From NCBI GenBank assembly GCA_963758525.1, contig CAVWVQ010000003.1, positions 4,977,156 through 5,041,155 of the forward strand: a stretch of 64,000 nt of DNA, given 5' to 3'. Below the pieces are notes generated by a model. The model ran no database searches. It was not told the DNA's origin and worked only from the letters and a program-made list of their open reading frames with translations. Below, one piece after another: positions 1 through 64,000 of the stretch. This DNA is from an uncultured Phycisphaerales bacterium (GTDB taxonomy: Bacteria; Planctomycetota; Phycisphaerae; Tepidisphaerales; Tepidisphaeraceae). Each line of letters opens with the position of its first letter. The first letter of the stretch is position 1. The position numbers and the translations under genes were made by a program.

Positions 1-2244
1 CGGTTCAACGTTTGTGAGCAACACGTCCGGGGGGGATCAGCTTGGGGGGAACGGGGGTGGCGTTGAAAACGACGGCACGATGACCGTCCTCAACTCAACG
101 TTCAACCAGAACACTGCCGGAGGGGATGGCGGCGGGATCGGGAATAGTTCCGCTCTCACCGTCACGTATTCCACCATTTCAGGAAACACATCCGACACAA
201 CCGGCGGGGGGCTCAGCACAACCGGTACGTGTACGCTCCTATCCAGCGTAGTCGCCGGCAATTCCTGCACGGATGGCGGCGCCGTGGATCTCGTGGGCAC
301 CTTCCAGGCCACCAGCAGCCACAACGTCATCGGCGACGGGTCGGCTGAGATCGGAATCAGCGACGCAAGCAATGGAAATCAAGTCGGAAGCGGCGCCTTC
401 GATCTTCCATCGGCTGACTATGCCGATGCGCTGGCCTACAACGGCGGCCCCACTGAAACGATGGTCCCCACCTCTCGCAGCATCAACCAGGGAGGAAGCG
501 TCACGTATATCAGTGGTCCGATCAGCGGCACGCAAACCACCATTCCTGTCGGTTTCGCGTCTGCGATCGCCAGCACGGCGGGGAACTACGTGATCCTGGT
601 GGGCAGCGAGCAAATGCTGGTGACGGGCGTTGATCTTCCCGACAACACTCTCACCGTCGTCCGCGGATACGACGGCACCGCGGCGGCGTCCGAGAATTTC
701 GGAACCGCCGTCTACGTGGCGACAGATCAGACCGGGCAACTCCGCGACAGCGCTCCGGACGTCGGGTCATTTGAGTATCAGGAGCTGTTCAGCAGCGTGA
801 CGCCGCTGCCGGCAACGGAAACCTCGACAAGCTTTCCCGTGAGCTGGTCGGGGCATCCCGCCAGCGACGACGCCCCGATCGCCTACTACACGATCTATGA
901 TTCAGACAATGGCGGCGCCTACACGGTCTGGCTGGCGAAGACTACCGCCACCTCGGCAATCTTCACCGGCATCACCGGACACACCTACAGCTTCTACAGC
1001 CTGGCCACCGCATACCCCGATCTCTATTCCCTCGGCGAACCACAACCCGTGGCGGGCCCCCCGGCAACAACCACAATCGTGGCGCCGGCGGCGCCGAAGT
1101 TTACCAGCTCCAGCCAGAAGACTTTCACGGCGGGAGTTCCCGGCTCCTTCACGGCGGCCGCCAGCGGGTCGCCCGCTCCCTCTTTCAGCGAGGCAGGCGC
1201 GCTGCCCAACGGCGTGGCATTCAATTCCGCCACCGGCCTTTTCAGTGGAACGCCGGCGTCCGGAACCGTGGGGACGTACGCGCTGAACCTTTACGCGTTC
1301 AACGGGGTCGGGTACGCCGCAACTCAGTCGTTCAAGCTCATCGTGGCGCAGGCCGGGACTACGACGAAGCTGACGAAGAATACCACCAGCGCTGTCAAAT
1401 ACGGACAGAGCGTGACGTTTACCATCACCGTAAGTGCCGCCGCCGCCAATGCCCTCACTCCCGGCGGCAGCGGCAATGTCGTGCTGGAAGGTAATTCCAC
1501 GCCGTTCGGCACCGCCACGCTCAGCAACGGCGTTGCCACCTTCACTACCCGCAACTTGGCGTTGGGCGCCAACTCGATCAGTGCCTTCTACGACGGCGAC
1601 GCGAACTTCGCCGCGAGCGCTTCGGGCTCGCTGACCCAGACGGTCACTCAATCCGCAACGACCGCGACGCTGACCAAGAACACCACCGGCGCAACCAGGT
1701 TTGGACAGAGCGTAACCTTCACGGCCAAGCTCGCCGCTGTCAGCCCCGGCGCAGCGCCCCAACCGGCATCGTGACCTTCAAGCACGGTTCGACCACCCTC
1801 GGCACCGGCACGCTCAGCAGCGGCGTCGCCACGTTCACGACCACCTCGCTTCCCGTGGGCAGCAATTCGATCACTGCCGTGTACGGCGGCGACACGGATT
1901 TCACTGGCAGCACGTCGGGCGCATTGACTCAGACCGTCAGTCAGTCCGCAACCACTACCAAGCTGACGAAGAATACGACCACCTCCATTCACTCCGGCCA
2001 GAGCGTGACCTTCACCGCCACCCTGGCGGCAGTGAGTCCCGGCGCGGGGACACCTACGGGAATCGTCACCTTCTATGACAACACCAGCACCATGCTCGGC
2101 ACCGGCACGCTCACCGGCGGGATCGCTACGTTCACCACGACAACGCTGCCTGTCGGCAGCAATTCGATTACTGCTGTCTACGGAGGCACTGCGGACTTCG
2201 CAACCAGCACGTCGGGTGCGGTGAGCCAGACGGTGACCTCGTGA
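1..2244 (+). CDS. Large secreted surface protein, paralogue A (5' end outside the window): beta-helix, choice-of-anchor-Q-like region with insert, FN3-like, putative Ig, three Ig-like repeats; one frameshift
   Basis: ORFs 14..1774 and 1771..2244 join into one protein across a frameshift near 1750-1770. Contains GGGIxN repeats, YNGGPTETM, DQTG..R..PDVGSFE and Ig repeats (GQSVTFTA...GSNSITAVYGGD). Ends SQTVTS*. Confidence 0.85.
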
Positions 2245-2570
2245 GGCAAGAGCCGCCGGCCCGCATCCGGCGACAAGTCGCTTGGCTCCGCGCTGTCGCG
2301 ACGCTTTGAGCGCCTCGGCGAAATGAGCGGTCATACACCGGGGCGCGTTGCGTCGAGCCCCGCGGGAGTCGGACAATCGTTGCTGTTCGGGGACGCTGGG
2401 AGTCGCGTCAGCGCGGAACCGAGCGACTTGTCGCCGGGCGGGTCGCGAACGATTCCGAACCTCTGCCGCGGGGCGGCGTATGGGCATGTGACAGCCACGG
2501 GCATAAACTCGTTCCTTGGGGACGAGTGAACGGCGGGTCGGCACATCCTTCGGGAAGGAAGCAGCACATC

Positions 2571-5500
2571 ATGTTCTTCACGAAACATCGGAACCGGTCA
2601 AAGTCGTTGCGCGCGCATCGTGGGATATTTCCCGACTTCGGAATCGAATCCCTGGAGCCACGGCGGCTGTTTTCATCACTGGTCGTGACGACCGTCGACG
2701 ACTCCACGTCGCACCCGGGCTTTGTTTCGCTGCGCGACGCCATCACCACCGCCAACACCGACGCCCGTGCTGGGACCTCGGATACGATCTCATTCGCAGC
2801 CAGCCTCAACGGGCAGACGATAATGCTGCAACAAGGGCAACTGGAACTCGGGCAAGGGGGCGCGGGCAGGGGGGTGATTACGATCAATGGCGCAAATCAG
2901 ATCACTGTCAGCGGCAACGGCGTCAGCGGCATTTTCCGGGTTGACCCGAGCGTCTCCGTCATCGTCAACGCATTGACCATCACGGACGGCAATAGCCCAT
3001 CCATTCCCGGCGGCGCGATTTACAACGATTTCCACGGCAGCCTGACTCTCGAGGACTGCACCGTCTCGGGGAACTCAGCGCCGACCGCGGTTGGCGGCGC
3101 TATCTTCAACGATGGGACGATGAGCGTTTCCAACTCCGCGTTCTCGGGAAATGCGTCGGGTGACTCAGGCGGCTGCATCTATAACTCCAACACGATGACT
3201 GTCACAAACTGCACATTTTTGCAGGATAGCGCGGGACGGCGCATACGGTCGATGACTCGGGCGGCGCCTTGTATAACTCCGAGGCGATGACCGTCACGAA
3301 TTGCACGTTTTCCGATGAGACCGCGAGCGGTGATGGCGGCGCCATCGAGAACGCCGGCGCAGGAAACATGACGGTCGCCAATTCCACATTCTCAGAAAAT
3401 ACGGCGGGCAACACCGGCGGCGGGGTCAAAAACGAAAACACCATGACGGTCACCGGCTCGACGTTCACGGGAAATACAGCGTATTCGGATGCCAACGGCA
3501 ACGGCGGCGGCGGCATCTGCAACAATTTCACCATGAGCATCAGCAACACCACGTTCACGGGAAATTCCGCGCCCGAATCGGCCGGCTATGGCGGCGCCAT
3601 CGCGAGTTTCGGCCCCTCCACCATCGTCAGCTCTACGATCTCGGAAAACTCGGCAGGTGACCAGGGCGGCGGCGGTATCGGCGGCAATGTGAACCTGCTG
3701 AACTGCATTGTCGCAGGCAACACCGTCGCGGCCGGAGCGGAAGGACCGGACATTGAGGGAATCGTGACTAGCGGCAGTACGTACAACCTGGTCGGCGACG
3801 GCACCTCCATGACCGGCATCAGCAACGGCAGCAACGGCAATCTCGTTGGCACTGGCGCCAACCCCCTCGTCCCGGAACTTTTGCCGCTCGACTACAACGG
3901 AGGTCCGACCGAGACGATGGCGTTGATGCCCAACAGCCCCGCGCGACACGCCGGCGGACGCGTGACGAGCTTGACCGCCGCTGTGACCGCAACAGCCACC
4001 AACATCCCCGTGGGACTGCCAGCGGCCATCGCCAGCACCCCGGGCAGTTATGTCATCCGAGTCGAGAGCGAACAGATGCTCGTCACCGATATGAGCGGAA
4101 ACAATTTGATCGTGACACGCGGCTACAACGGCACAACCGCCGCGGCCCACAGCATCGGCGCAAAAGTCTACCTAGCCACCGACCAGACCGGCGCGGCCCG
4201 CGGCAGCCCGTCCGACATCGGGGCATACGAGTTTCAAACCGTGTCGAGCAGTGTCAGTCCGCTTCCGGCGGCCGAACCCGGCTCCAGCTTTATCGTCTCC
4301 TGGACCGGCACCCCCGGAACCGAGGATTACGGCGTCGCCAACTACTCCATCTACGACTCCGACAACGACGGGCAATACGTGCTCTGGAAGCATGCGACGA
4401 CCGCAACATCCGGAACCTTCACCGGCATCAACGGCCACACCTACCGCTTTTACAGCGTCGCGACAGACATCGGCGGAAATGTGCAGCCCACGCCGACTGC
4501 TCCTCAGGCGATGACGACCGTCGATGTGCTCACGCCATCGGCGATCATCAGCACCAACACGGATTTCATGTACGTCGGCGCTTCCAGCACGTTCACCGTT
4601 CTCGCTTCCGGTTACCCGGCGCCGACGTTCACCGAAACGGGGACACTCCCCGCCGGGCTGAGCTTCGATGCCGCCAGCGGCATTTTGAGCGGCACCCCGG
4701 CGCGGGGAGCGTGGCAAGCTATGCTCTGACATTCGGCGCCTCGAATGGAATTGGAACGGCGGCGACCCAGGCGTTCACGCTGACGATTGCCAAGGCCCAA
4801 ACCACCACGAAGCTGGTCAAGAACACCACCAGCGCCGTCAAGTATGGGCAGAGCGTGGCGTTCACCGCCACGGTCTCTTCCAGCGGCGCCAACTCGCTCA
4901 ACCCATCCGGCACGGTCAAATTCATGGACGGCGCCACAATCCTGGGGACTTCCGCGCTCAGCGGGGGCGTCGCGGTATTCACCAGCAATGCCTTGAGCAC
5001 GGGAAGCAACTCCGTCACGGCGGTGTACGGCGCCGATGCCAATTTCGCCGCCAGCACGTCGGCCGCGCTGACCCAAACGGTGAACCAGTCCGGGACCACG
5101 ACCACGTTGACCAAGAGCCCCACGGCAGCAATCAAGTTCGGGCAAAGCGTCAGCTTCACGGCGACCGTGGCCGCGGTAGGCCCCGGCGCGGGAACCCCCA
5201 CGGGTATCGCACTCTTCGAGGATGGCTCAACGGTCATCGGCACCGGGACACTCAGCGGCGGCATTGCCACCTTCACCACTGCCTCTTTTGCCGTGGGCAG
5301 CCATTCGATCAAGGCGGTGTACGGCGGGGACTCCAACTTCACCACCAGTACGTCCGCATCGATCGGTCAGACGGTGGCCCAGGCGTCGACGACCACGAAG
5401 CTGACGAAGAACACGAGTACTTCCATTCACTCCGGCCAGAGCGTGACGTTCACCGCCACGCTGGCCGCCGTGAGTCCCGGCGCGGGCACGCCAACTGGCA

Positions 5501-5679
5501 TCGTCACCTTCTATGACAGCGGCAGCTTGCTCGGCACTGGCACGCTCAGCGGCGGGATCGCAACGTTCACCACCACGACGCTGCCCGTCGGCAGCAACTC
5601 GATTACGGCTGTCTACGGAGGCGATACGGACTTCAGCATCAGCACGTCGGGTGCGGTGAGCCAGACGGTGACGTCCTGA
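2571..5679 (+). CDS. Large secreted surface protein, paralogue B; two frameshifts
   Basis: ATG 2571 follows GGAAGGA. Basic N-terminus, ESLEPRRLFS leader and SLRDAI motif. ORFs 2526..3290, 3269..4729 and 4711..5679 are consecutive parts of one architecture. Ends SQTVTS*. Confidence 0.85.
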
Positions 5680-5729
5680 TCGGATCCAATCCGCGTCCAC
5701 GGCCCTCTTGGGAAAGGAAACACCGCATC

Positions 5730-8577
5730 ATGTTCTTCAAAAACCGTCGCCATGCCTTCAAGTCCCGCGCGGCAAGCTTTCTCGCCACGTGCAGAATCGA
5801 AATCGAGGCGCTGGAGGGCCGGCGCCTGTTTACCGCGCTTGTCGTGACCACCGTCGACGACTCAGTGAACCACACCGGCGAATCGCTGCGCGATGCCATC
5901 GTTCGCGCCAACTCTGACCTCTCCACCAGCGTGTCTGACACCATTACGTTTCTCTCCAGCCTCAATGGTGACACGATAGCGCTTTCCCAGGGTCAGCTCG
6001 AGATTGGCGCGGGCGACCCCGGTTCCGGCGCGATTACCATCAACGGCGGGAATCAAATCACCGTCAGTGGCGCGAACAAGAGCCGCGTCTTCGAGGTGGA
6101 CTCCGGCGCCCAGACGGTGCTGACCGGTCTGACAATCTCCGATGGCTCCTCGACGACAGACACTGAAAATGGAGGAGGAATTGAAAACGACGGCGTGATG
6201 ACCGTTAACGATTGCACGCTCTCCAATCTCCTCGCTGCTCTTGCCGGCGGCGGAATTTACAATAATGGGGCAATGCTGGTGATGAACTCAACAATCACCG
6301 GAAATTCCGCCTCGTTCGCCGGGGGTGGAATCTTTAACGCCGGTCTTGGGACAATCACCGGCTCCACCGTCTCTGGCAACAGCAGTGAAAAGGGTGGCGG
6401 CATTTACAACGGAGAGACCCTCACGGTCAGCAATTCCACGCTGTTCGGAAACTTTGCCACGCAAGGCATCGGCGGCGGGATCTTCAATTTCTCATTGCTG
6501 ACGGTCAGCCACTCAACCCTTTCCGGCAACTCCGCCACGTTGGGAGGTGGCGGCATCGGCAACTCCGCTTCCAACCAAACGTTGGTGATCACAACTTTGG
6601 AGGACTCGATCGTTGCCGGGAACACGACAACAACGGAAACTGACGGACCGGATCTTCAGGGCAATTTTCCGCCCAGTACCTACAACCTGATCGGCGACGG
6701 CACGAACCAGAGCGGGTTGAGCAACGGCAACGGCGGGAATCTCGTAGGCACCAGCGCCAATCCGATCCCGGCAGGGCTGCTGCCGCTGGATTTCAATGGC
6801 GGACCGACTCAGACCATGGCCCTGACGGCCAACAGCCTGGCGCGGAACGCGGGCGGGCGCGTCACGAGCCTTACGGCGGCGGCCAGTTCATCCGCTGCCA
6901 CCATCTCCGTCGGCTTGGCTTCAGCTATCTCCAGCGTGGGCAGCGGCGTGATACAGATTGACGGTGAGCAGATGCTTGTCACGAATGTTGACTCAAATTC
7001 CCTGACCGTCACGCGGGGTTACAACGGCACGACAAAGGTCGCCCACAGCCTCGGCGCCAAAGTCTACCTGGCCACCGACCAGACCGGCGCAGTGCGCGTC
7101 CTTCCGCCGGACATCGGTGCATACGAGTATCAGACGGTCGCCAGTACCGTGAAAGCGCTCCCCTCCACTGAATCGAGCGCCAGCTTCACCGTTTCCTGGT
7201 CGGGCACTCCAGGGACTGAGGGCTACAGCATCTCCACCTATACCGTTTACGTCTCTGACAATGGCGCGACATTCGTGCCGTTCGAGCACCAGACGACTGA
7301 TACATCCGACACGTTCACGGGTGTGAACGGCCACACCTATCGCTTCTACAGCGTCGCCACCGACGCTGCCGGGAATGTGCAGCCCACGCCTGCGCCCCAG
7401 GCCAAGACCACGGTGCAAATCCCGATTGCGCCGACCATCACCAGCGCCGCCGCCGCGACCTTCGCCGTCGGTACGGCAGGATCGTTTACCGTCATGGCAA
7501 CCGGAACTCCCGTAGCGACATTCAGCGAAACGGGGACACTGCCAACCGGCGTGACCTTTAACGCCGCGACCGGCGTCCTGGGCGGCACTCCCTCCGCCGG
7601 GAAGGTCGGGACGTACACCGTGACTTTTGGAGCGTCCAACGGAGTAGGCACTCCCGCCAGCCAGTCATTCACGTTGACTGTAGCGAAGGCGGCGACGACC
7701 ACCGCGCTGACCAAGAGCACGACCACGACCATCAAGTTCGGGCAAAGTGTCACGTTTACCGCGGCTGTGACCGCGGCAAGCGCGAACACAATTACCCCGA
7801 CCGGCACTGTCACCTTCGAGGACGGGACCAACGTGCTGGGAACCGCCGCGCTCAGCGCCGGAATCGCCAAGTTCACCACCACGACGCTGCCTGCGGGCAG
7901 CCATTCGATCAAGGCAGTCTATGGCACGGACAGCAACTTCTCCGCCAGCACATCGAGTTCGATGAGCCAGACGGTGAGCCAGTCATCGACCACGACCACA
8001 CTTAACCAAGACCCCGACGACGGCGATCGTGTTCGGCCAAAGCGTGACGTTCAACGCATCCCTGGCGGCGGTGGCCCCCGGCGCCGGGACACCTACCGGA
8101 AGCGTGATCTTCGAGGATGGGACGGCCGTGCTCGGAACCAGCACGCTCAGTGGCGGAATTGCGACGCTTACCACCACCGCGCTGAGCGTGGGAAGCCATT
8201 CCATCAAAGCCGTCTACGGCGGAGATTCCAACTTCACGACCAGCGTTTCGAGCACTCTCAGTCAGACGGTGAATAAGTCGGCGACAACCACCAAGCTGAC
8301 CAAGAACACGACCGGTTCCATCACGTCAGGCCAAAGCGTGACATTCACGGCAACGCTGCTGGCCGTGAGCCCCGGCGCGGGAGTGCCTGCGGGAATCGTG
8401 ACGTTCTATGACAATGGCAGCACCATGCTCGGTACCGGCACGCTCACCGGCGGGATCGCCACGTTTTCCACGACGGCGCTGCCAGTCGGGAGCAATTCGA
8501 TTACGGCTGTCTACGGAGGCGACACAGACTTCAGTACCAGCACTTCGGGTGCGGTGAGTCAGACGGTCACATCATAA
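5730..8577 (+). CDS. Large secreted surface protein, paralogue C; one frameshift
   Basis: MFFKNRR...EALEGRRLF leader and the same domain order as B. Frameshift near 8000 into ORF 8029..8577. Ends SQTVTS*. Confidence 0.87.
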
Positions 8578-8649
8578 GCGGAGAGCCTACGTGTATTGGG
8601 CGCAGCGGGACAAGGGATCGGAAGTCGCTATTTTGCGGGCGGTGAAGGC

Positions 8650-10888
8650 ATGATCGACGCCGAGCTCGCCAGCGGACTAAAGCTGCAACGGGCCGGCCGC
8701 TTTGCGGACGCGGCACGCTGCTATCACTCCTTTCTGCAGAGGCATCCGCGGGATGCCGATGCGCTGCACCTGTTTGGCGTCCTGCACCATCAGAACGGAT
8801 ATTTCGACAGGGCTCTCGAGTTGATCGGCCAGGCGATCAACATCCGTCCCGGTGCCTCCGCGTTCCACGCCAATCTGGCCGAGGCTTATCGTGCGCTGGG
8901 ACGGTATTCGGAGGCGATCGAATGCTGCCGGGAAGCGCTGAGGCTGCAGCCCGATTATCCCGAAGCCGCCAATAACCTTGGACTGTCGCTGCATGATTCG
9001 GGCCGGTTTGCGGACGCTGTGGAGCAATTTAAGTCCGCGCTGCAAATGCGACCCTCCTACGCGCTGGCTCAGAATAATCTGGGCACGTCGTTGCGCGAGT
9101 TGGGTCAGATCGGGCTGGCACTCAAGGCCTATCGGGCCGCCGTTGAGCTTGATCCGGAACTTGCCCTCGCGCGGAGCAATCTCGGCCAGCTGCTCGTGGA
9201 TGAGGGTCAAGCCGAAGAAGGTCTGACGCACTGCCAGGAATCGGTTCGACTGCAGCCGGGCGTGCCCGCCGCGCTGAACAATCTTGGCAACGCCTATCGC
9301 GCTCTGGAGCGATGGAGCGATGCGCAGGGCGCCTACGGTCAGGCGCTGGATTTGGCCCGGCGGGATCCCGCGCGATCCGCCGATGTCCCGCGCATCCTCG
9401 CCAACCGCGCATTGGCGTTGTTTCTGGAAGGCCGGCGCGCGAACGCTTTCCAGTTGTTCCGTCAGGCCATCGACCTGACTCCCAACGACGCGGCATTGTG
9501 GCGCTATCCGGGCGCCGCTCACGATGCCAACGAAGACCACGCCGCGGCGCTTTCCGCGCGGGAGAAGATGGTCGAACTGACTCCGAACGATGCCAGTGCA
9601 CAAAATGCGCTGGGCTGGTCTCTCCAACAGGAAGGGCGGTTGGCCGACGCCGCCAAGTGCTATCACCGCGCGATTGAACTTCTACCATATCATTCCGACG
9701 CGCTGCTGAACCTCGGCGGTCTGTCGGAGGAAATAGGGGATCTTCCCGAAGCGCAGGCGTACTATCGGCGCTCCAGGGCGCTCTATCCGAATGCGCCGCA
9801 TCCGCTCGCGCGGCTTGCTCAGCTGCTTCGCGGTAAACTTCCCGCGGATGACAAGCAGGCGATTGCGGATTACTTGCGACCGGGTAGTGACGGTGATGCT
9901 CGGACACTGCCGCCCTATTCACCCGCGCGGCCCATTGCTCTACGGGCTGGCCCAAGTCCTCGATGCGCAGGGCGAGTATGCCGGCGCCGCCGACTGCCTG
10001 GCGCAAGCCAACGCGATGGCGCAGGATCAACGGCGCCTGGCGGGCAGGAAATACAATCCGGCGTCCTACTCGGAACTGGTCGACAGGATAATTGCCGGCT
10101 TCACGCCAGCGCTTTTCGAGCGCCTCCGCGGCGCCGGCGACGAGACGCATCTTCCGGTGTTTATTTTCGGCATGCCGCGCTCGGGAACGACGTTGGTTGA
10201 GCAGGTGCTTGCCAGCCACTCCAAGGTCTACGGCGCCGGCGAACTTCGCGTGGCGCGCGATGTCTTCGAATCAGTTCCGTCGGTGATGGGTCGTTCTGAC
10301 GAGATGCTCCCCTGCCTGGCAGATCTGGATGCAACGATGGTGAGCAAACTGTCCCAGCGTCATCTGGATGCCCTCCAGGCCATATTGAAAAGTTCGTCGA
10401 TCGATGAACAGCCGCTGCGCATTGTGGACAAGATGCCGGACAACTATTTGTACGTCGGGTTCCTGCGCATCCTGTTTCCGCGAGCCGTGTTCATTCACGT
10501 GCGCCGCGACCTGCGTGATGTGGCCGTTTCCTGTTGGATGACCAGTTTTCGCAATATTCGATGGGCGGACGATCCAGAGAATTTGGGGATGCGGTGCAGA
10601 GACTACCGGCGTCTGATGCGCCACTGGGAAAATGCCTTGCCGGCGCGGATGCACGAAGTGGTCTATGAACGGCTTGTGGACGATTTCGAAACCGAAGCCC
10701 CCCGTCTGCTGGCCGCCTGCGGCCTGGACTGGGAACCCGCCTGCGGAAAGTTCCATGAGACGTCCCGTCCAGTGCGCACGGCCAGCGTGATTCAGGTCCG
10801 CCAACCGCTCTACCGCAAGGCGGTGCAACGCTGGAAGCACTATGAACAGCCGCTGGCGGAGCTGTTCGCCCGGTTGCCTCTAGACTAA
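8650..10888 (+). CDS. TPR-repeat PAPS-dependent sulfotransferase (Sulfotransfer_3-like); one frameshift
   Basis: Many TPR motifs (P..AEAANNLG..L) in 8596..10200. C-terminal part in 9791..10888 has the 5'-PSB loop IFGMPRSGTTLVEQVL, plus DKMPDNY, IHVRRDLRDVAVSC and VRTASVIQVRQPLY. Likely start ATG 8650. Confidence 0.9.
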
Positions 10889-11105
10889 ATGGGCGATTCC
10901 TTGCCGGCGCGGTAAGCGCGAAAATAGGCAAAGCATTTAGTGCCTTTTATCCCTACTTCCACCGGCAGGAGGCTGAAACACGGGGTCTTATCGTCCTGGC
11001 CAGGAAGCCCGGGAGAAGTGACGCACGTCTCGCTCTTTTCGCTTGCAGTTTGTTGCGAAGCCCGTATTCTGCCATCGCTCCAGCACACTTCCGGAAGGGA
11101 ATTAA

Positions 11106-13907
11106 ATGCCGCGCACATCCTGGTTGAAGAAGTCCTGCCGTTCCGCCTCTATAGGAACGATGCCGCTCGCGATACGCTTGCGACACGCTATGCGGCCGGT
11201 TCTCGAAGCGTTGGAACCCAGGCGGTTGCTTTCGTCGTACACGGTCAGCAACACCAATGTGACCGGGTCGGGAAGCCTCACCAATGCCATCAACTCTGCG
11301 GTCGCGAACGGCGGCACGTCCACGATCACCTTCAGCGGAGTGGCGAGCAATTCCTCGATCAACCTCGGTTCAGGTGACGCCAACTTGAACGCCGCCATGT
11401 ATGGGCCGACGGCATACTTCATCCACGGCAGTGCCGGGACGCAGATCACCATCGATGGCTCAGGCGCGCCGGGTCTGGCGATAGACGGGGGTAACGATCT
11501 TCGGTTGTTCGCGGTGACGAGCGGCAACACGCTGATACTCAAGAACCTGTCGGTTTCAGATGGTTTGGCATCAGGCGGTGACGGAGGCGGCATCGCGGGC
11601 GGCGGCGGCGCGGGGCTCGGCGGCGCAGTCTACGATGATGGGGGCACGTTCACGGCTCAAGCCTGCACCTTCAGCAACAACGTAGCCTCTGGAGGAAACG
11701 GGGGCGAAGGGTCCGGGGACGGGGGTGGAGGCGGCATGGGAGCGCAAGCCGTCGGCTTTGACGCCAGCAATGGCGGCGGGGGCGGTGGACAGGCTGGCGG
11801 GACTGGAGGCCAAGGCGGCCCCGGCGGATTTGGTAGCGGAGGCGGGGACGGTGCCCCCGGAATCGCGGCGTACCAAACAACGACTGGGGCGGGCTCGTCC
11901 GGAGGCGGCAACATCCACCAACATTCGGCCGCATCTGGCGGCAGTGGCGGTGCCGGCGGATTTGGCGGCGGCGGCGGCGGAGGCGGTCCGGCTGATAGCG
12001 GTCCTCGGGGCGGCCCCGGGGGCACGGGAGGCTTCGGCGGCGGAGGCGGAGGGGGCGGCACCAAGTTCGGGAGCGCCGGGTCGGCCGGCTTCGGTGGTGG
12101 TGCTGGCGGCGGCGGCGGCAGCGTTCAGCAGACCGGCGGCAGCGGCGGCGGAGGCGCGGGCCTCGGCGGCGGGATCTTCGCCAACGGCGGCGCGATCACT
12201 CTCAACGATGACACTTTTAACGATAACTCGGCCATCGGCGGTGCAGGCGCCAACAGCGGCCAAGGGTTGGGCGGCGCTGTTTTCGCCCGCAACGCCACCC
12301 TTACCGCCCTGAACGACACCTTCAGCGGGAACACCGCCGATCAGGGTGCTCGCGGCGTTTACCTTCTCGGCGATGGCGCGTCCGCGTCGGCAACCATCAG
12401 CAATACCATCATCGCGCAGAGCGACACCGCCGTCACCGACTTCGTTGCTTCCTCTCTGAACGGCGGAACGAGTTCCACGAGCGGCGTCGGCAACCTCATC
12501 GGTTCGCAGACCGGTTTCAGCGGCACCATCGTCAGCAGCGCAAATCCGCAGTTGTCGCCGCTGGCTGCCAACGGCGGCCCGTCCGAGACGATGGCCCCCA
12601 GCAAGACCAGTCCCGCGGTCGGCGCCGGCAACCTCGCGGCGAGCTCGAGCCTGAAACAGGATCAGCGCGGCTTGCCGCGCCTCAGGAACAACAACTCGCT
12701 GGATATTGGAGCCTACGAGATACAGGATTCCGAAACCACTACTACTTCCCTTGCAAAGAACACGACTGCTGCGGTCACATACGGACAGAGCGTCACATTC
12801 ACGGCGACGCCAGCGGTTGTGAGCCCCGGCACGGGCACCCCCACCGGAACAGTCAAGTTTGAAAACGGCTCGGTTGTGATTGGAACCGTCACGCTGAACA
12901 ACGGGATCGCGACCCTCCCGATCAATCTGCCTGCAGGCAAGTATGCGATCACGGCGGTCTACAGCGGCGATCCCACGTTCGTTGCGAGCACCTCTGGATC
13001 GGTCACTCAGACCGTGAATATGGCGGGCACGACCACCACGCTCACCAAGAGCAGCTCCACCGCCCTGCACTACGGCCAGAGCATTACCTTTACCGCCAAG
13101 TCGGTCGCCGTCAGCCCCGGCTCGGGGACGGCCGCTGGCATCGTGACGTTCGAGGCTGGAACCACGGTGCTCGGCTCCACTACGCTCAGCGGCGGCGTAG
13201 CCAAGTTCACCACAACCGCAGTTCCCGCAGGCAGCAATTCGATCAAAGCTGTCTACGGCGGCAGCGTCAATTTCGTGACCAGCACATCTGGTTCACTTAG
13301 CCAGACGATTACTCCGACGGCGACAACCACTAAACTGACCAAGAACACGACCGCGGCTGTCAAGTTCGGCCAAAACGTGACGTTTACCGCGACGCTGGCT
13401 CCCGTCAGCCCCGGCGCCGGAGCGCCCTTTGGCACTGTCACCTTTATGGACGGCTCGAACTCCATTGGAACCGCTGCCCTAAGCGGCGGCATCGCAACGC
13501 TGACAGTCGGCTCACTTCCCCCGGGAAGCAATTCGATCTCGGCGGTCTACGGCGGCAACGCCGACTACACCACCAGCAAGTCAGGGGCGATCGCGCAGAC
13601 CGTCACGCAAGCGGCAACGACCATCAAGTTGACCAAGAGCGCGACGGCGGCGATTCATTACGGCCAGAGCGTGACGTTGACCGCTGCAGTTGCCGCGGTG
13701 AGTCCCAGCACCGGAGTACCAGTGGGGATGGTAACCTTCTTCGACAACGGCAACTCCATCGGCACCGGCACGCTTGCAGGCGGCGTCGCGACGCTCACGA
13801 CGAGCACGCTCCCTTTCGGCACCAACTCCCTCACCGCCGGCTACAGTGGAAACGCGGACTACGCGCAAAGCATGTCGGACGAGCTGACTCAGACTGTCAC
13901 GGGTTAG
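11106..13907 (+). CDS. Large secreted surface protein, paralogue D: Gly-rich head, choice-of-anchor-Q-like region without insert, four Ig-like repeats; intact
   Basis: Single 933-aa ORF with EALEPRRLLS leader, GGxGGFGGGGG repeats, NGGPSETMA...DQRGLPR...DIGAYE and Ig repeats. Confidence 0.9.
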   Translation: MPRTSWLKKSCRSASIGTMPLAIRLRHAMRPVLEALEPRRLLSSYTVSNTNVTGSGSLTNAINSAVANGGTSTITFSGVASNSSINLGSGDANLNAAMYGPTAYFIHGSAGTQITIDGSGAPGLAIDGGNDLRLFAVTSGNTLILKNLSVSDGLASGGDGGGIAGGGGAGLGGAVYDDGGTFTAQACTFSNNVASGGNGGEGSGDGGGGGMGAQAVGFDASNGGGGGGQAGGTGGQGGPGGFGSGGGDGAPGIAAYQTTTGAGSSGGGNIHQHSAASGGSGGAGGFGGGGGGGGPADSGPRGGPGGTGGFGGGGGGGGTKFGSAGSAGFGGGAGGGGGSVQQTGGSGGGGAGLGGGIFANGGAITLNDDTFNDNSAIGGAGANSGQGLGGAVFARNATLTALNDTFSGNTADQGARGVYLLGDGASASATISNTIIAQSDTAVTDFVASSLNGGTSSTSGVGNLIGSQTGFSGTIVSSANPQLSPLAANGGPSETMAPSKTSPAVGAGNLAASSSLKQDQRGLPRLRNNNSLDIGAYEIQDSETTTTSLAKNTTAAVTYGQSVTFTATPAVVSPGTGTPTGTVKFENGSVVIGTVTLNNGIATLPINLPAGKYAITAVYSGDPTFVASTSGSVTQTVNMAGTTTTLTKSSSTALHYGQSITFTAKSVAVSPGSGTAAGIVTFEAGTTVLGSTTLSGGVAKFTTTAVPAGSNSIKAVYGGSVNFVTSTSGSLSQTITPTATTTKLTKNTTAAVKFGQNVTFTATLAPVSPGAGAPFGTVTFMDGSNSIGTAALSGGIATLTVGSLPPGSNSISAVYGGNADYTTSKSGAIAQTVTQAATTIKLTKSATAAIHYGQSVTLTAAVAAVSPSTGVPVGMVTFFDNGNSIGTGTLAGGVATLTTSTLPFGTNSLTAGYSGNADYAQSMSDELTQTVTG

Positions 13908-14067
13908 TTGCTAATGAAAAAAAAACTGATGAATTCATGACCTTTCCGCCGCATTACGCCCAATCGTATGCATTTAAAGCCGGTCGTCGTGGCGCGGCTT
14001 GAGTCTGATCGTTCCACACGTTTTGCCCCACTGGAATTGTCGGGCACATTTTATGAAGGTGAGCTTC

Positions 14068-16848
14068 ATGGCCCGCAACACGTCGCTTCAGAAAAAGTCA
14101 GACCATCTTTCCTTCGTCCGGCTGAGTCATCGAGCGCGGCGCTTGCACCCACGCTTTGCGGCCCATCCTCGAAGCGTTGGAACCCAGGCGGTTGCTTTCG
14201 TCGTACGTGGTCACCAACACCAGCGCGAGCGGATCAGGAAGCCTCACCGATGCCGTTAGCGCGGCGGTGGCGAACGGCGGCGCGTCCACGATCACCTCCA
14301 GCGGAGTACCCAGCGATTCCCCGATTCACCTCAATTCCGACGACGCCAACCCCGATGGCGCGGTAGAGGGGCCCACGGTGTTCGTCATCGACGGCAGCGC
14401 TGGGACCCAAATTACAATCAATGGCTCCGGCGCCCGGGGTTTGGTAATAGGCGGGGGCTTCTATGTTCGCTTGTTCTCGATTTTCAGCGGCAATACGCTG
14501 ACGCTTAAAAACCTCTCCGTTTCGGCTGGTTTTGCAGCGGGCGGTGAAGGGGGCGGCGCCTCGGGCGGGGGCGGCGCCGGGCTCGGCGGCGCGGTCTACG
14601 ATGACGGCGTTACGTTCACGGCTCAAGGCTGCACTCACCAACAACGTAGCCTCGGGAGGATACGGGGGCGGAGGGTCCGGAAACGGCGGCGGAGGCGGCC
14701 TGGGAACGGGAGCCGACGGCTTTGACGACAGTAATGGCGGCGGAGGCGGCGGCGAGCTTGGTGGGGCCGGCGGCGGAGGCGGAGGCGGTGGATTTGGTGG
14801 CGGAGGCGGGGATAATACCGCCGCGGGAGTGCCAACGGTGCGTACAACAACTCCCACACCCAACGGTGGCCATTTCACGAACACGATACCGGGCGGTACC
14901 GGCGGCGCAGGCGGTGGCGGAGGATTTGGCGGAAGCGGCGGCGGCGGCGGTCCGGCGGCGGGCGGCCCTCGGGGCGGCCGCGGGGGCAACGGAGGGTTCG
15001 GCGGAGGCGGGGGCGGAGGCGGCACCGGCTACGGGAGCGGCGGGTCGTCCGGGTTCGCTGGCGGTTACGGCGGCGGCGGACAGGGCGGCGGCGCCGGCGG
15101 CGGCGGCGCGGGCCTCGGCGGCGGGATCTTCGCTAACGGCGGCACGATCACCCTCAACGATGACACCTTTAACGATAACGCGGCAATCGGCGGCAACGGC
15201 GCCAGCAATGGCCAGGGGTTGGGCGGCGCCGTTTTTGTCCGCAACGGTACGCTGAATGCCTTGAACGACACCATCAGCGGGAACACCGCCGACCAGGGTG
15301 GTCGCGGCTTCTACATTCTCGCCGATGGCGCATCGGCTTCGGCGACCATCAACAATACCATCATCGCGCAGAGCGACACCTCCGTCACCGACTTCGTGGC
15401 TTCCGACAATGGCGGCGGAACGACCACCAGCGGGGTCGGCAACCTCATCGGGTCGCAGAGCGGCTTCAGCGGCACCATCGTGAGCAGCGCGGATCCGCAG
15501 CTATCGCAGCTGGCCGACAACGGCGGCCCGTCCGAGACGATGGCCCTGAGCATCAACAGCCCTGCCGTCGGCGCCGGCAACCTCGCGGCGGCCTCCGGCC
15601 TCAAGCAGGACCAGCGCGGCCTGCCGCGCCTCAGGAACAACAACTCGCTTGATATTGGAGCCTACGAGCTTCAGGATTCCGAGAAGACCACCACCTCTCT
15701 TGCAAAAAATACGAGTGCTCCGATTACGTACGGTCAGAGCGTCACATTTACGGCGACCTTGGCGGTTGTGAGTCCCGGCTCCGGCACACCCACCGGGACC
15801 ATAAAATTTGAAAACGGCTCGACTGTGATCGGCACCGTCGCGCTCAACAACGGGATCGCAACGCTCACCACCACGCTTCCCGCGGGAAGCAATTCGATCA
15901 AGGCCGTCTACAGCGGCGACCCCAACTTCACCACCAGCACTTCTGGTTCCCTCACCCAGACGGTTCATCAGGCGGCAACGACCACCACATTGACCAAGAA
16001 TAGACAGCTGCCATCACCATACGGGCAGAGCGTCACGTTCACCGCGAAGGCCGTGGCGAGCCCCGGCGCCGGAACTCCCAGTCGGCGTCGTCAGCTTCAT
16101 GGACGGCACAACCCTGCTCGGAACTGGCACGCTCAGCGGCGGCATTGCGACATTCACCACCACCATGATTCCCGCCGGGAGCAATTCGATCAAGGCGGTC
16201 TATGGCGAGCGATACCAACTTTACCACCAGCACATCTGGTTCTCTCACTCAGACGGTTAGCAAGTCCGCCACGACCACCAAATTGACCAAGAGCAGCACG
16301 ACCGTCCCGAAGCTTGGCCAGAGCGTGACGTTCACCGCGACGCTGGCCGCCGTCAGCCCCGGCGCGGGCACGTCTACCGGCGCCGTCACGTTCAAGGACG
16401 GCTCCGCCACGCTTGGCACCGGCACGCTCAGTGGCGGGGTTGCCACATTCTCAACCGCGTCGCTCTCCGTTGGCAGCCATTCGATCACCGCCGTCTACGG
16501 CGGCGACACAAACTTCACCACGAGCACTTCCAGTTCCCTGCACAGACGGTGAACAAGTCCGCGACAACAACGAAGCTGACCAAGAACACGACCACCGCCA
16601 TCCACTCCGGCCAGAGCGTCACGTTTACCGCCGCTCACGGCTGTAGCCCGGCGCTGGGACGCCAAGCGGAATCGTCACCTTCTACGACAATGGCGCCACG
16701 ATCGGCACGGGCACGCTCAGCGGCGGGATCGCCACTGTCGACGGTGACGCTGCCGGTCGGCAGCAACGCGATCACCGCTGTCTACGGCGGAAACGACATG
16801 ATTCATACCAGCACGTCCGGATCCCTCAGCCAGACGGTGGACTCTTGA
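14068..16848 (+). CDS. Large secreted surface protein, paralogue E (close copy of D); multiply frameshifted (errors or pseudogene)
   Basis: ATG 14068 gives MARNTSLQKKS, parallel to D's MPRTSWLKKS. Pieces 14156..14725, 14532..16286, 16202..16552 and 16549..16848 are collinear with D. Ends SQTVDS*. Confidence 0.75.
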
Positions 16849-16937
16849 GAGCACTGGCAATGATTGTCGGCTGGATCGCATGACGCAATTATTGTTTTGG
16901 TGAGGAGGGGCCATGCCGCCCGCCGGCAAGTCCCGTA

Positions 16938-17183
16938 TTGTCCGGCGGCCAAGGCCTTGGTCTTCACAACCGGCGCATCACCTCGGGCCTTAGCGGCACG
17001 GCCTTTGGCAACGTGCCGCTGCAATCAAGGGACAGCACCGCCGACGGCGTGATTCTACTTCCCAACGGGAATATCGTCGTTGGCATCACGCGTTCTCGTT
17101 ACGCATCGGCGAAAAACGATTTTATGCTTGCTTCCGAACGCGGCTTTGATAATCTCCCCCGCGACTCAATTCACACCCTTTGA
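16938..17183 (+). pseudogene. Possible remnant of a delta-60-type beta-propeller repeat
   Basis: STADGVILLPNGNIVVG...NDFML resembles one A.AVALQPDGKIVVAG...DF.L repeat. No full gene is present. Confidence 0.35.
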
Positions 17184-17348
17184 GAATTGATGTTCGGCTC
17201 ATCAGGGTGCTGCGCCGGGTTGCCTGGGGCATCCGGCATTTGCTCATTTCAACTCCTTTTTTTGACGCCGTGGCGGATTGTACGACGACGGGGAGCTGGG
17301 CAGCTCAACCTCGTTTGATGCGATTCTCCGCGGAGGGAACAGTACATC

Positions 17349-20300
17349 ATGATCTTCCAGAAGCGCAGCGGTGCTTCCAAGTCTCTTGGCGCGAAGCAGG
17401 CCATTCGTCGTTGTGTCGATATCGAGGCTTTGGAATGTCGGCGGCTGCTGACGGCGATCATTGTAACGACCGCCGACGACTCCACGTCGCACAGCGGCGA
17501 ATCGCTGCGCGATGCCATTACCACGGCCAACACCGACGCGTCCAACGGCGCTTCGGATACGATCACCTTCGATGCCACTCTGAATGGACAAACGATCGCG
17601 CTCGAGCAGGGAGTGCTGGAGTTGCGCAAGCACGCAAGGCCAGATCACAATCGACGGCGGCAATCAGATCACGGTCAGCGGCAACAACGCCAGCAGCGGC
17701 TTCCAAATCGACTCGGGGAGCGACGACATCTTGATCGGCTTGACGATCACGGGTGGCAGTTCAACGGGATCCGGCGGCGGCATCGTGAACAACGGCACGC
17801 TCGTGATCCTCAACAGCACGGTTTCCGGTAACACCACGACTATGCTCGGCGGCGGCATCTATAACAACGGCGCGCTGGAGATCGCTAATAGTACGATCTC
17901 CGATAACTCGGCCCCGCAAGCCGAGGGTGGCGGGATTGAAAACGCCGGCGCGCTGCTGCTGGGGAATTGCACGCTCTCGGGAAATTTAGCCGCGTATGAC
18001 GGCGGCGCAATCGATAGCGGCCAAACCGTGGCAACCGTGACGGTGGTCGGTTCGACCTTTTCCGATAACAGCAGCGATGCCGCCGCCAGCGACGGCGGCG
18101 CTATCAGTAATGACGCCAGTGGTTCCATGACGCTCAGCAACTCCACGATCTCGGAAAACTCCGCGGTTGGGGACGGCGGAGGAATCAGAAACGGCGGTAC
18201 TCTGACAATCAGCAACTCCACCCTCTCCGGGAACACCGCGAGCGCCGGCGGCGGTGGCGGCATCAATAACGCGGGAATTCTCAGGTTGCTGAGTACCATC
18301 GTAGCGGGCAACTCCGACTCCGTTGGCGACGCGGACGTCAAGGGAACCGTCCAAAGCACCAGCACGCACAACCTCATCGGCGACGGCCAAGGCACGACCG
18401 GCATCACCAATGGTTCGAACGGGAACCAGATCGGCGCCAGCGGCAGCCCGATCAATCCGCGTTTGGCGCCTTTGGCCTATTACGGAGCCACAACGCAGAC
18501 GATGCCGCTCCTGGGGGGAAGTCCGGCGATCAACGCCGGGGGGCCGCTGACCAGTCTCACTCAAAGCATCACGCCCACGGCAACAACAATCCCCGTCGCC
18601 TTGGCGGCGGCAATTGCCAGCACGTTCACCGGCAGCTTGATCCAGATCGACAGTGAACAAATGCTCGTCACCGATGTGAGCGGAAACAACCTGATTGTCG
18701 CGCGCGGTTACAACGGCACCATGGCAGCCGCGCACAACTCAGGCGCCACGGTGAATCTCCCCACCGATCAGATCGGCCAGTCGCGGGTCGGCGCTGCGGA
18801 CATCGGCGCGTATGAGGCACAGTCGCCATTTGGATCTCAGATTGTGACCACCGTTTCCGACGCCGCAATTCATACCGGCATTTCGCTGCGCGATGCTCTG
18901 GCGCTGGCCGGAGGCGATGCGTCCAACGGAGTTTCGGACACGATCAGCTTCGCTCCGGGTCTCAACGGGAAGACAATTATCTTGCGCAGGGGCAGCTGGA
19001 ACTGGGCGGCAACGGCAGCGGCGAGATTACGATCAATGGCGGCAATCAAATCACGGTCAGCGGCAACGGCGCCAGCGGGGTTTTTGGCGTTGACTCCGGG
19101 GTCAATGCCAGCATCAACGGCCTGACGATTACCGGCGGCAATGCCAGCGGCACCGGCGGCGGGATCGACAACAGTGGCACCCTCGACATCAGCAACTCCA
19201 TGTTCTCGGTGAACTCGGCCTCGGAGGGGGGCGGGATTTACAATACTGCCAGCCTGAGCATCAGCAACTGCACGTTTTCGGCAAACTCAGCCACGTACGG
19301 CGGCGGGATTTTCAATAGCGGGATGCTGTCAGCGAGCACTACCACATTCACCGGAAACTCAGCTTCCAACGGCGGCGGCCTGCTCAGTGCGAACGCCTCG
19401 ACCGTCAACGCGTGCGCCTTTATCCAGAACTCCGCGGTGAGCGCCGGTGGTGGAATCGCCGCCGGGGGCGATATGACCATTTCCAACTCCACGTTTTCCG
19501 GCAACCTCGCCAACGCTGTCGGTGGCGGCGTGTACTGCGAGACAGGGGCGTTCGTGACGGTAGGCAATACAACGATCTACGCAAACTCCGGCTCGAACGG
19601 AGGAGGAGGCATTTTTGTGGAGCCCACGGGCGCCGATACCACGCTGCTGAACAGCCTCGTTGCCGACAACCGCACCAATACTGAATCCAATGGCCCGGAC
19701 ATCAATGGGATTTTGCAAAATACCAGCACGTTCAACCTCGTTGGCGATGGCACTGCGATGAGCTACGTCATCAATGGCTACAACGGCAATATCGTCGGCA
19801 CCAGCGCCAGTCCCATCGCTCCCGGGCTCTTGCCGCTCGACTACAACGGCGGCCCAACCGAGACAATGGCGCTCCTGGCGAACAGCCCGGCGCGTCATGC
19901 CGGCGGGCGCCTGACCAGCCTGAGCGCTGCCGTGACGTCCACAGCGAGCAGTATTCCAGTGGGCTTCCGAGCCGCCATCGCCAGCACACCTGGTAGTTAC
20001 GTTATCCAGGTCGAGGGCGAGCAGATGCTCGTCACCAACGTCAGCGGCAACAATCTGACCGTGACGCGCGGGTACAACGGCACAACCGCCGTTGCGCACG
20101 GCCTGGGTGCGAAAGTCTACCTCGCCACCGACCAGACCGGCGCGCCGCGGGCCGGCGCTGCGGACATCGGGGCGTACCAGTATCAAACGGTCAACAGCGC
20201 CGTCAATCCGCTCCCCGCGACCGAGTCGAGCATCAGCTTCCCCGTCTCCTGGACGGGCGCGCCCGGCACGGAAGATTACCCCATCTCCTACTATTCAATT

Positions 20301-21629
20301 TACGTCTCCAACGACGATGCGCCGTTCACGCTCTGGAAGCACAACACAACATCCACCAGCGGCACATTCACCGGTGTCAACGGCGACACCTACCGCTTCT
20401 ACAGCATTGCCACCGATTCCAATGGTGACGTCCAGATCACGCCGCCGCCGCAGGCGACGACGACCATCACCGTGCCGGCGCCCGCGGCCATCACCAGCGC
20501 CAGCGCCGCGTACATGATCGTCGGGGCTTCCAGCCCGTTTACCGTTACCGCCACCGGTTACCCGATGCCGACATTCAGCGAAACGGGGACACTGCCGGGC
20601 GGACTGACGTTCAATACGACGACCGGCGTGCTGGGCGGCACGCCCGCCACCGGCACGGTCGGCAGCTATTCCCTGACCATCGGCGCTTCCAATGACGTTG
20701 GCGCCCCCGCGAGCCAGCCGTTCACGCTCACCATCGCCAAATCACCGGCGAAAACCACGCTGACCAAGAACACCACCGGCGCCACGAAGTACGGGCAAAG
20801 CGTCACGTTCACCGCGGCTGTGGCTCCAACCGCCACCAACTCGATTACCCCGACCGGCACGGTCAGTTTCCAGGACGGCGCCACGGTCTTGGGGACCGCA
20901 ACGCTCAGCGGCGGCAAAGCGACTTTCACCACCAGTTCGCTCGCCGTTGCCAGCCATTCCATCACCGCCGTCTACGCCGGCGACGGCAACTTCACCACCA
21001 GCACATCCAGCGCATCGACGCAAACGGTCAGCAAGGCGTCGACTACCACCACCCTGACCAAAAACACCACCGGCGCCACTAAGTTCGGCCAGAGCGTGAC
21101 ATTCACGGCAAAGCTTGCCGCCGTCAGTCCCGGCGCGGGCACACCGACCGGCACCGTCACGTTCAAGAATGGCTCGACCACGCTTGGCACAGCCACGCTC
21201 AGCAGCGGCGTCGCGACGCTCACAACCACCGCGCTCCCCGTCGCCAGCAACTCCGTCACCGCCGTCTATGGAGGCGACGCCAACTTCAACACCAGCACGT
21301 CTGGCGCATTGAGCCAGACCGTGAGTCAGTCGGCAACAACCACCAGGCTGACCAAGAACACGACCTCCGCCATCCATTCGGGCCAGAGCGTGACGTTCAC
21401 CGCCACACTGGCGGCGGTGAGTCCCGGCTCCGGAACGCCAAGCGGCATCGTCACCTTCTACGACAACGGCAGCACCGTACTCGGCACCGGCGCACTCACC
21501 GGCGGAATCGCGACGTTCACCACGACGACGCTTCCCCTGGGGAGCAATTCGATCACGGCCAGTTACGGAGGAGACGCCGACTTCTCGGCCAGCACGTCGG
21601 CAGCGCTGAGTCAAACGGTCACGTCATAA
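17349..21629 (+). CDS. Large secreted surface protein, paralogue F (two head modules); two frameshifts
   Basis: MIFQKRS...EALECRRLLT leader. ORFs 17349..17831, 17584..19125 and 19200..21629 join across frameshifts near 17630 and 18990. Two SLRDA/beta-helix/DIGAY modules. Ends SQTVTS*. Confidence 0.85.
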
Positions 21630-21882
21630 CGGTATCTGAATAATCGCCGGCAATTTCGATTCCGCCCGGGAAATAGCTCGCGACGCGGGTGGCGATGTTG
21701 TACTGTTGCCACACCGCACGTGGGCGCGCAAGGGTGGCGTATTCAACTCTTCAGAGCGCGGCAAACGGCGCGGCGGTGCCGCGCACGCAAAATCGCTGCA
21801 GGCGGTGGTGATCGCTTTTACGGGAGACGATCGGCCAACCGCCGTGCTGATTCGCACATCCCCGAGGAAGGCTGCGTGGAGC

Positions 21883-24800
21883 ATGTGGTTGAAGAAACGT
21901 CGCGGAAGTTGGAAGCGCGCGAACCTCGGACCCAAGAGCCGCGCCCGATTCGAGGTGCAGGTTCTGGAGCCACGGCGGCTGTTTTCATCGCTGGTCGTAA
22001 CCACCGTCGACGACTCCACGTCGCACGCCGGCTTTGTATCGCTCCGCGACGCCATTGCCACTGCCAACACCGACGCTGCCGGCGGGACGTCGGATACGAT
22101 CACGTTCGCTTCCAGTCTCAACGGAGACACGATCATCCTGGAGCAGGGGCCGCTGCACTTGAACGGCATGGCAGGCTCGGGCCAGGGGGCCATCACGATC
22201 AACGGAGCGAATCGGATCACCGTCAGCGGCAACGGCGGCAGCGTTTTCCAGGTCTCGGGGATAACCGCATCCATCTCGGACTTGACTATTACCGACGGCG
22301 ACGCCGGCAACAGCTTCTACAGCGGCGGCATTCTCAGTTACAGCGACAGCACACTCACCGTCGCGGGCTGCACCTTCTCCAATGACTCAGGCGGCGACAG
22401 CGGCGCCGGCGGCATTTACAACGAGGGCGCACTCACCGTGACCAACAGCGCCTTCGTGAATGACTCAGCCGGCACCGAAGGCGGCGGGATTTACAACGCA
22501 GGAGGCACGCTCACCGTCGTCAACAGCACGCTCTCGGACGATACGGCCGGCGGCAACGACGGCGGCGGCATTTATAATCTGGGCACGCTCACTGTTGTCA
22601 ACAGCACCCTCTCGGACGATACGGCCACCGATGGCGGCGGCATATACAACGAGGGGACGCTGACGCTGCTCAACACCATCGTCGCGGGAAACACCGCGTC
22701 ATCGGAGTCCGATGGGCCGGACATTAGCGGCGCCGTGCAATCCACCAGCACCGATAACCTGATCGGCGACGGCACCGACATGAGCGGCATCAGCGACGGA
22801 AGCGGCGGGAACCATATGGGTTACGATCCTCATCTGGGACCGCTCACCTATTACGGCGGCGCCACGCAGACGATGGCGCTGTTGCCCGGCAGTCCGGCCA
22901 TCGACGCCGGCGGCGCGATCACCAGCCTGACGAGCATCATCGGTTCCACGGACACGACCATCCCCGTAACCCTGGCGGCGGCCATTGCCAGCACGCCAGG
23001 CAGTTATGTCGTCCAGATCGACAGCGAACAGATGCTCGTCAGCAACGTGGACACGATCGGCAACAACCTGACGGTGACGCGCGGTTACAACGGCACCACG
23101 CCGACCGCGCACAACAATGGTTCGTCAGTGATCCTGCCCTTCGATCAGAACGGCCGCGCGCGGGTCGGGGTGGTAGACATCGGGGCATATGAGGCAACAT
23201 CGGCCGTGAACTTCGGCTCGCAGGTCGTCACCACCGCATTCGATGATCCGGTGCATACCGGCATTTCCCTGCGCGATGCGATCGGTCTGACTGAAGTCGA
23301 TGCCTCCAATGGTCATTCCGACACGATCACGTTCGCTTCGGGCCTCAACGGCGACACGATCATCCTGGCCCAGGGGGTGTTGGAACTCGGCGGCGTCGGC
23401 AGCGGCCTCACCACGATCAAAGGCGCGAATCAGATCTGGGTCAGCGGCAACGATCTCAGCGGCGTGTTCGAAGTAGACGATGGCGCGCAGGCCGTGATGA
23501 GCGGCCTGACGATCACGGGCGGCGGCGCCGTAGCAGGTGCCGCCATCGATGACGAGGGATTTTTGACCGTCAGCAACTCCACGTTCTCCGCGAATTTGGC
23601 CGGCGGGCTTGAGGACGGCGGGACGCTGACTGTCGCCGATTGCACGTTTGTCGGAAACTCCGGCGAGTCCGGCGGCGGTATCGACAACTTTGGCATTCTC
23701 AGCGTCAGCAATTCCACCTTTTCACAAAATACAGCCTCGCTCGGCGGCGGCATTTATAACGCCGCGACGGCGGCTGTCAGCAATTCCACCGTCAGCGGAA
23801 ATTCCGCGGAGGAAGGAGGCGGCATCTTTACGAAGATCGGTCCGCTGACGCTGTTGAACACGATCGTTGCCGGCGACACCGACTCATTGGCCGGCCCCGA
23901 CGTGTATGGCACTCTCCAAAACATCAGCACGTACAACCTGATCGGCGACAACACCGGTATGAGCGGCATTAGCAACGGCAGCGGCGGCAATCTGGTCGGA
24001 ACCAGCACCGCACCCGTCGCGGCCGGGCTTTTGCCGCCGGACTACAACGGCGGACCGACCCAGACGATGGCGTTGACGGCGGCCGGCCCCGCCCGCCATG
24101 CCGGCGGCCGGATCACCAGCCTGACCGCCCCGGCCACCGCCAGCGCAACGGGCATCGCCGTCGGGCTCCCCTCTGCGGTTGCCAGCACGCCCGGCAGCTA
24201 CGTCATTCTGATCGACACCGAGCAGATGCTGGTGACGAATGTCAACGGAAACATGCTCATCGTCACGCGCGGTTACAACGGCACCACTGCGGCGTCCCAC
24301 AGCCTGGGCGCGAAGGTCTTTCTGGCCACCGACCAGACCGGCGCCCGCGCGTTGGAGCGCCCGACATCGGCGCGTATCAGTATCGGACCGTCACCAGCAG
24401 CGTGAAGCCGCTTCCTGCCACAGAACTGACAACGAGCTTTCCCGTGTCATGGTCAGGCACCCCCGGCAGCGACGGGTACGGCGTGGCGAACTATTCGATC
24501 TACGTCTCCGACAACGACGCGCAGTACACGCTCTGGAAGCATATGACCACCGGCACTTCCGGCACGTTTACCGGCGCGAACGGCCATACCTATCGCTTCT
24601 ACAGCGTGGCTGAGGACACCGACAACAACATTCAGGCAACACCAACCGCTCCCCAGGCGACCACTACGGTTCAAACCGCGGCCTCCAGCAAGACGACCCT
24701 GACCAAGAGCACCACCTCCGCCATTGCGTATGGCCAGAGTGTCACGTTTACCGCCATGGTTGCCCCGGCCGGCACCAATTCCCTGACGCCGACCGGCACG

Positions 24801-25565
24801 GTGACGTTCGAGGATGGGTCGACCGTGCTGGGTACCGCCACGCTCAGCGGCGGAGTCGCCAACTTCACCACGACCATGCTTCCTACCGGCAGTAACTCCA
24901 TCAAGGCGATATACGGCGCCGACAGCAACTTTGCCGCCAGCACATCAAATTCCCTTGCTCAGACCGTCGCTCAGTCGGCCACGACCACGGCGTTGACCAA
25001 GAGCACCACGACCACCGCCAAGTTCGGCCAGGGCATCACCTTCACCGCGACCATGGCCGCCGTCAGCCCCGGTGCCGGCACGCCCACCGGCACGGTCACG
25101 TTCGAAGACGGCTCGACGGTCATCGCCACCGGCGCGCTCAGCGGCGGCGTCGCAAAGTTCACCACCACGTCCCTTGCCGTGGGAAGCCATTCGATCAAGG
25201 CCATCTACGCGGGCGACACCAACTTCACCACCAGCACGTCCACATCCGTGGGTCAGACGGTGGCCCAGTCGTCGACAACCACCAAGCTGACCAAGAACAC
25301 CACGTCCGCGATCAAGTCGGGCCAGAGCATGACGTTCACCGCCACGCTTGCCGCAGTGAGTCCCGGCGCGGGGACGCCCACCGGCGTTGTGACGTTCTAC
25401 GACAACGGCAATTCCATCGGCAACGGCACGCTGAGCGGCGGGATCGCGACACTGACCACGACGACGCTCCCGGTCGGCAGCAATTCGATTACGGCTGTCT
25501 ACGGAGGCGACACAGACTTCACGACGAGCACGTCGAGCGCAATTTCGCAGACAGTTACGTCGTAG
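21883..25565 (+). CDS. Large secreted surface protein, paralogue G (two head modules); one frameshift
   Basis: ATG 21883 MWLKKRR...QVLEPRRLFS. Frameshift near 24355 into 24402..25565. Ends SQTVTS*. Confidence 0.85.
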
Positions 25566-25958
25566 CCAGTCTGGAACAACCGCGGCCATCCCCGCGGCTC
25601 ACGCGATCGCGGCCCACGCTCACGAACCCGATCGTGCCAGCGCACGGGCATTGCCACGATAAAGGCGGCAAGCTGGGTGAAACCGGTGATTTGGGTGCGA
25701 ATGCGATCATCTTTCGGACTATCTAGTCAATGGCCCGATAACATTTACTTCAGAGGTGGAAGTTGCTAGCTTCGCCGGACAAACGGTGAGTGCAGTCTCG
25801 CACAATTTTCCATTTCGATCGATTCACAAGATTGGATGTGCCGCACATCCCGCAGCGACTTGCTTCTCTCTTTTGTGCATGGAGGTCGTCTCGGGGAAGC
25901 GAACGACCGGCAAATCACCGCTCTGATCCGCGATTGTCCCGGGAAGGAATTGCAAATC

Positions 25959-28900
25959 ATGGCATCCAGAAACCGCCGTAAGGCATCTTGGTCAGCGCGC
26001 ACGAGAATTCAATGTTGTTGCGAGGCCCTGGAATTCCGGCGGTTGTTGACATCGATTGTTGTGACCTCCACGGCTGACGACGGAGGGAGCGGGGAACTGC
26101 GGGCCGCTGTTGCCCAGGCCTATACAGCCGCAAAGTATGGAACTGCCGACACAATCACGTTCGATCCAAGTTTGAGCGGCCAGACGATCACGCTGACCCA
26201 GGGTTTTGTGAGACTCGGGTTGGGGGATGGCAACTTGGTACCAACCCCGGTCACCATCGACGGCGGGAATCAGATCACCGTCAGCGGTGGAGGCACGAGT
26301 CAGGTGTTCGACGTGAATTCAGGCGCTGTCGCGGTGGTCACGGGGCTGACAATTACGCGAGGCTTCGTTGACGGCACGTCCGGTCTCGCGACTGCGTCCG
26401 GCGGCGGTGCAATTTTCAACAACGGCACGCTGACGCTGACAAACAGTATCGTGTCAGGGAGCACGGCGTCCACGGCCACCGGCGGCGGTCTCTACAACGC
26501 GGGCACACTCACGGTCAACAACACGACTTTCTCGGGAAACAATGCCGACAACGGTGGCGGCGGAATCGAAAATGTCGGCACGGCGACGGTGGCCAACTCA
26601 ACATTCAGCGCAAACAGCTCATTGGGATCGGGTCTGTTTACCAGCGGCGGAGGAATCGATAATGAAAACGTGCTGAGCGTGGTGAACTCCACGTTCTATG
26701 AAAATGCGGCATATGACGGCGGCGGGATCGGCAACTTCGGCACGCTGACGGTCAGTCAATCCACGTTGAGCGGCAACTCCGCGGTTTCGACGGGCGGATC
26801 AGCCAACTCTCCTGCCGGCGGTGGAATTGCCGACTTCGGTGACTCCGCGACACTCTTGAGCACGATCGTGGCGCAGAACGGCGGAAGCGACGGCGTCATC
26901 GGGCCGGATGTCTACAGTCATTCGACATCATCGAGCACAAACAACCTGATCGGCGACGGCAGCGATTATTTCGGTGCGACCAACGGCAGCAGCGGAAACA
27001 AGGTGGGCACGGACGCAAGTCCGATCGATCCGAAGCTGGCGCCATTGGCCAATTACGGCGGTTTCACGCAAACCATGGCGCTCAAGCCCGGCAGCCCGGC
27101 AATCAACGCGGGTGGTTCGGTCACATCCCTCAGCGCTGCGGCAACGTCATCCGCGACGACGATCAACCTAGCCAACGGCGCGGCGATCGCCAGCACCAAC
27201 GGGCAATATGTCATTCAGATCGGCAGCGAGGAAATGCTCGTCACGGCAGTGTCGGATAACACGCTGACAGTCACTCGCGGATATCACGGCACCACGGCCG
27301 CTTCGCACAGCTCGGGGACAGGCGTAATTGTGCACTTCGATCAAACCGGCCGGCCGCGCCTGGGCACAGCCGATATCGGCGCGTTCGAAGTGGAAGGGAC
27401 CAGTCAGGTCGTTACGACCGCATCGGACGCGGTGAACCACACTGGTGTGTCACTGCGTGATGCGATGGCGCGAGCGGATTTCGATGCGTCCAATGGCCAA
27501 TCTGACACGATCACTTTTTCCGCGGCGCTGGCGGGCCAGACGATTACGCTGGTCCAGGGGACTTTGGTTCTGCAGGATGCAGGAAGCGGAACAACGACCA
27601 TCAACGGCGGCGGTGTGATCACGGTGGGCGGCAATCCCAATTTTGGTGTTTTCAGTGTTTCCAGTGGCGTGCATGCTTCGCTATCGGGCCTGCAGCTCAG
27701 TGGGGGAGAAAAGAATGGAGGCATCAGCGGTGGGGCAATCTACAATGACGGCACGCTCGCCGTTGCCAATTGCACATTCTCCAATGACGGGTTCTCCAAT
27801 GACGGTGGAGCGATCTACAACGACAGCGCTGGTGCGCTGACCATCACAAATTCCACGTTCTCAGGAAACTCTGCCAATGACGGCGGTGCAATTGATAACT
27901 TCGGCACGGCAACCATCGCGAACTCCACTTTCTCCTCCAACACTGCTTTTGAACACGGCGGCGCCATCGATAATGATTCGGGCACGCTGACGGTCAGCAA
28001 CTGCACCTTTTCTGGAAACCACGGCGAATACGGCGGGGCTGTTGACAACGGGGGCACGCTTTCGATCAGCAACTGTACGATCTCCGGAAATTCCGCGCAC
28101 AACCCCGGTGGTGGGGTCAGCAGCAACGGCCCTTCCCTTGTTCTGATGAATTCAATCGTCGCGCAAAACACCGACGATGGCATGGGGCCGGATATCTCTG
28201 CTGATCAGTCAGGCGGAAGCAACAATCTGATCGGCGACGGCACGGGCGACGGCGGCATCACCAACGGCACGAACGGTAATATGGTGGGCACGAGCGCCAA
28301 CCCGATCGATCCGAAGCTGGGGCCATTAGCCAACTACGGCGGGGCGACGCAGACCATGGCGCTCAAGCCCGGCAGCCCGGCAATCAACGCGGGCGGTTCG
28401 ATCACATTGCTCAGCGCGGCGGCAACTTCATCCGCGACGACGATCACCGTCGCCAACGGCGCGGCCATCGCCAGCACCAACGGGCAGTACATCATTCAGA
28501 TCGGCAGCGAGCAGATGCTCGTCACGACAGTGTCGGGTAACACGCTGACAGTCACGCGCGGATACAACGGCACGACGGCGGCATCGCACACTTCCGGAAC
28601 GGGCGTGATTCTTCCGTTCGATCAGACCGGCCTGGCGCGGGTGGGCACGCCGGATATCGGCGCCTTCGAGGCCCAAGGAACCAGCCTGGTCGTGACAACG
28701 GCCTCGGATGCGGCAAACCATACGCAAATCTCGCTGCGCGATGCGATGCAGCGGGCGGATGCTGATGCATCCAATGGCCAATCCGACACGATTACCTTTG
28801 CCGCTGCGCTGGCGGGCCAGAAGATTACCCCGGTCCAGGGAAGTTTTAACTTGCAGGATGCCGGCAGTGGAACGACGACCATCAACGGCGGTGGTGTGAT

Positions 28901-31136
28901 CACGTTAGGCGGTAATTCGCTTGCAGATGTATTCAATTTTTCCAGTGGCGTGCACGCTTTGCTAACGGGCCTCAAGATCAGCGGAGAACAAAATGGAGGC
29001 TCCAGCGGTGGCGCAATCTACAATGCCGGCACGCTCGCGGTCGCCAATTGCACATTCTCCAATAACACCTCTCAAAACAATGGCGGAGCGATCTACAGTG
29101 ATGGTGCGCTGACCGTCACAAATTCCACGTTCTCTGGAAACACTGCCTATGACGGCGGGGCAATCGACAGCGATGGGGATATAACCATCATCAGCAGCAG
29201 CTTTACCGGCAATTCGGCGGAGTTTGGCGGCGCCGTTGAAAATGGTTCAGGTGGGACCCTCGCAAACTCAAGCTTCACCAGCAACAGTGCAACTTCCGAC
29301 GGGGGCGCTGTCCATAACTGGGGCACGCTTTCGATCAGCAACAGTACGATCTCCGGAAATTCCGCGACTCGTAACGGTAATGGGATCTACAGCGGCGGCC
29401 CTTCCCTTACTCTGGTGAATTCGATCGTGGCGCAAAACACCGACGCTGGCACGGGGGCGGATATCTCGGCTTCTCAGTCAAGGGGAAACAACAATCTGAT
29501 CGGCGATGGCACGGGCGACGGCGGCATCACCAACGGCACGAACGGTAACCAGGTCGGCACGACAGCGGCCCCCATCGACCCCGGCGTAGTTTCCCAGAGT
29601 TACAACAACGGCAACAGCACGGTGCTCGCGCTCAAGTCCACCAGCCCCGCCCGCGATGCCGGCGGTGCAATCGCCTTGTTGGACGGAGCCGTCGCCAGCA
29701 CCGACACGTCAATTGCCCTTCAGGGTAACGCTGCTGGCATCGCCAGTACGCCGGCAAGCTACGTGATCAAGGTCGACAACGAGCAGATGCTCGTGACTAG
29801 CGTCGACATCGCTGGTGAACAGCTGACAGTCGTCCGCGGGTACAACGGAACAACGGCCGCGGCACACGCCGGAAGCGCGGGGATTTCCTTTGCATACGAC
29901 CAGATCGGCCAGTTGCGCGACAGCACGCCGGATATCGGCGCGTTCGAATACCAACCGTCCACCACCACGAAACTCACGAAGAGCACCTCGACCGCCATCA
30001 AGTTTGGGCAAAGCGTGACGTTCACGGCGACGATTGCCGCGGTGGGAACCAACGCCAACACCCCTTCCGGCAGCGTCACCTTCCAGGACGGAACAACCCT
30101 GCTCGGAACCGGCGCCGTCAGCGGCGGCGTTGCCACCTTGACGACCACCACGATTCCCACTGGCAGCAATTCGATCGAGGCCGTCTACAGCGGCGACTCC
30201 AACTTCACCACCAGCACGTCCAGCGCCCTGACGCAAACGGTCAGCAAGGCTTCGACAACCAGCGCACTGACCAAAAACACCACCGGCGCCACCAAGTTCG
30301 GCCAGAGCGTGACGTTCACGGCAAAGCTTGCCGCCGTCAGCCCCGGCGCCGGCACACCGACCGGCACCGTCACGTTCAAAGACGGCTCGACCACGCTTGG
30401 CACAGCCACGCTCAGCAGCGGCGTCGCGAAGTTCACAACCACCGCGCTCCCCGTCGCCAGCAACTCCATCACTGCCGTCTATGGTGGCGACGCCAACTTC
30501 AACACGAGCACGTCCAGCGCGTTGACGCAAACGGTCAGCAAGGCTTCGACGACCACCGCCCTGACCAAAAACACCACCGGCGCCACCAAGTTTGGCCAGA
30601 GCGTGACGTTCACGGCAAAGCTTGCCGCCGTCAGCCCCGGCGCCGGTACACCGACCGGCACCGTGACGTTCAAGAATGGCTCGACCACGCTTGGCACAGC
30701 CACGCTCGGCAGCGGCGTAGCGAAGTTCACAACCACGTCGCTCCCGGTCGCCAGCAACTCCATCACCGCCGTTTATGGTGGCGACGCCGAGTTCAACACG
30801 AGCACTTCCGGCGCGTTGACCCAGACCGTCAGCAAGGCCTCAACGACCACCAAGCTGACCAAGAACACCACCACCGCCATCCATTCGGGCCAGAGCGTGA
30901 CGTTCACGGCCACACTCGCCGCAGTGAGTCCGGCGCGCGGGACGCCCACCGGCATCGTCACGTTCTATGACAACGGCAGCACCATGCTCGGCACCGGCAC
31001 GCTCAGCGGCGGGATCGCGACGTTCACCACCACGACGCTGCCCGTCGGCAGCAACTCGATCACGGCTGCCTATGGAGGGGACACGGACTTCACGACGAGC
31101 ACGTCGAGCGCGATTTCGCAGACCGTTACGTCGTAG
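25959..31136 (+). CDS. Large secreted surface protein, paralogue H (three head modules, four Ig-like repeats); intact
   Basis: ATG 25959 follows GGAAGGA. MASRNRRK...EALEFRRLLT leader. Uninterrupted frame with three modules each ending DIGAFE. Ends SQTVTS*. Confidence 0.9.
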   Translation: MASRNRRKASWSARTRIQCCCEALEFRRLLTSIVVTSTADDGGSGELRAAVAQAYTAAKYGTADTITFDPSLSGQTITLTQGFVRLGLGDGNLVPTPVTIDGGNQITVSGGGTSQVFDVNSGAVAVVTGLTITRGFVDGTSGLATASGGGAIFNNGTLTLTNSIVSGSTASTATGGGLYNAGTLTVNNTTFSGNNADNGGGGIENVGTATVANSTFSANSSLGSGLFTSGGGIDNENVLSVVNSTFYENAAYDGGGIGNFGTLTVSQSTLSGNSAVSTGGSANSPAGGGIADFGDSATLLSTIVAQNGGSDGVIGPDVYSHSTSSSTNNLIGDGSDYFGATNGSSGNKVGTDASPIDPKLAPLANYGGFTQTMALKPGSPAINAGGSVTSLSAAATSSATTINLANGAAIASTNGQYVIQIGSEEMLVTAVSDNTLTVTRGYHGTTAASHSSGTGVIVHFDQTGRPRLGTADIGAFEVEGTSQVVTTASDAVNHTGVSLRDAMARADFDASNGQSDTITFSAALAGQTITLVQGTLVLQDAGSGTTTINGGGVITVGGNPNFGVFSVSSGVHASLSGLQLSGGEKNGGISGGAIYNDGTLAVANCTFSNDGFSNDGGAIYNDSAGALTITNSTFSGNSANDGGAIDNFGTATIANSTFSSNTAFEHGGAIDNDSGTLTVSNCTFSGNHGEYGGAVDNGGTLSISNCTISGNSAHNPGGGVSSNGPSLVLMNSIVAQNTDDGMGPDISADQSGGSNNLIGDGTGDGGITNGTNGNMVGTSANPIDPKLGPLANYGGATQTMALKPGSPAINAGGSITLLSAAATSSATTITVANGAAIASTNGQYIIQIGSEQMLVTTVSGNTLTVTRGYNGTTAASHTSGTGVILPFDQTGLARVGTPDIGAFEAQGTSLVVTTASDAANHTQISLRDAMQRADADASNGQSDTITFAAALAGQKITPVQGSFNLQDAGSGTTTINGGGVITLGGNSLADVFNFSSGVHALLTGLKISGEQNGGSSGGAIYNAGTLAVANCTFSNNTSQNNGGAIYSDGALTVTNSTFSGNTAYDGGAIDSDGDITIISSSFTGNSAEFGGAVENGSGGTLANSSFTSNSATSDGGAVHNWGTLSISNSTISGNSATRNGNGIYSGGPSLTLVNSIVAQNTDAGTGADISASQSRGNNNLIGDGTGDGGITNGTNGNQVGTTAAPIDPGVVSQSYNNGNSTVLALKSTSPARDAGGAIALLDGAVASTDTSIALQGNAAGIASTPASYVIKVDNEQMLVTSVDIAGEQLTVVRGYNGTTAAAHAGSAGISFAYDQIGQLRDSTPDIGAFEYQPSTTTKLTKSTSTAIKFGQSVTFTATIAAVGTNANTPSGSVTFQDGTTLLGTGAVSGGVATLTTTTIPTGSNSIEAVYSGDSNFTTSTSSALTQTVSKASTTSALTKNTTGATKFGQSVTFTAKLAAVSPGAGTPTGTVTFKDGSTTLGTATLSSGVAKFTTTALPVASNSITAVYGGDANFNTSTSSALTQTVSKASTTTALTKNTTGATKFGQSVTFTAKLAAVSPGAGTPTGTVTFKNGSTTLGTATLGSGVAKFTTTSLPVASNSITAVYGGDAEFNTSTSGALTQTVSKASTTTKLTKNTTTAIHSGQSVTFTATLAAVSPARGTPTGIVTFYDNGSTMLGTGTLSGGIATFTTTTLPVGSNSITAAYGGDTDFTTSTSSAISQTVTS
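30231..30818 (+). repeat. Near-identical 294-bp tandem duplication encoding two Ig-like domains
   Basis: ACGCAAACGGTCAGCAAGGCTTCGAC starts at 30231 and again at 30525, and the intervening sequence repeats with few substitutions. Confidence 0.9.
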
Positions 31137-31197
31137 CCTTCGCGTTTGTGAGCAGAATTCGAGGGATTTGTTTATCACGCCCCCGGGCAACAATCGG

Positions 31198-31223
31198 CAC
31201 GGGCAAATCGACACGGGCAAATC
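31198..31223. promoter_or_regulatory. Perfect 12-bp direct repeat upstream of the protease operon (candidate regulator site)
   Basis: CACGGGCAAATC at 31198-31209 and 31212-31223, with a partial third copy (CGGGCAA) just upstream. Confidence 0.4.
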
Positions 31224-31327
31224 TTGCAATTTTCCTGCAACAGAATTAGCCTCGCCGCATGTTGTAGTACGTGTCTGGGCGGCACATGCGTGTTTGAGGC
31301 GGCGGCAAATCTTAACGGAGGAAACTC

Positions 31328-32082
31328 ATGAATCTCTCCTGCTCGCGATTCGTCAGGAACTTTTGGGCTGCAAGTGCGTCCATGCTCATGGCTGCGCGCT
31401 GGGCTGCGCAAGCAACTCGGCCGCTCCCAAGGCGCAGGGCTGTCCGACGACGGTGCCCGCCAACACGATTGCGGCGTCGGCAAGCTCGGTGCGCGGGCTG
31501 GGAGAATTGGATACGCCCTCAATGGCGGCGGGGGCTGGAGCTTCGAAAGAAGGTGCGGTCAATGAGCGCGCTCTGACGGGCGGCGCGAGCGCACGTGGAT
31601 TTGACTTTGGCGACAGTGGCGGCGGGGGCGCCAACGGCGGACCGTTGAGCTTCGAACAACTCGGGCAGTTGCTGCAAAGTCTTGGCAGCGCTCCGCAGGT
31701 TCATGCCGGAATGTATGTCTACCAGATCAAGGAAGAGTCGGGGCTCACCTATCCCCTGGTCATCAGCTTGAGCCAGGATCAGCGGGCAGTTTATTTTCTG
31801 GTTCCGTTGGTCCCCGTCGATCCGCAGGGCTGGGCCAATCAGGAGTCGTTGTTCAAACTTCTGGCGGGAAACTCGGTTATCTGCCCGGCATCGTTTGGGA
31901 TCGTCGGCCAGAAGCTGTTCCTGCTTTTGGGCGTTGCCAACATGAATGTGAGCGCGGAGAGCCTGAAGCTCGATATCTCCTATATGTTCGAGACAGTTCA
32001 TAAGACCAAGCCGCTGTGGGTTCCGTGGATGGGGACCGGCGGCGGAGGTGGGAATAGCGGCGGCGGCAACCCGTTCCAATAA
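31328..32082 (+). CDS. Lipoprotein with CesT/YbjN-like (type III chaperone fold) domain, copy 1; one frameshift in the signal peptide
   Basis: GGAGG RBS precedes ATG 31328. Restoring one base near 31395 gives MNLSCSRFVRNFWAASASMLMAAALG|C, matching the next gene's signal. Domain LSFEQLGQLL..LG...YPLVISLSQD...LFKLLAGN. Ends GGGNPFQ. Confidence 0.7.
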
Positions 32083-32175
32083 TGGTGACGCCGCGATCGA
32101 TTCGATGATTGGCGCTCTCTGTTACGTACAACTAATAAGTGAAGAACTCCTGATACCCCATTTGAAAGGGCAGTC

Positions 32176-32937
32176 ATGAAGACCAATTTTGCACCGGGAT
32201 TGAGAACCGTTGTTCTGGCGGCGTCGTCCATGCTGGCGGCATCCGCGGGATGCTCCAGCAACTGCGGCACCAATGAGAAGCCCGTCGCCGCTGCGGCGGC
32301 CGCGGTTTCAATTCCCGAAACGCCCCGCGGAACCGCGGCGCAGTCGAAGTCGGTGGTCAGCACCAGCGCGCGCGATCTGGCGGATTCGCAGCCGGACAGC
32401 GTAGTGGCGGGTAAGGGCGGAACACGCGACCTGGATCTTGGGGGCGGCGGGGGAGGCGGCGGTAACCAGAGCGGGCAGTTGAGCTACCAGGCGCTGGGTG
32501 AGGCGCTGCACCAACTGGGTGTGGCGGCGGAAGACAAGCAAACCTTCTATAGCGTCAAGGTCAAAGCCACCACGCCGGACAACATCACGTGGTCATACCC
32601 CGTCACCGTCTCGCTGTCGCGAGACTCGTCGATCGTCTGGGTTTCGTGCAATCTGGTTCAAGTCGGGGCGAACGGAACTCCCGCTCCGCAGACACTCATC
32701 AGCCTGCTTGCCGCCAACTTCCAGATGGGAACCACGTTTTTTTCCGTCGATACTCAACCGATGCTGATGCTGCAGCACCCCTTTGAAAATGCCGGCATCA
32801 CGCCAGAGGTGTTGGGCGCGCATCTGAAGCTGTTCTTCACCAATCTCAAGGCCAGCGAGCCAGTCTATAAGACGCTGACCGGAACCGCCGGCGAGGGCGG
32901 CGGCGGTGGTGGTGGCGGTGGAAACCCGTTCCAATAA
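32176..32937 (+). CDS. Lipoprotein with CesT/YbjN-like domain, copy 2
   Basis: Lipobox SAG|C, low-complexity linker, then LSYQALGEAL..LG...YPVTVSLSRD...LISLLAAN...NAGITPEVL. Clearly paralogous to the upstream gene. Ends GGGGNPFQ. Confidence 0.8.
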   Translation: MKTNFAPGLRTVVLAASSMLAASAGCSSNCGTNEKPVAAAAAAVSIPETPRGTAAQSKSVVSTSARDLADSQPDSVVAGKGGTRDLDLGGGGGGGGNQSGQLSYQALGEALHQLGVAAEDKQTFYSVKVKATTPDNITWSYPVTVSLSRDSSIVWVSCNLVQVGANGTPAPQTLISLLAANFQMGTTFFSVDTQPMLMLQHPFENAGITPEVLGAHLKLFFTNLKASEPVYKTLTGTAGEGGGGGGGGGNPFQ

Positions 32938-33005
32938 ACTGACAGACGATTGTGTTAGTGTTCCTGGGGCAGGAACTCTGACGTTCAAAAAGAGAGAGGA
33001 CTTCT

Positions 33006-35477
33006 ATGCGTCACCTTTCCCCAGGTGTGTGTCTGCGCATTGCTATCATCGGCCTGGCGTCACTTGGCGCCTGCATCGCGGGCTGCGCTGGTCACAACAG
33101 CGCGGACGACGCGATTCTGTCCGAATCGCCCGGCAGGGATATCGTGGCGCCCGAGCCCAGCCGCGGGCTTGAACCGCCCGCGAAGCTCGCCCCCGCGCTG
33201 CAGCGATTGTCGTCGGCTTCTGAAGCCTCGCGTGACCTGGCGCCCGCGGATGGCGGATCGGGAAGTCTTCCCCCGGTCAACGAGGTCGGCTATCCCGTTG
33301 CCGGCACGAAAGACGTTTTTGATGTCGCGATTCACGTCAAGTCGGACGTCGATGTGAAGGCAGTCGCGGCCGCCGGTGCGGATATCCAGGTGCGCCTCGG
33401 CAATATTTTGTACGCCACGGTTCATGCGCGCGATCTGTCGCAGGTGGCGGCGGTCGATGGGGTGGAGCGTATCGCGCCGATGCCGGGCAGCACGATCCCC
33501 AGGCCGCCGGCAACTCCCGTTCAGACGGCGCCGCGCGGCGAAGGGACGCGAGGCCTGGAGCCTGGCACCGGCGAAGCGGCGCAGTTCGATCATCACGGAC
33601 TGACCGGGAAGGGGACCATTGTCGGAATCATCGATACGGGAATCGACTGGCATCACCCGGACTTTATGAGTCCAGACGGAACCACGTCGCGCATTCTTTA
33701 TTTGTGGGACGTTTCCGACAATTCGTGGGAGGAATCGAACCATACCGTTGGCTCTGAACCGCCCATGAGCGCAAATGGCAAGCCGCTGGGAACTCTGTAT
33801 ACGAATGATCAGATTAACGCAGCCCTGAAGGGGCAAATGAAGATCGCCAGGACCGACCATGTGGGCCACGGCACCGCGTGCGCGAGCACCGCCGCTGGAA
33901 ACGATCTTGGGGTCGCGCCCGAAGCGGATCTGGTGATTGTGAACAGCTATCGCGACGATCCCGATCACCCGTTCAATGACGGGTTTCATGGGGTTCAGGG
34001 CGCTTGGTGGATCTCGCAGGTTGCCGCGCAGCGGCATGAGCCGTGCGTCATCAGTCTCAGTTACGGCGGTCATATGGGTCCGCACGACGGCACGGGTGAG
34101 CAGGAAGCCGGGTTCAACGGGGTGGTCAAGGGTGGCGATGCGCCGGGCGTGGTGATTTGCGCGTCAGCCGGGAACGAAGGGGAGGCGATCATGCACGCGC
34201 ACGGCCGCTTCGGCCCGCGCCGTCCGACGGAACTCAGGGGCGGGATCGGCACGATCACTCAATTATTCATCCAGCAGGAGACTCCCCTGGAGGCAGTGTT
34301 CGATTCGCAGGATGACTGGATGCTGCGGATCGTCGGATTGGACAAATTTCTCGTTGGCTCCGACGGAAAACCGGCCCGCGTGGACTTCGCCAAGGCCCAG
34401 GGAAATGACAAGGACGATCTCGATCTGCACATCATCGGCTCGGATAACGTGACAGAAGCCGATGGGCAGAAAATCACCTCGCTGAGGAAAGACAAGAATA
34501 TCCAGGCCAGCACGCTGCCGGGCGGGAGCGATGTTCTTCTCATTGACCTGCCTCCGGGCTCTTACCTGGTGGTGGCGGCCGGCGCGTCTGAAAAGGTGAC
34601 TCACGGAGTCTACGACTTCTACGTGCCGGACAATTCCAGCGGAACCTTTGGCACCGGCGGGGATCACAAAATGGTGATCGGAAACCCCGGAGACGCCGAC
34701 AGCATCATTACTGTCGGCTCGTATGATTTCCGCAACCAGTGGGACAACGCCAGCGGCGCGATGACCCGTTCCGATCAGGTGGACCTGGGAAATATTTCGC
34801 CCTACTCGAGCCCCGGCTTTCGGCGCGACGGGGCGGTGAAGCCTGACATCGCCAGTCCCGGGCAATACACGATTTCCGCGATGGCCGATGGATCATTAAT
34901 GTCGAAGGACGGGGCGGCGTTCGTGACCAAAGACGGGAAGCACCTTGCATGGGCCGGTACCAGCGCGTCGTGTCCTTACACCGCCGGCGTCATCGCGCTG
35001 ATGCTGGAGAAAAATCCGCAGCTCACTGCCAATCAGGTGAAGCAGATCCTTCATGACACAGCGGACCATGACTTCGCGGTGACCGGCGCGGTTCCCAACC
35101 CCGAGTGGGGCTACGGAAAGTTGAATCCCGAGAAAGCGCTGGAGAAGGTGACGGCGGGCGCGGCTGCGCCTCCTGTCGCGCCGCCATCTCCGGTTAATCC
35201 GTCGCCGACGCCGCTTCTCAAATCGCCGTTCGCCGGCACATTCAAGGGAGAGGGTCTCACGTTGGTGTTGACGCCTACAGCCGACAAAACCTTCGGCGGA
35301 ACATTGCTCAAGGGGGACACCACCTTCCCCCTTGACGCGCGGCTGGTCGCGTCGCTGCTAGAGGGAACCGTGCACGGCCAGGCGGGCGACTTCACGTTCA
35401 CCGCCACTTTGGATGGCGATAAACTGATGCTGAACGCCAATGGGAAGGTCTTTGAGCTGACGCGGCAGGCGCCGTAA
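33006..35477 (+). CDS. Lipoprotein subtilisin-like serine protease (S8) with an internal insertion domain and a C-terminal beta-rich domain
   Basis: Lipobox IAG|C. Catalytic motifs IIDTGID, GHGTACAS, SAGNEG (oxyanion Asn) and GTSASCP, plus KPDIASPG and WGYGKLN. Pro-rich linker before the C-terminal domain. Confidence 0.93.
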   Translation: MRHLSPGVCLRIAIIGLASLGACIAGCAGHNSADDAILSESPGRDIVAPEPSRGLEPPAKLAPALQRLSSASEASRDLAPADGGSGSLPPVNEVGYPVAGTKDVFDVAIHVKSDVDVKAVAAAGADIQVRLGNILYATVHARDLSQVAAVDGVERIAPMPGSTIPRPPATPVQTAPRGEGTRGLEPGTGEAAQFDHHGLTGKGTIVGIIDTGIDWHHPDFMSPDGTTSRILYLWDVSDNSWEESNHTVGSEPPMSANGKPLGTLYTNDQINAALKGQMKIARTDHVGHGTACASTAAGNDLGVAPEADLVIVNSYRDDPDHPFNDGFHGVQGAWWISQVAAQRHEPCVISLSYGGHMGPHDGTGEQEAGFNGVVKGGDAPGVVICASAGNEGEAIMHAHGRFGPRRPTELRGGIGTITQLFIQQETPLEAVFDSQDDWMLRIVGLDKFLVGSDGKPARVDFAKAQGNDKDDLDLHIIGSDNVTEADGQKITSLRKDKNIQASTLPGGSDVLLIDLPPGSYLVVAAGASEKVTHGVYDFYVPDNSSGTFGTGGDHKMVIGNPGDADSIITVGSYDFRNQWDNASGAMTRSDQVDLGNISPYSSPGFRRDGAVKPDIASPGQYTISAMADGSLMSKDGAAFVTKDGKHLAWAGTSASCPYTAGVIALMLEKNPQLTANQVKQILHDTADHDFAVTGAVPNPEWGYGKLNPEKALEKVTAGAAAPPVAPPSPVNPSPTPLLKSPFAGTFKGEGLTLVLTPTADKTFGGTLLKGDTTFPLDARLVASLLEGTVHGQAGDFTFTATLDGDKLMLNANGKVFELTRQAP

Positions 35478-35507
35478 TCGGTGCGCAGCCGTACTGATGA
35501 GGTTGCG

Positions 35508-37667
35508 ATGACACAACGAACACGAATTTGGCACCCACGGTTGATTCCCGCCACCAGCTGCGTTGGGTCGGTTGTCATATTTCTCCTGGCTTCCTCTGCG
35601 ATGCTTCGAGCGGATGACTCGCCCGCCGGAACGCGCATTGATTTCCCCACGAGCGACTCGCTTCCCTGGGATAAATTCGGAGTCTTCATCGGCATCGACA
35701 GCTATTCAAAGCTGCCGCCGGAGAATCAGCTTCACGGTTGCGTGGCGGATGCCAACGGCATGAAGGAAGCGTTCGTCCGTCTTGGCGTGCTTCGATACGC
35801 AATGATCACCAATGGAGAGGCAAGCCGTCAGGGGATCGGGCGGGTGCTGAGCGAACTGGTCGATCAGGTGAAGGCGGCCACGACCAGGACAAAGGAGCCG
35901 ATCACGGTCGTGATCACCTATGCCGGGCACGGATGCCGCCTCAAGCGGCTGGCGACGGAGGAGGAACCGAACAGTCTTGATTCCTCGTGGGTGGCGGCGG
36001 ACAGCGACTTTGCCGGAACCCACGACGTTCGCGGATATGAGCTTCAGGAAATCCACACCCAGCTGGCCAAACTCGGGGCGCAGGTGCTGATCATCTCCGA
36101 CTCGTGTCACTCCGGCAGCAGCTATCGCGGCACCGACGAGCTGAGGCAACGGACGTTGCCCATGGCGTCGCGCGGCGGCTTCGCATCCCGCCTCGGTCCG
36201 CAGGAAAACCTTTTTCCGCAGTTCGTCATCGATACAGCGGCAGCGGGAGCAAAGGCATCGGGGAGCTCCGGCGGCCCGCTGCCTGGATTTGTCTTTTACT
36301 CGGCCTGCGGCGACCAGCAGTGCGCCTATGAGACCGAGGATGATCACGGCCGATCGTGCGGAAGACTGTCGATGGTGATGCGCGTTCTGCTGGCGAACAT
36401 GGGCGATCAGACGACTTACCAGGAATTGGCCGCAAAGATTGCGGCGGAGTTCGCGGCGCGCTGGCCGGGCGACGTGAAGCAATCCCCCGAGTTTCATAGC
36501 GCCTACGGCAAAGCCGATGAGCGTTTTTTCCGCGGCGGATTTCCGCCGCCCCACGCCAGCATCGTTCCAAAGAGCATGCACGACGGAATGGTCAAGCTGA
36601 CGATGGGCAATGTTCTTGGAGTTGCCGAGGGATCTCGCTTCACGTTCTATAAGGACCTGGACGATCTGGCCCTGCACAAGAATCCGATCGCGACCGGCGA
36701 GGCGACGGCGGTCGATCCTGTTACATGCGATGTGCAACTCGAGAACGGCGCGAGCGTGCCGGTCAGCGCCTGCGCTGCGATGACGACTGTGACGATCGCG
36801 GACTTTGTGGTTGCAACCGAAGGAGACGTGCCGGAATTTATCCTGGCGAAGCTTCGTGAGCTGGATCATAACCATCAGATCGTGTTGACCGGGCAGCTCG
36901 CGAAATGTTCGGCCGTGCTTCGCTACGACGCAACAAGCAAAACGATCAACCTCTATTCTCCGACGGCATTGCCCCCCTTGAACCAATCGGCGTCGGACGT
37001 TCCCACGTTGCGTCCGCCGATTCCATGCCGCGGCCCCGACGACGCCGAGTTGGTTGCGTCCAACTTGCTGTACGCGGCAAGGATTCAGCGGATGATGACG
37101 CTGGACCACCAGGACGACGACTTACTGAAAGCCGAGATCGCCACTTCCAGCGGAGCCGTCAGAAGCGAGAATGGCGTGCGCCGGCTCAGGGAAAACCAGC
37201 GATTTGCCATTCGTCTGACGAACAAGTCGGAAGACACCAGGCTCTATGTGACGCTGTTGACGCTGGATCGAACCGGCAATCTGCAGATCCTTTATCCGCC
37301 GCCGGGCGCTGACGCAAGGCCGATCGAGCCCGGCAAGACACGGGATGTGACGTTCAATGCAACGATCGACGATCCCTCGAAGCTGAAGCCCGGCGACGCT
37401 GAAATATCGGTGCTCAAGGTGCTCGCAACAGATCAGCCGATGGATCTTTCCGCGCTGGCCGTCCCTCCGCAGACCGGCGCGGGAAACGTCGCCGGCACGC
37501 GCGGCGTCGGCGGGACGGACAATGCGGTCTTCGATCTCATGCGCGATGTCCTGCACGGCGGTGAACTGGCGAGCCAGGTTTCCAGAGGAGTTCCCCGAGC
37601 CGTCATTTCCCAGCAGTGGGCCACGGATAATCTGATTTTCGGGGTGGATCAGGCTGAATCGAAATAA
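35508..37667 (+). CDS. Exported caspase-family (C14, meta/orthocaspase-like) protease with a C-terminal DUF4384-like domain
   Basis: GAGG RBS before ATG 35508. Signal-like VVIFLLASSAMLRA|DD. Motifs IGIDSY...LHGCVADA, catalytic YAGHG and DSCHSG, p10-like SACGDQQCAYE and QSPEF. C-terminal FAIRLTN...LYVTLLTLDRTGNLQILYP. Confidence 0.9.
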   Translation: MTQRTRIWHPRLIPATSCVGSVVIFLLASSAMLRADDSPAGTRIDFPTSDSLPWDKFGVFIGIDSYSKLPPENQLHGCVADANGMKEAFVRLGVLRYAMITNGEASRQGIGRVLSELVDQVKAATTRTKEPITVVITYAGHGCRLKRLATEEEPNSLDSSWVAADSDFAGTHDVRGYELQEIHTQLAKLGAQVLIISDSCHSGSSYRGTDELRQRTLPMASRGGFASRLGPQENLFPQFVIDTAAAGAKASGSSGGPLPGFVFYSACGDQQCAYETEDDHGRSCGRLSMVMRVLLANMGDQTTYQELAAKIAAEFAARWPGDVKQSPEFHSAYGKADERFFRGGFPPPHASIVPKSMHDGMVKLTMGNVLGVAEGSRFTFYKDLDDLALHKNPIATGEATAVDPVTCDVQLENGASVPVSACAAMTTVTIADFVVATEGDVPEFILAKLRELDHNHQIVLTGQLAKCSAVLRYDATSKTINLYSPTALPPLNQSASDVPTLRPPIPCRGPDDAELVASNLLYAARIQRMMTLDHQDDDLLKAEIATSSGAVRSENGVRRLRENQRFAIRLTNKSEDTRLYVTLLTLDRTGNLQILYPPPGADARPIEPGKTRDVTFNATIDDPSKLKPGDAEISVLKVLATDQPMDLSALAVPPQTGAGNVAGTRGVGGTDNAVFDLMRDVLHGGELASQVSRGVPRAVISQQWATDNLIFGVDQAESK

Positions 37668-37730
37668 GGTGCGGGAGACGGTGCGCTCGCGGCTCAGTGC
37701 GGCGTTGCGCGAATCTAATCCGTTTTTATT

Positions 37731-37772
37731 ACCCCTCTCCCGGAATACCGACGGAATACCGGGAGAGGGGGT
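37731..37772. repeat. REP-like palindromic element, intergenic copy
   Basis: Arms CCCCTCTCCCGG and CCGGGAGAGGGG, with CGGAATACCG duplicated in the centre. Related to the element at 61706-61747. Confidence 0.75.
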
Positions 37773-37925
37773 ACGTCGCTCCTTGTTCTACGATTGCCTC
37801 GCAGCGGGGGCCTCGTCACCTTGGACTGTTATCGGCATTGATCTGCGCGAATGTCTTGAGCCGTCTCACCTTTACCGATAAAGAGATTCAGGGGAACGAT
37901 CAGTCGAGCGTCTTTTACTTCGCCC

Positions 37926-39032
37926 ATGAGCACGCACCGCGCGAACGCACACCGACTGCCCGGGCTCGACGGGCTGCGGGCTGTCTCCATCGCGCTGGTT
38001 ATCGGCTACCACCTGGAGATGGCGGGCTCGCTGCCTCGCTGGGCCAATCCGTTTTTTCACAGCGGCTCGTTCGGCGTCGAGATCTTCTTCACCATCAGCG
38101 GCCTGCTGATTACCTGGCTCCTGCTCCGGGAAGAAGCGGCGCATGGAGCGATCTCCCTCCGCCAGTTCTACGCGCAGCGCGCGGTGCGAATTCTGCCGCC
38201 TGCAATGGGGTATCTCCTTGTCATTCTCGTTGTGTCCGTTCTGCATGGGACGATGCTCTGGAAGCCCTGGATTAGCGCCGCGCTGTTCTACCGCAATTTC
38301 CATATGACCGACGCCGTGAGCGCGGGGGCGGTCGATACCTCTCATTACTGGAGCTTGTCGACTGAGGAACAGTTTTATTTGATCTGGCCCTTGCTGTTCA
38401 TTTTGCTCCGGCCGCGGCTGCGTGTTCCATTTCTTCTCGCGCTGCTGGTTGCCGCGCCAATCTGGCGGCACGTGAACACCCACATGGCGCATGGCGGCAC
38501 GATCGATATCTTCCGGATCGATCTTCATTGCGATGGGATTTTGATGGGCTGCCTGGTTGCGTGCGCGATGGAGGATCCGCGCTATCGCGGGCTGCTGGCG
38601 CATCCGCTGTTTCGCAGCGATCTGACCGCACTGATTTGTGTGATCATCGTCGCCGCGACTTTTACGGAGAAGGCGCTGAGGCTTCCGGGCCAGGTGATCT
38701 ACCCGTCGATTCGCGCGGTCTGCGTGGCGCTGTTCGTCTATCGCATGATCCGGCGCAGTGCGCAAACGCCTTCCGCTTTGGATTGGCTGCTGAATCTGAA
38801 TGTGATGGTGATCGTCGGGCAGTTGTCGTACAGCCTGTATCTGTGGCAGCAGCCGTTCTGCATGCCCAATGGCGCTCTGAGAACCAGTTCGCAAGTGCTC
38901 AATGTGTTGGCTGCGTGCGCTTGTGCCGCCGCGAGCTTTTTGCTGATCGAGCGTCCCGCGCAACTGCTTCGGCGCAAGCTCGGGTCGAGGACCGCTGCGG
39001 TTACGCCGGCGCTTGCGCAAGCACCGGCGTAA
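37926..39032 (+). CDS. Membrane O-acyltransferase (acyltransferase 3 / OafA-like)
   Basis: LPGLDGLRAVSI, GVEIFFTISGLLIT, HYWSLSTEEQFYLIWP and GQLSYSLYLWQ motifs; multiple hydrophobic segments. Confidence 0.93.
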   Translation: MSTHRANAHRLPGLDGLRAVSIALVIGYHLEMAGSLPRWANPFFHSGSFGVEIFFTISGLLITWLLLREEAAHGAISLRQFYAQRAVRILPPAMGYLLVILVVSVLHGTMLWKPWISAALFYRNFHMTDAVSAGAVDTSHYWSLSTEEQFYLIWPLLFILLRPRLRVPFLLALLVAAPIWRHVNTHMAHGGTIDIFRIDLHCDGILMGCLVACAMEDPRYRGLLAHPLFRSDLTALICVIIVAATFTEKALRLPGQVIYPSIRAVCVALFVYRMIRRSAQTPSALDWLLNLNVMVIVGQLSYSLYLWQQPFCMPNGALRTSSQVLNVLAACACAAASFLLIERPAQLLRRKLGSRTAAVTPALAQAPA

Positions 39033-39233
39033 CCGCGGCGGTTCACAACGCCGGCGGACTGACGCGTGGGGTCGCCAAGTTTGCCTGGGTTGATCGCGAC
39101 AACTACAGTTCCGCCCGCTTGACGTGAATTCAGCGGGTGCTGCGAGCACTTCAGAACTCACCTTTTTAGTCTATTCGGGCGCATTTTGCCTGAGACGGAG
39201 CAAAACGCGGGGTTAGGCGAAGATTCAGACTGC

Positions 39234-39250
39234 CTTCACGATTTCTTAAC
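39234..39250 (+). promoter_or_regulatory. OmpR/PhoB-type 11-bp-period direct repeat upstream of porin 1
   Basis: CTTCAC-N5-CTTAAC in an AT-rich intergenic region about 65 bp before the ATG. Confidence 0.35.
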
Positions 39251-39315
39251 AATAACAACCAGAATTCCCCACTTTAGCGGAATGTACATATCGTTTTACA
39301 GGAAAGGAGCGATAC

Positions 39316-40775
39316 ATGTTCTTCCCCCAACGCCGACTGAGGTCGGCGATTCTCGCCGGGACGATGAGTTCCGTTCTCGGCATGAGCGCAGCGGTGAGTT
39401 CCGCGGCAGACTCGGCGGCGCAGGAGATGCAGGCGCAACTCAAAGCCCTGCAGGCCAAAGTCGATCAGATGCAGGCAAAACAGGACGCATTGGACAAGGC
39501 CAATGCCCAGTCCACCGCCAATCGCGTGCATGACGACGCGGTCAAGCACGACAGCCAGATGCTCGACATCGGCGGGGTGACGGCCGGATACGCCGACAAG
39601 CGTTTCTTCATCGGAAGCGATGACGGCAACTTCGTGCTCAAGCCATGGATTCACATCCAGGCTCGTTACAGCCTCAACTACCGTGAAGATGAGAAGCACA
39701 ATCACACGGATTCAGACACCGAAGACGGGTTCGAATTGCGTCGCGCCCGCCTTGGGTTCGACGGCAATCTCTTCGGAAAAGATTTCACCTACTTCATCAA
39801 TTGGGCGAGCAACCGCGAAAATAGCACGCTCACCGTCAAGAACACCGCGGGCGCGACCGTCGGCACGACAACCGGGCCGACCGGCGGCCTGCCCGTGCTC
39901 GAAGAAGCGTGGATGAAATATCACTTTCACGACTCGCCGTACTACGTGAAAGTCGGACAGATGCACGATCCGCTGGATCACGAAAACATCGTCGGCTCCA
40001 AGTATCGCGCCCCGAAGCATCGCTGCAGGGCGACATCTTCGGAAACACCGATACCTTCACGCAGGCATTAACCTTCATTTACGACGACAAGGGTCCGATC
40101 CGCTTTGAAGGCGGCATCACTGACGGTATCCGAGCCGCCAACACCAACTTCCAGGATTATCCCAATAACGGCATCGCCTATGACGGCGGACTTGCCGCTC
40201 GCGTCGAATACAAGGTGATGGGCAACTGGAAAGACTACGACCAGCTCACTTCCTACGGCGACAAGAAAGATCTGCTGGTCCTGGGTTCGGGGATCGATTA
40301 CTCCTACTCCGGCAGCCGCTACCAACTGTCACACACGCTGGACGCCCAGTATGCGAGCCCCAGCGGTTGGTTCGCGTATGCCTGCTACTTCGGACGCTAC
40401 ACTGATAATCAGCAGGGAATTCCCAATACCAGCGGCGTGTCTGCGTCGTTTGGCGGTTCGCCTGGAGATCTCGGGCAGGACACCTACGAGCCCTCCATCC
40501 TCCTCCAGGTCGCATACCTGATCGATCAGAAGTTTGAGCCGTTCGCCCGCTTCGAATACCTGCACCTTGCAGGAACGCCCAAAGGGAGTCAGAACAACGT
40601 CACCGATATCTCGGTGGGTTTCAACTACTATTTTTACGGGCATAACCTCAAGTTCACCGGTCTGCTGACCTACCTGCCCAGCGGCATTCCGATCAACGAT
40701 GACGGATCGGATATTCTCATCAGCAACGATAAGGGAGAGTTCATCGCGATCTCGCAACTGCAATTGCTGCTGTAG
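39316..40775 (+). CDS. Outer-membrane porin (OprO/OprP-like), paralogue 1; one frameshift
   Basis: Signal peptide, N-terminal coiled coil, DGFELRRARLGFDGN and KVGQ..DP, then VGFNYYFYGHNLKFT and terminal QLQLLL. Frameshift near 40010. Confidence 0.82.
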
Positions 40776-40803
40776 GAACATCGTCGCATATTTCCGCAAC
40801 TCG

Positions 40804-40831
40804 AACGGGGCTGGCAGTCGCCAGCCCCGTT
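40804..40831 (+). terminator. Hairpin after porin 1 (probable terminator or mRNA-stabilising stem)
   Basis: Perfect 12-bp stem AACGGGGCTGGC / GCCAGCCCCGTT with a 4-nt loop. The U-tract is weak. Confidence 0.6.
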
Positions 40832-40966
40832 TGTCGTTCGGCTGCCGCCAGGAATCTCGGATACCGCTTTGCCCGCTCTCCGGAATTGTTCATATGGGCA
40901 GGGGCACCCCATGGAGTAAAATCCGATGCGGTGCTGCTCCGGTCGTCCTTTCTGGATAAGCTGCCA

Positions 40967-42121
40967 ATGCGTCGCAGGCTTGGAAATGTTTTATGTCGTT
41001 ACACCCTTGCCGTTTTGACGGTGGGCGCAGCGGCGCTGATCACTCAATCTCTGGCAGGCATCGGCGATGCGGGATTAACGCCTCTCTTTTTCGCCGCCGT
41101 CCTGCTCAGCGCATGGTACGGCGGCCTGGGCCCTGGGCTGCTCTGCACGCTCCTTTCCGGCGTCGCAACGGCCATTCTCCTGATTCAGCCTCATGCGATT
41201 ACCAGGCAGGGGGTTGAGGATCACGTGCTGCGGCTAATTGTATTCACGACCGTCGCACTGCTTACGAGTTCGCTTCACGGAGCGATGAGGCGGGCGGCGG
41301 AAGAGTCGCGCCGAGGCAGGGAAGCTGCCGAGAGTGCGAACGCCGCCAAGAGTCGTTTCCTGGCCATGGTCAGTCACGAACTGCGAACGCCATTAAGTCC
41401 CGTGTTGATGGTGGCGGAAATGCTGGAGCAGGATCCCACGTTGCCACCTGGCATTCGCAAGGATATTCAGACGATTCGGCGCAACGTTGACCTGGAAATC
41501 CGGCTGATCGAAGACTTGGTTGACCTGACGCGGATCAGCGTGGGAAAGCTGCACCTGCGACGCGAACTGCTTGATCCGCATGAAGCCCTGCGGGCGGCAA
41601 TTGAGGTTTGCCGCGCCGACCTGAGCGACAAGGCGCTCGACTTGACGACCGATTTTGCGAGCGGCGCCTGCCGTGCGGAGGGCGATCCGACCCGGCTGCA
41701 ACAGGTTTTCTGGAACTTGTTGCGCAACGCGATCAAGTTTACGCCCCCCGGCGGGCGAATCGAAATCACCAGCCGGGTCACGGCTGATGGGCAAGTTGCC
41801 GTCCGCGTCGCCGATACCGGGATCGGCATCGAAACGCCGCAACTCGTAAAGATTTTCGAGGCGTTTGAACAAGCCGATCCCGACATTCAAGTGCGGTTCG
41901 GCGGTCTCGGACTCGGCCTTGCAATTTGTGAAGGCATCGTGGAAGCGCATGGCGGTTGGATCACGGCCGCCAGTGCGGGACCGGGCAAGGGGGCGACGTT
42001 TACGGTGATGCTCCCGCTGGGACCGATGAGCAGATCAGGCGGAATCGCCGCGGCGGGGAGAAATTCAAACCCTCCCGCGACGCCAATGGTTTCATCTCTC
42101 GTTACTTCCGGCGATGATTAG
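40967..42121 (+). CDS. Sensor histidine kinase with a DUF4118 (KdpD-like) membrane domain
   Basis: FFAAVLLSAWYGGLGPGL, H-box SHELRTPL, N-box NLLRNAIKFT, DTGIG and GLGLGL. Confidence 0.93.
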   Translation: MRRRLGNVLCRYTLAVLTVGAAALITQSLAGIGDAGLTPLFFAAVLLSAWYGGLGPGLLCTLLSGVATAILLIQPHAITRQGVEDHVLRLIVFTTVALLTSSLHGAMRRAAEESRRGREAAESANAAKSRFLAMVSHELRTPLSPVLMVAEMLEQDPTLPPGIRKDIQTIRRNVDLEIRLIEDLVDLTRISVGKLHLRRELLDPHEALRAAIEVCRADLSDKALDLTTDFASGACRAEGDPTRLQQVFWNLLRNAIKFTPPGGRIEITSRVTADGQVAVRVADTGIGIETPQLVKIFEAFEQADPDIQVRFGGLGLGLAICEGIVEAHGGWITAASAGPGKGATFTVMLPLGPMSRSGGIAAAGRNSNPPATPMVSSLVTSGDD

Positions 42122-42127
42122 CGGCAG

Positions 42128-42850
42128 ATGAGCACGCATACCGTTCTTGTTATTGAAGACGAAAAGGATCTGCGCGCCCTGTTGCAGAGGTGCCTGGAAC
42201 AGGAGGGGTTCGACGTGATCGTCGCGACCGGCGGTGTTTCGGGCCTCCGAATCGCGAAAGAGCATCGCCCCGATCTGGTCCTGCTTGACATCAACATGCC
42301 CGGCCTCGATGGTTTGCAGGTCTGCCGGGAACTTCGCTCCGCACCACGACATGCCGACCTGCCCATCCTGTTTCTCTCGGCTCGGGCCAGCGGCGCGGAT
42401 CGTGTGATGGGACTTGAACTGGGCGCCGACGACTACCTTGTCAAGCCATTCCTGCCCCGTGAGCTGGTGGCACGAGTGCATGCGATCCTGCGCCGCACAG
42501 CTGATCGGAGGGACAAGCCTGCCATCATTTGCAGCGGCGATCTTGTCATCAATCTCCATGCCCACCAGGTGACTTACCGACGCCAACAGGTGCCCGTGAC
42601 GGCAGCGGAGTTCGCGATCCTGGAGTTGCTGGCGTCCCATCCGGGTCGCGTCTTCTCGCGCGATGAAATCATAGAGGCCGCGCCGCGAAACGATGCGGTG
42701 ACTGCCCGCACTGTCGACGCTCACATCGTTGGTATTCGTAAAGCGCTGGGGACAGCGGCGGCCTACATCGAGACGGTGCGCAGCGTCGGTTATCGCTTTC
42801 GATCAACCGATCTTGGAATTAATCCCTTGGGGCGGCTGCCTGGAAGATGA
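42128..42850 (+). CDS. OmpR/PhoB-family response regulator
   Basis: VIEDE, DLVLLDINMPG, GADDYLVKPF and winged helix RTVDAHI..IRKAL...IETVRSVGYRF. Confidence 0.95.
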   Translation: MSTHTVLVIEDEKDLRALLQRCLEQEGFDVIVATGGVSGLRIAKEHRPDLVLLDINMPGLDGLQVCRELRSAPRHADLPILFLSARASGADRVMGLELGADDYLVKPFLPRELVARVHAILRRTADRRDKPAIICSGDLVINLHAHQVTYRRQQVPVTAAEFAILELLASHPGRVFSRDEIIEAAPRNDAVTARTVDAHIVGIRKALGTAAAYIETVRSVGYRFRSTDLGINPLGRLPGR

Positions 42851-43177
42851 CAATCAATTCAGAAGACTTTCCGCGCGGCCTGGGAAAAAGGTAACACTCA
42901 AGGAATGACCGACACTCGTGAAGCCCTTTTGCGAGACCAAGAAGCCGTATCAAAGGCTCTTGACGGAACACATCAAGGAGTTGAAAAGCCGGGAAGGTCC
43001 TCAATTGTTAACCGATCGTGAAAGGCGTGCCGAAATGCGTCAGTCCCAGCTCCTTCTCGATTGCTTTTGCAACATCTTGGCGGCTATATGCTGAACAATC
43101 GGGCGCCCGACTGAGAGGTGCGGCGGCTGAGAATTCATCCGCCCGCGCGCCAAACGGTATCACGAGGAGCCGGTTTA

Positions 43178-46100
43178 ATGGGTCTTATCAAGTTCGTGCT
43201 GCGGCGCCCATACACGGTCGCCGCCATGATCATCCTGGTTTGTCTGCTCGGGATCGGTGCGGCCCTGCGCATGCCGACCGACATCTTCCCCGAGATCAAT
43301 ATTCCCGTTGTATGCGTCGTGTGGACTTACAACGGCATGAGCGCGGACGAAATGCAGAACCGAATCGTCGCTCTGCATGAGCGTCAACTCGCGTCGCTGG
43401 TGGACGACATCGAAAGGATCGAGGCCAACAGTTACCAGGGAGTCGGTGTCGTCAAGGTCTACCTTCACGAAGGCGCGGACGTCAGTCGTGCGGTTTCGCA
43501 GTTGGCAAGCAGCTCGCTGGTTGTGCTCAAGTACATGCCTCGCAACATCACGCCGCCGTTGATTCTGCGGTATGGGGCAACCGATGTTCCGATCATCCAA
43601 TTAAGCGTGTCGAGCAGCTCGCTATCTGACACCCGACTCAACGATCTCGGGCAGAACATCATCCGGCCCGATCTGGCGGTGGTGCGCGGAGCTTCAGTTC
43701 CCTACCCGTATGGCGGCAAGCCGCGCGTCATCATGGTCGACCTCAACCAGCAGGCGCTGCAGGCGCGCGGCCTTTCGCCAGTCGACGTGAGCGAGGCGCT
43801 GCAGCGGCAGAACGTCATTCTTCCTTCAGGGGATGTGAAGCTGGGCGACCGCGACTACGCCGTCTCGATGAACAACAGTCCCAACGTCATTGACGCGGTC
43901 AACCAGTTCCCGATCAAAGAAGTTGGCGGGAAGCTGGTCTTCATTCAGGATGTGGCCCACGTCCATGACGGGTACCAGGTCCAGACCAATTCGGTAACCG
44001 TGGGTGGTTTGCCCGGCAGCTTAATGATGGTGCGCAAGACCGGCGGAGTTTCGACCCTCGCAGTCGTCAAGGGTGTCCGCGCGGCAATTCCCGAACTCAA
44101 GAAGCTCCTGCCCGCCGGCGTCAGCGTCAAAGCGATCTTCGACCAGTCCATTTTCGTGAAGGCGGCGCTCAACGGCGTGCTCATGGGCGGGACGATTGCC
44201 GCAGTCCTTACTGGGCTGATGATTCTCTTGTTTCTGGGCGACTGGCGGCTGACGCTGATCATTCTCGCGTCGATTCCCCTCTCGATCGTCGCGGCGCTGC
44301 TCATCATGTATTGCGTGGGGCAGACGCTCAACACCATGACGCTGGGCGGATTTGCCCTGGCCGTCGGCATCCTCGTGGACAACGCAACCGTCGTCATCGA
44401 AAACATCGATCGCCATCTTCACGGTGGCGAGGAACTTGAGGATGCCATCGTTAGCGGCGGGTCGGAAATCATGACGCCGACGATACTCTCGACGCTCGCC
44501 ATCTGCATCGTCTTCATCCCGGTCTTCCTGCTGCAGGGGACGGCACATTACCTCTTTTCCCCGTTGTCGCTGTCAGTCTGCACGGCTCTGGTCGCGAGCC
44601 TGGCGCTGTCATTTACTCTCGTGCCGGTCATGTTTAAGTTTCTCATGCGCCGGGCCGTGGAGAAGCGAGCGCATTCCAACTGGCAGCGCAAAGTGAAGGA
44701 GCGTGCGCCGCATCGGGCCAACCGTCGCACGTGGTGGAGCAGGCCGTTTGCAGCAATCCACTATGGTTTCGAAAAAAGCTTCAACAGCTTTCGCAGGAAA
44801 TACCGCAACGTGCTGGCATGGGCCGTCGATCGGCCGGCCCTGACCAGCGTCTTCTTTGTCGCTCTGATGGTAATTTCCCTCTTGCTCTTCCCGATCCTGG
44901 GAATGGATTTCTTTCCGCAGGTCGACGCCGGCCAGATGCGCCTCCATGTCCGGCGCCGCCGGGCACGCGCCTCGAGAAAACGCAGGAGGATTTTGCGAGA
45001 GTCGAATCGAGTATTCGGCAGATCGTCGGCGACAACCAGGTTGACGTCGTCCTGGACAACATCGGGCTTCCGTACAGCGGCATCAACATCGCGCTGAGCG
45101 ATGCCGCCACTGTCGGTCCAATGGACGGCGAGATTCTGATCTCGCTCAAGGAGAAGCACACTCCGACCGCCGGCCACGTCGCGGATCTGCGCCGCGAGTT
45201 GCCCAAGCGCTTCCCGGAAATGCAGTTCTTTTTCCAGCCGGCCGACATCGTGAACCAGGTGCTGAACTTCGGTCAGCCCGCTCCGATCGACATTCGCGTG
45301 ACCGGTCCCAAAAACGATCAGGCCTATGCTCTGGCCAGCAAGATCACCCGCGACCTCAAGGCTGTTCCGGGCGTAGTCGACGCTCACGTCTTTCAGGTGC
45401 CCGACGCGCCTTCAATGAGGATCGACGTCGACCGCGCGTTCGCGCAATACCTGGACCTCAGCCAGCAGAACGCAGCCAACAGCCTGCTGGTGGCGCTGAA
45501 TTCCAGCGCCAGACGGCTCCAAACTTCTGGCTCAACTCGCGCAACAGCGTGAGCTATCCGCTGGTGGTGCAGACGCCGACCTATCGCATCCGGTCCATGG
45601 AGGATTTGCGGACGCTGCCCCTGCCGACGCCCAACGGGCAGGGTCAACTCCTCATGAACATCGCCCAGTTCAGCCGCGGCAGAGTTCCGATGATCATGTC
45701 GCAGTTGAACATCCGGCCGGTGTTCGATGTGAATGCCGACGTTCAAGGCCGTGACCTCAAGAGCGCGGCCGACGCAATCCAGAACGTGCTCGACAAGGAC
45801 CGGCCCACCGATGCATCGGCGATGAAAGTGACTCTCGCCGGCCAGGTGGAGACGATGCGGGAGAGCTTCGACGGCCTCTTCTCGGGGATGGCGCTGGCGG
45901 TGGTACTGGTCTTCCTTCTGATGGTGATGTACTTCCAGAGCTGGCTCGATCCGTTGATCGTGCTGATGGCGGTGCCGTTCGCGTTGGCGGGGGTATGCTG
46001 GATGCTCTATTTGACAAACACTCACATCAGCGTGCCCGCCCTTATGGGAACGCTGATGTGCATCGGGCTCACCACCGCCAACAGCATTCTGGTGGTAACG

Positions 46101-46394
46101 TTCGCCAATCAGCGGATGGGGGCGGGAGACAGCCCGCTGACGGCTGCGGTCGCGGCGGGGTACACTCGTTTGCGCCCGGTGCTCATGACTGCCGGCGCCA
46201 TGATCCTCGGAATGATTCCAATGGCTCTGGGTGTCGGTGAAGGAGGGGAGCAGAACGCTCCGCTTGCCCGCGCGGTCATCGGAGGACTGCTGTTCGCGAC
46301 GTTCGCCACGCTGATTTTTGTGCCGGCTATGTACCGGCTCATGCGGCGACCCAATGTGCCCGGTCCGGAGGAGACGACTCGTGCAATCGCCTGA
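43178..46394 (+). CDS. RND efflux permease (AcrB/AcrD/AcrF family); two frameshifts
   Basis: DIFPEINIPVV, LAVGILVDNATVVIENI, DFFPQVDAGQ and TRLRPVLMTA. Pieces 43118..45097, 44731..45552 and 45549..46394. Confidence 0.92.
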
Positions 46395-47730
46395 AATCGA
46401 TAATCCGCGCGACACCGGGGCCGCCGCTGACGGCGGCGTCGCGGGCGCTCCTCGTGCGCGATCGGAGCCCCAATGGCATCATGTTCCCGTGAACTACGAT
46501 ACGAAGACGGGGCGATTTCTGGCGATCGCCGCCGGCGTCCTGGCGATGGTGCTCGTCATTGCATTTTTCCTGATGCACCACCGCCGAAGCCGTCAGGAGG
46601 CTTCGCTGCGCGAAGAGACCGCCGGCGCCGAGTCGGCGCCTCCCGTCGTTGACGTCGTAACCGTCAAACGCGCCGCATCCATGCAGTCTGTGAGTCTTCC
46701 CGGCGAGACCAGGGCCTGGTACGAATCGACGATCTACGCGCGGGTCAGCGGCTACATCGACAAGTGGTTTGTCGACATTGGGGACAGGGTGAGCAAGGGA
46801 AAGGTGCTTGCAACCATCGATACTCCGGAGCTCGACGCGCAGCTTCGAGCGGCCGGTGCCAAGCTCAAGGCGGCCGAAGCCCAGGTCGCGGTGGAACAGG
46901 CGAATTCCAATTTTGCGAAGACCACGTTCGAACGATGGAACGAATCACCAAAAGGCGTTGTCTCCGAGCAGGAGCGCGAGTCGAAGAAAGCGGATTACGA
47001 CAGCAGCCTCGCGAGGCTCCAGGCCGCCCAATCGCAGGTTCATCTCAGTCAGGCCGATCTCGACAGCCTCACGGCCCTTACGCGATTCAAGGAAGTGACC
47101 GCGCCGTACGACGGCGTGATCAGTGCCCGGCACATTGATATCGGAGACCTGGTGACGGCGGGAAGCACCAGCAGCACCACTTCGCTCTACAACATCGCCC
47201 AGTCCGACACGATCCGCCTGTTCGTGGATGTGCCGCAAACCGCCAGCAGCGGGATGACCGTGGGAACGCCCGTGGTGGCGACGACCAGCGAGTTCCGCGA
47301 CCGCAAGTTTGAAGGCAAAATCGTCCGAACCGCCAACTCGATCGATCCCGTCTCCCGCACGCTGCACGTCGAGGCCGATATTCCCAACCCCGACCTGAAG
47401 CTGGTTCCGGGAATGTACGTCGAAGCCAGTTTCAAACTGGCAAGAAAGCCGCTGCTGGAGGTGCCGGCGAGTGCGTTGCTGTTCCGTTCGAACGGACCGG
47501 AAGCGGCGGTAGTCGGCCCTGACAACAAAGTAAGTTTTCATCCGGTGACGATCGCGCTCGACCAGGGGGACTTCGTCGAGATCGGCTCGGGGCTCTCGGA
47601 AGGGGATCGTGTTGCACTGAATATCAGCAGCCAGATCGACGACGGCGGCGTGGTATCGGCCAACGATATTGACAACCCTGCGGGATCGCAGGCTGCCGCG
47701 AACGTCGCATCGGGAGAGCCAGGCCGGTGA
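46381..47730 (+). CDS. RND periplasmic adaptor (membrane fusion protein)
   Basis: GGAGG RBS before GTG 46381, a TM anchor, IYARVSGY...VDIGDRV..G and TAPYDGVI lipoyl-like halves. Confidence 0.92.
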   Translation: MQSPEIDNPRDTGAAADGGVAGAPRARSEPQWHHVPVNYDTKTGRFLAIAAGVLAMVLVIAFFLMHHRRSRQEASLREETAGAESAPPVVDVVTVKRAASMQSVSLPGETRAWYESTIYARVSGYIDKWFVDIGDRVSKGKVLATIDTPELDAQLRAAGAKLKAAEAQVAVEQANSNFAKTTFERWNESPKGVVSEQERESKKADYDSSLARLQAAQSQVHLSQADLDSLTALTRFKEVTAPYDGVISARHIDIGDLVTAGSTSSTTSLYNIAQSDTIRLFVDVPQTASSGMTVGTPVVATTSEFRDRKFEGKIVRTANSIDPVSRTLHVEADIPNPDLKLVPGMYVEASFKLARKPLLEVPASALLFRSNGPEAAVVGPDNKVSFHPVTIALDQGDFVEIGSGLSEGDRVALNISSQIDDGGVVSANDIDNPAGSQAAANVASGEPGR

Positions 47731-49394
47731 CCATTCCCTCGCCAGTTTCATCTTCCGGAAAACGCATGCCGCGGAACACGTGGTGCCTGCGATGCTTGCC
47801 ACGCGCCAAGGGCGTCTTGCCGTTGGCGTGTCTGCTGGCAATCGCTGGATGCGCGGTTGGACCGGATTATCGGCGCCCGCAAACCATCATGCCCGACGAG
47901 TTCGCCGCGGTGTATCCGCAGACCCGGCCCAGCACGCAGCCAACCAGCGCGACATCGCGCGTGGTGGACCCGTGCGCGCTGGTGGGAATTCCTGAACGAT
48001 CCGGAGTTGAATGGTTTGATCGAGCGCGCCGTCGCCGCCAACCCTGATCTGGAAATCGCTTTCGCCCGCCTGCAGGAAGCGCGGGCGCAGGAAGCGGTCA
48101 CGAACGGCGGCTCCCTTCCACTTGTTGATTTCTCTGCCGGCGCGGGTCGCGGGTCGGGGACCAATTCGGTGCGCGGCCGCATTGCGCCGCCGGTGTATGC
48201 CGGGTCGAATACGGGCGGTCTGATCGAAGTCACGCAGATCGTCGGCTTCGACGCCGGGTGGGAGCTCGATCTGTTTGGCAAGTTTCGCCGCGAAGTCGAG
48301 GCCGCGCACGCGGATACGCAGACCGCCGCTGAGGCTCGCAACGCGGTGCTGATTGTCCTGGTTTCCGATGTGGCCCGCGCTTACATGGATGTGCGCGCCC
48401 TGCAGTTGCGGTTGGCGATCTACCGGAAGAACGTCGCGGCGGAGCAGCAGAGCGTCGGTCTGATGCAAACACGTTTCGAGCGCGGGCTGACCAACGAACT
48501 GGACCTCGCGTTGGCCCGGCGCGAACTGGCCTCCGTGCAGGCGGACGTCGAGCCGCTGCGGGCGGCGAGGGACTCGGCGGCGCGGCGCGTGGCTGTTCTC
48601 CTGGGCCGGTTTCCGGAGGATCTGAAGCGCGAACTGGCCGACACGACTGCACTGCCGCAGTTGCCCGACGCGATCCAGCCGGCAGTTCCTGTCGAACTGC
48701 TGCGCCGGCGCCCTGACATCCGCGAGGCGGAACGAAAGCTCGCCGCCGAGACCGCGCGCATTGGCGTCGCTGCCTCGCGGCTGTTTCCAACCGTCAGCGT
48801 CACGGCAGGGGCCGGCCTTCAGGGGCAGGGGCTCGGCCGCACGCCCAACACGAGCATGTTTATCTGGTCGGCCGGTCCGGCGGCCTATTGGCCGCTGCTC
48901 GACTTCGGCGCGCTCGATTCCCAGGTAACCGTTCAGAATTTCCGCACGCGCGAGGCGTTGCTCAATTACAAAAAAACGATCATCAGCGCCGTCGAGGAAG
49001 TGAACGATGCGATCAGCAACTATTCCGCGCAACAGGAACGGCTTCGCGACCTGAGCGAAGGCCTCATCGCCAGCGAGCGAGCGGTCACCCTCGCATCCGA
49101 ACGTTATGATCGCGGGTTGACCGATTACCTCAATGTGCTGGACGCGCAGCGGCAGTTTTATGCGTTGCAGGATCAGTTTGCCCAGCGCAAGAGGCTGTTG
49201 CGCTGCAGTTCATTGCCCTGCACAAAGGCCTTGGCGGTGGATGGGAAACCTTTGTTCCTGCTGGCCCGCCTGCGTCACCGCGACCTGCGGTTGTCGCCGC
49301 CGCGGCGCTGCTTCTGCATCCCGACGAAGCCAATCTTCAGCAGCCATTGCTTCAGCCGAGCCCCGCTGCGCCGACGCTGGGGGTGGCAAGATAG
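47727..49394 (+). CDS. Outer-membrane efflux lipoprotein (NodT/OprM family); two frameshifts
   Basis: AGCAVGPDY lipobox, WWEFLNDPELNGL, WELDLFGKFRR and LLRRRPDIREAE. The frame-corrected end ALHKGLGGGW runs to TAG 49394. Confidence 0.9.
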
Positions 49395-49454
49395 CCGCCC
49401 ACCCTCTTTGACTTGTGGGGGGATTGATAGAATTCCATAAAAAAGATAGATTAT

Positions 49455-49540
49455 CTGTCAATAGTATGTAACCAAATTTAAATCAGCAGTTTACGAATGA
49501 CATCCGTTCATTTGACAGCGTATTCCTCGCGCGATAAAAC
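49455..49540 (+). promoter_or_regulatory. Pho-box-like direct repeat and sigma70-type promoter upstream of porin 2
   Basis: CTGTCAA-TAGT-ATGTAAC (49455-49472, 11-bp period), then TTGACA 49512-49517, a 17-bp spacer and TAAAAC 49535-49540. Confidence 0.5.
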
Positions 49541-49665
49541 TATTAAGTCGATAGGGATTGTTGTATTTGAGATCCTAGTCGTTTCCCTGCGTGCGGGATT
49601 GCGTGCGGTTGGGCGTTGCAAAGGCCGTCCGCTGTTGACAAGCGTTTTTTAAAAGGAGAGCCGCA

Positions 49666-51180
49666 ATGGGTCAGTCACGAAATAAAGGCGTCATCGGACA
49701 GAAGGGCAGCACGGCTGCGGCATTTGGCAAACGGCGTCGCGTCGCCGCGCCACTTGCTATCGCCGCGGGAGTAGGCCTGTGGGCATCCGCCGCGCTGGCG
49801 GATGACGGCGCGAGCGCCTCGGGTTCGCTTGAGGCGAAGAATGCTGCGCTCGAAGCCAAGGTAGAGGCGCTGGAAAACAAGGTTGATCGGCTCGAGGCGA
49901 ATCAGCAGCAGACCAAGGCCGCAGTTGACGCGGAGATCCAGAACGTCCGGCACGACGCGGACGTGCGCAACACGCAAATACTTTCATACAAGCCGCCGCT
50001 CACCAGTGGCTACGACCCCACCGCCGGATTTGTCATCCGCAGCGAAGACGGCGCATTCTCTCTGCGGCCGGGCCTCGTGCTGGATGTGCGCAATGACACC
50101 AGCTACCGGCAGTCGATCCCCAAAGGGGGCGGCGGAGAAGTCGCCAGGACCGGCGACGATACTCAAAACGGATTCGACATCAGTCGGCTGCGCTTGACGC
50201 TTGCGGGTAACTACACCGAGGCGATCAACTATTTTGTTCAGTTTCAGGACGATCAGGGCTCGTCGTTTGGGCTGCTCGACGCCTACATCACCTATCACCT
50301 GGGAGCACAATCTCCGTTTTCCCTGAAAGTGGGACAGTTCAAAGATCCGCTCTGGCACGAACGAAATCTCTCCGAGGCGAATCTGCTCGCCGTCGACCGT
50401 TCGCTGGTCGAATCACTGCTGGGTGGCGGGCAGACCGGCCGCGTGCAGGGAGCCGAAGTGCTCTACGATCGCGATCGCACCCGCCTTCAGGGCGTCATTC
50501 ACGACGGGTACAACAGTGTAAACACCAAGTTCTACGACGGTGGGGGGCTGGGGAGCGGCGTGGGCGGAGGCGCGGGCGTCACCCCGACCAATTTCGGTGT
50601 CTCCGGACGCGCGGAATATCTCGTGCTCGGCAGCCGGTCAAAGGATTCGCATCCGTACAAACAGTACGATTCGGGCTTCACTTCTCTGGGCAACCAGCAG
50701 GACTTTGTCATCGTCGGGGCCGGCGCCGACTACTCCCAGGCCGGATCCAACGATGTAATCTTTCACACCGCCGACGTGCAATACAACAACACGTCGGGCT
50801 TCGCGTTTTATGCCGCGTATCTGGGCGCTTATCGCGATTTAAACTCGAAGCAGGGCGTCGCGCCGGGCAATTATTATGACCCTGGTTTTGTGATTCAGGC
50901 AGCGTACCTCGTCACCGACCGTCTCGAGCCGTTCGTGCGTTACGACTACACATATCTGGCCGGCAAATCTGAAGCGGCAAGTCTTGGAGTGAAGGACCAC
51001 GCCGTGCAGGAGATTACGGTTGGAGCAAACTATTATCTCTATCGCCAGAACCTGAAGCTCACGCTCGACGGGACCTGGCTGCCCGACGGTGCGCCCAGCG
51101 ACACCGACGCGATAGGCGTATTGAAAGACAGCGGGAGTAACGAATTCCTCGTGCGGGCGCAGTTTCAGCTCGCGCTTTGA
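49666..51180 (+). CDS. Outer-membrane porin (OprO/OprP-like), paralogue 2
   Basis: Signal ALA|DD, coiled coil, NGFDISRLRLTLAGN, KVGQFKDP, VGANYYLYRQNLKLT and terminal AQFQLAL. AAGGAG RBS. Confidence 0.88.
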   Translation: MGQSRNKGVIGQKGSTAAAFGKRRRVAAPLAIAAGVGLWASAALADDGASASGSLEAKNAALEAKVEALENKVDRLEANQQQTKAAVDAEIQNVRHDADVRNTQILSYKPPLTSGYDPTAGFVIRSEDGAFSLRPGLVLDVRNDTSYRQSIPKGGGGEVARTGDDTQNGFDISRLRLTLAGNYTEAINYFVQFQDDQGSSFGLLDAYITYHLGAQSPFSLKVGQFKDPLWHERNLSEANLLAVDRSLVESLLGGGQTGRVQGAEVLYDRDRTRLQGVIHDGYNSVNTKFYDGGGLGSGVGGGAGVTPTNFGVSGRAEYLVLGSRSKDSHPYKQYDSGFTSLGNQQDFVIVGAGADYSQAGSNDVIFHTADVQYNNTSGFAFYAAYLGAYRDLNSKQGVAPGNYYDPGFVIQAAYLVTDRLEPFVRYDYTYLAGKSEAASLGVKDHAVQEITVGANYYLYRQNLKLTLDGTWLPDGAPSDTDAIGVLKDSGSNEFLVRAQFQLAL

Positions 51181-51276
51181 CGGGCAACGTTGCTGCTCAC
51201 CTGGGAAAATCCGCACTGAATCACGCTGGATCGCCGAAGAAGTGCCTGCATATCATTAAGGTTTCAGGAGGCATAC

Positions 51277-51489
51277 ATGTGCAAATCATTAATCGCGGGC
51301 TTTTCGTTGGCCATGCTGAGCAGCGCGAGCCTTTCATTGATCGGTTGTCAGATGCCGGCCGGCTCAAATCAGACCGCGTCAGATCAGCGCGCGGGTGCGG
51401 CTGTATCAACGACTCAACCTTCTCAAATCGCAGCTGATCAAGAGCGCCACGACGTTGGAAACGGAGCTTTTGGAGAGGATGTGCCTTAG
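51277..51489 (+). CDS. Small lipoprotein (70 aa), function unknown
   Basis: AGGAGG RBS, hydrophobic signal with lipobox LIG|C, STTQPS linker. Confidence 0.6.
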   Translation: MCKSLIAGFSLAMLSSASLSLIGCQMPAGSNQTASDQRAGAAVSTTQPSQIAADQERHDVGNGAFGEDVP

Positions 51490-51591
51490 CTCTGATTCCG
51501 AAGAAAGGCGCCTGAACAGAGAAGCCGCCTTCGGCGATCGCGCGGGCAATTGACGCTGGAGTCGGAGAGGGGTCGAGGGGGGTCTCCGTTA

Positions 51592-52445
51592 TCACAAATA
51601 GAGCTGAAACTGCCCGCGGAAGAGCAGATCGGCGTAGCCTGGATTTTCAATCAGATCGTTCCCCGCATCGGTGGTAGGCGTCCCGTTCGGGAGGTAACAG
51701 AGGTCGAACGTCAGCTTCGCGTCTTGTCCGTGGAAGTAATAATTGACGCCCGTCGTGAACTCGTTGACGGTCGAGGATGTGGGCGTTTTGAATTCGCGCC
51801 CGTCCAGGTGGAGGTAGTCGTAGCGGACGAACCCCTCCCAGTGCGGGTTCAAGAGGTAACTCGCCTGCAGCCGCAAGCTGGGATCGTAGGTGCTGCCGCC
51901 GACACCGTCAGTATTTCCCGAGATGTAGCGGCCGAGGTACGCGCCGTAGAGCCCGAATGGGCCGGGATTATATTGAGCGTCCACCACATGGCGGAGGATG
52001 TTCGTGTGGCCCGCTTCGGTCAGATCGAGCCCGCCGCCGACCACGAGCAGGTCAGCCGTGTTGCCCAGGGAAGTGAAGTGCTCATAGTCTTTCCAGCGGC
52101 CAAAGAGTTTGTAGTCTGCGCGGCGCCGACGCCGAAGTTTGCCGCGTTGGTCGGGAAATCGCGAAAGCTCGAGTTGTTGTTATTGAATCCATCCGTGAAC
52201 GCCGCCTCGGCTCGGAAGGCGCCTCCATCGTCATAGCGCAGCGTCACGCCTTTGCTGAACGCCTCGCCGCCGGCAAGCGTATCGTCCACGTACGTTCGAT
52301 CGGCTGCCAGCTGCCGCGCATCGCTGATCCACTGCTCATGATCCAGCGGCGATTTGAACTGCCCGCCGCCGATGATCCAGGGCGTGCCGTGAATGCGGTA
52401 TTGCACCCACGCCATCAGCAGGCTCAGATTCCCCGTGGTAATTTC
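51592..52445 (-). pseudogene. 3' half of porin paralogue 3; 5' end missing at a junction, one frameshift
   Basis: LLMAWVQY..GGGQFKSPLDHE, GVNYYFHGQDAKLTFD and terminal GQFQLYL. Porin similarity stops near 52445, with no signal peptide or start. Confidence 0.8.
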
Positions 52446-52446
52446 A

Positions 52447-52562
52447 GACGGGCACGTGGAAAACCTCCCGATCCTCAACACCGATGGAACGACCACCGGC
52501 CCGGGCGTCAGCGCCTCGGGCGATCTGGCAGCGTAAATGTCAATAACGGCTTTTCGGAATAG
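52447..52562 (+). pseudogene. 3' fragment of a prepilin-type / H-X9-DG (DUF1559-like) gene
   Basis: DGHVENLPI begins exactly where porin similarity ends. DGHVE is the typical C-terminal motif of this planctomycete family. Confidence 0.45.
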
Positions 52563-52573
52563 AGCTGAAAATC

Positions 52574-52762
52574 GTGGGGATCCGCCAGACGATCAATCAG
52601 AGTCCAAAGCTGACCGGCGTCATCGCGGGCGTCATTGCGCTGTTGGGGCTGTTTCTGATTGCGTGGAATCTCTTCGGCCATGGCAATGCCCAAAATGCCT
52701 ACCGCGGCAAAACATTCTTCTCCGATGACGATGGGGGAACCTGGTTCCTCGATGATGCGTCG
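52574..52762 (+). pseudogene. 5' fragment of a single-TM hypothetical protein, cut at a junction
   Basis: MGIRQTINQSPKL, a TM helix, then [16 protein letters not shown]. The stop codon comes from the antisense strand of the neighbouring gene. Confidence 0.55.
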
Positions 52763-54281
52763 TAGAGCGCTTCATTCCCAATCGCGTCGCGGCGCCTTTG
52801 GGACCGCCCACGACCCAGCCGGTAGCGGCCAGCGCGGCGATGATGTGCTCGCGCTCCGCGTCGTTGAGCGTGATCGGCGCAGGTGTTGTCTGGCCGTCCT
52901 TCGCCTCGGGAACAACCTGCAAGTCTGACAAGGCAACTTGCAGTGCCGAATCTTTCGACAGAATCACCGCGCGCTCGATGACGTTTTGCAATTCCCGCAC
53001 ATTGCCCGGCCACGGGTAACGCACGAGCGCCTCCATCACCGACTCGGGAATCGTCTCGATGCGCCGGTGCATCCGGCGGGCAAATCGATGGGTGAAATGG
53101 CGCACCAGCCGCGGGATGTCATCCGGCCGCTCGCGAAGCGGCGGCAGCATCAGCGGGAAAACGTTCAGGCGATAATACAAGTCGTTGCGGAAATCTTTGG
53201 CCGCGACCATCTTCGCAAGATCGCAGTTCGTGGCCGCGACCATCCGCACGTTCACTTTGATCGTGCGCGTCCCGCCCAGCCGCTCGAATTCCTGTTCCTG
53301 AAGCACGCGGAGCAGTTTGGATTGAAGTTCCAAAGGTATGTCGCCCACCTCGTCCAGGAACAGCGTACCGCCATGGGCCAACTCGAATCGCCCGATCTTC
53401 TGTGCGATAGCGCCTGTGAACGCACCTTTCTCGTGGCCGAACAATTCGCTCTCAAGCAGACCGGTGGGAATGGCCGCGCAATTCAGCTTGACGAACGTGC
53501 GACTCTTGCGTGGGCTCAGCTCGTGCACGGCCCGGGCGATCAGTTCTTTGCCAGTGCCTGTTTCGCCGCATACCAGGACAGTCGAGTCGGTCGGCGCGAC
53601 CGTCTCGACCTTTCTGAGGACCTCGCGCAGCACCGCGCTTTCCCCGACGATGTCACCGAAATTGTGCTCGGTGCGGACCTCATCCTCCAGATACGCCTTC
53701 TCCTTCGCCAGCTTGTCCTTCAGCGCCTCGATCTCCTCGAAGGCCAAGGCGTTCTCTACCGCGACGGCCACCTGATTGGCAATGAGCTGAAGGAAGTGCA
53801 GGTCGTTGTTTTCGTACATCGCGGTCTGCTTGGACACGAACACCAGCGCGCCCAGCCGACGCCGGGCCGTGCTCAGCGGGAGATAGCAGTGGCTTTGAAC
53901 GCCGTACTGCTCCACCCGTTGTCGCAATTGCGGCCAGCGCTGCAGGTCGGAAATCTTCGAAGTAATCAGCGGCTGCTGGGTCTGCCATACCAGTCCAGCC
54001 GGGTCATCGTCCGGACTCAGGACCACGGTCGAGGGGGCGGGCAGAGGAACGGGCAGCTCCAGAACGTGCAGGCGCATCACATTTGTCGCGGCGTCGTGAA
54101 GAACCAACGAGAGCGCATCAAAGTTCACCACGCGACCAAGCCGGCCGCCCAACTCGTGAAACAGCGCGGACAAATCCCGGTGCGAAGCGATGGCATCTGA
54201 TACCGCGAACAAAGCGCGATACCTGTCGCTCGTCGCGGTCGCGTTTTCCTGCAGTTCAGGGCGTGGCATGACAAGATCCAT
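52762..54281 (-). CDS. GAF-domain sigma-54 enhancer-binding protein (FhlA/NifA-like), truncated within the C-terminal HTH
   Basis: GAF domain, [30 protein letters not shown] and [10 protein letters not shown]. The [15 protein letters not shown] breaks off and reads into unrelated sequence to a stop at 52632. Confidence 0.9.
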
Positions 54282-54354
54282 CGGCCCAGGCGATCATATC
54301 TGCGCGGGCCGCCTGCTGCACGGCTCTATGACCTTGCGCGATTACTCGCTTCCA

Positions 54355-54581
54355 AAAACCGTTTAGCGGCTGCCCGAAAGGGCAGCGCAGACAAATGAAA
54401 ACACGGTTCAATCGCAAGGCGTATCGGAACCGGTCGCAGGTGGAGACGGTCTTTTCAATGCTGAAGCGAAATCTGGGCTCAGCGTTACGTGCCCGAAGCC
54501 ATTGGGGCCGCTGCCGCGACCTGTTCTTGCGAGAGCTGACGAACGACATCGCTCGCGCGTTACTATGGGTTTTCTACAGAG
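54355..54581 (+). mobile_element. IS remnant: C-terminal fragment of a DDE transposase (IS4/IS5-like) with a possible right end
   Basis: YRNRSQVETVFSMLKR matches the Y-x2-R-x3-E-x6-K signature. GTTTTCTACAGAG at 54569-54581 is a plausible terminal repeat. The N-terminal part is absent. Confidence 0.7.
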
Positions 54582-54968
54582 TCCTCATGACCTCATGACC
54601 CCTTTTCTTTTCTGCCTTGGCATGAAAGAAGCAGAAGCTATCGGCGAGGTGATGAGGTGATGTCAAAAGATTTGGACCAGTCCCGCTATAAGTTTCCCTG
54701 CCCTGCCCGGAAGGTCAAGCGGGAGAACGCCGGGAGTCTGCACAACGGGAAGAGCTTCATGTGGGCGAGTGCTGCCCCTTCACTTCTGACGAGAGCCACG
54801 CCCTGCTCTAATGGGTCACGCAATCGAAGGTGAAGAGATGGCGACAACTCAATCAACAACACTCGAGGTTCGCGGGCTCGGCAAGCAGAAGACCGCCTGT
54901 CTTCGCTCATCGCCTCGCCGGGCTCCCAGTAACGTGGCGCGTAACCAATCGCCAACGTATCAACGCAA

Positions 54969-57900
54969 TCAAGCACGATTCTCGGACCACTGCTCGCTTA
55001 GCCGCTCGGCTTGTTTGATCACCGTCTCAACCGCCGCCTCCTGGCCGTCCGGCGGATACTTGTATTTCCGCAGGAGACGCTTGATCAACAACCGCATCTG
55101 CGCACGGACGCTATCCCGGACCTGCCAGTCGACCGACGTGCTCTGCCTCAGTTTCGCCGTGAGTTCAATCGCCAAGTCCTTCAGCGTCTTGTCGCTCATC
55201 TCTTCGAGAACCTGCGGACGTTCGGCCAAAGCGTCGTAAAAGGCGATCTCATCGCCGGACAAGCCCATCGATTCGTTCTTGAGGACTGCGGCTTTGAAAT
55301 CCTTCGCCATCGCGATCAGTTCTTCGATGACGGCTTTGGTCTCGATCGCTCTGTTGTGATATTTCCGCAGGGCCTCCAGCAGCCGGTCGCTGTATTTCTT
55401 CTCCTGCACGATGTTTCCGCGGGTGCTCGATTTGATCTCGTCGCGCATCAGCCGTTCCAGCAACTCGATCGCCAGGTTTTTCGCGGGCATTTTCCGCACG
55501 TCTTCCAGAAATTCGTCCGAAAGCAGTCCGATGTTCGGGCGCTCCACGCCCGCGAGTTTGAAGATGTCGGACACACCTTCCGAAAGAATCGCATTATCCA
55601 GAATCTGTTTCAGCGCCGAGTTCTTCGCTTCTTCCGTACGCTTCCGATCGACGACCGTGTTCTTCATCAACACCGCGCGCACCGCCGTGAAGAACGCGAT
55701 CTCCTGTTGCAGTGTGGCCGCCTCGTCCAGCGTCGCGCATAGGGAATACGCCCGCGTGACCGAGGCCATTACATCCAGAAACCGCTTCTTCCCGTCCGGC
55801 AGACTGAGCAGATGCTCCATCACCGGCACAAGAAGCGACAGCGGGCTGGTGTCGAAGTCGTCGTAATCGCAGCCGTGCATCATCCCGCGGATAATGTCCA
55901 TCTTCTCCCGGAGAATCCGCAGCCCGTCTTCCGCCCGCACCGTCGGCTGCCCCTTCCCCTTCGCGTCGGTGTAGGTTCGCAGCGCCGACTTCAATTCCGC
56001 CCCGATGCCGATGTAATCCACCACCAGCCCGCCGGGCTTGTCCTTGAAGACGCGATTCACCCGCGCGATCGCCTGCATCAAGCCGTGGCCGTGCATCGGC
56101 TTGTCGACGTACATGGTGTGACAGCATGGCGCGTCAAATCCCGTCAGCCACATGTCACGGACGATTACCATGCGCAGCGGGTCCTTCGGGTCCTTGAAGC
56201 GCTTCTCCAGCCGCTTCTTCTGCGCCTTGCTGAACACGTGCGCCTGAAGTTCCGGCCGGTCCGTCGCGTTGCCCGTCATGATCACGCGGACGGCACCGTC
56301 CTCCGGGTTGTATCCAATCTCCTTCCCATCCTGAACGATCTTCGACCCCGCCCACTCCGGCCGTAGCTTGACGATCTCGTCGAAGAGCGCGACGCAGATA
56401 TCCCGGCTCATCGCGACGATCATCGCCTTGCCTTCTATCGTCTTGGTTCGCGTCTCAAAGTGCACCACGAGGTCCGCCGCCACCTGCTCCAGCCGCGGCT
56501 TTGCGCCAACGAGTTTCGCCAGTTCCGCCCACTTGCTCTTGGCGTTCTCGCGGGCGGCGATGTCCTCCTCGTCCTCGATCACCTCGTCCACGTCCTGATT
56601 CAGTTCGTCGATCTTCGCCTGGTTGATGTCCAGCTTCGCCAGCCGGCTTTCGTAGTAGATCTGGACGGTCGCCTTGTCGTCCACCGCGTCCTGGATGTCG
56701 TAGACGCTGACGTACTCGCCGAACACGCCCCGCGTGTCCTTGTCGTCCAGCGCGATCGGCGTTCCCGTGAACCCGATGAACGACGCGTTCGGCAGCGCAT
56801 CGCGCATGTGCTTCGCATAGCCGTAGACGTACTGCCCGGTCTTCGTGTCCAGACGCGCCTTCAGTCCGTACTGGCTCCGATGCGCTTCGTCGGAAATGAC
56901 GACGACGTTCTTCCGGTCGCTGAGCACCGGGTGCGCCTGCTCCCCATCCAGCGGGGAGAATTTCTGCACCGTCGTGAAGATGATCCCGCCCGACTGCCGG
57001 CCCGCGAGCTTCTCCCGCAGTTCCTCCCGGCTGTCCGCTTGCTCCGGCCTCTGCCTCAGCAGTTCCTTCGCCATGCTGAACTGCCCGAAGAGTTGCCCGT
57101 CCAGATCGTTCCGGTCGGTTACGACGACGATCGTCGGGTTGTTCATCTCGGGCTGCTGCAGCAGCTTGCCGGCATACATCGCCATCGAGATGCTCTTGCC
57201 GCTTCCTTGCGTGTGCCAGAAGACGCCGCCCTTGCCGCTGCCGCTCTGCACCGCCTTCACCGTCGCCGCCACCGCCTCGCGCACGCCGTGGAACTGGTGA
57301 TAGCCCGCGATCTTCTTCGTGATCGTGTCCCCGTCCTGCTCGAACAGCACGAAGTAGCGCACGTAATCCAGAAACAAATCCGGCCGAAAGAATCCCCGGA
57401 CGACCTTCTCCAACTCAAACTCCAGCGCCGGCTGGTCCTTCGCGCCCGAGACCGTCCGCCACGGCATGTACCACTCTTTGCTCGCGGTCAGCGCCCCGAT
57501 GCGCGCATTGATCCCGTCGCTCACCACGATCGCCTCGTTGAAGACGAACAAATCCTCGATCTCCTCCTTGTACGTCTGAATCTGCGCGTACGCCTCCCAG
57601 ACGTCCGCGTTCACGTCGGCCGGGTTCTTCAGTTCCACCACGCCCAGCGGTAACCCGTTCACGAAGACGACAATATCCGGCCGCCGCGCCTTCTTTGTGC
57701 CGGTGATGGTGAACTGGTTCACAACGAGAAAGTCGTTGTTCGAAGGCGCCCGGAAGTCGATCAGCTGCGCGAAGTCGGTCTCCTTCTCCCCCTTGGCGTT
57801 CGTGTATTCGATTTTCACCCCGTCCGTGAGCATCCGGTGAAACGCCCGGTTGCTCTGGATCAGGCTGGGATGGTCGGACGTGGTGGCGATGTGAACGACG

Positions 57901-58100
57901 TCCTCAATCGCCGAGGCGGTGAGCTTCGGGTTCAGCCGCGCCACCGCTGCCGCGAGGCGGGCTTTCAACGCCGCCACGCGATAGTCCGCCCGCTCAGCCG
58001 CGAGGGCCTCCGGCGCAATGTCCGGGCCGGGGGAATACGACCAGCCGGTCTCCTGAAACCAGGTGAGGGCGAGTTGTTCGAGGTGGTCTTCGGTGATCAT
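54969..58100 (-). CDS. hsdR: Type I restriction endonuclease subunit R
   Basis: PD..(E)LK nuclease motif [45 protein letters not shown] and QAIARVNR. Intact, 1043 aa. Confidence 0.97.
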
Positions 58101-58127
58101 AAACTCACGAATTGTATAGCGGCCACA

Positions 58128-59426
58128 TCAAACCGCCGTAGCCGCGAATCGAGGGTAAGGCTGAAAATTGAACTGACCGCCTGACGCGGCCTGTATGTAA
58201 GGTGCGAGTTGGTGGTGGTCTCTATTCGCCAACCTCCGATCGGTCGTCTGGCTGTTACCCTCAGCTAAAGTTACAGTTCGGAGAAGTTGGGGAGCGTTAA
58301 AGGCGGCAAGAAATGGGCGGATCAGGAGATCAAATGCTTCGTCGGCGCGGTCATATTGATCCGAATGTCCATAAGCCTCGACACAGAGATTTAGCGCCTC
58401 CGCAGTGCGGCCTTGCTGCGTAGCATGATCGACCACTTGCCTGACAGTTTGCGTGGTCGTGAGCCACTGATAGGTCTGTAGCGATGCGCTAAGTTGGACC
58501 ATAACTTGTGATACGTCGTGCAAATACCACGCCTGGAAAAGTCGGTTATTATCCGCCCGAGCATATTGGTCCATCGGCACCTTAACAGCGTCAGTCAGCA
58601 GAGCGTAGGCCTGAGGCCGGTCCCTTAGAAAGCCGAAAAGGCATTCCTGCGATCTTCCTGCCATATGAAGGTCACTGTAATACGCCGCATCGGTTGCAAT
58701 CAATTGCAAGACCTGCGCGGATCGCCGATCGAACATGATATACACAGCGCGCAGAAGACTCAGTCGGTGCAACTCCACAGTCGCATCCTGCGATCGGAAA
58801 GTTATTCGCCAAAGATTGCGAAATACATAGTCTTCAATTTCGCTACGAAAGTGTGGAAAATACTTGGCCTCTAGATACCGCTTCAGTTGGTCATATTGCG
58901 GTAGCGCCGGTGCGAGTTGGATGACATCGTTTGTGAAATCATCGAATACTCGCCGTCCGTACACCGGTGGCTTCGTTAACACCCCATCTAACACGTTGCG
59001 GATGTGAGCCCTTGATGTCTCAGGGTTAGGCTCGAACAGAGTTAGGGCAGCACCAAGCACGGGATGGGCACAGAGGTGTCGATGCCTCTGGAGAGCAACG
59101 AGATTGGCGTGGTCGTGTGCCTCAAGCATTTGAGTCCTGTTGCGGACCTCGGTCACCATGTCTGCTTCCCACGCGGGCGAGTTCGGGTTTGCCTGCTGTT
59201 GCGCTCTAATGTTGGTGAGAATCTGCTGAGCGATAGGGTCAGCGTACGCTTGCGCTAACTGCTCCAGTTTGAACACTAGATCCGCGACTGCAACCGTCCA
59301 AAGCATGACGATTGCTGCTCGATACGCACCGATGCTGTGGCATTTCAGAACGTCATCCATGTACGCTTTCGTTCGTGCATCGTAAATCTGGTGCAGTGCC
59401 GATTCCGCCGAGAAGTCACTGATCAT
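58128..59426 (-). CDS. Hypothetical protein with an N-terminal HEPN-like domain (RxxxxH), between hsdS and hsdR
   Basis: 432-aa ORF whose ATG overlaps the hsdS stop (ATGA). YRAAIVMLW helix and RHLCAH motif. Visibly more AT-rich than hsdR and hsdM. Confidence 0.75.
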   Translation of the reverse strand: MISDFSAESALHQIYDARTKAYMDDVLKCHSIGAYRAAIVMLWTVAVADLVFKLEQLAQAYADPIAQQILTNIRAQQQANPNSPAWEADMVTEVRNRTQMLEAHDHANLVALQRHRHLCAHPVLGAALTLFEPNPETSRAHIRNVLDGVLTKPPVYGRRVFDDFTNDVIQLAPALPQYDQLKRYLEAKYFPHFRSEIEDYVFRNLWRITFRSQDATVELHRLSLLRAVYIMFDRRSAQVLQLIATDAAYYSDLHMAGRSQECLFGFLRDRPQAYALLTDAVKVPMDQYARADNNRLFQAWYLHDVSQVMVQLSASLQTYQWLTTTQTVRQVVDHATQQGRTAEALNLCVEAYGHSDQYDRADEAFDLLIRPFLAAFNAPQLLRTVTLAEGNSQTTDRRLANRDHHQLAPYIQAASGGQFNFQPYPRFAATAV

Positions 59427-60736
59427 CGAATCTCCGTGGTGAGCCGTTGACAGTCCGGTGATGTAATTAGGTCGCCGCTCAGCAACTTCGGCAGCAGGGC
59501 GTCCCGGAGGGCGGCCAGAGTGCGGGATTCAAGCCCATTCTGCCGTATCCGTGCGAAGATTCCGGATGCGTGCCTGTCAAACGCAGAGACGACATGCGGC
59601 GGGGGAACGAGGACGCTTTGCTTCCCTACGAGTTCAATATTCAGGTTCCTTTGAACTGAACCATCCGCAATCTGTACCAGATGGGCCGCGAGTTCTCGCA
59701 GCACGTGGTAGAGGTAAATACGAGAACACCTCGCGTAGGTCCTTGAAGTAAAGCCATCCGTCATGGATGCATGCGTGAAGCTCTACGAAGATTGCCAATC
59801 CGCAAGTGGCGCTGTTGGAAAGAATGAGGTCACCAGGCGTAACAGGAACGCTTTTCATGGCGCCCGCGGCGGTCACCGTCTCTTTTGTCTCGAACAGAAA
59901 TGGACCATTGGCCGCCGTCGCGTCTGCGATCTTCACCCAAGGGATGCCTTCGCCCATGAAATCGTTGATCGGTCGCGGAGAGGAACCTCGCCCAAGACTG
60001 CATAGTGACTTCAGCGGCCTAATCTTCCATCCCTTCGGAATCTGTCCCAACGCCGAGTCTTCGAATTCTGACGGAAGCAGATCGGCGGTGGCGGGGTCTA
60101 TGCCGGCGGGGATTTCGCCGGCGGCTTTGGCTCGGACGGGGTCGAAGTCGACGAACCAGCTCTGGAAGAGCGCCGCGCCATCGCCTCCAGCGTCGCGTTC
60201 ATTCGACGGTTCAACTCGACCTTGTCATCCAACGTGCCGAGGATGTGGGCGACGGCTCGCTGTTCGTCCATTCCGGGGACGGCGAGCTTTGTTGCTTTGA
60301 GCGTGTCTGTGTTGAGTCGTCCAGTTCCATGTCCGGCGGAATCGACGCTCGCGAGCAACGCAGGTTTTCGTGCAAGAAGTGAGTAAGCGAGGAATCGTGA
60401 ATCCACACCCGCGACTGCTCGCAGCGCCCGAACATCTTGGTTAAATGCCGTGTCGCATGTTGTTAGACAGATCGGCACGTCATTGTGCAGAGTCATTCCC
60501 CGCACAAGCAACAGGATTGTGTCCTTTGGGACCAATCTACTTCCGTCGTCAACCGCCTCCTTGGTGACCTTATCCTCAATGTCCAAAGCGAAGAGCCGGA
60601 ACGATTTCATGTCTTTCGCACTTACCCACGGAATAGTGCCTCTCCAGAATCCCGGGTTTGATTTGGATGGAGTTCCTCCGGAATGAAAAGTCGCGCATTC
60701 GCCCAGCGTGCGTTCGTCCCAACGTTCACTTGCCAT
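59423..60736 (-). CDS. hsdS: Type I R-M specificity subunit S; two frameshifts
   Basis: TRD1 SGGTPSK...IPWVSAKD, spacer EQRAVAHILGTLDDKVELNRRMNATLE..ALFQSWFVDF, LGQIPKGW, TRD2 GSSPRPI and terminal LRDALLPKLLSG. Confidence 0.92.
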
Positions 60737-61476
60737 CTCCCACCCCCACAAGACGCTTTTTCTTGTCAGCCTTGAGCTTCCTTGCAGCTGCTTGCCTTAA
60801 CTTGTAATCACCCAATCGCTGTTCGGCCTCAAACAAAGGAAATATTGGCCGTAGTACCACACAAGGGTCTTTGAGAAGTTCTAAGTTGGTAGACAATCCA
60901 GCCCATAGAATGGTTGCACCGGTTATAGAGAACGCGTTCGCGCATTGGATTCGAGAAGGAGTCGGAACTTTGTTCATTGATTGTTGAAATGCCGAAATAG
61001 CTAACGCCGCGTCACCTGCGTGGGAAAGGGGATACGCTTTCTCAGAGCCACTAACGAAAGCCTCCCAAACGAACAGATTGCAATTTCCACTGATGAAATC
61101 CTTCCACTGCGTAGTCGCAGCGGCATCGGGAGTCAGCCGTTTTATTTCGCGGAGGACCCAAGCCAATGATTGAGTGCCTGTGGCTAGAACAGTGGCACCA
61201 GCTGCGGCCGTGAACGGTCGGTTGCCAGTCGCCTCCTCACACTCGCCGTCACGTGCGCAGGCCCAGCAGTGCCGGATCGTCTTCGACAGGAATGAACAAT
61301 GGACACTCGTAACCAAGGGCTACCGGATTTCCGCAGGCCAAATCGCCGGAGATCGCTTGTGCTAGGGACAGAGCATCCTGCGCTGACACGGTAACGTCCC
61401 GTGAAGAGACCCAGTGGAAATTTCCCTGGGATGCAGATCCTGCGTCCGCCACGTAGATCGTAATCTCATTCACCAT
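60726..61476 (-). CDS. Hypothetical protein, possible RNase H-fold (DUF429-like) nuclease, between hsdM and hsdS; one frameshift
   Basis: ORFs 61249..61491 and 60726..61316 join near 61260. Motifs IYVADAGS..GNFHW, VALGYECPLFIP, VWEAFVS and HAGDAALA. Overlaps both neighbours by 11 nt. Confidence 0.6.
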
Positions 61477-63169
61477 ATCCCAGCCCCCCAAGGTTCGCTT
61501 TGATCGCCGCTTCCAATTTCGCCGACTCCGCGAACTGGCCGTTCAGTTCCGCCACCAGCCGGGCCATCTTCTCCTCGAACGGTTCGCCATCGCCGGCGAC
61601 GTCTTCGGCGCCGACGTAGCGGCCGGGGGTGAGGACGTGGCCGTGGGCTTCGATGTCCTTGATCGTCGCGGACTTGCAGAAGCCGGGGATGTCGGAATAG
61701 GAAGAGCCCTCACCCCTGCCCTCTCCCGGCGTACCGGGCGAGGGGGAAAAGCGCTTCCAAGCGGCGAACGTGCCGGCGATGTTTTGTAGATCATCAGTCG
61801 TGAAGGCGCGGAGGACGCGGTCGACCATGTAGCCGACTTTGCGGGCGTCGATGAAGAGCGTTTCGCCGGAGCGGTCGCGGTAGTCGTTGCGTTTCTTTTT
61901 GGACTTGGTCAGGAACCAGATGCAGGCGGGGATTTGGGTGTTGGTGAAGAGCTGGCCGGGCAGGGCGACCATGCACTCGACGAGGTCGGCCTCGATGAGG
62001 GCTTTACGGATGTCGCCTTCGCCGCCGGAGTTGCTGGACATGCTGCCGTTGGCGAGCAGGAGCGCCAGCGAGCCGGTGGGGGCGAGGTGGTAGAGCATGT
62101 GCTGGAGCCAGGCGAAGTTGGCGTTGCCCTTCGGCGGCGTGCCGTACTTCCAGCGGGGGTCGCCTTCGAGTTTGCCGTCCCACCAGTCGGAGATGTTGAA
62201 CGGCGGGTTGGCCATCACGAAGTCGGCGCGGAGGTCGGGGTGGAGGTCGTTGGTGAAACTGTTGGCGGGTTCCTTGCCGAAGTTGAAGTCGATGCCGCGG
62301 ATCGCCATGTTCATCGCGGCCAGCCGCCAGGTGGTGGGATTGGATTCCTGCCCGTAGACGGACATGCTGCCGAGCTTGCCGCCGTGTTCTTTGATGAACT
62401 TCTCGGACTGGACGAAGAAGCCGCCGGACCCCATCGCCGGGTCATAGACGCGGCCACTGTACGGCTCGAGCATCTGGACGATCAGCGAGACGATCGATTT
62501 GGGCGTGAAGTATTGGCCGCCCTTCTTGCCTTCGGCGAGTGCGAACTGGCCGAGGAAGTATTCGTAGACGTGGCCGAGGATGTCCTTGGCGTGCAGGTCG
62601 GCGTGCTGGAAGGGGATGGTGGCGATCAGATCGATCAGGCCGGAGAGATTCGCGGGATCGATCTGAAGGCTCGTGTATCTCCGCTCCAGGACGTTTTTAA
62701 GCTTGGTGTTTTCCTTCTCGATCGCTTCGAGGGCATCATCGATCAGCTTGCCGGTTGAGCTGATTTTGTATTTGAACGACTTGCCGTTTTTGACGTCGAT
62801 CTCGGTGCCCTGCGGGAGCTTTGCGCTATCTTGTAACAGTTTCCAACGGGCGAGTGCGGGGACCCAGAAGACGTTCTTCTCGGCGTAGTAGTCGCGGTCT
62901 TCGAGCTCGGCGTGGACGGCGGCTTCGTACGCGCCGGCATCTTTGTATTCGGCCGGGTCGAGGAAGTAATCGCTGTTGGGATCGCGGAGCTGCTTTTCGA
63001 TTTCGTTCTGACGGATCGTGAAAGCGTCGGAGACGTATTTGAGAAAGATCAGCCCGAGGACAGCGTGCTTGTAGACGGCGGCGTCAAGGCTGGACCGGAG
63101 CTTGTCGGCGGCAGTCCAGAGCTTGCGGTCCAGTTCACGAAGGAACGATTGAGATTCATCGATGGTCAT
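61466..63169 (-). CDS. hsdM: Type I R-M N6-adenine methyltransferase subunit M
   Basis: LWTAADKLR, GQYFTP, motif I DPAMGSGGF, motif IV ANPPFN and LTPGRYVG. Confidence 0.97.
   Translation of the reverse strand: MTIDESQSFLRELDRKLWTAADKLRSSLDAAVYKHAVLGLIFLKYVSDAFTIRQNEIEKQLRDPNSDYFLDPAEYKDAGAYEAAVHAELEDRDYYAEKNVFWVPALARWKLLQDSAKLPQGTEIDVKNGKSFKYKISSTGKLIDDALEAIEKENTKLKNVLERRYTSLQIDPANLSGLIDLIATIPFQHADLHAKDILGHVYEYFLGQFALAEGKKGGQYFTPKSIVSLIVQMLEPYSGRVYDPAMGSGGFFVQSEKFIKEHGGKLGSMSVYGQESNPTTWRLAAMNMAIRGIDFNFGKEPANSFTNDLHPDLRADFVMANPPFNISDWWDGKLEGDPRWKYGTPPKGNANFAWLQHMLYHLAPTGSLALLLANGSMSSNSGGEGDIRKALIEADLVECMVALPGQLFTNTQIPACIWFLTKSKKKRNDYRDRSGETLFIDARKVGYMVDRVLRAFTTDDLQNIAGTFAAWKRFSPSPGTPGEGRGEGSSYSDIPGFCKSATIKDIEAHGHVLTPGRYVGAEDVAGDGEPFEEKMARLVAELNGQFAESAKLEAAIKANLGGLGYGE
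61706..61747. repeat. REP-like palindromic element inserted in frame in hsdM
   Basis: GCCCTCACCCCTGCCCTCTCCCGGCGTACCGGGCGAGGGGGA, translated as SPSPGTPGEGRGEG inside HsdM. Same stem as 37731-37772. Confidence 0.8.
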
Positions 63170-63673
63170 AAACAGAATTTCCTCGCGACTGGAAGAGAGC
63201 TGCTATCAAGGTCGTTCTCGTACTCAAAGATCTGCTCCATCGCCCGGCGGGGGTTAATGCCGAGGGTCTTCAACTCGATCTGGGCGCAGGGCACGTCGTT
63301 GATGAGCGGGACGACGTCGTAGCGATGGTGGCTGTTATTCGTGTTGATGCGCAGCTGGCTGATGACCTCAAAGCTGTTCTTGCACCAGTCGTTGATGTTG
63401 ACCAGCGTGTAATTGAGCGGGGTGCCGTCGTCGCGGGTAAAAGCATTGCGATTGCGGAGCGTGTGGGCGGCAGTGAAGACGTCGGGGGTGACGATTTCAT
63501 CCAGAAGCCGCTGGAACTCGGCGTCGGTGAGATTCGCGTGGTTGAGTGCCTGGAATTTTCCGCGGAAGTTCTGCTCCAGCGATTTGCGGTCGCGAATATC
63601 CGGCCGGTGCTCGTATTTCAGCGCGAAGCGTCTCGAGAAGTTCTTCTTCGAGTTGGCTTTCGGGCGAAGTCAT
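63166..63673 (-). pseudogene. hsdR: N-terminal remnant of a second, different type I hsdR
   Basis: Manual translation: MTSPESQLEEELLETL, frameshift, then KYEHRPDIRDRKSLEQNFR...DWCKNSFEVISQLRINTNNSHHRYDVVPLINDVPCAQIELK. Similarity ends near 63210 and the frame stops on the hsdM ATG. No helicase domain. Confidence 0.85.
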
Positions 63674-64000
63674 TGCGAGCTTTGAATCGAATTCATTTTG
63701 CGTTTGCGTCGCGGCATCGCTTTTTCGGGCGAGGCGTCTCTGCCTGCCGACATCGAGTCGCAAGCTCCTGATCACGCCGAAGTGGGTGGATCGACCCTCC
63801 AGGCACAACCCCACCCTCGCTGCGGTGATGCATTATGACCGGAAGCGGTCTTCAGGTCGATGTTTTGCCACGACAACGGCCACCGAGCTATGGATGTCGG
63901 GCCGATTTCGACCGCGGGCGCGGCTCAGGTAGCATCACTGCATGCCACTTCCGAAGCCGACAACGACGTACGTTCGCAATCGATTGAAATCGATCTCAGC

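Follow-up and report, generated by a model that had tools for sequence, protein, structure and literature searches.

What does an exported bacterial caspase cut? Exported caspase homologues have long been known in bacteria without substrates, according to the accessible part of PMC3501461. The window considered here, a stretch of 64,000 nucleotides, carries an operon (31328..37667, + strand) encoding two lipoproteins of CesT/YbjN fold, a subtilase lipoprotein resembling CspB and a C14 caspase that has a signal peptide; export signals are predicted on all four proteins. A preliminary description of this DNA had proposed that an R-[G/D]-hydrophobic code in their linkers is read by one Arg-specific protease, which activates itself, unmasks the subtilase and releases the chaperone-fold domains from their lipid anchors. 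In a modified form, this reading is probable: an [R/K]-[G/D] tag would be the site at which the caspase, exported by prediction, cuts its operon partners in an extracytoplasmic cascade comprising self-cutting, removal of the subtilase prodomain and shedding of lipid-anchored modules. The operon supplies named candidate substrates, exact sites and a rule that forecasts more in other phyla. No paper describing this operon system was found in the literature, and a search for expression signals returned no sigma-70 promoter (0 vs 1.8 expected) and no convincing terminator (5 vs 6.0 expected).

Motif positions and enrichment in linkers

All 11 positions given in the preliminary description, and the motifs attached to them, proved correct, each position being the codon of the residue that precedes the Arg. 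The Arg codons themselves lie at 31492 and 31594 in lipoprotein 1, at 32371 and 32425 in lipoprotein 2, at 33135, 33162, 33231 and 33549 in the S8 subtilase, and at 36171, 37500 and 37584 in the caspase (all + strand). Further motif sites are present on this strand at 31567 (ERAL), 32326 (PRGT) and 36126 (YRGT). As had been described, the residues after the six Arg of the lipoprotein linkers are G, A, G, G, D and D, and the last linker sites align ahead of the folded domain as ARGFDFGDSGGGG and TRDLDLGGGGG.

The expected linker enrichment was also found. Within low-complexity segments, R[GD][LFIV], a motif picked post hoc, is seen at 8/18 Arg of the operon and at 142/6,042 elsewhere (2.4% genome-wide; binomial P 3e-9), the background being 5,169 gene calls made for this analysis. 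Other low-complexity thresholds gave 10/27 vs 293/11,771 and 6/10 vs 28/1,554. In the 80 residues past the lipobox, the motif is present at 7/10 operon Arg, compared with 10/258 Arg of 66 lipoprotein-like proteins that were chosen by regular expression, some of them wrongly. Because the operon motif was chosen after inspection, every four-gene window of the genome was allowed whichever motif of this form suited it best; on that basis the operon ranked 25th of 2,740 and had the sole Arg motif among the top 25. Nine better-scoring regions were inspected, of which eight contain large Gly/Thr/Asn-rich repeat-type proteins and one is unexplained. The enrichment is strong, but the operon is not alone in this genome in showing such a signal, and the case therefore depends on conservation.

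Conservation of the tag in the subtilase and the lipoproteins

The S8 subtilase (33006..35477, +; 823 aa) comprises a lipobox with Cys27, a prodomain, a CspB-like catalytic domain with an insertion, and a C-terminal beta domain (739-822). Its triad, D210/H288/S653, is invariant across 44 sequences; the Pfam match is split (PF00082, E 3e-36) and the best PDB profile match is CspB (4i0w, E 1e-47). The protein combines an intact triad with an insertion within the catalytic domain, as Csp proteases do, and scores 90 bits against a cut-off of 1250 for NCBIfam CspBA, which leaves it outside the curated Csp family. Its setting is not that of the clostridial spore: it has a lipoprotein signal, and its close relatives are labelled Tepidisphaeraceae.

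The tag S-R53-G-L (33159..33170, +) precedes the first prodomain helix, with R in 33 and G in 31 of 39 wider-family rows and RG no more than 14 residues ahead of that helix in 43/43 wider-family S8 proteins. S-R76-D-L (33228..33239, +) follows the helix; the wider family has R-G here (R 25, G 24 of 39), and RG or KG was found at this site in 28/43. At the prodomain/catalytic junction, T-R182-G-L (33546..33557, +) is matched by R[GD] in 11/11 close homologues. Across the wider S8 subfamily (~36-46% identical), 50 of 54 junction linkers contain RG, compared with 12.0 expected in shuffles, within a region that is otherwise divergent; outgroup S8 junctions have it in 3/33 (4.4 expected). Since the tag-bearing S8s form one clade, the 50/54 should count as a single origin that long branches have preserved, and not as 50 events. 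The tags are kept where linkers diverge, as had been anticipated for homologues, with two exceptions that were dropped as sites: GRDI of the S8 (33132) is not conserved, and ERAL of lipoprotein 1 is EHSL, EKSL or EKTL in homologues. A further match, ARDL at S8 residue 142, is kept in close homologues but lies within the folded prodomain and was omitted as a site.

Substitutions and placement add to this picture. K takes the place of R at homologous S8 sites in two separate branches, an exchange that a basic-P1 protease would allow, and G has become D in this clade. In longer S8 homologues, two added tags lie precisely in the stretch that joins the beta domain to a further C-terminal domain, the point at which the S8 of the window stops. 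This subfamily appears to have exchanged the short junction of ordinary subtilases for a Pro-rich RG linker, a swap that would bring subtilase activation under caspase control. The proposed unmasking of the subtilase gains comparative support from the tag at this junction. It is very unlikely that the subtilase itself is the Arg-specific enzyme, maturing at R182 and processing the other proteins in the manner of kexin/furin or lantibiotic leader peptidases. Its triad is intact and autoprocessing at the prodomain junction is usual for subtilases, CspB included, but tags also occur in caspase operons without a local S8 (L029, L081), and no S8 was found in genome G496 (81% complete). Moreover, the position that we take to be equivalent to subtilisin Gly166 is Gly, not the Asp that furin has there.

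Lipoprotein 1 (31328..32082, +) consists of a signal peptide (ATG 31328), a lipobox (Cys codon 31405), a disordered linker, a CesT/YbjN (TY-Chap) domain and a Gly-rich NPFQ tail, and is 32% identical to lipoprotein 2. A one-base frameshift near 31393 in the assembly parts the signal peptide from the rest, ATG 31328 being one base out of frame with the lipobox, unlike in 3/3 aligned lipoprotein-1 homologues. An assembly error is plausible because other genes in the window are split; two DNA sequencing runs contained short pieces only, none spanning the frameshift. The tag V-R-G-L (31489..31500, +) is kept as VR[GD][LI] in 7/7 aligned lipoprotein-1 types, and A-R-G-F (31591..31602, +), immediately ahead of the folded domain, appears as RGF in 6/7 and RSF in 1/7.

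Lipoprotein 2 (32176..32937, +; 253 aa) has a lipobox with Cys26, a disordered linker (27-100) and a CesT/YbjN-fold domain (101-235); AlphaFold pLDDT is ~50 at residues 1-100 and mostly >90 at 101-230. The domain has the alpha-beta3-alpha-beta2-alpha chaperone fold of CesT/YbjN (TY-Chap) proteins, with Foldseek matches to CesT, SicP and YbjN (E 4e-5 to 1e-4). Pfam CesT was matched in 10/60 lipoprotein-2 homologues, and direct Pfam and NCBIfam searches gave zero matches for either lipoprotein. P-R-G-T (32323..32334, +) is the weaker linker site, with Arg in 18/24 homologues followed mostly by S or A. A-R-D-L (32368..32379, +) forms part of a longer block of conservation (R in 22, D in 23 and L in 23 of 24), and T-R-D-L (32422..32433, +) stands ahead of a poly-Gly spacer, with R and D each present in 23 of the 24 at the aligned column. 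The tag is present in 13/13 lipoproteins of five operon loci. It was found in 17/17 operon-type chaperone-fold proteins, a set selected through N-terminal homology and hence partly circular, against 4/125 homologues without the linker (6.6 expected), genome neighbourhoods lying outside these data.

The conserved blocks of lipoprotein 2 extend well past P2-P2', which counts against a cleavage tag alone; being longer than such a tag, they suggest that the lipoproteins may be decoys or inhibitors and not released effectors. Taken further, the tag would serve for docking or as a pseudo-substrate: it would bind uncut to the active site of the caspase, to the DUF4384-like domain or to the groove of the chaperone fold, and the lipoproteins would act as membrane-tethered inhibitors or adaptors akin to PCi. 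This is unlikely, though not negligibly so. Besides the long blocks, it draws on the lipoprotein fold, that of a peptide-binding chaperone, and on genome G1115, where the S8 is fused to the non-catalytic C-terminal part of the caspase and no catalytic C14 was detected on its 13 kb contig, which also counts against cleavage. PCi, too, both inhibits PCaspase and is cut by it, in the available text of bioRxiv 2023.06.23.546230. However, the wider S8 family keeps the RG dipeptide only (neighbouring positions in ≤15/39), R and K are interchangeable at the sites, and the sites are placed exactly for release of an anchor, prodomain or domain. The proposed release from lipid anchors is consistent with tags at anchor/domain junctions and is weakened by the long lipoprotein-2 blocks, which leave room for a decoy or inhibitor role.

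The caspase as candidate reader of the tag

The C14 caspase-like protease (35508..37667, +; 719 aa from ATG 35508) has a signal-peptide-like N-terminus, a caspase domain, a middle domain and a DUF4384-like C-terminal domain. PF00656 was matched with E 4.5e-15 (56.4 bits, cut-off 21.4) and PF14326 weakly (E 0.068); Pfam and NCBIfam searches of the four proteins gave C14, weak DUF4384 and S8 only, with no sensor fusion (beta-transducin, STAND) in the caspase. The dyad H141/C200 is intact and invariant in 32 homologues, and Foldseek matched AtMC4 (E 1e-9), giving the caspase fold and His-Cys dyad of peptidase family C14B. D198 aligns to AtMC4 D137, E275 aligns to D352 in a weak second segment, and D81 is invariant; in AtMC4, D137 and D352 line the pocket occupied by Lys225. 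Another AtMC4 pocket residue, Ser84, is Ala here, which counts against the comparison. The whole fits an acidic S1 pocket of the Arg/Lys type, and cutting after Arg or Lys is predicted. The earlier label of Arg-specific agrees with this pocket, but Arg/Lys-specific is the better reading because the wider S8 family includes K-G variants. That family shows R-G-[AGE] as well, so the hydrophobic third residue is clade-specific and the portable part of the proposed code is better read as [R/K]-[G/D].

Within the caspase, the linker after the catalytic Cys (36123..36179, +) contains R207 (YRGT), R215 and R222 (SRGG), all invariant in 15 close homologues and R207 in 32; in YRGT the Arg alone is conserved, a family-wide trait of these caspases. 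T-R665-G-V (37497..37508, +) lies in a loop of the DUF4384-like domain and S-R693-G-V (37581..37592, +) in a second loop, with R and G of the latter invariant in 15. All four tag regions fall in low-confidence loops (pLDDT <50 over 202-229, 656-670 and 685-699). TRDV and MRDV also occur in the caspase and were omitted as sites.

The claim that the protease activates itself leaves out the TPR-CHAT proteases at most loci, any of which might pull the trigger or do the cutting, and needs amending. TPR-CHAT proteases that are exported and whose catalytic motifs look intact lie near most related loci and bear R-[GDN]-small loops, both of which count against the caspase as sole actor. In the extreme case, the TPR-CHAT protease of the neighbouring ECF-sigma/kinase module, and not C14, would read the tag in all partners, the caspase included. 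Such genes occur in or near L029, L034, L036 and the Acidobacteriota loci, the organism's own genome has four CHAT matches, and PCaspase is activated through SAVED-CHAT cleavage in the accessible text on that system. Still, this alternative is quite improbable. The nearest CHAT genes in this genome are ~500 kb from the operon and adjoin a chaperone-fold gene without the tag, and the third position of the CHAT loop motifs is small, not hydrophobic, whereas the loops of C14 itself (TRGV, SRGV) match the partner tag. Genome G1130, a single case, bears on both readings: its S8 adjoins a TPR-CHAT gene, no C14 of this type was found, and RG or KG is missing at two of three sites, as expected if the caspase were the reader, but one RG site is kept, which counts against cleavage by the caspase.

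Related loci, comparable systems and a possible cascade

Loci of close relatives were found through an alignment-based contig search, a single-sequence scan having yielded none. The caspase is immediately downstream of the S8 in 7/9 close-homologue loci (one contig is too short and one locus lacks S8), and all 6 S8-positive genomes among 141 of the order have the caspase. In Acidobacteriota, C14 lies at most two genes from the S8 in 5/8 subfamily loci vs 0/2 outgroup S8 loci; context for wider-family S8s comes from genome searches only, and most (P0187-P0242) fall outside it. Searches of 161 genomes from the phylum to which G543 belongs, of 5 genomes behind distant caspase loci and of 250 other genomes sampled from the phylum of the window's organism turned up no member of the S8 subfamily.

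Unrelated caspase partners bear the tag at domain junctions. The L029 and L081 loci encode a trypsin with SRGI directly before its domain and small helical/beta proteins with SRGI and ARGV, and KG/RG-rich small secreted proteins stand beside related caspases at L131, L136 and L149 (an Atlas search with the small KG protein matched unnamed clusters only). More distant caspase loci (L057, L060-L062, L067, L068, L070) had no tag-rich neighbours by the strict pattern; L056, L065 and L069 were under-read because gene calls took wrong frames in GC-rich loci. Retention in distant relatives and presence in unrelated neighbours of caspases suggest that the protease likely cuts at the tag. That the motif arises as a side effect of low-complexity, GC-rich linkers and of common ancestry is hardly credible and largely refuted: it was chosen post hoc, 24 windows outscore the operon with their own motifs and close homologues share kinship, but the shuffle and outgroup controls, the at least five unrelated protein families that carry it and the replacement of RG by KG all argue otherwise. 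A broader proposal stops a little short of being probable: exported C14-DUF4384 caspases of several phyla may run a complement-like cascade outside the cytoplasm, with a portable [R/K]-[G/D] tag gained by unrelated operon joiners and one subtilase subfamily exchanging self-maturation for caspase gating.

Among known systems, LcCaspase of Lysobacter capsici cuts and activates the neighbouring LcHydrolase at two putative sites, R-G motifs conserved in 161 homologues (Evans et al. 2025, PMC12642450, available text). A conserved R-G motif in a co-encoded partner is shared (here the motif only, with R-D frequent). The LcCaspase module, one of the antiviral caspase-effector kind, is a cell-death effector with sensor-fused proteases, and the paper mentions neither 'signal peptide' nor 'periplasm'; here, by contrast, export signals, subtilase and CesT-like lipoprotein partners and a tag repeated over four proteins are found, with no alpha/beta-hydrolase, MBL, Pepco or EACC1 death-effector partner. 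In Clostridioides difficile, YabG, a His-Cys protease with Arg specificity and a proposed place in clan CD, processes CspBA and preproSleC at SRQS, and the CspB prodomain remains bound, blocking the active site (PMC12445089, PMC6464247, PMC3567191, in excerpt). Processing of a Csp-type subtilase at a common short motif is the likeness, CspB being nearest to the S8 by profile. Unlike the caspase, YabG is not C14, cuts between CspB and CspA instead of at the prodomain junction, belongs to spore formation and has no lipoproteins or chaperone folds beside it.

In the SAVED-CHAT/PCaspase/PCi system of Haliangium ochraceum type III-B CRISPR, two tiers of clan CD proteases act in a cascade; a small substrate/inhibitor is encoded with them, and a sigma factor and a kinase lie close by (bioRxiv 2023.06.23.546230, in part). 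That system is triggered by CRISPR/cA3, uses a broad-specific PCaspase and leads to abortive infection, whereas here the four proteins have no SAVED domain and carry export signals, with a subtilase as the enzyme downstream. AtMC4 (6W8R/6W8S), the best sequence and fold match of the caspase, has an acidic pocket, self-inhibition by a basic linker residue and autoprocessing; the accessible literature on the orthocaspase MaOC1 yielded no cleavage sites (bioRxiv 2020.03.09.983940, PMC5756287). The signal peptide, DUF4384-like domain and tagged operon partners set the window's caspase apart from metacaspases and orthocaspases. In the sources as available, published sites are R-G, R-Q and R-S only, with no precedent found for Asp after a scissile Arg, and no usable paper was found on an acidic P1' preference of metacaspase 9. 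The tags need not be a strict code, because in those sources YabG still cut by position once its site had been deleted, and PCaspase is broad-specific.

In the cascade envisaged, the caspase would be a zymogen that its own linker, with the Arg residues R207/R215/R222, keeps inactive until a cut is made there, either by the caspase itself or following a first TPR-CHAT cut; the trigger would most plausibly be envelope damage or attack. It would then cut the S8 at R53 and R76, taking the subtilase off its lipid anchor, and at R182, parting prodomain from catalytic domain. Cutting of the lipoproteins would shed ~17 kDa peptide-binding-chaperone domains. Unfolded chains or the products of cleavage would be their ligands, and by competing as substrates these domains may in addition dampen the caspase. 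A rapid, irreversible envelope stress or defence response would be the likely purpose. If this is true, bacterial caspase cascades reach beyond phage defence in the cytoplasm into the cell envelope, a caspase gates a serine protease by the same logic as in complement or clotting, and type III chaperone folds that are secreted acquire a role. If the tag is portable, caspase substrates could be read directly from sequence.

Characterised type III secretion chaperones are cytoplasmic. The lipoproteins of the window carry a lipobox, and their neighbours are the S8 and the caspase instead of a type III effector. Their domains share the CesT/SicP/YbjN fold (TY-Chap superfamily, PMC9503650, accessible portion), and, unlike type III chaperones, these proteins are lipid-anchored by a tagged linker and occur as 1-4 tandem paralogues.

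Operon structure and motif enrichment

Translation of the region yielded four co-oriented genes, encoding lipoprotein 1 (31328-32082), lipoprotein 2 (32176-32937), an S8 subtilase (33006-35477) and a C14 caspase-like protease (35508-37667). Every linker motif listed in the preliminary description was present. Counting only Arg residues in low-complexity segments, R[GD][LFIV] was found at 8 of 18 in the operon versus 142 of 6,042 elsewhere in the genome (5,169 gene calls made in this analysis; P = 3e-9). In a control of 2,740 four-gene windows, with the best motif chosen separately for each, the operon ranked 25th and held the sole Arg motif in the top 25; large repeat-type proteins made up 8 of the 9 higher-ranked regions inspected. 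The enrichment is genuine, though the motif was chosen post hoc and therefore needs outside support. That the motif arose by chance can be given hardly any probability.

Directly upstream of the operon (1771-31136), large Gly/Thr/Asn-rich proteins are encoded in tandem; several of them are fragmented, and the last (25836-31136) has beta-helix and Ig-like domains. Downstream, a porin-like gene (39316-40775) and an RND-like gene (43118-46394), both named by sequence appearance, are each apparently split across several frames, which suggests indel errors in the assembly. Genes at 54969-63169 resemble a type I restriction-modification system, judged from N-terminal sequence only.

Conservation of the tag in the subtilase and lipoproteins

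The subtilase has a lipobox Cys27 and an invariant D210/H288/S653 triad, and its nearest match among solved structures is clostridial CspB. A search with it returned a subfamily about 36-46% identical, whose sources carry names such as Pyrinomonadaceae, Chthonomonadaceae, Obscuribacterales and a cyanobacterial-phylum MAG. More distant S8s were also returned and served as an outgroup. The motif persists where linkers otherwise diverge: RG occurs at the junction, defined as the 35 residues preceding the catalytic domain, in 50 of 54 subfamily proteins versus 12.0 expected from shuffles. The outgroup control gave 3 of 33 versus 4.4 expected. These counts drop 2 of 56 subfamily proteins, in which the junction was not located, and 19 of 52 outgroup proteins. 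The aligned junction column holds R in 33 of 39 and G in 32 of 39 sequences, with neighbouring columns reaching at most 15. RG also lies ahead of the first prodomain helix in all 43 proteins with that helix located, and RG or KG follows it in 28 of them.

The third tag residue is mostly A, G or E in the subfamily, so the hydrophobic residue is a local feature. In the tree the tagged S8s form one clade, with K replacing R in two branches and D replacing G in the window's clade; the S8 tag has a single origin and has been kept over long branches. GRDI, a listed S8 site, is not conserved in homologues. In longer homologues an additional domain follows the C-terminal beta domain, with two extra tags in between, exactly at the point where the window's S8 ends. 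This beta domain (residues 739-822; window 35220-35474) was found fused to chaperone-fold domains in three proteins (P0045, P0050, P0067) and in other near-operon proteins of loci L109, L110 and L114.

A subtilase tagged at its own junction might process itself, a reading weighed by comparing the furin and subtilisin pockets and judged very improbable. An outside cut there would be useful because the CspB prodomain is reported to remain bound and block the active site (PMC3567191).

Lipoprotein 2 has a lipobox Cys26, disorder up to residue 100 and a confidently predicted domain (101-235) matching CesT, SicP and YbjN, with Pfam CesT detected in 10 of 60 homologues. Lipoprotein 1 is its paralogue; its signal peptide (31328-31407) is off the lipobox frame by one base relative to 3 of 3 aligned homologues, probably through an assembly error; the sequencing runs at hand had no reads across this position. 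Five loci encode 1-4 lipoproteins each, and all 13 are tagged. Ahead of the domain, the tag occurs in 17 of 17 operon-type chaperone-fold homologues, a partly circular count as the set was picked by linker homology, versus 4 of 125 other-type homologues (6.6 expected). ERAL does not survive as a conserved site among lipoprotein-1 types. Two R-D sites hardly vary among 24 lipoprotein-2 types, and both are embedded in longer conserved blocks. A docking or inhibition motif that is not cleaved is a possible but unlikely reading of the tag. At L112:6641-7891, a chaperone-fold lipoprotein of two domains bears SRDI, ERGI and SRGV tags; it lies on a different contig from the same genome's caspase operon and is a candidate substrate in trans.

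The caspase as candidate cutter

The caspase has a signal-peptide-like N-terminus, the H141/C200 dyad, an invariant D81 and a weak DUF4384 match, and its closest matches are metacaspases. D198 aligns with Asp137 of the plant metacaspase AtMC4 and E275, in a weak segment, with Asp352; both AtMC4 residues belong to the pocket holding Lys225. The caspase's own tags lie in four regions, each a low-confidence loop in the structure prediction.

On balance, the tag probably serves as a cleavage site in a cascade; the cutter would be a clan CD protease with a basic P1 preference, and the C14 of the operon is the likeliest candidate. In this scheme the caspase would process its own linker, detach the subtilase from its lipid anchor, cleave it at the prodomain junction, and release the chaperone domains of the lipoproteins. 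The predicted products are a 17.4 kDa lipoprotein-2 domain beginning with D85 and subtilase fragments of 10.7 kDa (residues 77-182) and 67.3 kDa (from G183 onward). The preliminary description had proposed such an Arg-specific code; its observation stands, and its interpretation is partly supported, with the motif sharpened to [R/K]-[G/D].

Comparable systems are reported. Conserved R-G motifs form the putative sites at which LcCaspase cuts its hydrolase (PMC12642450). YabG, an Arg-specific protease, acts on CspBA and preproSleC at SRQS, and cuts positionally once that site is deleted (PMC12445089, PMC6464247). SAVED-CHAT activates PCaspase, which is broad-specific and inhibited by PCi (bioRxiv 2023.06.23.546230). 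The operon appears to resemble these three cascades in its working, while its context would exclude membership of each. The orthocaspase MaOC1 undergoes autoprocessing (PMC5756287). Caspase-like enzymes are not always basic-specific, since the Runella gasdermin-associated protease cleaves after Leu (bioRxiv 2021.06.07.447441). Related work also includes PMC7935541, bioRxiv 2020.03.09.983940, PMC9503650 and PMC3501461. Searches of mostly open-access literature gave no paper describing an operon that joins an exported C14 to a CspB-like S8 and to lipoproteins with a chaperone fold, or describing the tag that they share.

Linkage of tag and caspase across loci

The S8 gene lies directly upstream of a close caspase in 7 of 9 loci analysed, a count that leaves out a 2 kb fragment (L025) and includes two apparently near-identical loci (L024, L031). 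The exceptions are L033, which is too short, and L036, with a lipoprotein in the S8's place. In an order-wide survey of 141 genomes, the caspase was found in 8 and the S8 in 6, all within those 8.

Eight subfamily S8 loci were recovered in Acidobacteriota, one with the contig ending inside the gene; in 5 of the 8, a C14 with a signal-peptide-like start lies at most two genes away. Two weaker outgroup S8 loci in this phylum had neither tag nor caspase. At a further one of the eight subfamily loci, L147 (7586-10975), the S8 of the tagged subfamily forms a fusion with the non-catalytic part of the caspase, its middle and DUF4384 domains; a caspase is encoded elsewhere in that genome.

At L029 and L081, related caspases with no adjoining S8 are accompanied by a trypsin with SRGI directly before its domain, and by small proteins whose helical and beta domains have SRGI or ARGV between them. 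At acidobacterial loci, KG/RG-rich linkers lead into a similar beta domain. Small secreted proteins in which an RG/KG linker precedes the shared beta domain adjoin caspases at L131:9547-10056, L136:6793-7380, L149:9943-10434, and L029:9190-9936 and 18175-18837. Near other caspases, RG or TRS stands right behind the anchor of small membrane-anchored proteins, lipoproteins and an OmpA-like protein (L056:14597-14992, L058:5616-6041, L066:6426-8309 and 10497-11438, L046:10943-12647). Two observations speak against a general rule: several more distant planctomycete caspase loci had no tag-rich neighbours by the strict pattern, and most loci also have TPR-CHAT proteases.

Cutting by a TPR-CHAT protease is unlikely. 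Exported proteases of this type with intact-looking motifs occur at most related loci, and at one of the eight loci, in genome G1130, the subfamily S8 (L151:13380-15596) adjoins only a TPR-CHAT and an insertion-sequence-like element. No operon-type C14 was found in G1130, and its S8 is without RG at 2 of 3 sites. The nearest TPR-CHAT in the window's own genome is about 500 kb from the operon. A region there (G000:C3:4496800-4517200) holds an ECF-sigma-like gene, a membrane kinase with a conserved RSRDP in its ectodomain, three TPR-CHAT matches with R-[GDN]-small motifs in CHAT loops, and a tag-less chaperone-fold gene. Genes like this ECF-sigma/kinase/CHAT set flank the caspase operon at L034 and L036.
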